Source of the DNA: Nemertoderma westbladi
Lineage: Eukaryota > Animalia > Xenacoelomorpha
Assembly: GCA_032718475.1 (NCBI GenBank)
Contig: JAUCBJ010008896.1
Coordinates: forward strand, 186,001 to 250,000
Length of the DNA stretch: 64,000 nt
Reading direction: 5' to 3'
In this document: piece after piece, positions 1 through 64,000 of the stretch
Position numbering within the stretch: the first letter of the stretch is position 1
Layout of the letters: each line of letters begins with the position of its first letter
The notes under the pieces: model-generated
Database searches by the model: none
What the model saw: the letters and a program-made list of their open reading frames with translations, nothing else
Told to the model about the DNA's origin: nothing
Made by a program: the position numbers and the translations under genes

Positions 1-156
1 TTATGAAGTATTTCATAAATGAAAATAATTGAAATTAACATTCATAATATTTATTGATAGGGTACTCGGAAGATACATTTTTAAAAGGGAACTTAGCTAA
101 TTAACATGGTTGTATTAATTACTTGTTTCAATTCGTTCACAGATTATTTCACGACT

Positions 157-666
157 TCAGTTGTCAGCTTTGAATTGTTCCTCGCTTTGATCTTGATTGG
201 AAGATTGTGAAAGTGATCCTTTGGGAATATAAATAATGGAATTCCCGGTTATTGGGGATCTGCACCATGCACAAAACTGAGTTGATCCACTTTTTGGTGT
301 GGAAGATCCAGATCCATCTTGACTTTTGCTTTTTTTACACTTCTTTGAAAACCCTGACTCCTTTGGTAATGATGCTGCCTTAGATACCTTTGCCGTCTTT
401 GATTCTAATATTGACGATTGTGAAAGTGGTTCTTTAGGGTAAGAAATAATCGCATTTTCTGTTGTTATTGGTGATCTACACCAACAACAACGCTGCTGGG
501 TTATTCCACTGTTTGGAATCGTTGCTATGTTCCCCAGTGCATTCTTTGGATAAATCTTTGGTATTTTAGGTACAGTAACATTTTTTTCGTCCTTTGATAC
601 CTTCAGACTTCTGTTTCTCTTATCCATCTTCCTAGATTCCCCTCTACTTTTGCTTCGCTTACCCAT
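157..666 (-). CDS. Lys/Ser-rich ORF with a duplicated CxWCRSPIT module; function unknown
   Basis: 169-aa ORF with two ~28-aa repeats (CCWCRSPITTENAIISYPKEPLSQSS / CAWCRSPITGNSIIYIPKGSLSQSS). No family recognised. Confidence 0.35.
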   Translation of the reverse strand: MGKRSKSRGESRKMDKRNRSLKVSKDEKNVTVPKIPKIYPKNALGNIATIPNSGITQQRCCWCRSPITTENAIISYPKEPLSQSSILESKTAKVSKAASLPKESGFSKKCKKSKSQDGSGSSTPKSGSTQFCAWCRSPITGNSIIYIPKGSLSQSSNQDQSEEQFKADN

Positions 667-1369
667 CTTCCTAATTTCTCCTACTAGACTTTTGTTTCTG
701 TTTCCCTTTTTTTAGATCACACTTGATACTTACACCGTTGTTGTTGTACTGTATTACAATTGTAGGGTTATACTAGCATACATAGATACAGTAGGCCTAC
801 TTACAGTTACAATATACAAGGCTTACCGGTACTAATTGAATTATATACTATATGCATTTGTTTTTCTTATTGTCTGTAATTAAAACTATCATAATCCAGT
901 AAATGATATGTTTTACAAAAACAAATGAATATCTTTTTGTACTACTTATTAATTTAAAATTGCATTTACTATTTTAAGGAAATACGGATTACACAGAGGA
1001 TAAAAATACTATCTTTTTGTATGAAGATCCACTTTTGCAAAATTTGAAAAGTTTAACATAACAAATTTATAAGGAAATTTGAATGATAAATTGCAATTGT
1101 AAATTTTGCCCCAAAGTTGAATTAAATAATGCCAGTTACTATATACTAGCTATAGGCCTGTCTTGTGACTGAATGTAATATTCCAGAACATAAAGCAAAT
1201 AATCAAACCAAAATGTCAATTAAGCTAGCTACTGGAGCAAAATATCCTACTACCAAGACCCATCGTAATGGCATGCTCACTAAATTCTAGAATATATCGA
1301 TCAGCTGATATAATGAAGTATGATTACAAATAATAATAAATAATAATTATTAAATAAATAATTATGTTA

Positions 1370-2060
1370 TTAAAAAAGTTAACTACTCAAAATTCCTTGG
1401 TGTACTTATCGATGAACACTTGACTTGGAAAAATCACTTTGAAAATCACTTTGACAGTATTAGAACTAAGATAGCCAGAAATACTGGTATCATGAATAAA
1501 TGTAAGGACTTTGCTACCCCTTCAGCCTTAAAGACTCTCTATCATACACTCAAACACCCGTAATTCAACTATTGCACAGCAATTTGGGCTTGGAGAAGCA
1601 GTGTAACCACTGACACTATATCGTAACAAAAGACTCACACAGTAAGCACAAATACAGTACTATCGACGGAAACGCCAAAATAAAACGCCTACAACTGCCA
1701 GAACCACACTTGGAAAATTGAAAAGTCTACAACAACAGGCGATACGTATTGTAATAAGCAGAGGGAATCCCACACCCATATCCAATCGATCTACACTAAA
1801 CAGGTAGCTAGCTACAATATGTTACAAATATACTCAAAAAATTATGCCCGGCGACATTCTAACTTCTTTACTAACACCAACAGCAAACATTCACACATAT
1901 CATACTCGACGCGCCACAAATGGAAACAGTGTAAATGATAGCTCGACAATCCATAAAAGTACAAGCGCCTTTACTGTGGAATATAATACCAGAGTCAGTG
2001 CGGAATGCACCACGTTATTTATTACAAACTCAAAACGTTTAATAGGCCAAGTATATTAAT
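1370..2060 (+). mobile_element. Degenerate LINE (CR1/L2-group) ORF2 3' relic
   Basis: Manual translation from ~1390 gives KFLGVLIDEHLTWKNH...IRTKIARNTGIMNK...LKTLYHTL..P*FNYC..IW, the post-RT region of CR1/L2-type LINEs, with stops. Confidence 0.75.
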
Positions 2061-2276
2061 TTTATTATTATTAACATTTGTATAGTATGTATGCTGTATA
2101 CTACAGTAAGTTAAGAACTTACTGTATTAATGTTACTACAGTATTATTTTACTGTAATTATATTTAGGTAGGACTTTGTAGTGTAGGGCTTAAATTTGGA
2201 AAAAAAAATTGTAAACTTTACTTACAGCATTTACATATATTACAATTGTGGCTGAAATAACGGGCACGCCTACTCG

Positions 2277-2998
2277 GTCACCATCAACTGTACTTAGAGA
2301 TGCCATGTAAGAAGCAGTACATCCATCCTACTCGGTGGGGCGAGACACGTAGTCGGCGAGCCTTGGCATACGGTTCATATAGGGCAAATGGGGCATGTCC
2401 GTCTGTCTGTCTGTCCGTCTGTCTGTCTGGTAAATGTTTGAACGCGAATTTCTCTGCATCGCTGGTTCGGAATTGAACCAAACTTAGTAGGTAAGTAGTA
2501 GAGAGAAAGTTTAGAAAGTTTGTAAAGTTTGGTGAAAAATCATGCAGTCTGACGTCAGCTACGACAGATTATGTAGTTTTTAGAAAATGTTAAATTTCTC
2601 GGGAAGGCCTCATTTTCCTGAGCTGAAATTTTGGTTGCCTGTAGAGAATCATGAAGTCTATCTTTTACGAAATTGAAAAGTTAAGACATTTAATTGGGGA
2701 TCCGCTAGAGACTCAGAAGTAATGACATAGGCCTACCGGTACGGTACTGCTGTACAGTGCTGTGGCACTGGTAAGTACGAAATTGCAGAATAACAATTTG
2801 ACACCACCTAGCGGATTAACATATGATTGTATATCGAATGAATACATTTATAGCATGGGATATTGGGTCCAAACTAGACATGCCCCATTTGCTCTATATG
2901 AACCGTATGCCAAGGCTTGCCGACTACGTGCTGCGCGAAGTCCCCACGAACGTGTCACCATCTACTATAGATGACATGTAAGAAGCAGTACATCCATC
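2277..2998. mobile_element. Non-autonomous element, DINE-1/Helentron-associated-like
   Basis: 54-bp inverted repeats at 2346-2399 and 2877-2930, a (GTCY)n microsatellite at ~2396-2428, and imperfect ~45-50-bp direct repeats outside (2277-2327, 2954-2998). Confidence 0.55.
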
Positions 2999-4019
2999 TT
3001 AGATATATCTTTTCACTATTTCTTTGTTTAATTTGTTCTGTTCTGTTTTTCTACTCCGTGATTATTTGTTATTTTGTATTGTTTCTTTATGTAGTAAATT
3101 GTTTATAGGCGAGTGAGTCAATCTAGCCAATAAAGGGCGTCATAGCCTCGTTTAACTTTGCCACTAGGCGGCACAAGTGCCGCCCAGTTGAATCAATTTG
3201 CCGCCCAGTCACAGCTAGAGTGCCTTCCTATATTATATCTGGACTAGCCTCAGCCAGCGACCAATCTAATTGTATCAATCCCAGTAAAGTACCTACATAA
3301 ACTTCTAAAGGAATAAGTGATTGACAGCACAGAGACTTCAATGGGTGATAGCCATAGTACAGTAGTAGTAGTAGTAGTGGAGGGATGAGTCAGTGTCCAA
3401 CCCAATGCGACCTTTACTAATGTTAGTAAAGGTCGCCTTTGGTCCAATCATTGTGTAGATGTCTATAGATTCCTGATAGGCTTACTGCAGTTAATTGGTG
3501 CCTCAGATGGATATTGGATAGTTCCAACTTCCAAGGCTGCTTGCTATCACCATACTTACCTGTCTGGCACCTTTAACCCCCTACCCCTGTTAAGAGTAGT
3601 CAGTTTTCAGTATATGTTACTATTAGTATTCAGGAGATATTTAGAAGTTTATTAGTCATTATAAACTACCCCGAGACGGCAGGGCTTACATTGCATCATT
3701 GCTTTATTATGTAATAAATTGGTATTGAAAATTAAGTGTGTAACTACTTAATTAGGGTTCGTCTATGTACATTTATTAATAATTTGATATAATTATAATA
3801 ATACTATTATTATTTTATTAATAATAATTTATTAAGTTTTAATAATGATTTTTATGATACTGTATATTTATTTATTTATTTATGATAGTGATATTATTTT
3901 TCTTATAAATTTAATTATATTATTTTTAATAAGTATATTTAGGCCCATGTGAAGAATACCAGACTTTCTGCCGTTATATATCACTTTGCAGTTACCCCCA
4001 TGTGAAGAATATCAAGTTT

Positions 4020-4880
4020 TCACAAAAAAACACAGGTTACAGACGGGTTGAATCTAACCAAAACAATAAACGAATTAGTATATGTACAGCTTATAACAGT
4101 ATAAGAGTTTGCAGTTACTGGAAGATGGAGTTTGGAGACGATGTCTGCGACGAGAGTCCGTTCATTACAAAGTGCAATGACTAGCCGGTTGTGGGTTGAC
4201 TTGTGTAGGCAAAGCGCTTTCTTTAAGTAAGTAGATTTAATCTTGTCGATTGCGATCATATTGGCTACAGTAAGGAACGGCCAGATTTCCCTGCAACCAT
4301 AGAGGACGATTGGTAAAATCTTTATCTGGAACAATTTGAGAGATGTAGTAAGTGATAGCAGTTCGGGTTTGTTAATTGAGTGGATGGCCATTACTGCTTT
4401 GCACATAGTTCAGTAGTTGCCGCTACATGCTTCGAGAAACTTAGTGTCGTCTGCAGGGTGATGCCGAGATATTTGTTAGAGTTGACAATCTCAACCGGGT
4501 TTCCGTTGTACGTGAACTTGTCGGCGTTGGCGAGGCGACCGCCACGACGGAACTTCACGATTTTGGTTTTCGTTAGGTTCACATCGAGACCGTTTTTTGC
4601 CGACTAAACTGCGACCGCGTCGAGCCCGGCCTGCGCTGCCTCCCGGGAGTCTCCGTAAAACAAGAGATCGTCAATATTATGAGTTTACCGATGTGGGCAA
4701 TTGCACGTTTAATGTGGCTGACAATTTCAAATATGAACAGAATAAACAGCAGGGGGCTGAGATTGTCTCCCTGAAGAACTCCCCGTGTTTGCTCGACTAT
4801 TTTCGACTTTCTGAGGCCGTCGAAGATTTGTATGTAGTTGATCTTTAAGATGCATTTTATTAAGGTATAAATAAAGGTTG
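4020..4880 (-). mobile_element. Degenerate LINE RT/C-terminal fragment
   Basis: Frameshifted ORFs NLTKTKIVKFRRGG...KYLGITLQ and KLFQIKILPIVLYGCREIW, typical of APE-type LINE ORF2. Confidence 0.75.
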
Positions 4881-5499
4881 CCCCTAATGTTGAAATGAAA
4901 CTGAGTTTAAATAGTAACTTGGTATTATAATTTAATATTTATGTATAATAATGATTTAATTAAGTTTTGTAAAATTATTTGTTGCTTCTTATAGAACCAG
5001 TAAAAAATTCTTAAAAGAGGCTATGAAGGGCGTCAACCCATAACAAATTCGCAATTTATCCAAACCAATTTTTTTTTATTCTACATTACCTTGTTAATAC
5101 CCCAAAAAAAGTCTATAAAAATATATTATGCGGATCACCATCAATTTCCTGTTTCCTTCTTTAGCAACATGTTATTTACATAGCAACAAGGGGTCTATTA
5201 GTGGGATTTTCTCCAAATTTGGTAGAGACAAACTGACGTATATGAGTAGGGGAGTTTGGTGAACTTAGTATGACGTATATTAATGATGTTGATATAAGTA
5301 TGGATATAGAACAAACCAACCATTAGGCCTAAGTGTACTGCATGACTGACAACTGACTAAATAGCAGAAGTACTACACATACTTCTTTCCTGCATTGTTT
5401 TGGTTGCCTAGCAACGATACACTATGTTGCTGAGTTACAGTGCTAGGATACCAATACAGCTAAACTTGATTGCTTTTACAGCACTAGAGCATAGAATAT

Positions 5500-6105
5500 A
5501 GTATTTATATTGTAGATATAATTCAATGGGTCTCCCTGTCTCCCGATTGTGTATTTCACAACTATAGCGGGTCTGTGAATCCATAGCGCTGGGGGGGGGG
5601 GGGGGGGGGGCGTCGGATATTGCGCCCAGAACGTGTAATTGATTGAGTCCGTTGGTCCGCGCGTTGTGGTGGGGTCGGTGAGGCGATGTCGGCCCAGGTC
5701 GGGGGTGTCACTGGTCGAGGGGCCTCGGGCTCTGGGGCAGCGGGCGGAGCGATTTGCTGGATAACCGGAGGAGGGCTGGGTAGGATCGGGGTGGGAGTGG
5801 GTGGTCCACCTTCCGAGGCGGTGCGTGGGCGGAGGAAGACGCGGTTGCGCCGCAGGACGCGTCCACTCTCCTGGCGGACCATGTAGTCGTGGTTCGCCAG
5901 CGCCTCGACGACCACGCCTCGTCCCGTCCAACGCTTGGTGGTAGCGTCCTGGACGAGGACGGGTGTCCCTACGGGTATGACATGGAGGGGGCGGGTGCGG
6001 AGGTCGTAGGCTGCGCGGAGGTTGCTTTTAGTCTGTTCGGCAACCTCGTCGAGTTCCTGGAAGCTCTACCTCCACTTGGGGTCGAATGAGTTGAAGTGGG
6101 CGGAA
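5500..6105 (-). mobile_element. 3' fragment of a Gypsy element related to the one at 53512-58411
   Basis: VVEALANHDYMVRQESGRVLRRNRVFLR...TRSGRNIRRP matches VVEVLPNHDYLVRQESGRTVRRNRVLLR...SRSGRAVRPP at 57693-58199. Confidence 0.85.
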
Positions 6106-8362
6106 ATGGACTTTTACGGCCCTCGTTCTATTATCACTCGTGCCGTAAAGCTATAATGTGCTATTTTATGAACAATGACGTATATACAGTAGGTATTATG
6201 TCCGCATTTGAATTTTGAATTTTTGAATTTTTAAAAGAAAAGTAGTTTCTTATACAGAAACACACTATAAAACATGCATATAAAAACAAACTAGTATTAC
6301 TAAATTTAATAGCGATGTCAGTTCCTGCTCTTTTGATATCTCTTGATACGTTTGATACATTTGATACGATTGACCGTTTGTCTACTTTTTATTCTAGCAT
6401 CCCTGATTTAATAGTTACATAGACAACCGCTTTGCTTTCGTGTAACTTACGTGCCTACATTTTTACTTTCTCCGAAAAATTATCCTAACTTTTAGTTATA
6501 TCATACTGCCTTACGTGAATCAATGCAACTGTGTGTAAGCATTGCCTTAATATGTCTTGATATGTCTTTTTTGCATAAAGAAAAGTTATACTGTATCTTG
6601 AGTTATACAGTATTTATTGTTACAGTATACTGTATTTAGTTGAAACTTAGCTTAAGTTCACTGCGGGTAGGTTCCACTTTGTTCGTGTAGGGAATACTTC
6701 AGCTGGTATGGACCTACTATTTGAACCTAAAATGTCCGCAAAATAAGTAACATTGTTTCACTTCTATTAACATTATCATTATTTGTAATTATGTTCGGTA
6801 GGCCTACCGGTACATTTACAGTAGGAAAACTGACAACAAAAATAAAACTGTAGCCTGTTTATTGACTTTAGTTTATTGTTTTGGTTATAATAACGTGCCA
6901 CTGTAACCTGCTCCTTTCCCTAAATTGAGAATTTGTCCTCGACGCGTGATATTATTCCGGCAAGAACGGATTTGCGTCCAGTTCCCCCGCCCTTATCTCC
7001 TATAATCAACTAAAAAGGCAATTTCGTGGAATGAAATATTATGCTGTTCCCTTATGTTACAGTACGCAATATTAATTTTGCAGCTTGTACTGAATTGATA
7101 GTATTTTCTAGTATCTGTTGTGTTGGACTTGGAATACATTATCATAAATTATTATCGCCTTAAGGTGCTAAGATTAGCAGCAGTCGTTATTTGTTGCACA
7201 AGTAGCATCTCGTTGTGGTTGGAGAGGCATCATAAGGGAATAGTGTGGCATGTTACCGAAGCTCAATTGCTCAATAGGTCCCAGGTCATTAGGAAGTGCG
7301 CCGCGGGCAACAAACAGTACAGTAGTGCCGGTAACGTAAAGCCGCAGTATGAGTTATCTTATTGAAGGGCGCCGTGTTGCCGCAAAATAATTACATTTAA
7401 AATAAAATATCGTAATTGAGAATCTACAGTATGTAAATTTTTATTGCAAGAGGCGATTTCGATTTCTGCAGTATTTAATTCAATGTGAGATCTCTTAAAA
7501 ATACATAAAATAATGCATTTTCAACAAATATGTCGAAATTTTTCATGTTTCAAGGTATTTTAATCTGAATATTTTTTATATAATTTATACAGGAATATGG
7601 AGGGACAAGTCTTTAGCTCAAATGCGGCGTAAAAATGATATGATATAAACTACTTTTTTTTTACACAATTTTTTTTATATTTAGGGTTTGCCCTGGTGAG
7701 GACACCAGATACGTGGATGCACAAATATAACAGAATGCTATCAATAATGGGGTGCTCGATAATGAACTCCTACCCCCCCCCCCCCCCCCCCATCCTACAT
7801 GTACCTCACCCAACCCCCTCAAAAAATAAAATGAACCCAGCTCACAAACTCAACAAATTTTGTCGATTTTCGGGAAACACATGCAAAAGCGAGTATAAAA
7901 TGAAGCAAAGAAATTGACTACATAGGAAAACACGGTTTTATTATTATTACTTGTATTTATTACTATAAATATACTTACTACAGTACCCTACTACTGAACG
8001 CCATGTCCTGGAACATTGGTTCTGAATTTCGTTGAGGAAAAGCTTAGTTGTTTTCATTTAATTTGAAAAGTTGCATGTAATTTTATCTGTTCAAGGCTAA
8101 TACTCTGTAAATAGATTTTCTTGAAATCTGGAAATATATTAATTGGTCACTATAAATACACATAATTCTGAGAAATTTTGTTCATCTCTTAAATATAGCT
8201 GGGCAACAAAGTGGTAAAAGTGGTACTCTGCTGCATGACGAGGATGTCACCAAAACGCTGACATCATCTACAGTAACTGTATCAGAGTAATTGTTCTGCG
8301 GAGGAAGTAAATACCTGCAACTTTCGAATGTCCATACCTCAGCTATTTCCCAACCAATTCAA

Positions 8363-8499
8363 ATTGGAATCCTTGCACGGCCAGCTTTCCATATATAAGC
8401 CACTACTTTATGGCATGGTTGAAGAATAACTGCAGTTATTCTTCAACCATATAAAGTAGTGGCTTATATATGGAAAGCTGGCCGTGCAAGGATTCCAAT
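8363..8499. repeat. ~137-bp near-perfect palindrome inside a MITE copy
   Basis: ATTGGAATCCTTGCACGGCC...GAATAACTGCAGTTATTC...GGCCGTGCAAGGATTCCAAT, centred on CTGCAG at 8430-8435. Flanks match the repeat at 16590-16650 and 18960-19076. Confidence 0.9.
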
Positions 8500-8647
8500 G
8501 AATGATGCAATGTCGACGGATACACCATTTCTAAAGTGTTGTATGGGCGTTCCAATATGAAATATTCCTACAGTAGGCCTACATTTAGGGTGAGTACAAA
8601 ACAAATACCAAAGACACAATTAAGTAACCTGCATAATCTTGTAACAT

Positions 8648-8894
8648 GTGTTAACTTTCGTTTATTGTTTTGGTTCCCCTAACACGCCTCTGTAACCTGC
8701 TCCTTTACTAACCGGCTCCTTTAAATGACAATGGAACTAAACGCTCTTTGTGACCTGTACAAAACAAAGAGGTAAAGTCGCGTTAGGTCCCAAAGAGCGT
8801 TAGGTCCCATTGGCATTTAAAGGAGTGGGTTAGTAAAGGAGCAGGTTACAGAGAGTGTTTGGCGGGAACCAAAACAATAAACAAAAGTTAACAC
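8648..8894. mobile_element. Foldback MITE
   Basis: Imperfect ~105-bp inverted arms (GTGTTAACTTT..TTTATTGTTTTGGTT..TGTAACCTGCTCCTTT). The same arm motif recurs near 6870, 14660 and 14730. Confidence 0.75.
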
Positions 8895-8962
8895 TTGTAT
8901 TTTGTACAGGTCTTTAGTCTTTGTTTTGTACCTTACATTTACGATATTCTACCCTATTTATT

Positions 8963-9532
8963 TCAACTCGCTTCTCCTTGTGAGAAATTATAGAATACAG
9001 CAGAGCCGGCTGGGGGCGGCGCCTCAATGTTCTGTTTGGTGTCACAGTTAGGTTCATCGCCGGCCCTGAACTCGCGATACTGAAACAAAGCGTCGAGAGT
9101 AAACTCCGCCGCCGCAAGGAGGCACACAACACCGGCGGCAATAACTCCGGCTAAACATTGCGACCCGGCCTTGGCTACTGTCGTCGGGTCACTCATAAAC
9201 GAAGCCCCAACCGCAATCGCCGCCACTCCGGCAGTTACGTGAAGTACCGCCGCCGATACGTTGAACCCAAGAAGAATTCGTACCCATGGCAACGCGATGA
9301 AGTCCTTTAGCCGGCACATAAAGGCGGCGTATTGTACGAAAACAGCCAATCCGATAGTAACAGCGACAAATAGCGTCCACGTGTACGCACCGCTGGCAAA
9401 CTCACTCGCACAAGCGGATCGCGATATCACACATATAAATACGATAAAGTCTGTTAATAATTCTAAACATTTTATTTTACCATCGAGACTTTTATGATAG
9501 GAATAGTCTGGATAGAGTGTCGACGTCACCAT
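8963..9532 (-). CDS. MARVEL-domain four-TM protein (CMTM/plasmolipin-like), single coding exon
   Basis: 189 aa with an SLDGKIKCLELL start motif followed by four hydrophobic helices. Paralogous to 15513-16073. Confidence 0.8.
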   Translation of the reverse strand: MVTSTLYPDYSYHKSLDGKIKCLELLTDFIVFICVISRSACASEFASGAYTWTLFVAVTIGLAVFVQYAAFMCRLKDFIALPWVRILLGFNVSAAVLHVTAGVAAIAVGASFMSDPTTVAKAGSQCLAGVIAAGVVCLLAAAEFTLDALFQYREFRAGDEPNCDTKQNIEAPPPAGSAVFYNFSQGEAS

Positions 9533-12500
9533 AGTTACTAGCCTATACCCCTAATTTGTAGACGAAAACCAATAAATTTGAGTTTGAAAGGAGAGATATA
9601 ATTGTGATGTCAAAGTTCTAAGAAATCTAACCCGTAAAATAAATTGTAATAAACATTCACTGTGGCCATGTTTAATATTCATTAACTTTTAAGTAAAAAT
9701 GAAACTGTTTAGTGGAGAGTTTTAATTTATGCTGAAATATGTATTTTTTGTTTGCTGATTTTTTATCAGTATAATTTATCCAGAAAGATAAGAGTAGAAA
9801 ATACGAAGCCGCATGAATAAGAAAGACGATGGAATTGTCATCTACTGACATATCCGATGGTGTATTGTATGTACAGTGCAGTACAATCTCCGGTAAATAT
9901 GATATATTCTGAGTATACAGCATATACTGTAGGCTATATAATATAAGCCCGGTTGATAGATACACTTCGCGGTGACAGCGTGGTGGTTTTGCGTTGCATT
10001 CGAACCCGCTTTGACAGCACTGTGACCGCCTCCATCATATTTGGCGACGGTTTATCTGTGATCTGTGAACAGGGCTTTAGGCTCCGGTTATGCACCGATA
10101 ACGTGACGGGGCCGCCCCCTAGTGAGATTACAACGCACAAATGTATCTAAAATATCTTACGGTATTGAATTTATAAAGCAGTTTATATTGTACAATATAA
10201 CACAAGTCTAGAATCGATTATTTATAAATTTTATTGACTTATTTATTGATAAGTGCAGTGCATCCACGGGAGGGTGCAGGAGGGGGGTGGTTTAGGGCTT
10301 CCCACCTCACTTCGTAACTCACGCAATATTATCACATCATTTAGATTCGGTATTTGAAAATCTCGCATCTAAGAAAGATTGAAGGTTCAGGTTTGTTACA
10401 AATACTCTAATTAGTAAACTAGGTAAAAATAAACACCTCCACTATTTTAATTCACTCAATGCCCCGGGATTTTAATTTTATGGTCGAAATTAAATTTTCG
10501 TCTGAAGATTTTCTTTATAAAATGACATCGCAATCACTTGTTAAACCTATATTTTAAAAATAGCTACAGTATTTTATGTTTAGAATATTAAAATTGGTAA
10601 TGAATTCATGAATGAAGGTTGTTTTACATATTGAAATATATATGAAAGGATGGTATTGTTTGTAAGCTGTAGGGATTTAATTCTTCTATGGAGACATTGA
10701 ACTATCCAATATTTGGTTATGACATAGGATTAACTGTACCAAAGAAAACATCAAACAACGAAAAACGGGCTTTTAATCCATCCGATAGTTGCCTAGCAAC
10801 TAGCACCTAAATCGTTTTTTACTTCCCCTCACTTTATAACCTAGGCAACAATTACGGATGGGTGGATAGAGTTGGTAAGTCATAGCCAATCCCAGTTTAA
10901 CATGAGATCCACTTGCTGCGCCCAAGTTATCCTTATTTAAGATGATTTATTTAGCGAACGTGCGGTCCTCTGGGGGAGAAGTCGAACTATAAATTGCGTC
11001 GTAAAATCAATTCCTCCTAACATGTATGTGCAGCTAAGGTAACCAACCAACCGATATCCCCTGTACCAGGACAAAGGAGCTGCCGACAGCGTGGGTGGTA
11101 ATGCAGATCGCCGCAGACGGCCGCATTGGATTGGATGCCGGACTGATCTGGAGATTCAAGGAATTTACCACATTCAATATCAAAGAAGTGGGTTGTATGC
11201 AGAAATGTTAGCCGGATGCTGTGACTGCGCTACCACCCACCAGGTCAAAGGAAACTTAACGCATTGCTAATGCGGCTTTATTAAAGTGGACAGACATACA
11301 GGATGCCCTATTAGTTAGTGTTAGCGAGAGGACTCGATATTATATGGTGTTCTAATAGCGGTTCCCTCGATCCATCATTGATCGATGTAGATTTATAGGC
11401 GTGCGTAGATGGAAGGACAAAAATAAATGCACACACTAATTGATTGTTGATTTTGTGGGGCGAGCCAGAACCATCGGCGAACGTTTATAATTATACTAAT
11501 ACGACCGCTTTCCATCACGTATGTAGGTGGGCAGAAGCCATAATATGTATCGGAAGCTAATAATTATTGACTCACACGCACAGGCGTACGTAGAGCGGAT
11601 CTGGTGTGATTGTAGCCATTTGCTGGTTATGGCTTACCTTACACTAGGGTATCGACGGGCCTTATGAATTATTAAACTAACTAACTTATTTACCACATGA
11701 AAACAATTTTTAATTTTTCCTATGCACTTGTTTTAGTTGGGAGGAGGCTGCTGGATGGATGGATGGGGGGGGGGGGGGGGGGGGGGCAGTCCAGCAATAC
11801 TAATAGCCACCTCATTGGCTATTCCTCACCTCAATGACTTACAGTTCTGATGCACATGACCTTTTAGCAAGATGGAACTGCTCCAGATCAGAAATGTTAC
11901 TAAATGATATTTGTAATGAAATTATTCTTAGTTATTTATAAGGTGAGCCAGGCAGCGCAGCGCAGCCTTGGTGTAGTTTCCCCATCTTGCCAATTACCTT
12001 CAATGGCGCCACTCTACTACACCCCACACCCCAACCATTTTTATAAATATTCCCCATTATTTAGAAACCCCAATTAAAGCTGGATGAGCTGCACCTTGCT
12101 GCACCACAACCATTGGTTCTAGGACAGTTGCGCCAAAAATTTATCAGCGACTGCTGATTGGTTGTTGACTGGCAACGAGTAGAAGACATGGAGTTGCCGG
12201 TGTATTTACAGTAGAGACGGCATAAACCACAATTAAAACTGTCATGTAACCCTAACCCTAAGTCATGACTTAGGGTTAGTGTTACCGTTACATGATAGTT
12301 TTAGTTGGAGTTACGGCTGACCAACTAACCCTAACCAAAATAATAAACAAATATACCCATAATATACAATCTTTCCATAACCTTATAAATTTGGCCCAAA
12401 TGTGATCGGTCCAACTGTCCAATCACGCAACCATTTAATAAAAAAAATAGTACAATGGGAACGAGGGCACTACTTATTTTTGTGGCTAAATAAGCGAAAC

Positions 12501-15500
12501 ATAATAATATACAGACACATCATATATATAATGGAATGTAGGGCTTGATATTGTTTGATGATGGACGTGATATATTTAATTGTAATACAACACCAATTAA
12601 TGAGTTTAAAAAAAAATGATATCACTTACTAAACACATTAGGTCGCATTCCAATGCCCATAAAGACACATTAGTTACTATCCTTGTCTAAATTCAGGTAA
12701 AAGCTTACACAACCAACCCACAATTTTTATAAAAATATAAACGCATTTCTAATTTAATCTGAAAACATAGATGTTTCGCAGTAAACATCAAATTTTTTCA
12801 TGATGTAGAATAATTGTGTGAAATTAAACTTAAGACTGGGATTATACTTTCATTTTTTCAAATGGCAAAAGATTGATTCCCATAAATTAAAGGGGGGGGG
12901 GGGGGGGGGGGTATACCTCAATGATGACACTATTTCCGACAAGTTGTTGTAACTAACGAATCATAAATAATATGATTTGTACGGCTGCAGGTCCTACAAA
13001 GCATTACAAATAGAATATATGATGGGAAATAATAATAATATGCTGTTGTATGTGCGTTAATGAAAGCATGGAAAAAAAAATGGCACTAATATATATATAT
13101 ATATAAATAATACACATAGCAAAAAGCCAATATACTAGAAATAAAAAAAACAAACAATAGCTGAGCAGTGAAAACATTAGATACAGTAAGAGTAGCAAAA
13201 AAAATACACAAATTAAATGCCATAAACACCGCAATATTTTTCTTTTACAACTTTTTATACTTTATATACACTAACTTTATATACTAGTAATAGTAAGTAA
13301 CTAGTTATAATATAAGTATATACCAGACATTAACAATTAAAACAAATAATAAATAGCCTTCGCATTCATATCTGTCAATTGACTAGGAATATATATCATA
13401 GAACGGTACGGTATATATTTGTTGTGTATAATTATTGTAAAAATGTAGAAAGGAAACATACAAACCAGAACGACAATATATATACCGTAATACAATAAAA
13501 ACCAAAATAAACGTAATATTATAAAGTAGACAGAATGGAAAAACCATAGTTAAGTTAGAATTTTAACAAAATGTTAAACCTGATATATTGACATTAAATA
13601 GAGAGAAAGATGTTCACACATATATATTCACAACTAAGAAATAAAAACCACCAATTAGAAACACACCATGGTGCAAATATGTTGTTACTGATTACAACTA
13701 AGTCCAGTGAAATTTTTATTATTAAATGGAATTGCACGTTTTAAATCGCGATTATCTATAATCTAAATAACGGTTCAATACACAAAGCTAAACTTGTATG
13801 AGGTCATAAATTATACAACATGATGACAATAGAAAAAAAACATGACAATAATTTTGTTTATATCAGAAAAACTAAAAATGTTTATATCAGTATTTTACTG
13901 ACTACATCCATGGAACTATATCAGCTTCAACCTTAAATTATACATTAGTTTTTATGATGGGATAACCTAAAGATAAATAATTAATTACAGAACCTATAAA
14001 TAATATAATATATGTGGCACAATGCAGCAATGACACAGAGGTTTGCAAATGAAAATGGATGAAGTATTTATAAAATAATCACATAAAAAACATAATAATC
14101 GGACAAAGTAACAAAGCGTACGAAATGTGAGAAAAGTACCGGTACCAGACCTGTCAAATATTTCTGTTCCCATATGGCATAATTTCGTTTTGTTTTTAAA
14201 ATCAGTCAAAATTTAATCTGTTGTGTTACAATTCAGTTCACCTCAGCAAGACAACCAAAACAATATCAAACAAGGGCGAAAATTTAATCTGTTGTGTTCC
14301 AATTCAGTTAATATCAGCAAGACAAACAAAACAATATCAAGCAAGGGCGAAAACTATTAAGTTAATAACAAAAAGTATCATCTGCTACACCTCACAAAAA
14401 ATATAATTCCTTTATTATCGAGATAAGAGTAGAGTAAAGGAATACCAAATGAAGATTATGCCTATTAAGCTATTATTATTAAGTTACCGGTAACTCTAAT
14501 CTAAATAAATGTTTCTCTTCATCAGGTATACTTGCTAAAGGAATGAATCCTCACAAAAATCAAATTTAAGAGTTATAGTTCATATCCGTACCGTTGGTAT
14601 TTTCGTATTGCAAAAATAAGACTATAAGTATGAAATACCCTATGTTATTGAGATATTGTTTATTGTTTTGGTTAGAAAAGCCCACCACTGTAACCTGCTT
14701 CTTTCCGTTAATTAAGTAATGGAGATTAGTTTATTGTTTTGGTTAGAAAACACCACCACTGTAACACCACCGGTACGCATATGAACGATAACCAATTTAA
14801 GGATGAAAAGTACTTATTTATTACTCGAAAAATATTCAAGCATGGCATGGTTGGATGGATGGAATAACGACAGATACATGACGTATAATGAAATTATGGT
14901 CTTATATAAATTATTAAAAACGGACAAACCAAAGCATAATCAGCAGCTCATTCCACTACTTGTTAATAAAAATATCAAGATACTTAAGCCCAGCAGACAG
15001 GGTATATAATACCCGGGGAATATCAAATTATTAACTGCAAACTACTACTTAGTGCGTACCGGTAATATCAAAAGTGAATGTAAAAAGGGATTAACAATTT
15101 GTGAGTCATGCAGAGTCTTCCGAATAATTAAACAAGTTTAAAAAACAGTTCATAAAGCAAATTACATAGGTCAACTAATGAAAATTTTGTTAATTTCAAT
15201 TTTGGCCCTTGGCAACTACGCATAAGCTATTATCTGATTATTGGTTGATAACTTATATAAAAACAAATGAAGTGGAGGGAATCCAAACACATAAAAACTG
15301 TCCAAATAACTAGTGAGAAAGATACGACGACAGTACAGATAGGCCTAATACTGTAATAATCCAGATACATATACACCAGTATAATATTAGGCCTATATAT
15401 TATATAGAACAATAGAAGTAGGCCTACTGGATATGAATAGACACAATACAGCAATATAAGATACCGGTATATAACGGTACTGCTAGATATTAAGAGCTGT

Positions 15501-15512
15501 AACATTCTCCCA

Positions 15513-16073
15513 TCATACATCAGCGCCGTGAGTAAATTCCAATGTGGGTGGTGGGACTTCTACGTTGGTCATCGGAGGTTCATTTCCCTCGCGAAGTTGT
15601 CGGAAACAGATGAAAGCATCAGCCGCGAAAATGCTAACCGCAACGAGGCAGAAGACCCCGCCGGCAAGAACTCCCTCCAAACACTGAGAAACTCCTTCAG
15701 AGCCAAAGACCCAAGTACCGCCACCAACTGCAATGCCCACATTAGTTGTCGCCGCCACAATAACAGCTGTAATCCCAGCCGTTAGATGTAGCAAAGCCTC
15801 AACTAAATTAAACGTGATACCAAATATAGGCCAAGATAAGACTAAAGATTCCTTAATACGGAAGGCGAACGCTACGTACTGCAAGAAGACTGCGATACCT
15901 GAGGTAATGACGACGAATAGGAGCCACGTATAGGCGCCGCTGGCGACTTGGCTGGCGCACGCTGATCGCACAATCGTGCAGATAAAGATAATAAAATCGA
16001 TCGCCAATTCAGCGATTTTCATCCAACCTCCGATGGAACGAATAAAATTGTTGTCAGGCTTTCTTCTCACCAT
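15513..16073 (-). CDS. MARVEL-domain four-TM protein (CMTM/plasmolipin-like), single coding exon
   Basis: 186 aa with FIRSIGGWMKIAEL and four TM helices. Shares RSACAS..ASGAYTW.LFV and SQCL.GV.A.GV.CL with the 8963 copy. Confidence 0.85.
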   Translation of the reverse strand: MVRRKPDNNFIRSIGGWMKIAELAIDFIIFICTIVRSACASQVASGAYTWLLFVVITSGIAVFLQYVAFAFRIKESLVLSWPIFGITFNLVEALLHLTAGITAVIVAATTNVGIAVGGGTWVFGSEGVSQCLEGVLAGGVFCLVAVSIFAADAFICFRQLREGNEPPMTNVEVPPPTLEFTHGADV

Positions 16074-16659
16074 CGTGAATCACAAGAAACTATCAACTAC
16101 GCCGCACACTTACTTACAAGAAAAACAACAACTGCAAGGCAGGCAGGCACCAGGCAGTGCACAGCTACAGACAGACAGAGCTAGATATATTACAGTATTA
16201 CAGTATTAGCCTATGTCAGTATGTTCTGATGTTATATCTGTATATAAATACACACAATACAGCAATACACTTCAGCACTTACAGCAGTACAGGTTTGTGC
16301 TGATGTGCGTAGCAGCGTAGGGCCTACCATACCTGCATACAGCAGTTAGGGTATAACTTTTCGCCGTATCCGTATCCGTATGCATTTAAAAAAAGTGTCT
16401 CCGTTCAGCTGCAGGCCATTTATTCTATTAAATAAATACACAATGTTCTAGAACATTTTGTTTATCTCATAAGTAGCTTGGCAACAATGCAATGCCTACA
16501 TGATAATACTATTTTATAGATATTCCCACATAATCAAAATGTTCTAGAACATTGTGTATTTATTTAATAGAATAAATGGCCTGCAGCGGAAGAAAATACA
16601 TGCAAAATTCGAATGTCCATATCTCCGCTATTTCACAACCAAATTCAAATATTTTTACA

Positions 16660-18731
16660 GTCTTATCCGAAGGCTAGCCAATGGTAGTGTTGAATGGGTG
16701 AGTATACGAGCTCTCATGGCTAGTAGACTGATTGCATTAAACAAGTGTCCTGGGGTACGTCCAATAGGGATCGGGGAATCACTAAGACGGGTTATGGGGA
16801 AGTGTATGGCTGATGCAACAGGTGGTGACGTGCAAGAACTCTGTGGTGTCGACCAACTGTGTAGTGGGTTGTCTGCTGGAATAGAGTCGGCAATACATGT
16901 TATTAGAGACCTCTGGGATGAACACACTGGTCAGGGATGGGGAGTGTTATTAGTCGATGCGAAGAATGCTTTCAATTCCATCAATAGAATCACAGCTCTG
17001 TGGAATATTCGAATTTTCTGGCCTCGATGTGCTCGATTCATTTTTAATACCTACCGAGGTTACTCAATCCTGGTTCTCCATGGGCCTTCCGGAACTCTCC
17101 ATTTACTCAGCAGAGAAGGGTTCACACAGGGAGACCCACTGTCAATGCTGGGATATGCTGTCGCTGTCTACCCCCTTATCCTCGAACTGAAATCTGACGA
17201 ATATAATCAGGTATGGTTTGCAGATGATTCAGAGAACGTGGGCGAATTGATAAAGCTTCAAGAGTGGTTCATTCGCCTCATAAAGCGTGGACCATCCTAT
17301 GGGTATTTCCCAGAGCCTGATAAATGCACCCTTGTGGTTGATAGTGGTGATGAGACAACTGCACGCCATTTATTCAGTGGACTCGGCATCAATGTGGACG
17401 GGAGTGGTGTGGTAAATGGTACCAGGACCCTGGGTGGATTCGTCGGTGATAACAGTCTCCTAAATCAGTATATATCTTTAAAGGTTTACAAGTGGGAGAC
17501 TGACATAGAACGCCTTGCAGAGATTGCCGTCAACCAACCACAAGCCGCCTACTCAGCCATAACACGCTCACTGCAATTTCAATGGGGATTTCTCCAGCGA
17601 GTGATGCCATCTAGCACAAAGGAACTGTATACACCAATAGAGAAGGCCTTGCGTGACAAGTTACTTCCAGCGATTATGGGTGGTTCAGTTTCCAATGTGG
17701 AACGGAAGCTGCTTTCCTTACCAGTAGGCAAAGGTGGCTTGGGAATCCCTGATCCGACTCAGACAGCAACTACCTCACTAGAGACTTCTCGATCCGCAAC
17801 GCAAGTGGCATGTGAAGCAATCAAAAGTCGTTCAGAAATTAACTTTTATGAACATGGACGCTCCGTGAGGGAGGCACGGCAATCCCACTCCAAGCAGGCA
17901 TGTGAACATGCCGACAACATCCTTGATTCGGTGCAGAATGAATTACCCCCATCTCGTCGACGAGCAGTTGGAAGGGCCTCATCATCGACTTCGAGTTGGC
18001 TGACAGCACTTCCGCTCAAGTTACAAAACTTCGATCTGGCAGCCAATGAGTTTAGGGATGGACTCAGTCTTCGCTATGGACGTCCTCTAGTGGGTGCACC
18101 CACCAACTGTGATGGCTGCGGTTCAGCATTCACTCTCTCGCACGCCTTGGATTGCAAGAAGGGCGGTTTAGTAACATTGCGTCACAACGAGGTGCGAGAT
18201 GCCCAGGGTGAGCTCTTTAGCCTGGTATTCTCGGAGGCATCAGTAGAGAGAGAGCCCATCATCCGCGAGGCAGATGAGCAACACAACATGGAAGGACTGC
18301 GAGGTGACTTATCTGTACGGGGATTCTGGCAGCAGCAGAGGAGGGCGTTGTTTGATATTCGAGTTGTTGACTCTGACGCCCCCTCTTATGCTACCAGATC
18401 AGTACAGTCGCTATTGAGCAGTGCGGAAAGAGAGAAGAAAAACAAATATCTGGATGCTTGCGCCCAACGTCAGGCTGACTTCTCCCCTTTGGTTACCACA
18501 GTAGATGGCGTTCTGGGTACAGAGTACTCCATGGTCCTCCGCCGCCTGGCTGAGTTCCTCAGTACCAAGTGGGATAAACCCTACTCCCAGGTAATGTGCT
18601 GGGTCCGCACCAGACTGTCGTTTGCGACACTGAGGGCCACCTGTGCCTGTTTTAGATCATCCAGGTCACGTTGGCGGTGCTCAGGTGTAACGGATGGAGC
18701 TGCACTACCTCGATTTACACTCGAGAACTAG
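16660..18731 (+). CDS. RT + CCHC + restriction-like endonuclease ORF (N-truncated, uninterrupted)
   Basis: Motifs GVRPIGIGE, DAKNAFNS, QGDPLS, WFADD, CDGC...HALDC, RHNEVRD, GDL...FDIRV and EREKKNKY. Confidence 0.9.
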
Positions 18732-18950
18732 ACACTTCCTGCTGCTGGTATTGAATAGTTTGCATTTTCAGGTTGTACAGTTTGCTGGGTTATCAACACT
18801 ATTTTACAATAGCTATATATGTTTGTCTTCTGTCTTTCCTCCACTTTTTGGCCATATTTCATTAATATTCTGTGCAGGTTATTGTTATTGTTATTTACAA
18901 TGAATTGTTATTGATAAATATATAGAACCAATAAAATCTGAAAAAAAAAA
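16660..18950 (+). mobile_element. 5'-truncated CRE-clade (RLE-type) non-LTR retrotransposon
   Basis: TSD TATTTTTACA at 16650-16659 and 18951-18960, AATAAA at 18930 and an A10 tail at 18941-18950. Confidence 0.9.
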
Positions 18951-20324
18951 TATTTTTACATATTTGGAATCCTTGCACGGTCAGCTTTCTACTAGTAAGT
19001 ACCAACAAATCACTAAATGTTTGAAGAATAACTGCGGTGTAACTGGTGCAATATCGACGGAGACACTTTTTTTAAACGCTTGTAGCTTAAGAATGAAAGC
19101 AAAAAAAAAAATTCTGGCTCACCCACGGAGGAGGAGGGAGGTGAAACTATCTCTGTTTCAAATTTCCTGCAATATTATTAAGATTTGTAGAAAAATTTGG
19201 GGGAAGCCATGTACCTGAATAACGACACTATATTCCAGGACATGGTGTATGTACTGTATATGATCTTCCAAATACAAACAGTGCTAGACAAAAAGTTTTT
19301 AAACAGATGATAACTGATGGATGACCTTGGGGGTGGTGGCCGGGTGGGGGGGTTCTGGATCACTAACGAGCTTATGTGACTAGGGGGTGGGGGGGTGCCA
19401 AAACGGTGATAAAAAAAACAGACAAAAACGGTAATATTGTGATGGCGGTGATATTTGAATGACTCCTAAATGATAAAATTGGTTTTTGATCAAATTCTAG
19501 GAGGCCTAACACTGTAGGCCTAACTATAAACACCTAATCTTATCAACATTTTTCATTTTCATATATCATCAGAAATGAGAAGGGAAAGTTATTTTCTTTT
19601 AGGACAGCTACATATTTTTCCCTTTCATACAGTATGGTATAGCTTTAATGGTTTGGTGTTTGGAAAAGCGGAAAGACCAATGTGGCACGATGGAATCACT
19701 GATTTTGACATTCTGCAGCTGTGAAGTTTTCATAACAATTGACGTCAAATTGGTGGGCGCGTTATTAGGTTATCCGGCGTAATTTTTGGATGGATTCCAT
19801 ATTGGCTTAGAGGCCGTCCAGAATTCCCACTGTTAAAGTTTCCAACAGAGTGCGGTTGGAATGTTTATTTATCCGCATTTGTTTACGCCTAACAAATCGC
19901 CGTTAAACTGAACTAATGAATTCGAATTCCCACTTGAACACTCATTCTTCAACTTATCGGATTATGCAACAAAACTTCAGATTTTATTTTACACTTATCG
20001 GGGTCCCTTCCTCAAAGAAAGTACAATCAGTGCAAACTGAAAAACAACTGTGTTAGAGATAGTTGGACTAATTCTGTAATTGCTAATAGCATCTGTACTG
20101 CCTGACTGCCAGTGAGAGCCCAATATTTAGAATGCTGGGATGAAATTGGCTGTGAGTGGCTGGTTTGTACATCAACCATCTACACCGATAGACAAGAAAT
20201 TAAGGGAGTCCAAGAATTCAAGATACTTTATTGAGGTGAAGCGAATGAGCTAAAATCGCATTCTGCTCTATATCAATATCTAATCGTATGTATTTTTACT
20301 CCAATGGGGGAGAGTGCGAGACCT

Positions 20325-21600
20325 CTATCTTCTCCCCTTAGCGCTTAGCATAGCATCCATAGAAGATAACACTGATCTGCTCAGATGCTCAGATCTGCCA
20401 CTGAATCTAAATCTGTGTTCATGGAGGGTGGTTGATACAGGTGGTATAGTACCATAGAGCACGGCATTTGTCATGTGTTGTCTCCAGCTGATGTTTAGGG
20501 CTGCCCTTAGTAGTCTTGTGTAGCAACCATAAATTCGATGTTCAAGTGATTTAGTCAGTGTCCAGGTCTCACCCCCGTATAAAAATACACTTTCCACTGT
20601 GGCTCGAAAGAACTTAGTCTTCAGGTTTCCTGGAGAGATCTGATTTCCAGATGATTCCTTCGAATACGTAAGGGAAAGGCATGGGCAGCCTTGAATAGGC
20701 TTTCCAGGATTTGGAAGTCACCGAGAATTAATCGGAAACTTAAGGTCCGATTATTTAGAGCAGCAGTAGTTCCAGTACTCCTCTATGGGAGTCCATGCTG
20801 GGCTCTAACTGCTGAGGACACCAAATCTCTGGATGGCACATTCACAAGAATGCTACGCCGGGTTGATTGTACACTGTACACTGTACACATTGTACAATGC
20901 ACACATCTCCAACCAGACACTATATAACATTGGAGGTGTCTCATTGGTTCCACCGAGCTTGGCACTACAACAAAGTCGCCCCCGCTTTGCAGGACATTGC
21001 TATCGCCATGAGGACCAGCCAGTGCATAATCTTGTGCTTTGGCAGCTTCATGGAGTGATAAGCATGGTGCACAGCCCATGACTTTCTTGAGATGCATCTT
21101 AAAGGACACTGGCCTTGAAGATGCGGATGATCTAGCAAATGTCATGGGTGATAGGGAGTTGTGGCGGCGCAATTTTGTCGACAAGCCGGCACAGCATCAT
21201 TTAAAACTGCAGCTTCTATGCAGCATGCCGATCCTAGTAGTAGTGGGATTCCCATCAAATGTTGCAATCATGACCCTGGAATTTATAGATTCGATGTTGT
21301 TTAGGGTCTGAAGTGCAAATTGGCTTAGCAGAATTCCTACTCCACCAATTGATGCATTGGTCGAATTTGTTTCTGATGCCCTTGTTACTGACGTCCATCC
21401 CTTTCCAATGTCATTGTACTTCATGGCAGTGTCTTCATGACAAATTCGATGTTCTTGGATACAGATGATGTCGATGTTATATTCCATTGCCAGAGCAACC
21501 ATGTCACCCTGTTTGCTATGTGCTTTCCGTACGTATGTGTGAGTTCATTGTGGCAAACTTTAGTATCTTTTTACATTTCAACAGGTTGGTTCTTCTTTCT
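20325..21600. mobile_element. Cluster of RTE-like LINE relics in alternating orientation
   Basis: Minus 20325-20660: ESVFLYGGETWTLT. Plus ~20670-21200: RIWKS...LFRAAVVPVLLYGS..W...RFAGHCYR. Minus 21197-21600: APE motif IDIICIQEHR...GGVGILLS. Confidence 0.75.
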
Positions 21601-23053
21601 TCTCTGTCTTCTGTTCCAGTAGCCGATTTTTCGACCCCAGCCTGGTACCGAGCCAGTATTTCTCCTGGAGGGTTCTCATACTCCTCTATCTTTCAATTGC
21701 GGGAGTACTTCAATTGCGGGATTACTGCACATAATAACCATCATATTTCATTGGTTTCGACATTGGTTTTCTGTGGTTACTTCAGCCCCTCTATGATCTG
21801 CATGATTACAACATATCCATATATGAATGACAAAATAGCATCCCATTGTCTGCCGGTTCAAACTTCATAATATTAATTGGTAGGTCAAAATTTAGTTACC
21901 GACTGATACACCATCTGGATCTGGCCGCCATCAGTAATTATTTAGTAAGTTTTTTGTCAGGTTTTCAATAAACTTATGTTTAAGCATCTTCATCACCGTA
22001 CCGTGTATCATAATTTATTGCTGATTGATACTGTACTGCAATCATCAGCTATTGGGGGAGAACGGATTATTGTTCACTTGTCCTTCCTTTCCCCATATCA
22101 TAATCTATGTGCTGACTCGTTGCCAAACTACAATCAGCAGCTGGTGAAGTGAAGAAGAACCTATTGTTTTCAGTCGTCATCATTGAAATAACATGTTGAA
22201 ATAGCTCGCTCTACACTCTAATGCTCTATCCATATTATTATAAACATAATGTTTGCATTATCATTAATATTTTATAACAAAACAATACCATTTTTACTGT
22301 TTTGTTTGTTTAACAAACACAGTTTCACGTTGAACCAACAGATCACCATACTGCACTGCCAAATAATAGGCCTATTTGCTTATTATACAGTACAGTACTG
22401 TACAGCTGTGTTTGACAGCTTTATTACTATACACAGCATTGCAGTCCATGACTACAGTATTCAATTTACTTCATTATTAAAAATGACTTTAATATTTATT
22501 TTAAATTTTAACCAATTTTATCAAAGAATGCAGTTTGTAATATCAATTTAATGTTAAGTTTACTTTAAAAATCCTCTTTAAATTAAATTCATTTTTCAAG
22601 TAATAATTCTTGTGTTTTGCAATGAGTACAGTAGCATTTCATATGACATTCATATGACAGGTATGAAGGAAGCTAATAGTGTGACTTGTTTTTGTAGGTC
22701 CCTACTGTACTCCGAAGGCCTACCCATATGGGCGGCACGTATTCATTTTTATCAAATATCCAGATATCCATAAGTCATCCAAATGGCAGGTGACTTTTGA
22801 CTTAGGACACCAGCTGACCACCAGTTTTTGTTTAAAAATTTGCCACACCCCCTTTATGACAGTATGACTTATGTCTATAAGGGGTTGGGAATTTTACAAA
22901 TGATAAATCTAAAGATAGGCTTATTGTGTTTGTGTTGTTACTAATTAATCAGCTTTATTTATAAAATTGGAGCTGCAATGACATCCTGGTTATCTAATTA
23001 AATATATATATATATATCTTATGGTTATAATTATTACAACCACTAATTATATA

Positions 23054-25142
23054 CAGTCGGGGTCTCAAAGTGCATCTGTTCTTTGAGATTTTCTCAAAGA
23101 ACTAAAAGTGTCTCAAATTTCTAAAAGTGGTCCAAGAAAATGACAAAGTGTCCTCAAAGATTTCAAAGTAGTACTGTCAGTCATTTCATACAGTCCTGCC
23201 TGAAGCTGGCTATGGTAATGGGGTATATTGACTTTGACTATAGGGTAAAATATAAGTAATAAAAACCGCTATGAAACAATAAAGATGCCTCCAAAAAATA
23301 CTGCAGTAATAAATATTTGTTACTGAAAGTAAGAATTAAACTTACTGCAGTAATAAAAAATTGTCTTTTTCTGCAGTAACAAATAATTTGTTACTGCAGT
23401 AGAAATTGTTATTCAATTATTTATTAATATTGATTACTGCAGTATAAATTTTTATTCAATTATTTATTAATTTATTAATATTGATTATTGCAGTATAATA
23501 AATATTTGTTACTGCAGTAATAAATATTTGTTACTGCAGTAATAAATATTTGTTACTGCAGTAATAAATATTTGTTACTGCAGTAATAAATATTTGTTAC
23601 TGCAGTAATAAATATTTGTTACCGCAGTAATTGTTATTTATATGTTTACTGCAGTAACTAATATTTAATACAGCAGTATTTTTTGTAGGTATTTTTATTG
23701 TTTCATAGAGGATTTTATTAATTTATATTTGGACTCTTTAGAGACGCCATAATTGCGGGCTATCGGAATGTGTTGGTATTTGTGTCATAGACAGTTTGTC
23801 TGTTGCCCTATCTATATTAATGTATATGCTAAAACTGTACTGTTTTAATTTGTTTAGCCCACGTGAACGCCGAATACCTTTACCAATGCATTTCAATGGT
23901 CAACCAGCCATACTTTTGCCGCACTGTAAATTGTGTTTAACAAAGTAAAGAATAACGATAGAGGCAGGAATAAAGATAAATGATTCAAGCGCACTAATTG
24001 GCTGTTCCCATAGATGTTTTAGGCATTGTTGGTGCGCAATGCATATGGTCAGAGCGACCGCCCAGTCTGCCAAAATCTATTATGTAATCAAATGGTACCA
24101 CAAGCCAAGCAAAGCATGTGACAGTTCTTTCCGACTCTGCACCTGTTTGTTTGAAGGTCGCCGTCCGTGGGTCGCTGCTCACTAGCTGTGATTGATAGTT
24201 TAAACTGGGTGCGGCTTTGCCAGAAGGCGGTACACATCAATTGAATATGAGGCAAACATTTAAAATATGCTCAAATATAAACGCCAGCGGCAGGGGATAT
24301 TTTAATATCTCTATTAAGCTAAAACAACACAAGATTGTAGCCGTTCTATCGTACTTGAAAGTCGAAAGCCTTTCTTAGTTTTTAAGAAGGAATTCTCGCG
24401 CTCTCGTCAACATAGTTATCATATTAATTAAACAGTTAAGGTAGTACGGTTTGACCTGAGGTGACTAATGAAATGAATAACAAAAGTTATTACAAGCTTT
24501 CTCCCAACAGGGCTTCTTTAAGTCATTATAATGAAACTGCGTATACACAGAGATACTACAGTGCAGTTTCTCTTATATTAATTGTTAATCTGATATTGTA
24601 TTATGTTATTAAAATAATCAATCTTGTCAAGCATTAATCTTGTTTCACTAATTATGTTTCATGTATTATTTGAATGAATGTTTTTTAGAAAGACTTTAGG
24701 GTGTCGTAAATTCAATTTGTACTTGCGACCGAAAACCCATCCCTTAATCACCTCAGGAACCTCAATTTGATAAATTAATGGGAATATAGCTTCTATGCAA
24801 CAACTGGCCAGCACACAAGTATCACTTTGTTGCCCGCATAATATTGTTCCCCGAGAATGCCTCTGCCTCTCAGTTAACTTACTACGAGCTGTCAATCAGG
24901 AACTCCTCGGAGTTTATTTTCTCAAAGAATTAAAAGTGCCGCAAACTACCTCAAAGTGACATTTCTCAAAGAATTCAAAGAATACAAAGTGCCTAAAAGC
25001 AGGAAATCACTTTGAGATTCCCAACTAAAAGTGTCTACAAGAATTCAAAGCGGCCGTTGGGAATAATGTAATGACTTTTAGACACTTTTAGAAAAACTTT
25101 GAGAAAAACTCAAAGAACAGATGCACTTTGAGACCCCGACTG
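23054..25142 (-). mobile_element. Decayed Tc1/mariner-superfamily (pogo-like) DNA transposon
   Basis: 34-bp TIRs CAGTCGGGGTCTCAAAGTGCATCTGTTCTTTGAG with a TA duplication (23052-53, 25143-44). The minus-strand remnant KGWVFGRKYKLNLRHP resembles a CENP-B-type HTH. Confidence 0.8.
23245..23737. repeat. Nested foldback element with a 22-bp near-palindromic tandem unit
   Basis: Unit CAGTAATAAATATTTGTTACTG repeated at ~23490-23630, with degenerate copies from 23300. Inverted flanks CTATGAAACAATAAA / TTTATTGTTTCATAG. Confidence 0.8.
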
Positions 25143-25728
25143 TAGTTGTCTTTTTGATGATTTTAAAAATATCATTCAACTATCGGAGCATCTCAAAATG
25201 ATAAAAAGTGATAAAAAAATCATCATCACCAACATAGATAATCCTACAGAAGGAGGAAATTATATTGTGTTGCATTACCTGAATGATAAAGCTTGTATTA
25301 ACTTTCTCAAAGAAGCGATGGATGGTGTTTCTCTTACTGAGGGTATTGTGGATGGTTTTGTCATCTTGGATAAAACTAAAGCATTCATTGAGATTCCATC
25401 ACCGAAATGTTGAAGAGATATCTCAACCGCAACTCTTTCCAGAAATATTACCGCAAAAGTCGAGATTGTCAAATACATTAACCAGCGCATCAGCTGCAAA
25501 GAAACAGAAAGTTGGTAATATTGTTACCTCAATTCCAGTAGATGAGGCTAATAATTTTACCTCGAAACCTGAGCTCATGTCAAGCAAAACCTTATTGGTG
25601 ATTGGTTTCAAATTATTTAACCTGGTAGCATATAAATGCTAAGATACAGTCAATAACATTTCATTTTATTTTAATCTTTGGAGATATTTTATTATTATTA
25701 TTATTATATAATCTAAACAAACTTCGAT

Positions 25729-28700
25729 ATGGATAAAATAGTATTGTGTTGCCCATTCTGTCAAATGAATGTAACTAGACATAATTATTTACAACACCTA
25801 AAGACACATTTTGAAGTTTATTCTTGTTTTAAATGTCATGTTATGACTTCATGCAAAGAAATTTGTAAACGACATGAATCTACGGGTTGTAAAGAAATGA
25901 AGTTTTGCATGTATCAATTGATTTGTTCTACTTGTAATAAAGAGTATTCATTTGAGAATTATTTACGTCACGACTGTCACTTGAAATGTTATTATACAAG
26001 AAAGCGTAAATCACCGCAACATAAAAATATAATATCTAGAAAAAACTTAAGACTGGCTCTTGGTACATGTGCAACAATTTTTACTCGGAAACTAGCCACT
26101 CACGATAATTGTCTTGAAATTTATGTTCTCGATCTCCCGACTTCTAGAGATTATCCTGATGTAGAAACACCATTAGCACAAATTCGTAGTAATATTCTTC
26201 AGTTAATATTAGACAGACTGAAAGAAATGAATGTTCTTAGACTACGGTTAGGTCTAAATATATTAATGTACAGAAGGTGAGCAATTAGATACGTTTTATT
26301 TTAATTCTTCTGGCGCACCTATTAATACTGTAGATACGTCAGGAAGTTGTGATATTTGGTTTGAGTATGTTTTAGAAAATATATTGCAGAAAATAGCTAC
26401 GTTTATCATACGCGGTTCTGGGTAGCACATTAAATCTTTATTAAGAGTTGAAATTAAATTAGCTGAATCTAAGTGTAGGTCGCTACTATTATAAGGGACA
26501 TGGATATATGGAATTGCCAAAAGCGTTAAAAGATAAACATTGTGTTTTAAATATGCAAACAGCTGATAATGGCTGTTTCAAATGGGCTATTATAACCTCA
26601 AAGTTTTGTAGCAAAGTGAAAGATCACAGATACCATAGCTGTAGTTCACAGTATAAAGATTACATGAATCATTTTATTTTTGATAAGGGTAAAAAAGATT
26701 ATCCAACAGAATGGCAGCTAGCGATTAAACTTTTTGAAAAACAAAATTCGAAATATATAATTAATTTATTTTGCTGGAAAAACAACAACAACAAACAAGC
26801 TCCAGTATCTATATTAAGACAACCTCCGTTTAGTAAAATTACACCAGATAAAGAGTAATTAAATATATTACTTGTAAAAAATAACAATGCATCTAAACAA
26901 AATCATTATGTATGCATAACTAACTTGAATCGATTGCTGAATACGTAAGCTTAACATATCCACAATAGACAATAAGGTGAAAGGTGTCGCATTTCTTTGA
27001 TAAAGATCTTCTCCAAAGGAAGAAGTCAACGCAAGAATTTACCTAATGAAAAAAGAACACACATTAGTTTTACAAATTTAGATAGAACCTTATCTCCATT
27101 GTTTGTCACCTATTTCGATATAGAATGTATCTTACAACCAACAGTTAATATGAGCATATACCATATGCTGTGAGTTATTTAATTGTTCCAAATAGTGAAT
27201 TAATTGATCCACCAAAATGTCCTTTGAAAACATTCGTAAAGTCAAATAATAATAATAATTGTATTCAAGATTTCTTAGATTCATTATATACTGATTTAAC
27301 TGAATTATGTCGTTGGTCAGAAATATATACACATAAAAGTATGTTATTTAATAATATTGATTTTTTAAATTTTGAAAAGGCAAAAATTAGTTCATATTGT
27401 AATGTTAGTTTAAATAATGAAACAGGGAAAAACAGACATCACTGTCATATTACAGGTAAATATATTCCCACAGTCTGAAATAGGTGTAACCGAAGTTTAT
27501 CAATGAAACGATACATGTATGTACTCTGTGGACACAAATCAATACGATATTCATTGTATATTACAAACCAGTTTTAGAGATAAGAAATACTCAGATTGGG
27601 ATATAAAAGTCATGCAGAGAAATACAGAATGATATATTTCACTGAATGCATTTATACCAATTAAAAACTCTTCTAGAAAAATTGAGCTACGAGTTTTAGA
27701 TACATATCAATTTTTAAGCTTTTCTTTAAGTAATTTAGTTGATTGTTCAACAAACGATATAGCGAGTGATGATATAAGCTCAGATTTACCCATTACTGTG
27801 AAATGAAATATTTTCATCCAAACTTGAATAACTCAACAATTAATCGGAAAGGTGTATTTCTATACAAATGTTTAATGACACAAATTTGCCACCTATAAAT
27901 AATTTTTTTAGTAATTTAAGTAAAAAAACATGTACAATTGAAGATTATAGCTTTGCTGAATCATCATGGGTAGAATTTGACTGTTTGAATCTCAAAGATC
28001 TTCTCAAATCTCTTCTCGAATCTCTTTTAGCCTACTTAAAGCTTAATGTTTGCTTGCTTGCTGATATATTCTAGTATTTTAGGAATGTTTGTAAACAAAA
28101 TTACGATTTAGAAGTGATTTTTTATTGTGCATTTATATTTTTATTGCATTTATATTTTTATCTAAAATATAATAAGTGTAAAATAGAATTCTAGAAAGGC
28201 GGGGTAGCTCAGTTGGTTGAGCACCGGGTCTGCAATCTATTGGTTGTAGGTTCCGCCCCGCCAGGGTCCACTCAGCCTTTCATCCACTGGGGTCGATAAA
28301 ATGAGTACCAATTAAATAACTGGGAGCAAATCTTGGGATAGGAGTAGCGACCACTCCTACCCTTGGGTAGCAGCTATCGAAAGAGGAGCCTTCGGGTCGC
28401 CTCCGGCTTCGGCCAACTGTTTGCTTGCTTAAAATAGAATTAATAAAAGATTACCAAACATACAGAGATTTTGAAAAATCAATTAGGGGTGTTGTTTCAT
28501 TTTGTCGTAAGTATTATATAGAATCGAATATACCCGAAACAAGTACATATGATTCCACTAAGGAAGAATGTCGATAATAATATTGATTTATTGAATATAT
28601 ATATATATTCATATGAATACACATTTGATATACACACATATATACATATGAATATATGTATATTTATCGAATATTGGTTTAATATTGATTTTAATTCATT

Positions 28701-28762
28701 ATATTCCGGAAATTTAAGTAAAAAACTACCTGCCTCACAATTCAAAGAAGTAAGTATTAAAC
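25729..28762 (+). pseudogene. Protein-primed family B DNA polymerase, 5' part (zinc fingers, exonuclease with Endo VII-like insert, motif A)
   Basis: CPFC..HLKTH; LPKALKDKHCVLNMQTADNGCFKWAI; ExoI TYFDIECIL; RHHCHITGKY...CN; RVLDTYQFL; RKGVF; LLADIF; FEKSIRG; DFNSLY...LP. Many stops and frameshifts. Confidence 0.85.
28191..28429 (+). mobile_element. tRNA-derived SINE with a Nin/Deu-like central domain
   Basis: A box TAGCTCAGTTGG, B-box-like GGTTCCGCCCC, core CCACTCAGCC...TAAAATGAGTACC, (TTGC)n tail. 12-bp TSD TAAAATAGAATT at 28179-28190 and 28430-28441. Confidence 0.85.
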
Positions 28763-29036
28763 GTATTAACTGTAATGTACATGGCTACTTAAATGATAAA
28801 TTATAGGGACATTGCTATCACATCAATTAGTAGTAAAATTCTAGAATTAGTATATCATGACCAATTTGGCGCAAAACTAAGTACTTCCAATTCACAATTT
28901 GGCTTAAAAAATAAGTTAGGCACAGAATTATGCGTATACACTTTAAAAGAAATCATACAGTACACTAGTAATGGTTACCCCTTTTCTGTGACAGTTGGAC
29001 CAACTTCACACCTTAGGTGTTAAGTAGGTCATTAAT

Positions 29037-29671
29037 TGTGACGGGATCAAAGGACCCCGACCGGGTAGATTGTTTCGTACGCGTCACCGCAGGCTGGGAT
29101 GTCACTGATTGTTTGGCCGAGGCCGTTAGAGAAAACTGAATTGAGTTAATGTTGTTGTTCGACGGACTGATATGATATTGATGGCACAGTTGAAATGATA
29201 TATTTAGTTAATTGGATGCAGAATAAGTGATACCGGTAATAGTAACTAAACAGCCAATGTTGTTGATAGTGACGGTGAAGGTGAAACAACATCACCCATC
29301 TGCACTGAAACTGATAACTGAGTAAACTGAATGATAAACCAGTAGCAAGGAGATAATATACGACACACCAATATTACTTCACTGCTACTTTACTTTGGCC
29401 TCCTTCGCCCTTATTGGCTAATAACCTACTTCACACCTTTCCACTCTCTGGGAGTGTTTCCCCCCTGTTGCTAGCCCCTGCTAGCTGTCTCCCCTTCCGA
29501 GGTGGTTTGACCTCTAACCTCCCTTTGTGTGTGGCTTTGGGGTTTGTACTGTCCCCAATGTTGGTTGTGATACGAGATTAGTTACTGCTAATCTCGTATC
29601 TCCAACATATTGCTGAAAATGCCACTATCCTATTTTATGAGGGTAATGCGGCGGAATTGAATCCGCTTACA
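29037..29671 (-). repeat. 3' LTR of BEL/Pao element D
   Basis: TG...CA ends (minus strand TGTAAG...GTCACA), preceded by polypurine tract GGGGGGGAG at 29672-29680. Related to the LTR at 61685-62233. Confidence 0.85.
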
Positions 29672-30415
29672 CTCCCCCCCATGCTATCTTCCTGGTGAGA
29701 AGATAGCATCATCTACAAGTGCGCTTCAATTCCGCTGGAACCAGATCTACTATCGGGTATGGGGTGGAGTTCTTTTCTCGGAGTAGGCTTTCCAGGCCGC
29801 TCCCTCTGGGTATGATATAACTACCCCTTCTTGGTGCAACCGAAACCTATGTTGCACCAAGACATCTGACGTCTCTGTTCGAGACAATTGTGGACTCCTC
29901 TCACACAATTTTTATATCTCCTCACTCTAAACTGACTCTAACTTTAGCTCCACTCTAACTCCACTCTACTCTATCTTACTCTCGGACCTCTCTGTCCCTT
30001 ACTCTCCCTCTTACTGCTCGTTCCCCACATTTTAAATTGCACCCGTATACTTTCCACACGCGTCAACACCTCCTCTCACTATCTTCCCTGTGCTCCTGTA
30101 CGCAACCCTTACTTGTTTCGCTCTACTCCTTCCTGACGAGCTTCATCCTCCCTTTCCGTGCCGTCGCACTCAAGAAGTGTGATTCGTCTAGTGTCTCGTC
30201 CTCCTGTCATAGTCAATTGGTCCCCAGTCCCAGTAGCTAGTTGGAAAAGGTTACATGACTATAGTACTTACTTTGATTATATTGATTCTAATTATACTCT
30301 ATTGATTATTACATACGTACATACTAATTGCACTTTTATTAAATTTGCACTTAGGAGTTCGTATTGCTTCGCATGTGGTGCCTTCCAGGCATCCCCACAT
30401 CTCCCCCTCCAAGTC

Positions 30416-32994
30416 CTAGTTCGCTCCTCCCGTCTTTGGGAACCATCTCAGTTCCTTCCCTCTGTTGTCGTCCTGTCTCGGTCGCTTCCTTGTTGTCGTC
30501 GCTTCCTTGTTCTTATCCTCCTTAAGGCTCCTCATTCTCGCCGTTACCTCCTTGCTGATCCCCGTGGTCGATTCCTTGGGCGCTGGTGTTATTAGCTCCC
30601 GGTATCGCTTCGCAGGTGGCCCTTCTGAATGCCCCTCCTGCTTCCCCCTAGTAGCGTCCCACAAGATCATCTTCATGGTCCGTGGCACATGCTCCGCCAG
30701 GAAATCTCTGAACTCTCCCCTGTTCTCTGGCGCCCATCTATCTAAATACCTCTGCGTATTGATGACTCCACCATACGATGCCGCCGTCGCTACTTCTTGA
30801 TAAGTAAATGGAAGTCTCCTCTTAATGATTTCCAGATGGGCCTCCTGGTTAATATTGAATAAACCCCAACGGAACTCCTGGGCCTTCATTCTCTGCCGCG
30901 TCATGACGCTGACGTTGGCCCACTCCTCAAAGATCTTAAACTTCTCCTCATCGTCCATCCAGTCGCACTGGTGCCCATAGTGCCCCCGGAAGTTACACTT
31001 AGAACACCGGTTGTGTAACCACGGACACGCCCCCATCCTGTGACTCGACTCGCGGCAGTAGAGGCAACTCGTCCCCTTCTGGAATCGATACAAACAGCTC
31101 TTTTCCTGGTGAGTAAGCCTCCCGCAGTAATCGCAGCCGTGTATCAACACATCCCGCCCCAAGTTGTCTTTTGCCCCAAGCGGTCTCCTAGGTCTATGGA
31201 GCCGTTGGTAAGCAAACTTCTGGACGTTAACGTCTCTGTCCATATCTACGTCCTCGTCTCGCCTTGGCATCGTCTCTCCAAACACTACACTGTGGTGCCG
31301 TTCCTGGTTGCTCGCCCAACCTGATGGTGCTCCCCGCGAAATCCATCGTCGGCTCTTCATGCACCCAGGCCCGCTTGCCGGGTTTATCCCAGAAGGCCCT
31401 CGCCCCGCTGGCCGTCACCACTCCCCCGCCAACCCAGTCCGTGTCTGAGTGGCCGATCCTCTCGATGGGCGGCATCTCCACGAACTCGTCGTCATCCTCA
31501 TCCCCCGCTGGGAGTGGATCCAAACCCGGTATCCCGGCAGACCCACTGTGTCCCTTCCCACCTTGGCTCTTGCCCGTAACTTTCCATCCTTCCAGTTCTC
31601 TCGGTCTCTTTCTCGCGAAATCGCCCTCAGAGCCCGCTGGCATGGGCATCGCTTGCAATCCTGATGTTATCTGTTTCGGCGATTCTTCCGTCCATTCTAG
31701 CTCCTGCCCCAGAGACTCACCCGAGCTCCCTGATCCCCACCGTAACTTGTCCAAGTTCTGGGCCTCGAACCCGTAGTCCTCTTCTCTAGCTTCCGCCTCT
31801 CTTTCGTCTGCCTCCCTCCTTTCTCGCCTGGCGATTTCTTCCAATCGCTTCTCCTCTAGTCTATCCACCTCTAGATTCTCCCACCTCTGATATGGCGTAT
31901 CCACCTCCCTGTCTACTAGATATCGGCAGTTATAGTATACCGACTCGCCCTTCAGCCCCGGGTGGTCTGCCAGACCCTCAAAGGCCACCTTGAAGGCTCT
32001 TCTGTAGTTCAGGGGTGATCCCGACAGCAGAAATGCCGTTGGCTCTCTTCCGATAACCAAGGCCATGAATAGGTTTAGTAAACCTATCATTATCCAATCC
32101 TCCTGCAGGATATATTGCTTCTGATATATCTTTATCACTCCTCTCCAGAATTGATACACCTCCTGTTTCCCTGGCCTCGCTCCCCACTTCAGCGAGTTCG
32201 CCAACTCCGCTCTGTACTCCTCCCTGAATTTACCCCAGTCCATCGGCTTGTGGCAGACGAGCCCCATGAGCTGGCCCATCGCCACTGCTCCGCAATGTCC
32301 TGTATTCTCTACCAATCCCAACCCGGCTGGCCCTGTCATGGCCATGTAGACCGTTTGCATGTCCAGGAGGTTGGGGGTCTCCGGTCCGACGATCCTCTCC
32401 GCATCGTCGCGGATCGCCGATCCCACCTTCATCGTCGACTTGTCCCTCACTAGGTTCTGCACCGCCCTTGGCAACTGGTTCAACTTCGGCCCACTCTTCT
32501 TCCCATACGTTCCCAGATCAAACAGGAATATGTCCCCATTTGGCGCAGCCAAATGCAGAAGTATGGTCCTGGCCGAACCCGCCGACCCTCTTCTCAAACC
32601 CTCATCGTCTTCCATCGGTCCCTTCGTCGTCTAGGACCATGTATCCTCCCCTGCTGACAGACTCTACGAACCTCTTCCAGTCCTTTCTTGGTGATTCCCT
32701 CGGATACTTCGGTATCCCGAACTTCGCCTCGTCTCCCTTCACTACGTAATGGAAATGCTCGAGGATCGCGTTGTCTAGCGACGGCGTCCCGTAGGTCCCG
32801 ACCAGCCTCCTCTCGTGCACCTCCCTGAAATGGTCCTGCAGCGCTCGCGCCTTGTGACCCTTCTCTAACCGCTCGTAGTATCCCCTCGTCTTCTCCTCCG
32901 GATGCCTCTGGGTGAAATCTACTAGTATCTCCTTTCCACCTCTTTCCGCCTTTCTCTTCCTGACAAGTCTCTCCGCCATTACGAACTCTCCCAA
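30416..32994 (-). pseudogene. Extra ORF of the BEL element: DEDDy 3'-5' exonuclease-like domain, acidic linker and three CCHC knuckles (two frameshifts)
   Basis: MVLDDEG / LLHLAAPNGDIFLFDL...LP..VQNLVRD..MKVGSAIRDDA...LLDMQ...QKQYILQED, then CDYC..THQEKSC, CLYC..SHRMGAC and CSKC..GHYGHQC. Confidence 0.65.
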
Positions 32995-33439
32995 TCACTC
33001 ACCCACAAGGTGGTGCCTTACCAAGGCTCAAAGTAGATGAGTGATGTAGTTAAGATGGTCTGTGCGGTCCGATAATGGCCTATCTCTCTCAGAACACTAG
33101 GTTTTATGTTATATTTCACCTATGTACCCACCAAAGTACTAAATTTTCCTAAATTCCCTAAATCTGTCAGTTGCTTTTATTATGTTCTAGAATTTTCTGC
33201 CTACTGTTACCATAATTTGTTGAATTTTATTTTAATACTAATTTTTAATCCTACTACTGTGCTATTGATACTCATAATGGATTATTTTTGTCTAAATAAC
33301 CCCTATGGTTTGCATACAGGGTAGACTAGCTATTCCCTACTGTGCTAGTCCGCACCAGGTAACCTCCTGGCCCTGTATCAAACATTCTGACCTATTCTAT
33401 GGGCTGCGCAGTACAGTAGTCTGTCTCGTACTACCAGTA

Positions 33440-33838
33440 CTCTACTAACGGTACTACGTACCCTCTTACACTCTAACTCTACTAACGGTACTACGTACCC
33501 TCCTACTCTCTAACTCTTACTAATGGTACTACCTACCCTCTTACACTCTAACTCTTACTAACGGTACTACGTACCCTCTTACTCTCTAACTCTTACTAAC
33601 GGTACTACGTACCCTCTTACTCTCTAACTCTTACTAACGGTACTATGTACCCTCTTACTCTCTAACTCTTAGTAACGGTACTACGTACCCTCTTACTCTA
33701 TAATTCTTACTAACGGAACTACGTACCCTCTCATTCTCTAACTCTTACTAACGGTACTACGTACCCTCTTACACTCTAACTCTTACTAACTCTTACTAAT
33801 GGTACTGCATACCCTCTTAATCTCTAACTCTTACTAAC
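33440..33838. repeat. 38-bp minisatellite, ~10 copies
   Basis: Unit CTCTTACTAACGGTACTACGTACCCTCTTACTCTCTAA, between the pol stop and the extra ORF. Confidence 0.9.
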
Positions 33839-34007
33839 TTCTATCTGCCTACTTACTTACTACTACGTACTGTCTACTATTACTTTCTCTTTCTAACTTT
33901 CTACTATTTTATTATTTTTTTTTTATTTTTTTTTTTATATTTTGTGTGGGAAGGGCGTCTCGCCCTCAATCCCACCCCCCTCAGTCCAACACTTGGACGA
34001 CTAAACT

Positions 34008-35344
34008 TTATGGTGCCCCTTCTAGTAGGCAGCACTTTCCCACAGCCCTCCTGTAGGTCTTCCTATCCTTTGCTCCTATCTTACCCCCTATCCGCACTTC
34101 CACCGATCGGACTCTTCTGTCCTCGTTGGGGTAAGTGTCTACTACTCTTGCTAGCCTCCACTGATTGTTGATGATTGCGTCGTCAGTGACGATCACTAAA
34201 TCACCTTTCTTTAACTCTCTAGTGATGTTTCTCCACTTACTCCTCCTGTGTAATGTGGGTAGGTATTCCTCGACCCACCTCCTCCAGTACTCTGCGCTTA
34301 TCGCCTTGGCGACTTTCCAACTCTGGCGGGAGTGTATGTCATCTGGGTCTACACCCTTCATGTCGATGGTCGCCGGCCTTTCCATCAGAAAGTGGCTCGG
34401 TGTTAGCACGTCTAGTGATTCCGGGTCGTCATTCTCTGGATATAGCGGTCTGCTATTAATGATTCCCTCACACCTAGCTAGCACCATTCTTAGAATGTCC
34501 TCTGTCACCATGTGGGTGTTCATCAACTTCGTCATCAGACGCTTGGAACTACCCACAAGTCTCTCGACGCATCCTAATGTATGTGACGCATACAGCGTCC
34601 TCCTTTCCCACTTCACCTGTCGTCTCCTCATGGCTGCCCTGACCTCTTCTCCTTCTAGGATGTCCAAGGCCTCCGCCAACTCGTTCTCCACCCCCACAAA
34701 GTTGGTTCCATTGTCGGAATAGATCACTGCGATCGTCCCACCTTTGCGGTCTCTAAATCTCTCTAAGGCATTGATGAATCCCGATGCCGTAGCGTCCTGG
34801 GCGAGTTCTATTCCTACCGCCCTCGTGTTGTTACATACGAAGATGATGCCGTATCGTTTCTCCATGTGTCGCATCACCTTGATCTTAATCGGCCCAAACA
34901 TGTCTACTCCGCAGTGCGTGAATGGCGGGTCATGCTGTCTCACCCTACTGGCCGGTAATGCATCTCCTGTACGGCCCTCTCCTTTCTCTTCCGTCGGCAG
35001 GTCTGGCATTGCCCCACTACCGCCTTCACCTTCTTTCTTAGCTTCGCGAGCCAGAAGGTCCTCCGTATCTCTGTGTGGGTCTGGTTGGTGCCTCCGTGCA
35101 ATATCGACTTGTGGGAGTCCCAAATGATCTGGTGGACTATCAGCGATCTGTTGGGGATGATAATGGGTTTTGGTGGGTTGATAAGGCTGTTGTTATTCAG
35201 CACTCTGGAGTTCATCACCAGAATCCCGTCATCATTGAGTTGTGGTGACAGCGTGATGAGCTCGCTGTCCCGACGAAGATGTTGCTGCTTGCTAACTCGA
35301 TCCACTTCGTCGCAGCAGTTCTTTCTCTGTTCGTACCGTATCAC
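34008..35344 (-). pseudogene. BEL/Pao integrase (one frameshift)
   Basis: H..LHGG...CQTC zinc-binding domain; GVDMFGP, SDNGTNF and ERLV catalytic motifs; INSRPL, LTPSHFL and YWRRWVEEYL C-terminal motifs. Confidence 0.92.
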
Positions 35345-35350
35345 GGCCTA

Positions 35351-35892
35351 AACCACAGCCACAGCCACAGCCACAACCACAGCCACAACCACAACCACAG
35401 CCACAGCCACAACCACAGCCACAGCCACAACCACAACCACAACCACAACCACAACCACAGCCACAGCCACAACCACAGCCACAGCCACAACCACAGCCAC
35501 AACCACAGCCACAGCCACAACCACAGCCACAGCCACAACCACAACCACAACCACAGCCACAGCCACAACCACAGCCACAGCCACAACCACAGCCACAACC
35601 ACAGCCACAGCCACAACCACAGCCACAACCACAACCACAGCCACAGCCACAACCATAGCCACAACCATAGCCACAACCACAGCCACAGCCACAACCACAA
35701 CCACAACCACAGCCACAGCCACGGCCACAGCCACAGCCACAGCCACAGCCACAACCACAACCACAGCCACAGCCACAACCACAGCCACAACCACAACCAC
35801 AGCCACAGCCCCACAACCACAGCCACAACCACAGCCACAACCACAGCCACAACCACAACCACAGCCACAGCCATAGCCCCAACCACAACCAC
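35351..35892 (+). repeat. (CCACAG/CCACAA)n hexamer array
   Basis: Seen directly in the sequence; produces the spurious HS/CG/WL ORFs. Confidence 0.95.
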
Positions 35893-36289
35893 TTCCTAGC
35901 TCTAGACTGAATCTAGTGTACACTAGCTTTGACTCTCCCAGCTATAGTGATAGTATGCAACCTTGGGAGTTAATGTGCGGTCTTATGAGTAAAGGGCAAG
36001 AGATTAGACTTCATGTTGCCTCCATTGATTCACTCTTCTTAACTTTATAAAATAACTCCACCCTTATTTAAAGTTTTAAAAGTTATGACTTAGTCGACTA
36101 ATTTTCCAAAATATATTATAAAAAACATATAATTTCTTGAATAAATAGACCTAATAGCAATAAATATTGTTGGCAAATACATTTATAATACTAATATAAT
36201 AATTAAGGATAAATACTCCTAATACCAATATAATTGTTATGGATAAATAGTTCTAATACTATTATGAAAGGAACTCAAACAAACAAATG

Positions 36290-37355
36290 TCAATAGTGTC
36301 CTCCTGCGCGGGCATATACTGTACGAGAGTTTTTCATCATAGGTCTTCGAAAATAAGTAAAAGCTGGTTGATTTTCTTTACTTTCATCTTCCTCATTAAC
36401 CAACTGTTTCTTAATTTTATTCAATTGTTCATTAATTTTCAGTAATTTACTTTTATTTCCCAGAACCTGTCTTAATATCTCTTCTCTATTTTCCTCATTT
36501 TCTTCCATTTGTTTAATAAATTTCCGCATTTGATTTTTGTTTCCTAATATTTGTCTCAATATCTCTTCTTTATTTTCATCATTCTCTTCTAAATGTTTAA
36601 TAAATTTCTGTAATTTAATTTTACTTCCTAGAACTTGGGTCAATGTCACCTCTTTATTTTCTTCATTTTCCTTCAAATGTTTAATAATTTTCCGCAATTT
36701 ATTCTTATTTCCAAGTAATTGTCTCAATATTTCCTTATTATTATCATTTTCATCATCTTCTTCACTTTCCTGACCTTCACTTTCTTCGTCCTCTTCCTGA
36801 CCTTCACTTTCTTCGTCCTCTTCCTGACCTTCACTTTCTTCATCCTCTTTCTGACCTTCACTTTCGTCATCCTCTTCCTGTTCTTCACTTTCTTCATCCT
36901 CTTCCTGTTCTTCATTTTCTTCATTCTCTTCCTGACCTTCGCTTTCTTCACCCTCTTCCTGACCTTCACTTTCTTCGTCATCTTCTGACCTTCATTCTCA
37001 ACCTCACTCTCTTCAACTTCATCCTGACCCTCACTATTTTCATTCTCCATCTCATCGTCCTCTTCTTCTTCATCTTCCTCACTCAAATTTTCATCATTTT
37101 CTAGGGGTAACTGTTTTTGTATCCCTTTCAAAATATTCATAACTTTATGAAATTTATTTTCCATTGTCTGTTTTATCTTTAATATATCACGCTCAACTCT
37201 CTTTTTCTTTTCTCTTCATAAAAATATCTCGGATTTTTTAATTTCTTTGGTAATGGTCCATTACACCTTCCTTTCTATGTATACTCATATGGCGGGATAT
37301 ACTGTCTCGTCTCATTTCTTTATTACAAACCAAACATCTTTCATAACTAGGCATT
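36290..37355 (-). pseudogene. C2H2 zinc finger + acidic + helical-repeat protein (frameshifted)
   Basis: MPSYERCLVCNKEMRRDSISRHMSIH at 37355, a 27-bp acidic tandem repeat (ESEGQEEDE) and four EILRQ.LGNK.KL repeats. Paralog of 40931-41575. Confidence 0.7.
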
Positions 37356-37600
37356 ATATAGCAATGTCAATTGATATTATGAATTTTCGCTGAATGATTT
37401 TACAAAATTTTAAATAAATAAAACTTTTATGAAAATAAATAAAACTTTTAAAAATAAAAATTAGAGAATGAATGGGAATGCGGTGAATGGGGGCTATTAT
37501 AGAGGGAGGCTAGAATGGAGTTGTGAAAAAAGAATAATCTATTGTAAACCAGATGTTTCTTGAATTTTTCTCAGGCGTATTTGTCAATAAAGTGGGTGAA

Positions 37601-37808
37601 GGTTGTGGTTGTGGCTGTGGCTGTGGCTGTGGCTGTGGCTGTGGCTGTGGCTGTGGCTGTGGCTGTGGCTGTGGCTGTGGCTGTGGTTGTGGCTGTGGTT
37701 CTGGCTGTGGTTCTGGCTGTGGCTGTGGCTGTGGTTGTAGTTGTGGCTGTGGCTGTGGTTGTGGCTGTGGTTGTTGCTGTGGTTGTGGCTGTGGCTGTGG
37801 CTGTGGTT
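37601..37808 (-). repeat. Hexamer array (GGCTGT/GGTTGT)n, inverted relative to 35351-35892
   Basis: Seen directly in the sequence. Confidence 0.95.
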
Positions 37809-38329
37809 TAGTTAGGATGGGAAATGGGGTGATTTGAGAAGCAGGGAGTGCGCTGGAGAAAAGTGCGTGTAATGAATGGGCTGCTGCGTCAAAATGGGTA
37901 TGTTAATTAATGTTATACTACAGTATCTGAACAAATATTTTAGGTATGGTATAGCAAGCATGAGGGGTTATGCATTACTTCAAACATAAAACTACAGTAA
38001 CTAGTATAGAGATGGTTGGGGATTAATTTGACATATGGTATTTGGGTACTGGCTTTGTCGTTGAGCTAATACTTGGAGTGTGCGGTTGGGCGCGCAGGCT
38101 GCTTCGCAACACAATGTGAAAGAATGCAATCTATTGCAAGACCAGATGTTTATTATAATTTTCTTAGGCGAATTGACAATGGTCTGACATGATAACGAAG
38201 CTGGAGGTTTAAATAATTTAAAATGTGTGCAACCCCATGTTGGCATGCAGTATAACTCAACATGGGATTCAGTGGGATGCTTAATCCTTCACGCATGCCA
38301 TACCAAAAACTATGTCCTGTTTGAAATGT

Positions 38330-38454
38330 TAAGGTGGACCTTTCTATATAAATAAAACCATGTAAAGTTAGATCATTATCTCTAAAAAACATTAAGTGAA
38401 GTTTTTCAAAGTTTTTTTTAAAGTAAATCTTACTAAATTTGTCTTTTTGTTACT
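38330..38454 (+). promoter_or_regulatory. Conserved TATA-containing upstream cassette of the GTSF1-like genes
   Basis: AAGGTGGA..TTTCTATATAAATAAAA...AAGTTA.ATC precedes all three genes (TATATAAA at 38345 on plus; 48900-07 and 49662-69 on minus). Confidence 0.65.
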
Positions 38455-38742
38455 ATGGAGTACTTTATTTGCCCCTATGATGCCACGCACCGGATTCATT
38501 CGGAGAAATACGTCAAACATCTAAGAAAATGCCGCAAGAACTTTCCTGGCCAAAAAATGGTACAGTGTCCCTTTGAAGTTGCGCATAGCTTTAGAGAAGC
38601 CGAAAGGGAACATCATCTACAATTTTGTGAATACAGAAATAGGAGCTCCATTTTTGAGAAATTAAAAGAAGAGAAAAAAGTGGAGAAGAAAGGAGAAGAA
38701 ATTGAATGTCCGGCGGCATGGGGAGAAGAGGTGTGGGATTGA
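38455..38742 (+). CDS. GTSF1-like: GTSF1/Asterix-like protein, copy 1 (element E)
   Basis: Two CHHC (U11-48K-type) fingers, CPYDATH-x9-HLRKC and CPFEVAH-x9-HLQFC, joined by an RKNFP linker; acidic tail CPAAWGEEVWD. Confidence 0.92.
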   Translation: MEYFICPYDATHRIHSEKYVKHLRKCRKNFPGQKMVQCPFEVAHSFREAEREHHLQFCEYRNRSSIFEKLKEEKKVEKKGEEIECPAAWGEEVWD

Positions 38743-40265
38743 TGTGATGATGCGATTCTCCGCACCCTAGTATAAATTGTTATGTAATTATTATTGGTGT
38801 ATAAATTGTATGTACTTGGCGATTAATAATTGGTGCAGCCATGTATATTGTATTATTGTTCCTATTGTATTGCATATTTCATCTGCTGTAGTACAATCTA
38901 TTCAACTCGCGTCCCTATCTGATTGATTTATGTCAAATTAAATTGCCTTTGGCAACATTATTTGATACAAATCGATTGATTAAACAATTAATTAATTGTT
39001 TAATCGACCAATTAATTAATTGTTTAATTAATTAATGACCTACTTAACACCCAAGGTGTGAAGTTGGACCAAACTGTCGCCGAGGATGGCAAACCATTAC
39101 TACTTATAGGGTATCTCGTCTTCTCATTGTGCAGCCACCCAAGCACTACCATGGCAGTAGTGTGTCTCCACTATGTTGGGTATAGTTTCCATCAAGTAGG
39201 CTGTGGCTCTTACTCCTAATCTTGCAGCTTATATGCTTTCTTAAGTATCTGTTTCCCCTTGACTAACAGTGGGGATGCTAGGCCTAAGGGATCGTATATC
39301 ATGCTATGTACAATACATAGCCCCTCTTTGTGTGGATCTCCGTGCCCTCCTGGCTCAGTTGGTACTGGAACTCGTCTGTCTCCCGGTTCCACACGATCCC
39401 CAGCGCCTTCTGCTGAGACTCCACTCTCTTGTCCACCATGTCCTGTCCCTTGGCTGTCATGGGGTTGTCCATGGTCGACTCTGGCTGCCTGTCCTCTATG
39501 GCTTTCATAAACTCCTCTGAGCTGGACTGAAACTTGGTCAGGTTAAATCCGGATCCTTTCAGGATGTCGCGAACCTCGCGCCCTGTAATAATTTCTTTAA
39601 CCGTATTTCCAGATTCCATCCCGTCGTCTACATAGAAGCCGCGTCGAATAATATCGATCGCTTTGAGCAGGGGGGCCCATATCGAGCGGGGCCCAAAACA
39701 TAAATTACCCTTTCAGGAAAATACGTGGGCCAGTTTGGCCCTTTCTCAGTCCCCGAATAATCTGAGGAGCAAGACTAATCCCTTTGAATCTTGTATGTCA
39801 ACGGTAGGTGGGGATTGCGCGAATTGTAAATTATTTAAACCTCCAGCTTCGTTATTATGTAAGATTGGAAACCTTAGGTTTACATCTTACGCGCCAGCAT
39901 TAACCCCAAATCACACATAGGCCAACTACAACCTTGGGCCATATGAGGTTAGCTGAATGTGTGACACACTATTACCACTACTGTATCACTACTATAAACC
40001 CTATTACAGTACCAGAGCTACTGTAGTAGAGCTTGAAACTTTTTGAAGTAGGTTAGATCATGGAAGTTATGAATATGTTATGATTGATTAAGTTACGAGG
40101 TGGAGTGGGAAGGACTCTTATTGGTTAATAAAAGTCTTTAAGTTCATTACAATTTTCCTCACCCATTATTATATTTAATTAAGATGTTTATAACTTTTTA
40201 TTCTTTTTGATAGTAATTCTTATCCTGCTTATTATTTTTATAAATATTTTCTGATTCACTTGAAA

Positions 40266-40587
40266 ATGGACGGGTTTATTGTTGATTTTCAATACCATGT
40301 ACTCAACGACTCATTTTATTCCGTAATATTTAAAGAATTTATGGTTTATGATTGAAGATTGATTGAAGAATGAACTTAGAATAACTGCGCAACTACTGGA
40401 AATATTTGGAATAAATAAGAAATTCATTAACCCTAAAGCAGATTGTCATTTCCACATTAATGCTAACTGTCCTTTTCACATTGACACTAGGGATGGTTGT
40501 ATGAATTATTGTTCTGTCAAGCTAACTGTAGGGTTTGCAAATTATATTCTTAGATGGAAGGTGGATTCTTTTCTACAAAGAGTATAG
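40266..40587 (+). pseudogene. DEDD/Maelstrom-like small ORF (disrupted)
   Basis: MDGFIVDFQYHVLNDSFYSVIFKEFMVYD* then, in another frame, CPFHIDTRDGCMNYCSVKLTVGFANYI. Homologous N-terminus at 61260 on minus. Confidence 0.45.
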
Positions 40588-40930
40588 GATAAAGCTCTAT
40601 TATTGTGAGGGCATCAAGGCATCAACTTAGTACCGCACCTCACTCCCTAATAAGGGAGTGAGGCAAGTCTCTTGTCATGTTTGCCTAACTTTGTGCCTCA
40701 CTATACCATGCACAAACCTCACTTAATAAGCGATAACCTCCCATATATAAATTTCAATTATTAACATTAATCTTTAAACATTAAATTTGAACTATTAATA
40801 ATGTTCCATCTTCTGATATATATTTACTGAGATTTATATTTGTAAGTGAATCCCTAGCTAAACAAACTGAAAATTTTGAAAAAATATAGCTGTAGACATT
40901 TAAAAACATAATACAGTTTTCTTTCATAAA

Positions 40931-41575
40931 ATGCCTAGCTATGAAAAATGCATGGTTTGTGATAAAGAATTGAGACGAGACAATATATCCCGCCATATGA
41001 GTATACATAGAAAGGAAGGTGTAATGGAACCTTCTCCAAAGAAATTAAAAAATAATGATGATATTTTTAGTGAAGATGAGAACAAAAAGAGAGTTGAGAG
41101 TGACTTTCTAGAGATTAAATAAATGATGAAATATAAATTTGAGAAAATCATGAATATTTTGAAAAATATACAGAAACAGCCACCTAGTGAAAAGGATGAT
41201 GAGAGTGAGGAAGATGATAAATCAGAGGAAAGTGAAAAGGTTGAGAATGATGAAACAGAGAGTGAGATAGAGGAAGAAGAAAATGAGAGTGGTGATGAAC
41301 AAAATGAGAGCGAGAAAGAAGTCGAGGAACATGAAAGTGGGGAGGAGAATGATGAGGAGATATTAAGACATGTATTAGGAATTAAAAATAAATTGCAGAA
41401 AATAATTAGACAATTGAATGAAATGCAGAAACATTCGCATAAGGAGAGTGATAATGATGGAAATGAGAGTGATGAGGATGAATTGGAGGAGAGTAATGCT
41501 GGTAGTGTAGAAGAAGCTGAGGAGAGTAGCGACGGCAGTGAGGAAGAATCAGAGGAGAATGACAATGAAAATTGA
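40931..41575 (+). pseudogene. C2H2 zinc finger + acidic protein (one internal stop)
   Basis: MPSYEKCMVCDKELRRDNISRHMSIH, an NLS-like PSPKKLK, an in-frame TAA at 41120-22, Glu/Asp tracts and EILRHVLGIKNKL. Confidence 0.7.
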
Positions 41576-41866
41576 CAGAAAATCAGAGTAGGGAATGGAA
41601 AAGTTATATCTCCAGTAACTGTTGTATACCGGCCTAGGAGTATGAACAGTCATACAGTTAATGCGAGACATTAATTATAACTGATTGTTTGAAATATTTA
41701 TTATATTTAGTCGTATTAATTATGTAATTTCATAATAATATGTTTAATTAGACAAATAAAGTCAACTTGATCCTATTTTAAATGCATAATGAATGGGTAA
41801 CCAAAACATCAAATTAGTTAACAAGACAGATTTTGACAACAGATAAACAAATATTCTCCTGTGGGG

Positions 41867-43976
41867 ATTGATTGATTGATTGTTTATTGTCAGCACAGTA
41901 ATACATTTATATACATTATTACACCAATAAAAACATAATACAAGATAAGATCAATGTAGTGCAGACCGTGGGTAAAATAAATAATTATACATTCGAATAT
42001 AGGCCGTGTGAGACTGATAAGTACGTACATAGTAGATTATGTCATTAAAATAGCACAATAAGTTAATAAGGGAGGATATATAAATAAATAATTAATCCAC
42101 AAATAACTAGCGCCTCGTGAGTGTCCTTCAAAAATTACAATAGATCAATAAATTATCGAAGCGTAAAATTCAATAATCATTCCCCATTTGGTAAATCATT
42201 TTTGCTACATTTATTTGGTCGTCCATGTCAAATAGGGTGGTCAGATCGTTCCAGTTACCTTTAACCGATAATCTAGATTCCGCCGTTTTTGGGCACACGG
42301 TGATGATGTGTTCCTCCGTCTGAACTGCTCCACATCCACACATTCGATTATCCGGTTTTACTCTCGCCCATCTCATTTTTTCGACTGGAAAGTTATGGCT
42401 CCCCAGACGAAACCGGGACCACGCGATTCGGTGACGTTCTGGAACGTTACAGTTGTTGTAAAGAGGTGGCGGTGACAATGTCGGATTCATCAACTTGTAG
42501 AGATGCCGTTTCGTGGTCTTAGATTTAGAGACACGGTCTTTAAGTAATTCGTTTTGTTTTCTAATGTAGTTCAATGGAATTGATTTAGAGCGTTCCATTT
42601 CAGAATACATCGGAGTGTTATTTTCTCTAGCGATTTCCAGAGCAGTTTGTAAGGGAGAATCATCGACTGGTTTAAATTTTATGAGATACTTCCTCTGTTT
42701 ATCGCGAATTAGGGACTCAAATTCTGGGAGGTCGAGTTCGATTAGGCATAATTCCCCGCATGTGGTTGGTCGTACACCTAATAATAAACGAACCAAGGAC
42801 ATATATATTTTAGATATAGGTGCTAGGGATCCGCCGAACCATGTTTCACAGCCATATGTGATTGAGGATAAAACAGCTGCTTCGAATACTTTCCGTTTTA
42901 TAACAAATGGGAGATCGGGGTTTTTACTGATAAAAGTAGAGAACTTGAGAAGATGGCACTGTTTCTCGGAGGCGTGTAGTGCGATCGCTGTTGAGATTGC
43001 ACCATCAGCCGAAATTGGCGAGCCCAGGTAAGTGTAGGAATCCGTGTGTTCGATTTGTTTGTCTCCGATGGAAAATGCACGCTTGTCACAGTCGTTTCCA
43101 TTTATAACTATAAATTTAGTTTTTTTGATATTTATAATCATCCCAGACTGGGAGCAAAAGACTTTCAGAACGTTTAATTTCTCAATTATTTTATCTCTGG
43201 TTGTACCGAGTATGGCTGTGTCATCCATCAGTAAAATGCTATGAAGCTTTTTCAACCAATCGTCCCATGGTAAATTTCGTAGTGCTCGTACAAAAAAATC
43301 TATTACAATTACAAATAGGAAACCGCTTCCTGGGGAACCCTGACGGACTCCTTTGTTACAAATTACACGAAGATTGTTAATATTGGCAATAGTTAACTTG
43401 TACATCGCTTGGAGGCAGCTGAGCATCTTATTACCACATCCTAAACTTTTTAATGTTTGGAACATGAAGGTCCTCTTGACGTTGTCGTATGCTTTCTCGT
43501 AGTCCACGAATGTAATATAGAGGATTTTCTTATACACTTTGGCATAATCACACAGGATACGAATAGCTAGGATCTGTTCAATGCAACCACGCCCTTTACT
43601 TGCCCCAGCCTGTTCTGGGAGCGGTTTATACCATGAATGGAGTCTAACAGTGAGCACCGTGTCAAAAAGCTTTGGTAAGCAGTTCATTATACTGATGCCT
43701 CTGTAATTAGTTGGTAAGAAACGGCAGCCCTTTTTGAAAATAGATATCAGTGTAGCGTGGGCCCACATTACTGGGTAGATTCCTGAATTAAAAACTAAAT
43801 TAAATAGCAGAGATATAGAAATTAACCAATTAAGTGGGAGCGCTTTGATGTAATCTGCAGAGAAGACCATCTGGCCCTGAAGCCTTACGTGAACTCAATT
43901 TTGAAGCAGCAGCTGCAACTTCGTTAATTGATATCTCTTCATCTAATAGTGGTATTGACAAATTTGTTGTAATGTT
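41867..43976 (-). mobile_element. 5'-truncated LINE with (TCAA)n tail, inserted in element C
   Basis: RT ORF at 42170-43870 (NYRGIS, FVDYEKAYD, GVRQGSP, LLMDD, YTYLG, C-terminal CGCG..TEEH..C). Tail GACAATAAACAATCAATC at 41867-41890. Confidence 0.9.
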
Positions 43977-43989
43977 GTGAGGGAGAAGT

Positions 43990-47450
<3,461 letters not shown>

Positions 47451-48525
47451 TATTAAAACACTTCTTATTAGTGAATGTTTTCGCCCTAACCGGGCTACTT
47501 CAGACTATAATGCAGTATTAGGAATGTATATAGTTAAAATTATTGCATCCCACCACCAAATCAATATTCCCTCTCTTTTATAATATTGGGTTCTGTCATA
47601 AACTAATAAGGGTACGTAAATAGCATAAATGGAGAGAAATAGAAATATATATACAGTAGTTTAACTAGAACTATCATTATTAAATAAGGAACAGAAACAT
47701 CATTAAATGAAAATAAAGTAAATACCAGATATAGACTAGTTAGTTAGGTTATACAGTAGGCTTTAGAGATAGCATGGTTACTTCCAACGTATTGTGCACA
47801 AATACAAAACAGAAACCTCCGGATGGTGAAAAACGCAGAGTACAACGGCATTAATAGTAATAGATCTATGCGCAAATAGACAAAAACACAATAAAAATAT
47901 ACTTATAATGTGTACAGTAGGGTGAGAAAACGGTTTATGGTAAGGTTATTAAATGTCAAAAAATTGAAAAATTAATTCAATGATACAGTATATATTGTCC
48001 AATTGGATTGACAACCAAAAATATAGAATACAATAAACAAATTATAAGACAGCATGATACACTACCTACTAATTGTTGGTGCTGGCGTACATAGCAGACT
48101 CAATATTCACAAAGAGAACTATAATCAGTACAGTGATTTACTGAGGTACCATTGACAGTTAAAATTTCGCGGTCTGAGGAACGCCATGTAAAACAAAAAA
48201 ATTAATATTTTTTACATTAATGCACATCCCTGAACTATCACAAAAATACAAAGACAATAATAATAGTGCGGTTTATACGTTGTGGTAAAAGGCAAATATC
48301 GAAATCGAGAAATGTTACCCTTACAACAAAAAGCAAGTATCGAAATATAATGTGTATCGAAATCCCATTATACTGTTAGTGTGTTGTACAAACAATCCTT
48401 ATGGCGAAAGGTTAATATTGAAGACGAAATATATAATGTGTTTAAGGGTATATGCGCTATACAGTACACGGTATTAAATAGGGTTTAGAATAATAGGGTC
48501 TAATCAATCCATTCCAAACTAATGA

Positions 48526-48789
48526 TCAGCCCCACACCTCTTCTCCCCATGCCGCTGGCCGTTTAATCTCTTCTTCTTTCGAATTTTCGAAAAGGGAACT
48601 CCTATTCCTATACTCGCAATATTTTATGTGGTGTTCCCTTTCGGCTTCTCTGAAGCTGTGTGCATTTTCAAATGGGCATTGTACCATTTTTTTGCTAGGA
48701 AAGTTCTTCCGACACTTTCTTATATGTTTCACATATTTCTCTGAAAGAATCCTATGTGTGGCATCGTATGGGCATATAAGATAATCCAT
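48526..48789 (-). CDS. GTSF1-like: GTSF1/Asterix-like protein, copy 2 (element C)
   Basis: CPYDATH..HIRKC and CPFENAH..HIKYC fingers; tail PAAWGEEVWG; intact 87-aa ORF. Confidence 0.92.
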   Translation of the reverse strand: MDYLICPYDATHRILSEKYVKHIRKCRKNFPSKKMVQCPFENAHSFREAEREHHIKYCEYRNRSSLFENSKEEEIKRPAAWGEEVWG

Positions 48790-49202
48790 AGTGCCAAAAA
48801 GAGAAATTTAATAGGATTTAATTTAAAAGAAAACTTTGTTTTGGAAAACTTAACTTTAACGTTTTTTAGAGATAATGATTTAACTTGATATGATTTTTAT
48901 TTATATAGAAAGGTCCACCTTAACATTTCAAACAAGGCCGTAGTTTTTGGCATGGCATGCGTGAGGGATTAAGCAGTACATAAAACTGCGGTAGTAGAGG
49001 CGGTTGAGGATTAATTTAATGGAGACAACATATCAAATATGTCTGTCCTTCCCATTGTCCCTATAGCTCGCATTAGCTCTATTGCTCCCAAAACTACAAT
49101 AAATTGCATTAATTAATAAAGATTTTAATAATAATATTTTTACAGTACTAAACCAAACCAAAACAAAACAAACTAAACTAAACCAAACCTAGTCCATCAG
49201 TC

Positions 49203-49535
49203 TCAATCCCAAGCTTCTTCTCTCCATTCCGTCGGCCATTCGCATTGTTCTTGTTCTTGTTGTACTTTTCCCTCATTCTCTCCATATTGATTCTTTAACT
49301 CTTTCTCAATTCTGAACTCATGAGCTTGCCAACATAGTGGTAACCCATTCCTATAATGACAATTCTTTATGTGAAACTCCTTTTCTTCTTTTGGAAAACT
49401 GTGCACTGGATCGTTGGGGCACTCTTTGACAAACTCAACCCCCGGCTTTCTACATATTATTAGATGCCTAAGCACTCGAGCATCGGCGACTCTGTGGGAA
49501 GGGTTGTAAGGACATATTTGATATGTCACCTCCAT
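49203..49535 (-). CDS. GTSF1-like: GTSF1/Asterix-like protein, copy 3 (divergent; element C)
   Basis: CPYNPSH..HLIIC and CPNDPVH..HIKNC fingers; tail CEWPTEWREEAWD; intact 110-aa ORF. Confidence 0.9.
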   Translation of the reverse strand: MEVTYQICPYNPSHRVADARVLRHLIICRKPGVEFVKECPNDPVHSFPKEEKEFHIKNCHYRNGLPLCWQAHEFRIEKELKNQYGENEGKVQQEQEQCEWPTEWREEAWD

Positions 49536-49954
49536 TGTTAGTTTCTATATTTAAGAATAACGTGTTGTAGAATAAGAATAAGAATAAGATTTTACTAGGA
49601 ATATTAAGAAGTTTTACTAAGGCAGTAAAAACAATTAAGATTTAACTTTACGTGATTTTTATTTATATAGAAAAATCCACCTTAACATTTAGCACACCAC
49701 AAACAAGGCCGTAGTTTTAGGTATGGTATGGCAAGCACTAGGGATTATGCATTACTTCAAACATAAAACTACAGTATCTAGTATAGAGATGGTTGGGGAT
49801 TATTTTAACATATGGTTTTTTGGGTAGGGCTAATACTTGGAGCGTGCGATCATGCGTGCAGGATGCTTCATAAAGTACAATGTGAAAGAATTCAATCTAT
49901 TGCAAACCAGATGTTTATTGTAATTTTCTCAGACGATTTGACAATGGTCTACAT

Positions 49955-50486
49955 GATAACGAAGCTGGAGGTTTGAATAATTTAAAATTCGTGGCAGCCC
50001 CATGTTGGCATACAGTATAACTCAACATAGGATTCAATGGGATTAGTCATGCTACGTCTAATAAGAGCCCAAACAGTCTCAGATTATTGGGGGACTGAGC
50101 CAAGGCCAAACTGGCCCACATATTTTCCTGAAACGGTAATTTATGTTTTTGGCCCCGCTCGCATCTTTATATTTCATTCTATCATTCTATTGTACGAAAA
50201 AAATAATACAAATGTACTGTATATTGTATTGTATGGTACCTATTGTATTGTATATTTTATCTACTGTACCTACTGTAGTACTACTATCTATTCATTGCGC
50301 GTCCCATGTCTGATTGATTTGTGTCAAATTAAATTGCCTTTGACAACATTATTTGATTCAAATCGATCGATTAAACAATTAATTAATTGTTTAATCGACC
50401 AATTAATTAATTAATTAATGACCTACTTAACACCTAAGGTGTGAAGTTGGTCCAACTGTCGCAGAAAAGGGGTAACCATTACTACT
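49955..50486. repeat. Right terminal inverted repeat of element C
   Basis: Inverse of 28964-29036 and ~39680-39860; ends ...CCATTACTACT. Inner boundary approximate. Confidence 0.8.
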
Positions 50487-51864
50487 CAGTACTATTTGGA
50501 TAATGACAGCCCAATTTATATTTGTTTTATAGACTCTTCTAAAGCCTTCGACTTAGTTAATCACTATGAATTATTCTCTAAATTAGTTGATCGCAATATT
50601 TCTACTTTTCATATTAGGATTATCAGGTATTGGTATCGTTTTCAAACTCTTACTTTACTTTGGGGCAGGTGCACTTCTAGTAGTTTTACGGTAACAAACG
50701 GGACAAAACAAGGGGGGATTCTATCTGGTTATCTGTATGCTGTTTACGTAGACGACCTTAGTAGGGAACTTAACAATACTAATGTAGGTTGTCAACTTAA
50801 TAACCGTAGGTGTAAGTAATCACTTAATGTACACTGATGACCTGTCTTTAGTTTCTAATTCCATAGCTGGTCTTAGAAAACTTATTGATACTTACATAGA
50901 CTTTGCAGATAGGCACTCCATCATTATAAATATTAAGAAATCTAAGTTCATGACCTATACACCAAAATTATACAATTTATATATATATATATAGCCTTGT
51001 AGATGGTATCAGTATTTAATGGTAAATCAATAGAAACTGTAAGTAAATACAAGTACTTAGGCCATACTTTCCACAACACAACTGATGACAATTATAATAT
51101 CCTTAACCAACTGTCAAGTCTTTATAGAAGAGGAAACTTTTTAATACGTAAATTTAGCTATTGCTCAAAAATTGTCAACATAAAACTTTTCAGGTCACTT
51201 TGCACTCAGATCTACTGTAACTCCCTATGGGCGAGAAGTAATTTTTCACTCTCCATATATAGTAAATTCCGCATTGCATATAATAATATTATTAGAAAAC
51301 TTTTTGGTTTTAGTTACGATTCCAGCGTATCTTACATGTGTGGTATACTGAATGTACCCAAATTAGTACATATCTGTCACAATGCGCAGAAATCATTATT
51401 GAGATGCATGAGATCATCAGAGAATAGCCTTGTACAGTCAGTTGCCTTAGAAACGCTTCAAACGAGTCACATATTTGGTATAAGTCTGTGCAGGGAATAA
51501 TTTGCTTACAGTTCTTATATTGTTATGTGTTATGTTATAGTTATTTTATTGTCCTTTGTTCTAATATTATATATTTTCCATAATTATACCTATTATACCC
51601 TCTATATTTATTATATTATATACTTACACCCTTTTAGTATAAATTTCTAGTATAAATAATACTTAACATTTGCATTTATTTTTATTTTTTTTTTTTGTCC
51701 TTGCTCGGATATTTTCTTGTTTCCCTTCCGTTGTAATTATTACCTATTATATTATATTATAATTATTATGTTATAATTATACTACAAATATTATTATCTA
51801 GCCACTGGGATTTTACTGTACTATATGGGCTATGTATGCCTGGATTAAAGATTAATAATAATAA

Positions 51865-53175
51865 TAAACATTTAGAGAATGCAATTCCAGAAGAACTAAT
51901 CAAGTACTTGGTAGATTTAGACATTGACGGATCTACTGGATATTTCTTAATATGTGATTTAAGATACCCCAAAGCTATTCACAATCAAACATTAGAATTA
52001 CTGTTAGCACCTGAGCATTTAAGTATAAACGAGTCAATGCTTTCACCATATATGAGAGAACAATTTAATAACTTATCTAAACAAAGAGGTACTAATAACA
52101 AATATAAGATATGTACACCAAAACTCATGCTGACACAATTTGATAAAGAATTTTATCATTTACATTTGAAACTCTTAAATTCGATATAAAACAAGGATTA
52201 ATTGTTACTAAGCTATATAAATTACATTCTTTCCATCAAGAATTTGTATTTAAAGCTTACATAGATTTTAATATTAATCAAAGACATTTTTAGCAAAAAC
52301 TTACATTGAAACAGCTGTTGCAAAGCTGCTGAATAACAGTCTCTTTGGAAAAACAATAGAAAAAATAATGGATCGATATAATTTCTGTATTGCCAATAGC
52401 AATGATAAATGCGATCAATTGATCAAACGTATTAATCATGAAAAATGTATAATATATAATAATACATTATCAGGTCATTTATTAGGAAAAGATAGTGTGA
52501 CACTTGATAAGCCTATTTTTATTGGTAGCATGGTGTTGGATTTAGTCAACATAGTCAGTTTGGATATAGGATGAGCTTTACTACGATAGATTACTTCCAA
52601 TAGAGAAAGAATTAAACTGTTGAATAAAGCTTGTTGCATCAGATAGACTCTTTAATAGGTTGTTATTATAATACATCGCAGAGAAATTTTTTAAAAGCAT
52701 TAATTAAAAATAATATTTTAGATACCTCCAATTACCCTATAGATCACCTGATAAAAATAAATCAAAACTTTATTACTGTAAAGATGAACTAGCCTCACGC
52801 GAAATTAAACAAACAGTATTTTTAAGCCAAAGTTATATTCAATTTTGGAATGGAATAATATAAATATTCGCCGAGCAAAAGGTATAACAAGAGCTGTTGT
52901 GGAAACGAATATTACTCATAAAGAATATTTAAACGCATATAACACAAATGAAGAAATAAAAAAAAATACACAGATTTCAATCTAAATTACATCATATTTA
53001 TACTTTAAAGCAAAATAAATTTGAACTCAGTAGCTTTGATGATAAACTTTATTGGCTTAATAAAAATCAATCACTTCCTTGGGGGCACTATAAAACAAAG
53101 CTTAAAAAACCTATAAAAAAATCAAATATACCAATTTATGAAGAACCAGAGGATGAATTATCAAATAATGAATAA
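51865..53175 (+). pseudogene. Protein-primed family B DNA polymerase, 3' part
   Basis: GYFLICDLRYP..H...LAPE; KLLNNSLFGKT (motif B); LDKPIFIGSMVLDL; degenerate motif C near 52640; DTSNYP; KDE; RAKGI; LSSFDDK...LPWGHY. Confidence 0.88.
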
Positions 53176-53511
53176 AAATATAAGTTGTAAGCAGATCATT
53201 TATGGACTTAATTTAAAAGAATTAAAAAATCAATTGCCAGGTAAAATTATACTCAAACCGAATCAGTTTATATATAAGGTATTTGGACCGTAATCTATAG
53301 GTTACTTATAAACAATATCGGGTTTTATGTTATATTTGATAATGTCAAACTAGAAATTTCATACGAGCCAGAAATATTCAATAACTGTAAAGTCAGAATA
53401 AATAATACTGTTGTTGTTTGCTGTTTTTATACCGGTAAATGTACATTAATGTGTTCACCTTCTAATTTTCATATATATTATATATTATACTAGATTATAC
53501 TAACTATATTA
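53168..53511 (+). pseudogene. TBP-fold (TATA-binding protein-like) ORF, disrupted
   Basis: The ATG overlaps the end of pPolB. Reads NISC..IYGLNLKELK...KPNQF and ISYEPEIFNNCKVRINNTVVVCCFYTGKCTLM, compared with the TBP motif SYEPELF...IF.SGK. Confidence 0.6.
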
Positions 53512-56500
53512 TACTAATATACGTGTAGCGTATATTAGACTGATTTGAATATATAGGCCGGCTACCGGTTTTACGGCAGTCTGGTTAGATTGGACTGGCA
53601 GAACCGTTCCATCATTACATATGGCGCAGTTTCAGTACTTACCTACTTGCCCATGCAGTACTGCACTTTGTACACGGCCTAACTCACAACTCTGCAATTG
53701 CTACCGCACTTTATTCATATTACCTTAATAAATAATATCGGCAATTAATTTCGTAATAAACTATTTCTGTATTTGCTGATACCGTGATACGGATATTTGA
53801 TATTGGATAGGCTATGGCAAGAGCAAACGACAACCGCGACCCATTCTCCTTCATTCTACGAAACTCGCCACCCCCATTCGACCTGGAATCGGAATGCTCC
53901 ACCTGGGAGCTGTGGCAAGACGAGTGGGACACTTTCCTTGTCACCTCTGGACTTGGAAACTTACACGTCACTGACTCAGCCGATCCACCTGACCCAACCG
54001 TATCGGCAGCTCTTCTAGCGGCAACAAACCGCATACGGCGGGCAACTCTGACCACCGCCTTCTCCCGCGCAACGAACGCAGTCGTCAAGGGTTTGGGCCT
54101 GTCCGCCATCGACAACGCAGACACCGATGTTATCATCCAACATCTCGGCGTCCATATCGACGGCGGGACCAATAAACGCATCCACCGGCAGGAACTGTCG
54201 CGCCGATCCCGCCTACTTGAGGAAACTCCTGAGACATTCCTAGTTAACCTCCGGGATATCGCTTCGAAATGCGGATTCGAGGCACTCCCGACTCCGGATG
54301 CCCATCGCAACGACAGACTGCTCGACCAATTTATCGCCGGCTTCGGCGATAAAGAGGTTACTGAGCACCTACTCTGGCTCCCCGCAGGAAGTTCGATCAC
54401 CGATGCCCTCAACCTCGCCCAAACCGTGTGGACCGCGCGGAAGGATGCAGCCTCACTCTCCTTCTCCTCCACACCGGCACCTACGGCAGCTAAGGCGGAG
54501 GCAAAGTCGGATAAACGACGGAAAGGGAACCGGAGCCCTCGCTCCAACGCTATCCCAACAGGCCTGACCTGCACCAAATGCGGCTATCCCCCACACGGAC
54601 CGGGCCAATGTTGCCCCGGTACGGACGCGCGGTGCCGCCACTGTAAACTGGTCGGACACTACGACAGGATGTGTCCCAGACCCTTCCCCCCACAGGCCCA
54701 CGCAGCGGCCGCACCCCCGGCACCATGCTACATGGAGGACCACACCGCAACCAACAATGCCAAAGTCTGGTCGGTCCTGGTTGGAACCGAACTCGAGAAC
54801 GCCCCGGTTGTTTCATCAACCGAACAACTCGAATCACTAGAGACCGTCACCCTGGGCTTCCAAGTCTACAAGAACCCGGCATTTGGAATTCCGGAACTCC
54901 AGTTTCTTTCGGACTCTGGGGCCAACATCTCGGCTATTCCGTTCTGGTTATTCACCGCGTTTGGTGGACAGATCGGAAACCTCCGCAAACCCTTCCCCAA
55001 TCCACAAGCCCCGAAACTCGCCAACGGCAGCCGGACTGGATGGGAATTCAAGGGACTGTTCACCGCTACGATCCAGTGCCACGACCTCCACACCGCCTGT
55101 ACAACCGACATCTGGGTGCTGGAGGGACTCCAGCAGCCACTCCTGTCCCGCAAGTCCTGCTTTACCCTAAGGATTCTCAGCAGCCCAATCCTTAGAGGCG
55201 GGTCGCCTGCACCCCCTGTCGTGGCGTCCTCCACAGGCCCCACCACACCGCCACCGACAGAGCTTACTACCCCATCCAAAGCTACAATTACCACACCCAC
55301 CGTAGACCGTGATATAGCTTGGCGGGCCCTGGAAACCCGCTTCCCGCGCCCCCTATCGGGTGTCTGCAGGGTGATGAAGGGTGGGGACATTACTATCAAA
55401 CTCACTCTGGGCGCGAAACCTAAAAACTCATACGCCAATAGGGCCATCCCAGCGAACCTAGAGGAGGCCTTCAACAGGGAACTGGATGAACAGGTGGCCA
55501 TGGGGATTCTAGAACCAGCCAACGACGAAAACTGCCCCAGCGACTGGCTGAGCCCCATGGTTATTACCCGTAAAAAAGATGGTGAATCGGTCCGAATTAC
55601 CGTCGACCTCCGGGAACTCAACCTGAACACCGTCCGCCCAACCTACTTCTCCCCATCCCCGTTCCATGTCGTTTCGCGGATCCCGCCCACCGCCGGTGTA
55701 TTCACCGTTATAGACGGATTAAAGGGGTTCCACCAGGTCAACTTGGACCCCCGGAGTCGGGGTCTTACAACATTCATCACACCGCGAGGCCGCTACCGCT
55801 ACTGCCGCATGCCCATGGGCTGGCACGGCAGCTCGGATTTTTTTAATGCCCGCATGGCCCATGCACTCCGGGGGATCCCCAACATCGGCCGCATCGTGGA
55901 GGACATTATAATTTACACGGAAATAGCGGAGGAACACAACAACGCAGTAGCCAAAGTCCTGACTGCCTGCGACGAGGCCGATATATCCATAAACCCGAAG
56001 AAGGTGCAGTTCTGCCTTCCAGAGGTTAAATTCGGTGGATATATCGTCTCCAAAGGGCAATACCACATCGACCCAGACCTCACCGAGGACCTCCGCCAAT
56101 TCCCGGTCCCCACGAACCGACACCAACTTCGGTCGTTCTTCGGCCTAGCCCAACAGTTGGGCAACTCCACGGCCGAGATCACCCGCCTCGTGGAACCACT
56201 ACGTGGGTTGAACTCAAGCCGCACAGCTTGGTTGTGGCTCCCCGAACACCAGGCGGCGTTCGAGGCCACCCGGTCCGCGCTGTCTGCCCCCCACTACTTG
56301 TCCGGTTTCCAGCTGGACCGCAGAACCGAGCTGCTCACCAACGCCTCCTATCTCAACGGACTTGGTTTCCTCCTCCGGCAGTGGGATTCGGCCATGAACC
56401 GCTGGCTAACGGTCCAGTGCGGCTCCCGGACCCTCGCCAAACACGAGGCCAACTGGTCCGGGATGGCCGAGCTGGAGGCCCTCGGGGCGGCCTGGGCGGC

Positions 56501-58411
56501 CCACAAGTGCCGCTACTTTCTCGACGGCCTCTGTCATTTCGATCTCGTAACCGACTGCAGCCCCCTGATACCGATTCTAAACGAGCGACGGTTGGATCAA
56601 GTCACGAATGACTGGTTATTAAAACTCAAAACGGCTTTATCACGGTTTTCCTTCACCGCCCGACACCAGAAGGGGGCTAAACACGTGGTTGCTGATGCCT
56701 TCTCCCGGGCCGCAATCCACCCCCCGGTCCCCACCGACTTAATCCTGACCCAGGAAGACGAGACGGACCGCGAATACATAATAAATGCGGCCATCGGCGC
56801 GATCCCAACCCTCGACTCCCGGGACGCCTGTCTCCAGGTAATTCGTGAGGCGGGACAACGCATACCGCGCCCTCCTCGCCACCATCACCGAGGGCTGGCC
56901 CACGTCAAAACACGATGTCACCAACGACTGGGTCCGCCCCTATTACCAGTTCAGGTGTGACCTGATGGCCCAAGACGGGCTCATACTACGTGGTCCCCAA
57001 CTATACATACCAACTGAGATGCGGGCCAATACACTCAGCCAACTCCATGCCTCGCACCAGGGCCTTAACAAAACTCGGGAACGGGCCAACCGGGCAGTCT
57101 GGTGGCCCACCATCGCGAATGATGTGAAACAGGCTGTTGAACGCTGCCAGTCGTGTCAGACAGTCCTCCCATCCCACGCCCCCGAGCCACTGCAACACAA
57201 CCCAGATGCCACCCGACCGTTCCAGCGCGTCCACGTGGACCTCTGCGTAGTGACCGCCATGAACTACCTCGTCTGCACGGACGAGTACACGGGCTGGCCC
57301 ACACTATTTCGCCTCGGCACGGACACCACATCGGGGGCGATTATTCCCTGCCTCCGACGTCTCTTCCTCGCCACCGCCGTTCCAACCATCCTACACCCAG
57401 ATGGCGGCCCGCAACTCGTGTCGGACGCGGTGCGCCAGTTCCTCCAGCGCTGGGGAGTACGTCTGGAGCCATCCAGCCCCCACCTACCTCGTACAAACGG
57501 ACGAGCGGAGGCGGCCGTGAAGGCCATGAAGAAAATTATCAGTGGAGCTAACCACGACTCTGACGGCATCACACAGGGCATCCTCGCATTCCGGAATACA
57601 CCACATTACGGCGGCCGGTCCCCAGCGGAACTCCTGTACGGGAGGAACATCCGCGAGGCCCTCCCCGCCCACTTCTCATCGTTCGACCCAAAATGGCGCG
57701 GCACTTTTCGGGAGCTCGACGAAATCGCCGCCGAAAACTCAGCCGAGCTGCGCGCTCTACGACTGCCACACACGCCCCCTACGCGCGCTCTCCATTGGCC
57801 AACCAGCCCTCATTCAGTGGCACCGTGGTGGAGGTCCTCCCCAACCACGATTATCTCGTGCGCCAAGAAAGCGGTCGTACCGTCCGGCGCAACCGCGTCC
57901 TCCTCCGGGTCCGGAATTTTGCAGCGCCCCCCAGCGGCCAACCACCGCAACAACCCACTCCGACGCCACAGCCACCGTTACCCGTACGCACGACCCTGAC
58001 CTCACCAGCCCTGCCGCGACCAACTTGGGCACACATTGCGGGGCACACAACCACCACCCCGCCAGTCGCAGACCACAGCCAACCAACACCAGACGGCTCG
58101 GTCTCGATGCCAGAAGCACCCTACACCTCCAGGTCTGGGAGGGCAGTCAGGCCCCCATCGCGCTATGCGAATAGTGACTATAGTAAACAATCCAATTAGC
58201 CCTACACAATGGGACATTTACTATTAACATTTAACTAGTAACATGTTATAAATAGTAATATAATGTACACTCACACAATCAACCCCCCACTATTACGGGG
58301 TATGTGTGATATACGCGTAGCGTATATTAGACTGATTTGAATATATAGGCCGGCTACCGGTTTGACGGCAGTCTGGTTAGATTGGACTGGCAGAACCGTT
58401 CCATCATTACA
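53512..58411 (+). mobile_element. Full-length Ty3/Gypsy (Mag-like) retrotransposon with ~107-bp LTRs
   Basis: LTRs at 53512-53619 and 58305-58411, nearly identical except the first bases. Probable TSD TATTA; PBS TGGCGCAG at 53622. Confidence 0.92.
53814..58199 (+). pseudogene. Gypsy gag-pol (two frameshifts in the integrase half)
   Basis: Two CCHC knuckles, protease DSGA, RT (DGLKGFHQ, MPMG, VEDII), RNase H (TNAS, ELEAL, VADAFSR), integrase HHCC and HVDL/PDGGPQ/NGRAE. Confidence 0.92.
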
Positions 58412-59116
58412 TATTATCCTATATTTAACAAACTGGTTAATAATTTATTAATGTTTGGTGATGGGATTTTAGCCATAAAATATAATTAGAGAGAGAGAAA
58501 TTCATTCTTGTTCAGTGTCAGCATTTTGGCTATAAAATATAATCAGAGGGAGAAGAAATTCAACAATATTTTTTAAATCAACAACTAGTTAGGGAAACTA
58601 ACTTCAGCGCGAACGCTTGTAACAGCCTGTATGTATGCTTAGTATACACAGAGTCAGTAGCTTGCTAGGTACCTTGTTGCTCACGAGCCGAGGTTGCGCT
58701 TTTGTTACTTATGAGTGTGTGTGTGTGTGTGCAGCGCATTGCTATCGCTAGCTAAATTACACATCGCTAAGGCTGGTGAGAAAAGTTTAGGCCTATTTGT
58801 TATATTTGTACTATCTGTTACTTGCATGTATACATATAATTAAAACACAGGCTATGCATTTCACTACATTCAGAATAGAATAATGAACATATATCGCTAA
58901 TCCGCATGGGAAAAGTTTATATTGAACATTTTGTTAACTATGTGAATTTTGAAATGTGAACATCTGCGACTGTCTACAAAATTAAATATAAACTCAATTT
59001 TTGTAACAGTGAATTATAATTTTGTTAAACAAAAATAAATAAAAAATACCAGTATACCGTATCCATACTGTTACCCTTAGACTATATATAAACTATCCTG
59101 TGAAGTTATTACGAAG

Positions 59117-59482
59117 ATGACTTTTGCTTTTATTAATAACCGCTCGATGAAAACCAACATAAAGTTCGATTTCGAGAGCGAAGATACTTTCCTCTCATCA
59201 GTAAACGTGACGGATTTGGAAATCAGATATAATAATATAAAATTTGAAATTGGTTTCACAAACATTATAAACCATGAACAAGGTATAACCAAGTTAGAAA
59301 CGACAAAAAACTTTTCATTAAATATAAGAATACAACAAGGATCTGAAGAAGTTTATCAAAAAGAATTAATACCAGCAACTCAAGAAGAGAATTGGGAAAC
59401 AGATACACCAACTGTACCAGCAGAGGCTACTTGGAAAGAAATTCAACATGTTATACCTACCGGTAATAATCATTTTTCATAG
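59117..59482 (+). CDS. Small unknown protein with EENWE...W tail
   Basis: 121-aa intact ORF, paralog of 60283-60667 (shared KFD.E, TTKNFSL, EENWE). Upstream region duplicated (58545-59050 vs 59897-60230). Confidence 0.55.
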   Translation: MTFAFINNRSMKTNIKFDFESEDTFLSSVNVTDLEIRYNNIKFEIGFTNIINHEQGITKLETTKNFSLNIRIQQGSEEVYQKELIPATQEENWETDTPTVPAEATWKEIQHVIPTGNNHFS

Positions 59483-60282
59483 AAGCATACTGCCTAACCA
59501 GTACACTCATTTATAAAAGTAAATGTTACCGGTATTAACAGTCGGAGAGAAGTTCAAATTTCAACTGAGTTGAAATTTAAAACTTTTAAGTGATTACATT
59601 TGTAAATTAGCTGAAATACTACGGGAATTTATAAGATATATTTTAGTATCTCCAAAGCTACCCCAAAAGTTGAATTTTAAACTCTACACCAAAAGTTGAA
59701 AATAGAACTTCCCCACCCCGAGTGATTAATGTTAATACAACACTATTGTAAACTTATTTTATATTTTAAAAAAATCGAGTAAATAAACTATTTATGGTGT
59801 TTCATATGATTATAGTTTGTCAGTTCTTTGAGAGGGGCCCTTATATGGTTGAAACCACACCTAATGCTGTAATGCACAACATTCAAAAATTCATTAGAGG
59901 GAGAAAAATTCAACAATATTTTTTAAATTAAATTAAATCTACAACTAGTTAGGGAAACTAACTTCAGCATGATTCCATGTAACATACTGTATGCTTAGTA
60001 TACACAGAGTCAGTAGCTTGCTGGCTTGCTTGCACGGGCTATGCATTTCACTATATTCAGAATATAATAATGAACATATATCGCTAATCTGCATGGGAAA
60101 AGTTTGGTTATGTGTGTGTGTGAATTTTGTAATGCGAACATCTGCAACTGTCTACAAAATTATATTTAAACTCAATTTTTTTTTATCTTAAGTATAATTT
60201 TATTAAACAAAAAATAAAATAAAATATTCCGGTAGATGTCCTCTAGCCTACACTATTCTATTAACTAACCTATAACTGTAAA

Positions 60283-60667
60283 ATGGCGGCAAGTGCAAGT
60301 TGTTCAATGAAATTCGATCTTGAAGCCGGAGATCTGTACTTTCAATCGGGGAATGTAGTTGACATTGCCATAAAATTTGAAGATGGGAAATTCCGGATGG
60401 TAATTAAAAATATAGCAAATAACAACGGAAACGGAATAACGGTAACGGATTTCAAAACAACAAAAAATTTCTCGTTATTATATGAGAGTTCAACCCAGCG
60501 AAATTCATGCAAGTGATATAATTTCGGAAGAAAATTGGGAAGAAGGCATAATAAATCCATCCGAAGCATTAATGTTACCCCCAAACAACCCGTGGGAAGA
60601 TGATGATGTTGTTGTATCACAACCACAACCACAACCACAATCATATACCACAATTATATTATGGTAA
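60283..60667 (+). pseudogene. Paralog of the 59117 ORF (one frameshift near 60480)
   Basis: MKFDLEAGD...TTKNFSLL, then RVQPSE...SEENWEEG...NPWEDDD. Confidence 0.55.
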
Positions 60668-60772
60668 TGAAAGACTTACAGATACTTTCTGACCTACTAA
60701 CTACCTGTATATTAAATGTTGCTGTCTTAATTAGCCCCTACCAGTACTAAAGAAATATTAAATGTTTTTTTC

Positions 60773-61260
60773 TAGTGAATAAATAATCCAACTTAATTTA
60801 TAAAATTAAATGTTACTAGATTAATATTAATGAGGTTGTTGAGCTTCAGTTGTGGTACCTTTATATAACTGAAGCGAGAGTTCTAATTATTTACCGAAAT
60901 TATGTTGAGGTTATTTTGCCTAATATAACTCAAGTTCGGTAATTAATATTGCGGCTTTCATCAACCCGAATACATATATATTATTTTTATATTTTAAATG
61001 TCTCTTCATATACTTATGAAATCATCTTGCGAAATATCACTGAGATTCCATGGTAAATGAGATGTCATATCACGTAAATTGTTTATATGGGCTTCATCTA
61101 ATGCCTATAAGTTAATATCTGGGGGTCCTTTAATTAAAAACGTCTTTGCATTAGTTTTAGTGTATTTAGAATCAAATATAGCAAATTCTTTAAATACTAT
61201 CGGATATTCCTTATTGTCTATCTTATAATATTGAAAATCAACAAAAATAACATTATCCAT
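60773..61260 (-). pseudogene. DEDD/Maelstrom-like small ORF (disrupted)
   Basis: MDNVIFVDFQYYKIDNKEYPIVFKEFAIFD...FLIKGPP...SHLPW with stops. Homolog of the 40266 ORF; 3' end approximate. Confidence 0.45.
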
Positions 61261-61349
61261 TTTATCAAATAATAATGTTTTTAAATAAACAAAAGTTAAA
61301 TGTTTAATTACAACACTTGTTGGTTTATTTTATAATAATTAACAAGCCA

Positions 61350-61684
61350 TTTATATAATATTATTTCATTTATTTCCACATTATTTGTAAACACTCTCAT
61401 TGGATACTTTGTATGAATTCGATTTACCAAATAATAATGACAGTATAGCCCGCAGGACGTCCTTCTATCCTTCAGATCCGTCCTTCAGATCTATCATATA
61501 TATATCTTTTAGCCCTCCCGTAAATATTTTAGATGTTGGATAATGATGTCTATGTGGTGCATGAAGGGTATATGTCTTTTGTCTACTTAACCATTTCTGG
61601 GCTTGAGATAGTTTGATGTTTACTGCTTTTGCCAATTTTGCGATACTTGAAAAGCCTGCAGGTGATAAAGGATCTGAATAAATT
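61350..61684 (-). pseudogene. Polinton-type retroviral-like integrase, N-terminal relic
   Basis: IYSDPLSPAGFSSIAKL...KWLSRQKTYTLHAPHR..YPT..IFTGGLKDIYMIDL matches the Polinton integrase N-terminus (Y.P..P..F...L...WL..Q..YTLH.P.R...DL). Core deleted. Confidence 0.75.
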
Positions 61685-64000
61685 TGTTAGCTTATCCAAT
61701 TCCGCTAACATGAACCCACAAAGTAAGCCGTTGAGCAATATTGGGAGCACGAGGTTGATTACCAATCAACCTCGTGTCAGCCCAGTAAACGGGGACAATA
61801 TGCCCCAAAGGAGACACACACAATAAGGGTCAGGGGCCAAACCCCCAACAGAGAGAGAACAACAGGGGCAACGGGAAACACACCAGGGAAGGTGAAAGGG
61901 CGAGAAGTGGGATATTAGCCAATGGGGGGACAGCATCGACTAGGTACAGTAATATGGCCAACTGTGCAGTACATATATTACCTGTTGGTGCTTCCCTATT
62001 CAGTTTAGTTTACTCAGTCAGATCAGTAGGGTGGAACGGGGACTTCTGTCACCGTCCGCTACCGCCATCATACTTATCTACCGGTAACCGTGTCATACTA
62101 TACTGTGCTATATCAGACTATTATACCTTTATACATATTACCGAACATCAGAACTCTTTTACCTTTCACACACGGCGGGGACGCGTGGATAGAAAACCCA
62201 ACGGATAAACCGGGATCCGTAGATCCCGTCACAGTGACAGAATCAGATCCACCCAGCTGCCCTGACAGTGACAGAATCAGATCCGCCCAGCTGCCCTGAC
62301 AGTGATAGAATCCTAGCAGCTGCCCTAACAGTCTGACAGTGACAGAACTAGATCCAACCAACTGGCCTGACAGACTGTGGCTGCCAGCCACCAAAGACGA
62401 AGATGAGTCGAGAGAAAGGAACGACACCGCCGCGGACCCCGGACGACGATCTAACGATCCGCGAGGCCACGGCGAGACGATACGAACCCACGACGCCGGT
62501 CGATGCTACGCCGACCACGTCGACGCACGTTGACGCCACGTCGATAACGAGCGACCCGGCGAACCAAGATGTGGGGGGTCGTCTACAAAGAGAAATCGAG
62601 TCGGGAGGAGAAGAGGAAGACGAGTCGACGCGGAGCGAGGGTCGACGTACCGATGTCACCGGTCAGCCACAGGCCGAGGACGACGGACGGTCCACCGGAA
62701 CGGCGACGGTGGGGCCGTCGGTACGACGTCGGACCCGGAGAGATGGAGGAGAGGTCGGCGACGAGGACGTCGGGGTTTCTGATCGACTTCGACGGGCCTA
62801 CCTCGCGACCCGGGAGCAACTGAGAGAGGCCAAAGGAGGGGCGAAGATAGACGAGGTGAGATTGATGAAACGACTAGGTGAGTCGGACAGACATTTTAGT
62901 TACCTAATGCGTTTTGGGCAGAGAGAACTAGCCGAGGAGAGGGCGAGGGGAGTTTGCCAACGAACTGATTGAACTATGGGAATGTGGGGGTATGGAACCT
63001 AGTGTAGTGTACATAGGGCCATACTTAGTCGATGCCCGGGGAGTAAAATTAGTGGGTTGGAAGAGACCTGAGGAGGGCGAATCCGAGGTTAACTCCGAGG
63101 ATTCGGTCTCGTCGGTTGGAGGAAGTTCCGGGAGGCGGGGGAAAGTTAGTAGGACGGAGGGGCGGCGGGAGTCCGTCGCAACCGATAAGTCTGCTACATC
63201 CTCCGTAAAAGAAAGAAGGGTGCGGGAGATAAATCTAGAGTATAAATTAGAAATGGTGGCGAATAAGCAGGAATGGGTTAGAGTGGCAGCTGAGAGAGAA
63301 AACCGCATACTTAGAGAAGTTAGGAGAGTTGGCGAGGGAGTATAGAAAGAGAGTCGAGGAGTGTATAGAGCGGGAGATGAGAGTAGGGGACGAGCCGGCG
63401 ACGTGGCTTGAGATAATTGCGAGAGTTGAGTTGTTCGAGCAGGGTAACCGAGAGAGAGAGATAGAGGTAGAGCGTGAGCGGGAAGATTTGCGTGCTCAGC
63501 TAGGGAGGCTTGCGCAATATCAAGCCAAACTAGACCAGCGCCGACTAGAACTGGCGCGGTTGGAAATGTCAGAGAGTGAGACCCCACTTACAGGCACCGG
63601 GCGAGAGAACCAGAACTGGTGTAGCCGTACGGGCGGGGGGGGGGGGTAGTAATAGTACGTTAGAAGTAGTTAATATTAATAGTACCGTAGTAAATAACCC
63701 TAATCCCTTTATTACAGGATAATATTTTACCCGGTAGTATATTTAAATTTAAATTCAAATAATAATATTAATTCAAATATTCAGAATAATTCAAATAATT
63801 CTAATTTAAATAATTTAAATCCCGTTTCAAATTCTAATAATTTAATTGATTTAACAAATAATATTGGGAATGGTGCTATTAATATGAGCGTGTCGGACGT
63901 GCATAACCCCGATGGGGGCCTGGCAGGCCACGCAGTTAGTGCGCAGAGAGTGGCAGGGGCGAGAAACCCCGACGGGAGCCTGGTGGGCCACGCAGTAGTA
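61685..64000 (+). mobile_element. 5' part of an LTR retrotransposon related to BEL element D
   Basis: LTR at 61685-62233 (TGTTAG..CAATTCCGC...GATCCCGTCACA) has the same end motifs as the 29037-29671 LTR. Followed by tandem repeats and a disrupted charged, coiled-coil gag-like region from 62403. Confidence 0.75.

Follow-up and report, generated by a model that had tools for sequence, protein, structure and literature searches.

Here we report that three short open reading frames, O1, O2 and O3, encode GTSF1-family proteins as judged from profile matches and residue patterns, and that they lie near the ends of two mobile elements, E1 and E2, in a 64,000-nt window of the Nemertoderma westbladi genome (contig JAUCBJ010008896.1, positions 186,001 to 250,000, the whole stretch analysed). 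By their substitution pattern, the proteins of O1 and O2 were under strong purifying selection. All three frames, which had been proposed in an earlier note on this DNA, proved to be open, and each is preceded by a promoter-like core:

38455..38742, plus strand: O1, GTSF1-like ORF of 95 aa (open frame, zf-U11-48K match and match to the three-ORF profile)
48526..48789, minus strand: O2, GTSF1-like ORF of 87 aa, 82% identical to O1
49203..49535, minus strand: O3, GTSF1-like ORF of 110 aa, with ~45% identity to O1/O2 over the fingers
38324..38353, plus strand: promoter-like core with a TATATAA box upstream of O1
48899..48928, minus strand: promoter-like core upstream of O2
49661..49690, minus strand: promoter-like core upstream of O3

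The predicted proteins end in the acidic Trp motifs that had been noted, WGEEVWD in O1, WGEEVWG in O2 and WPTEWREEAWD in O3, and both CHHC fingers are indeed complete, since each protein matches a strict tandem CHHC pattern; two such N-terminal fingers (CPx4Hx9Hx3C) are a GTSF1 membership feature. The HMM search that the note had recommended places O1, O2 and O3 above the Pfam zf-U11-48K cut-off (E 3e-8, 7e-13 and 3e-12, respectively). A profile built from the three aligns across both fingers with mouse GTSF1 (6x46, E 1e-13) and with the GTSF1 chain of 9nhb (E 1e-12). It matches U11-48K at one finger only (E 0.004), and a U11-48K identity was rejected, as was TRM13 alongside it. The AlphaFold model of O3 has a pLDDT of 86-95 across the fingers, with 6x46 (E 0.007) and 9nhc_E (E 0.02) as the top PDB rows in Foldseek. 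The closest of 131 host finger domains shares at most 47-48% identity with O1-O3; a word-based homologue search returned nothing for O2 or for the O1-O3 alignment, and finding relatives required a HMMER search.

According to parts of PMC9385479, PIWI activation needs the basic RNA-binding ridge and the conserved Trp of GTSF1, the finger-1 ridge of the mouse protein being formed by R26, R29, K36 and K39. This ridge, another membership feature of the family, is present in O1-O3: three of the four basic positions are kept in O1 and O2, which is the host mode (94/131 hosts), and two of the four in O3, as in 19/131 hosts. An aromatic (Trp) motif of the PIWI-binding type, a further membership feature, follows the fingers in all three sequences, and their terminal Trp aligns with an acidic Trp motif present in 67/131 hosts (the alignment comprised 21 hosts, chosen mostly for having the motif). 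In O3, two Trp are spaced nine residues from each other, as are W98/W107 of the mouse protein (numbering as given in parts of PMC9385479). By sequence, the features needed for PIWI activation are retained in O1-O3, with no mark of inactivity. The three proteins end 1 residue past the conserved Trp; hosts continue for a median of 144 residues, and 4/67 of them end at most 3 residues past this Trp. The same short build occurs in a host, in the 98-aa Manduca protein KAG6445697.1, and a 93-aa Drosophila GTSF paralog is listed in part of PMC12014135. Because host paralogs of this build exist, a minimal protein does not imply a dominant-negative one. O1-O3 also read without an intron through the host intron site after finger 1, where a GT splice donor is found in 67 of the 96 motif matches from metagenome loci, among the matches listed.

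The elements that carry these genes, together with the insertions they contain, are laid out as follows:

28964-50486: E1, whole element, with AG...CT inverted ends and a 6-bp target duplication
28958..28963: left target-site duplication (TSD) of E1, CAGTAC, identical to 50487-50492
28964..29037, plus strand: left terminus of E1, outer terminal inverted repeat (TIR), cut by BEL/Pao; 72/74 nt equal the reverse complement of 50413-50486
29038..35349, continuing at 39105-39682, minus strand: BEL/Pao LTR retrotransposon in the left TIR of E1 (DUF5641/rve, Integrase_H2C2 and Peptidase_A17 matches; ends approximate, read from sequence)
35350..39104: E2, related subfamily, right terminus at 39104 and no left terminus in the window (38842-39104 against 50218-50486, 234/254 aligned nt)
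36293..37354, minus strand: E2 C2H2-finger and acidic/coiled-coil gene, frameshift-broken, in the high-depth family core (six-frame translation; contig depth 16-60k in run X1)
39683..39861, plus strand: inner left TIR of E1, continuing on the far side of BEL; 159/178 aligned nt equal the reverse complement of 49950-50161
40266..40587, plus strand: broken ORF of E1, with a stop and a frameshift near 40353-40363, a site at which other copies are longer (six-frame reading; contigs of runs X2 and X3 have 193 other letters at the joint)
40931..41575, plus strand: E1 C2H2-finger and acidic gene, interrupted by an in-frame stop at 41120 (weak zf-C2H2 match, E 0.07)
41650..47455: LINE (RT at 42170-43870, minus strand; RVT_1 E 3e-29) and CCCTCACT satellite repeats inside E1, ends approximate
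49950..50486, minus strand: right TIR of E1, at least ~540 bp, ending in ...CCATTACTACT (contig depth up to 26k in X1 and 49k in X3)
50487..50492: right TSD of E1, where a LINE resumes (RVT_1 E 9e-13 for 50487-50816)

The insertion of E1 splits the RT frame of this outer LINE (...KEIIQY on the left, QYYLDND... on the right), and empty-site LINE contigs of runs X1, X2 and X3 begin matching at 50487. Two copies of the terminal sequence CCATTACTACT are present in the window, at 39094 and 50476. The earlier assignment of the genes to two distinct elements stands, with O2 and O3 in E1 and O1 in E2; the elements do not lie side by side, being nested, with E2 within the BEL/Pao element and the latter within E1. 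BEL contigs of run X2 begin matching at 39105, right after E2.

The previous description of these elements as Polinton-type holds for their ends, namely the TIRs and the 6-bp TSD, and fails for their coding content, as no Polinton core gene is encoded in the window. The arms of E1 match over pieces of 74 nt and 178 nt, with a right arm of ~540 bp, in the 100-1500 bp range for long TIRs, and its TSD falls in the 5-8 bp class. AG...CT ends, as in E1, are typical of Polintons. Six-frame reading revealed neither pPolB nor a retrovirus-like integrase in the own DNA of E1 and E2, the integrase matches in the window belonging to inserted BEL and Gypsy elements, and no packaging ATPase, protease or capsid gene was found in the ~5 kb of own E1 DNA or the 3.7 kb of E2, which hold small ORFs only. 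Because polymerase, integrase and capsid genes are absent, E1 and E2 are non-autonomous elements, Polinton-type by their ends and not Polintons by the defining gene set. For a decayed pPolB-like gene that surrounds E1, the window contains no matching termini; this relic was rejected as a part of E1 because its position is beyond the TSD and the LINE into which E1 inserted interrupts it. No Rfam match was obtained in 22000-64000.

All three GTSF genes lie within ~2 kb of a terminus, as first observed: 362 bp separate the end of O1 from the first terminus, and the start of O3 and the whole of O2 are located 951 bp and 1697-1960 bp, respectively, from the second. The core sequence was found only upstream of O1, O2 and O3, with its TATA box 110-134 bp before the ATG, and we infer that it is the promoter. 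The genes thus described are promoter-plus-ORF cassettes of ~770 bp in sub-terminal element DNA. Contig joints include some copies without the O3 unit, as well as tandem repeats of O1 units and of O3 units; the cassettes are multi-copy and modular, and have been gained, lost and tandemly repeated across public contigs. Contig depth at the GTSF ORFs is 1-2 orders of magnitude below that at the TIR ends (summed contig depth, not copy number), which suggests that GTSF genes accompany just a small minority of the element ends; the family has therefore apparently spread mostly without them. In run X5, which has the same species label and comes from another study, the TIR and C2H2-acidic regions are covered and the GTSF ORFs are not; this run was not counted as evidence.

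O1 and O2 differ at 32.5 of 47.0 synonymous sites and at 17.5 of 214.0 non-synonymous sites (Fisher p 4e-17). The resulting dN/dS of about 0.045 is low and therefore indicates that the protein was selected; the possibility that O1-O3 are chance open frames was ruled out by this ratio. The DNA upstream of O1 and O2 is 90% identical, and the TIR ends are 92% identical, a pattern to be expected if old genes had moved among element frames of younger age, although constraint on the flanks would produce it as well. Where other copies differ from O3, 10 of the 13 differences listed are non-synonymous when taken singly (the listing covers 40 of 352 differences), and six of these ten cluster at a local indel pair; the O3 copy in the window may have lost its constraint. 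Support for O1-O3 having arisen once is weak (91/20).

The viral contigs and metagenome loci searched yielded no further lineage of GTSF1 carried by an element. In the viral contigs, neither the GTSF alignment nor the broken ORF at 40266-40587 had a relative, and the TIR had no match; the single finger-motif match there (L001) lies within an unrelated gene of a prophage-like locus and was dismissed as chance. The metagenome contigs likewise gave no TIR match. A GTSF profile match was obtained in 95 of at least 119 loci (L001 and at least 118 metagenome loci). In tblastn searches of these loci, none matched the pPolB-like pieces of the window or other element ORFs, and the 24 long ORFs neighbouring GTSF there included no Polinton family; since the contigs are mostly short, these negatives weigh little. 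The earlier note was aware of no account of GTSF1 on Polintons, and the literature searched gave no description of it on Polintons or other elements.

The broken ORF at 40266-40587, which by its motifs may be MAEL/DEDD-like (the Maelstrom domain combines a DEDD-like fold with a C-terminal Cys/His zinc site), had no match in Pfam, PHROGs, PDB sequences, the ESM Atlas or fold searches. An internal deletion affects this copy, its model has a pLDDT of 52, and a word-based search with its C-terminal piece returned nothing. It may correspond to the known Polinton 'MAEL' gene. Polintons carry an accessory gene labelled MAEL or mael (Starrett et al., PMC8502044, Suppl. Fig. S2; Pannagram preprint, 10.1101/2025.02.07.637071), and in the searched parts of both sources the label comes without a function and without mention of GTSF. 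Polinton MAEL is a precedent for an element gene named after a piRNA factor, the other PIWI* cofactor, like GTSF1 on E1/E2.

We tentatively propose, as a reading that falls somewhat short of probable, that E1 and E2 are likely moved by Polintons and bear selected, swappable promoter-GTSF1 cassettes whose products act as decoys. The cassettes would originate in an autonomous polintovirus, the elements would likely be mobilised by a Polinton partner, and the proteins would be expressed in the germline. As in established GTSF1 biochemistry, finger 1 would contact the RNA duplex and the acidic Trp tail would bind PIWI; the proteins would likely bind to complexes of host PIWI, piRNA and target, where they would take the place of the host cofactor and so make silencing weaker. 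Net inhibition might be due to the absence of the long C-terminal region, or to the binding of a PIWI that they cannot activate. We count in favour the GTSF1 identity, the TSD, long TIRs and empty-site contigs, the O1/O2 substitution pattern, the modular cassettes with their common core, the missing intron, the early stop after the Trp, the Polinton precedent of a MAEL-labelled gene and the failure of some GTSF paralogs to activate a given PIWI (parts of PMC9385479). Counted against are the retained activation features, the short Manduca and Drosophila host paralogs, the low contig depth at the GTSF ORFs, a possibly unconstrained O3, the weak support for a single origin and the lack of a second lineage in the searches; moreover, selection on a non-infectious element would be weaker because a trans-acting suppressor helps all transposons in the cell. 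It is unlikely that, beyond this, a polintovirus lineage and its satellites mimic both PIWI* cofactors, with GTSF1 in two divergent versions, perhaps for different PIWIs, and a Maelstrom-like domain, jamming target engagement as a dedicated anti-CRISPR-like anti-piRNA system.

The retained basic ridge, both fingers and conserved Trp, the mouse-like spacing of the O3 Trp pair and the existence of short host paralogs would suit working PIWI activators, a rather unlikely reading under which the element supplies a cofactor that boosts or redirects slicing against rival elements or viruses, or limits its own copy number, its carriers being tolerated or favoured. Silk-moth Gtsf1-like stimulated MIWI (parts of PMC9385479), and few carrier copies by depth would fit self-limitation. 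However, for a selfish element there is little to win in reinforcing its own silencing pathway, the repeated duplication of the genes and their position next to the TIRs suggest that it is the element that profits, and benefit to the host finds no support in the present sequence results. It is distinctly improbable that the genes are host GTSF1 retrocopies carried as Pack-transposon-style passengers, with a selection signal left from their past as host paralogs and neutral cargo today. The lost host intron fits mRNA capture, GTSF genes are apparently on a minority of ends, the other E1/E2 genes are broken, and recent O3 copies differ mostly non-synonymously; yet one promoter-like core is common to all three and repeated in sub-terminal element DNA, all three stop at the same point after the Trp, and two independent captures would not easily give 90% upstream identity alongside near-saturated synonymous sites in O1/O2. 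Whole-gene capture by Pack-MULEs and Helitrons is, in addition, described as exceptionally rare in parts of PMC6431247. An action on RNA or on a non-PIWI partner (tRNA, RNA-dependent RNA polymerase, element transcripts) in the element's cycle is very improbable. Finger 1 of mouse GTSF1 binds tRNA (parts of PMC9539491) and nematode GTSF-1 switched to an RdRP partner, but the nematode protein lost the aromatic residues and basic surface (parts of PMC13650160), whereas O1-O3 keep both and end at a PIWI-type Trp motif.

It has long been asked whether animal transposons carry dedicated anti-piRNA proteins, comparable to those that viruses direct at RNAi and phages at CRISPR. The small, selected homologs of an essential PIWI cofactor found here on a mobile element are directly testable in existing slicing and reporter assays. 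Inhibition, if true, would mean that a DNA element of an animal encodes an anti-piRNA factor that is a protein, the TART-A/nxf2 animal case having been proposed to be RNA-based (parts of PMC7785250); activation, if true, would mean a mobile element arming host defence, and either would give the Polinton MAEL gene a functional context.

Like host GTSF1/Asterix (mouse 6x46; the SIWI-piRNA-target-GTSF1-Maelstrom complex 9nhc; KAG6445697.1), O1-O3 combine tandem CHHC fingers, a finger-1 basic ridge and an acidic Trp motif; unlike it, they reside on a mobile TIR element, have no intron after finger 1 and end 1 residue past the Trp. E1 resembles Polintons/Mavericks (adintoviruses) in its long TIRs and TSD class, and both E1 and E2 have accessory genes near their ends, as Polintons do, but lack pPolB, integrase, ATPase, protease and capsid genes. 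We know of no VANC protein of Arabidopsis VANDAL transposons that is a copy of a host silencing cofactor. VANCs are transposon-encoded, as are O1-O3, and counter host silencing, a role for which O1-O3 are candidates only; they act sequence-specifically on their own elements against epigenetic silencing (parts of PMC5735166 and PMC10398659), whereas O1-O3 are GTSF1 homologs. Drosophila TART-A, with its nxf2 sequence, is likewise a transposon holding piRNA-pathway gene sequence with a proposed counter-defence role (parts of PMC7785250). A TART-like RNA mechanism was rejected for O1-O3, on which selection acts at the protein level. In TART-A a gene fragment is proposed to yield antisense piRNAs (parts of PMC7785250), whereas O1-O3 are whole ORFs conserved as protein, with synonymous sites near saturation.

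Here we report that selected GTSF1 homologs are modular cargo of non-autonomous Polinton-type elements, a feature that is real and apparently undescribed. Three intronless GTSF1-like ORFs (O1, O2, and O3), first pointed out in the earlier note, are all open at the coordinates assigned to them and have the C-terminal endings read there. O2 and O3 belong to E1, an element with terminal inverted repeats (TIRs) at 28964-50486, and O1 to the related element E2, which is nested in a BEL/Pao element inside E1.

GTSF1-like ORFs and the insertions that surround them
38455-38742, + strand: O1, 95 aa
48526-48789, - strand: O2, 87 aa
49203-49535, - strand: O3, 110 aa
29038-39682: BEL/Pao retrotransposon within E1
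about 41650-47455: LINE and satellite within E1
35350-39104: E2, of a related subfamily, inside the BEL element, left end lost

Each of the three ORFs passes the Pfam cut-off for zf-U11-48K. Their profile covers both fingers of mouse GTSF1 (6x46, E 1e-13) and of the GTSF1 chain of 9nhb (E 1e-12), and the U11-48K match is confined to one finger. A HMMER search of 1.84 billion representatives returned 1069 matches at E <= 0.001; among 20 examined from the 150 listed, the named ones were eukaryotic host proteins, many called 'gametocyte-specific factor 1', from hosts including coelacanth, frog, mosquito, octopus, sea spider, and beetle, and none bore a viral name. The ESM Atlas gave the same picture. 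In the AlphaFold model of O3 the fingers are confidently predicted, with 6x46 and 9nhc_E as the best PDB rows at modest E-values.

The right terminus of E1 (50486) pairs with the left (28964) at 72 of 74 nt, CAGTAC borders both, and a single LINE reverse-transcriptase frame is split between the two flanks. LINE contigs in three public sequencing runs (X1, X2, and X3) begin to match precisely at 50487, as expected for empty sites. Given the BEL/Pao and LINE/satellite insertions, E1's own DNA amounts to only about 5 kb; its left TIR picks up again at 39683. E1 has AG...CT ends, which are typical of Polintons. Terminal DNA of E2 and E1 is 92% identical across 254 nt, and no polymerase, integrase, ATPase, protease, or capsid ORF was found in either. 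The name 'Polinton-type' holds for TIR length and target site duplication, for which the accessible text of 10.1101/2023.08.22.554363 gives 100-1500 bp and 5-8 bp, and not for the defining gene set, which is absent. Inverted (GTGGCT)n microsatellites at 35350-35890 and 37590-37810 flank the C2H2-finger plus acidic/coiled-coil gene of E2 (36293-37354, - strand), the left one lying at the point where E2, along with a portion of the BEL element, is missing.

The LINE into which E1 inserted itself interrupts a decayed gene at about 25.7-28.8 and 51.7-53.2 kb (25717-28800 and 51737-53170), a candidate pPolB-like gene by its KxxxNSxFGK motif and a weak Pfam match (E 0.05), and no link between this gene and E1 was found. 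Five levels of nesting are thereby seen, from the pPolB-like gene through LINE, E1, and BEL element to E2; no termini of the outermost element were found within the window. A Gypsy insertion (53517-58414, LTRs of about 106 bp) is followed at 58534-60640 by a duplicated pair of upstream regions with 81% identity, one in front of an unknown short ORF at 59117 and the other in front of one at about 60284; this is a further promoter-plus-ORF arrangement, which may belong to the outer element. At 23052-25144 lies a separate element, about 2.1 kb long, whose inverted ends of 66-69 bp are 90% identical and which has a 21-bp tandem repeat in its interior. Also present are two paralogous single-ORF MARVEL-domain genes (8963-9532 and 15513-16073), below the Pfam cut-off.

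The GTSF genes are cassettes. All three ORFs have the same promoter-like core, with its TATATAA box, 110-134 bp upstream, and it occurs nowhere else in the window. Some contig joints omit the O3 unit (48986 to 49763, 49019 to 49829); others link units in tandem, O3 to O3 (49808 back to 49039) or O1 to O1 (38745 back to 37988). Summed contig depth is about 90-400 for O2/O3 (X1, X2), 530-750 for O1, 6,000-53,000 for the TIR ends, and 16,000-60,000 for the C2H2-acidic gene of E2 (X1), with the lowest-depth contigs near 20-35; since this sum is no copy number, only the one-to-two-order gap is interpreted. The family of ends appears large, with GTSF cassettes on a minority of them. The runs represent at most three samples from three studies, X1 and X3 sharing one sample, and all contigs are DNA-type. 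In two studies, contigs of a tail-less O1 variant skip the Trp-tail stretch 38699-38736 (depth 59 in X1, 43 in X2).

E1 also contains a broken ORF (40266-40587, + strand, with a stop and a frameshift) that is longer in other copies and whose depth tracks O3. Its ends presumably resemble the DEDD-like start and Cys/His end of Maelstrom-type domains; no search returned a match for a Maelstrom identity. A gene labelled MAEL is carried by Polintons in the accessible material of PMC8502044 (four labels, Suppl. Fig. S2), and the available Pannagram preprint text names 'mael-associated' polintons. The O3 unit (49039-49808) and the broken ORF (39925-40610) reach depth 630-730 in X3 vs 100-230 in X1, unlike flanking repeats, which differ only about two-fold between these runs of one sample; either library bias or real copy variation may account for the gap.

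Between O1 and O2, 32.5 of 47.0 synonymous and 17.5 of 214.0 non-synonymous sites differ (dN/dS 0.045, bootstrap upper bound 0.13, Fisher p 4e-17), and the first 62 codons are identical at 54 first, 59 second, and 37 third positions. Their upstream DNA is 90% identical (160/177 aligned nt). Taken together, these values indicate a protein conserved over a long divergence while its flanks stayed alike, through either cassette exchange or constraint. For O3 compared with other copies, 10 of 13 listed differences are non-synonymous taken singly (the table holds 40 of 352 differences), an excess that would speak against ongoing constraint in the window copy. The O3 fingers share only about 45% identity with O1/O2, close to the host-host median of 40%. 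In trees of 134 finger domains, which omit 19 of the 150 listed matches for want of the strict pattern, O1-O3 cluster weakly (SH-aLRT 86 in the quick tree; 91/20, unstarred, in the careful one), so that their single origin is weakly supported.

Mouse GTSF1 needs four basic finger-1 residues and binds PIWI through W98, W107, and W112, and GTSF paralogs can be specific to one PIWI (accessible parts of PMC9385479 and PMC9539491); with Maelstrom, GTSF1 forms the PIWI* complex on engaged targets (PMC13269885 and PMC13618286 in their available parts; PDB title). O1 and O2 keep three of the four basic positions, as do 94 of 131 hosts, and O3 keeps two. All three end one residue past the conserved acidic Trp, after which 67 hosts with this motif have a median of 144 further residues; four of the 67, including a 98-aa Manduca protein, end within three. 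From the retained basic positions and acidic Trp, docking of O1-O3 on PIWI can reasonably be inferred.

Sequence alone does not tell an inhibitor from an activator here. We tentatively favor decoys at PIWI, a reading somewhat short of probable, because selection acting on what a selfish element carries is most simply read as a gain for the element, and because binding of PIWI by a paralog that does not activate it is possible in biochemical terms. Activation of PIWI, to which the same docking residues would apply, is rather unlikely. At a site that O1-O3 read through, an intron is usual in host genes (a GT right after the CRK codons in 67 of 96 motif matches, 12 contiguous and 17 neither, from metagenome loci, many redundant). 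That the ORFs are passenger retrocopies is doubtful, and a role away from PIWI is more doubtful still. As decoys, O1-O3 would have a plausible, predicted anti-piRNA function that is directly testable.

That element-borne GTSF1 in Polintons is apparently undescribed, the earlier note being aware of no description, agrees with searches of mainly non-subscription literature. A single paper, a review, matched GTSF1 together with Polinton. There was no match for zf-U11-48K together with virus, 'gametocyte-specific factor' and 'Maelstrom' were each absent from their own set of matches listed, and the readable adintovirus supplement and available Pannagram text lack GTSF terms. No second element-borne example was found in viral or metagenome contigs, a weak search for animal elements. 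On one metagenome contig (L044:2084-2990), two GTSF1 exons for finger 1 are separated by 838 bp and both precede a GT donor; they represent a tandem pair of host paralogs from an unrelated animal. The best viral fold match of O3 (E 0.04, rmsd 10) is a protein of Vesanto virus annotated as 'putative glycoprotein', and the top three viral fold matches include two such proteins of this virus, A0A7D4W433 and A0A7D4W439 (BFVD; E 0.04 and 0.2). Vesanto virus encodes PolB and has inverted terminal repeats, and zinc fingers are not mentioned in the accessible text of PMC8363768; this modelled match may serve as a lead only. Known parallels to element-borne GTSF1, in the available parts of their literature, are TART-A and nxf2, and the plant VANC proteins.
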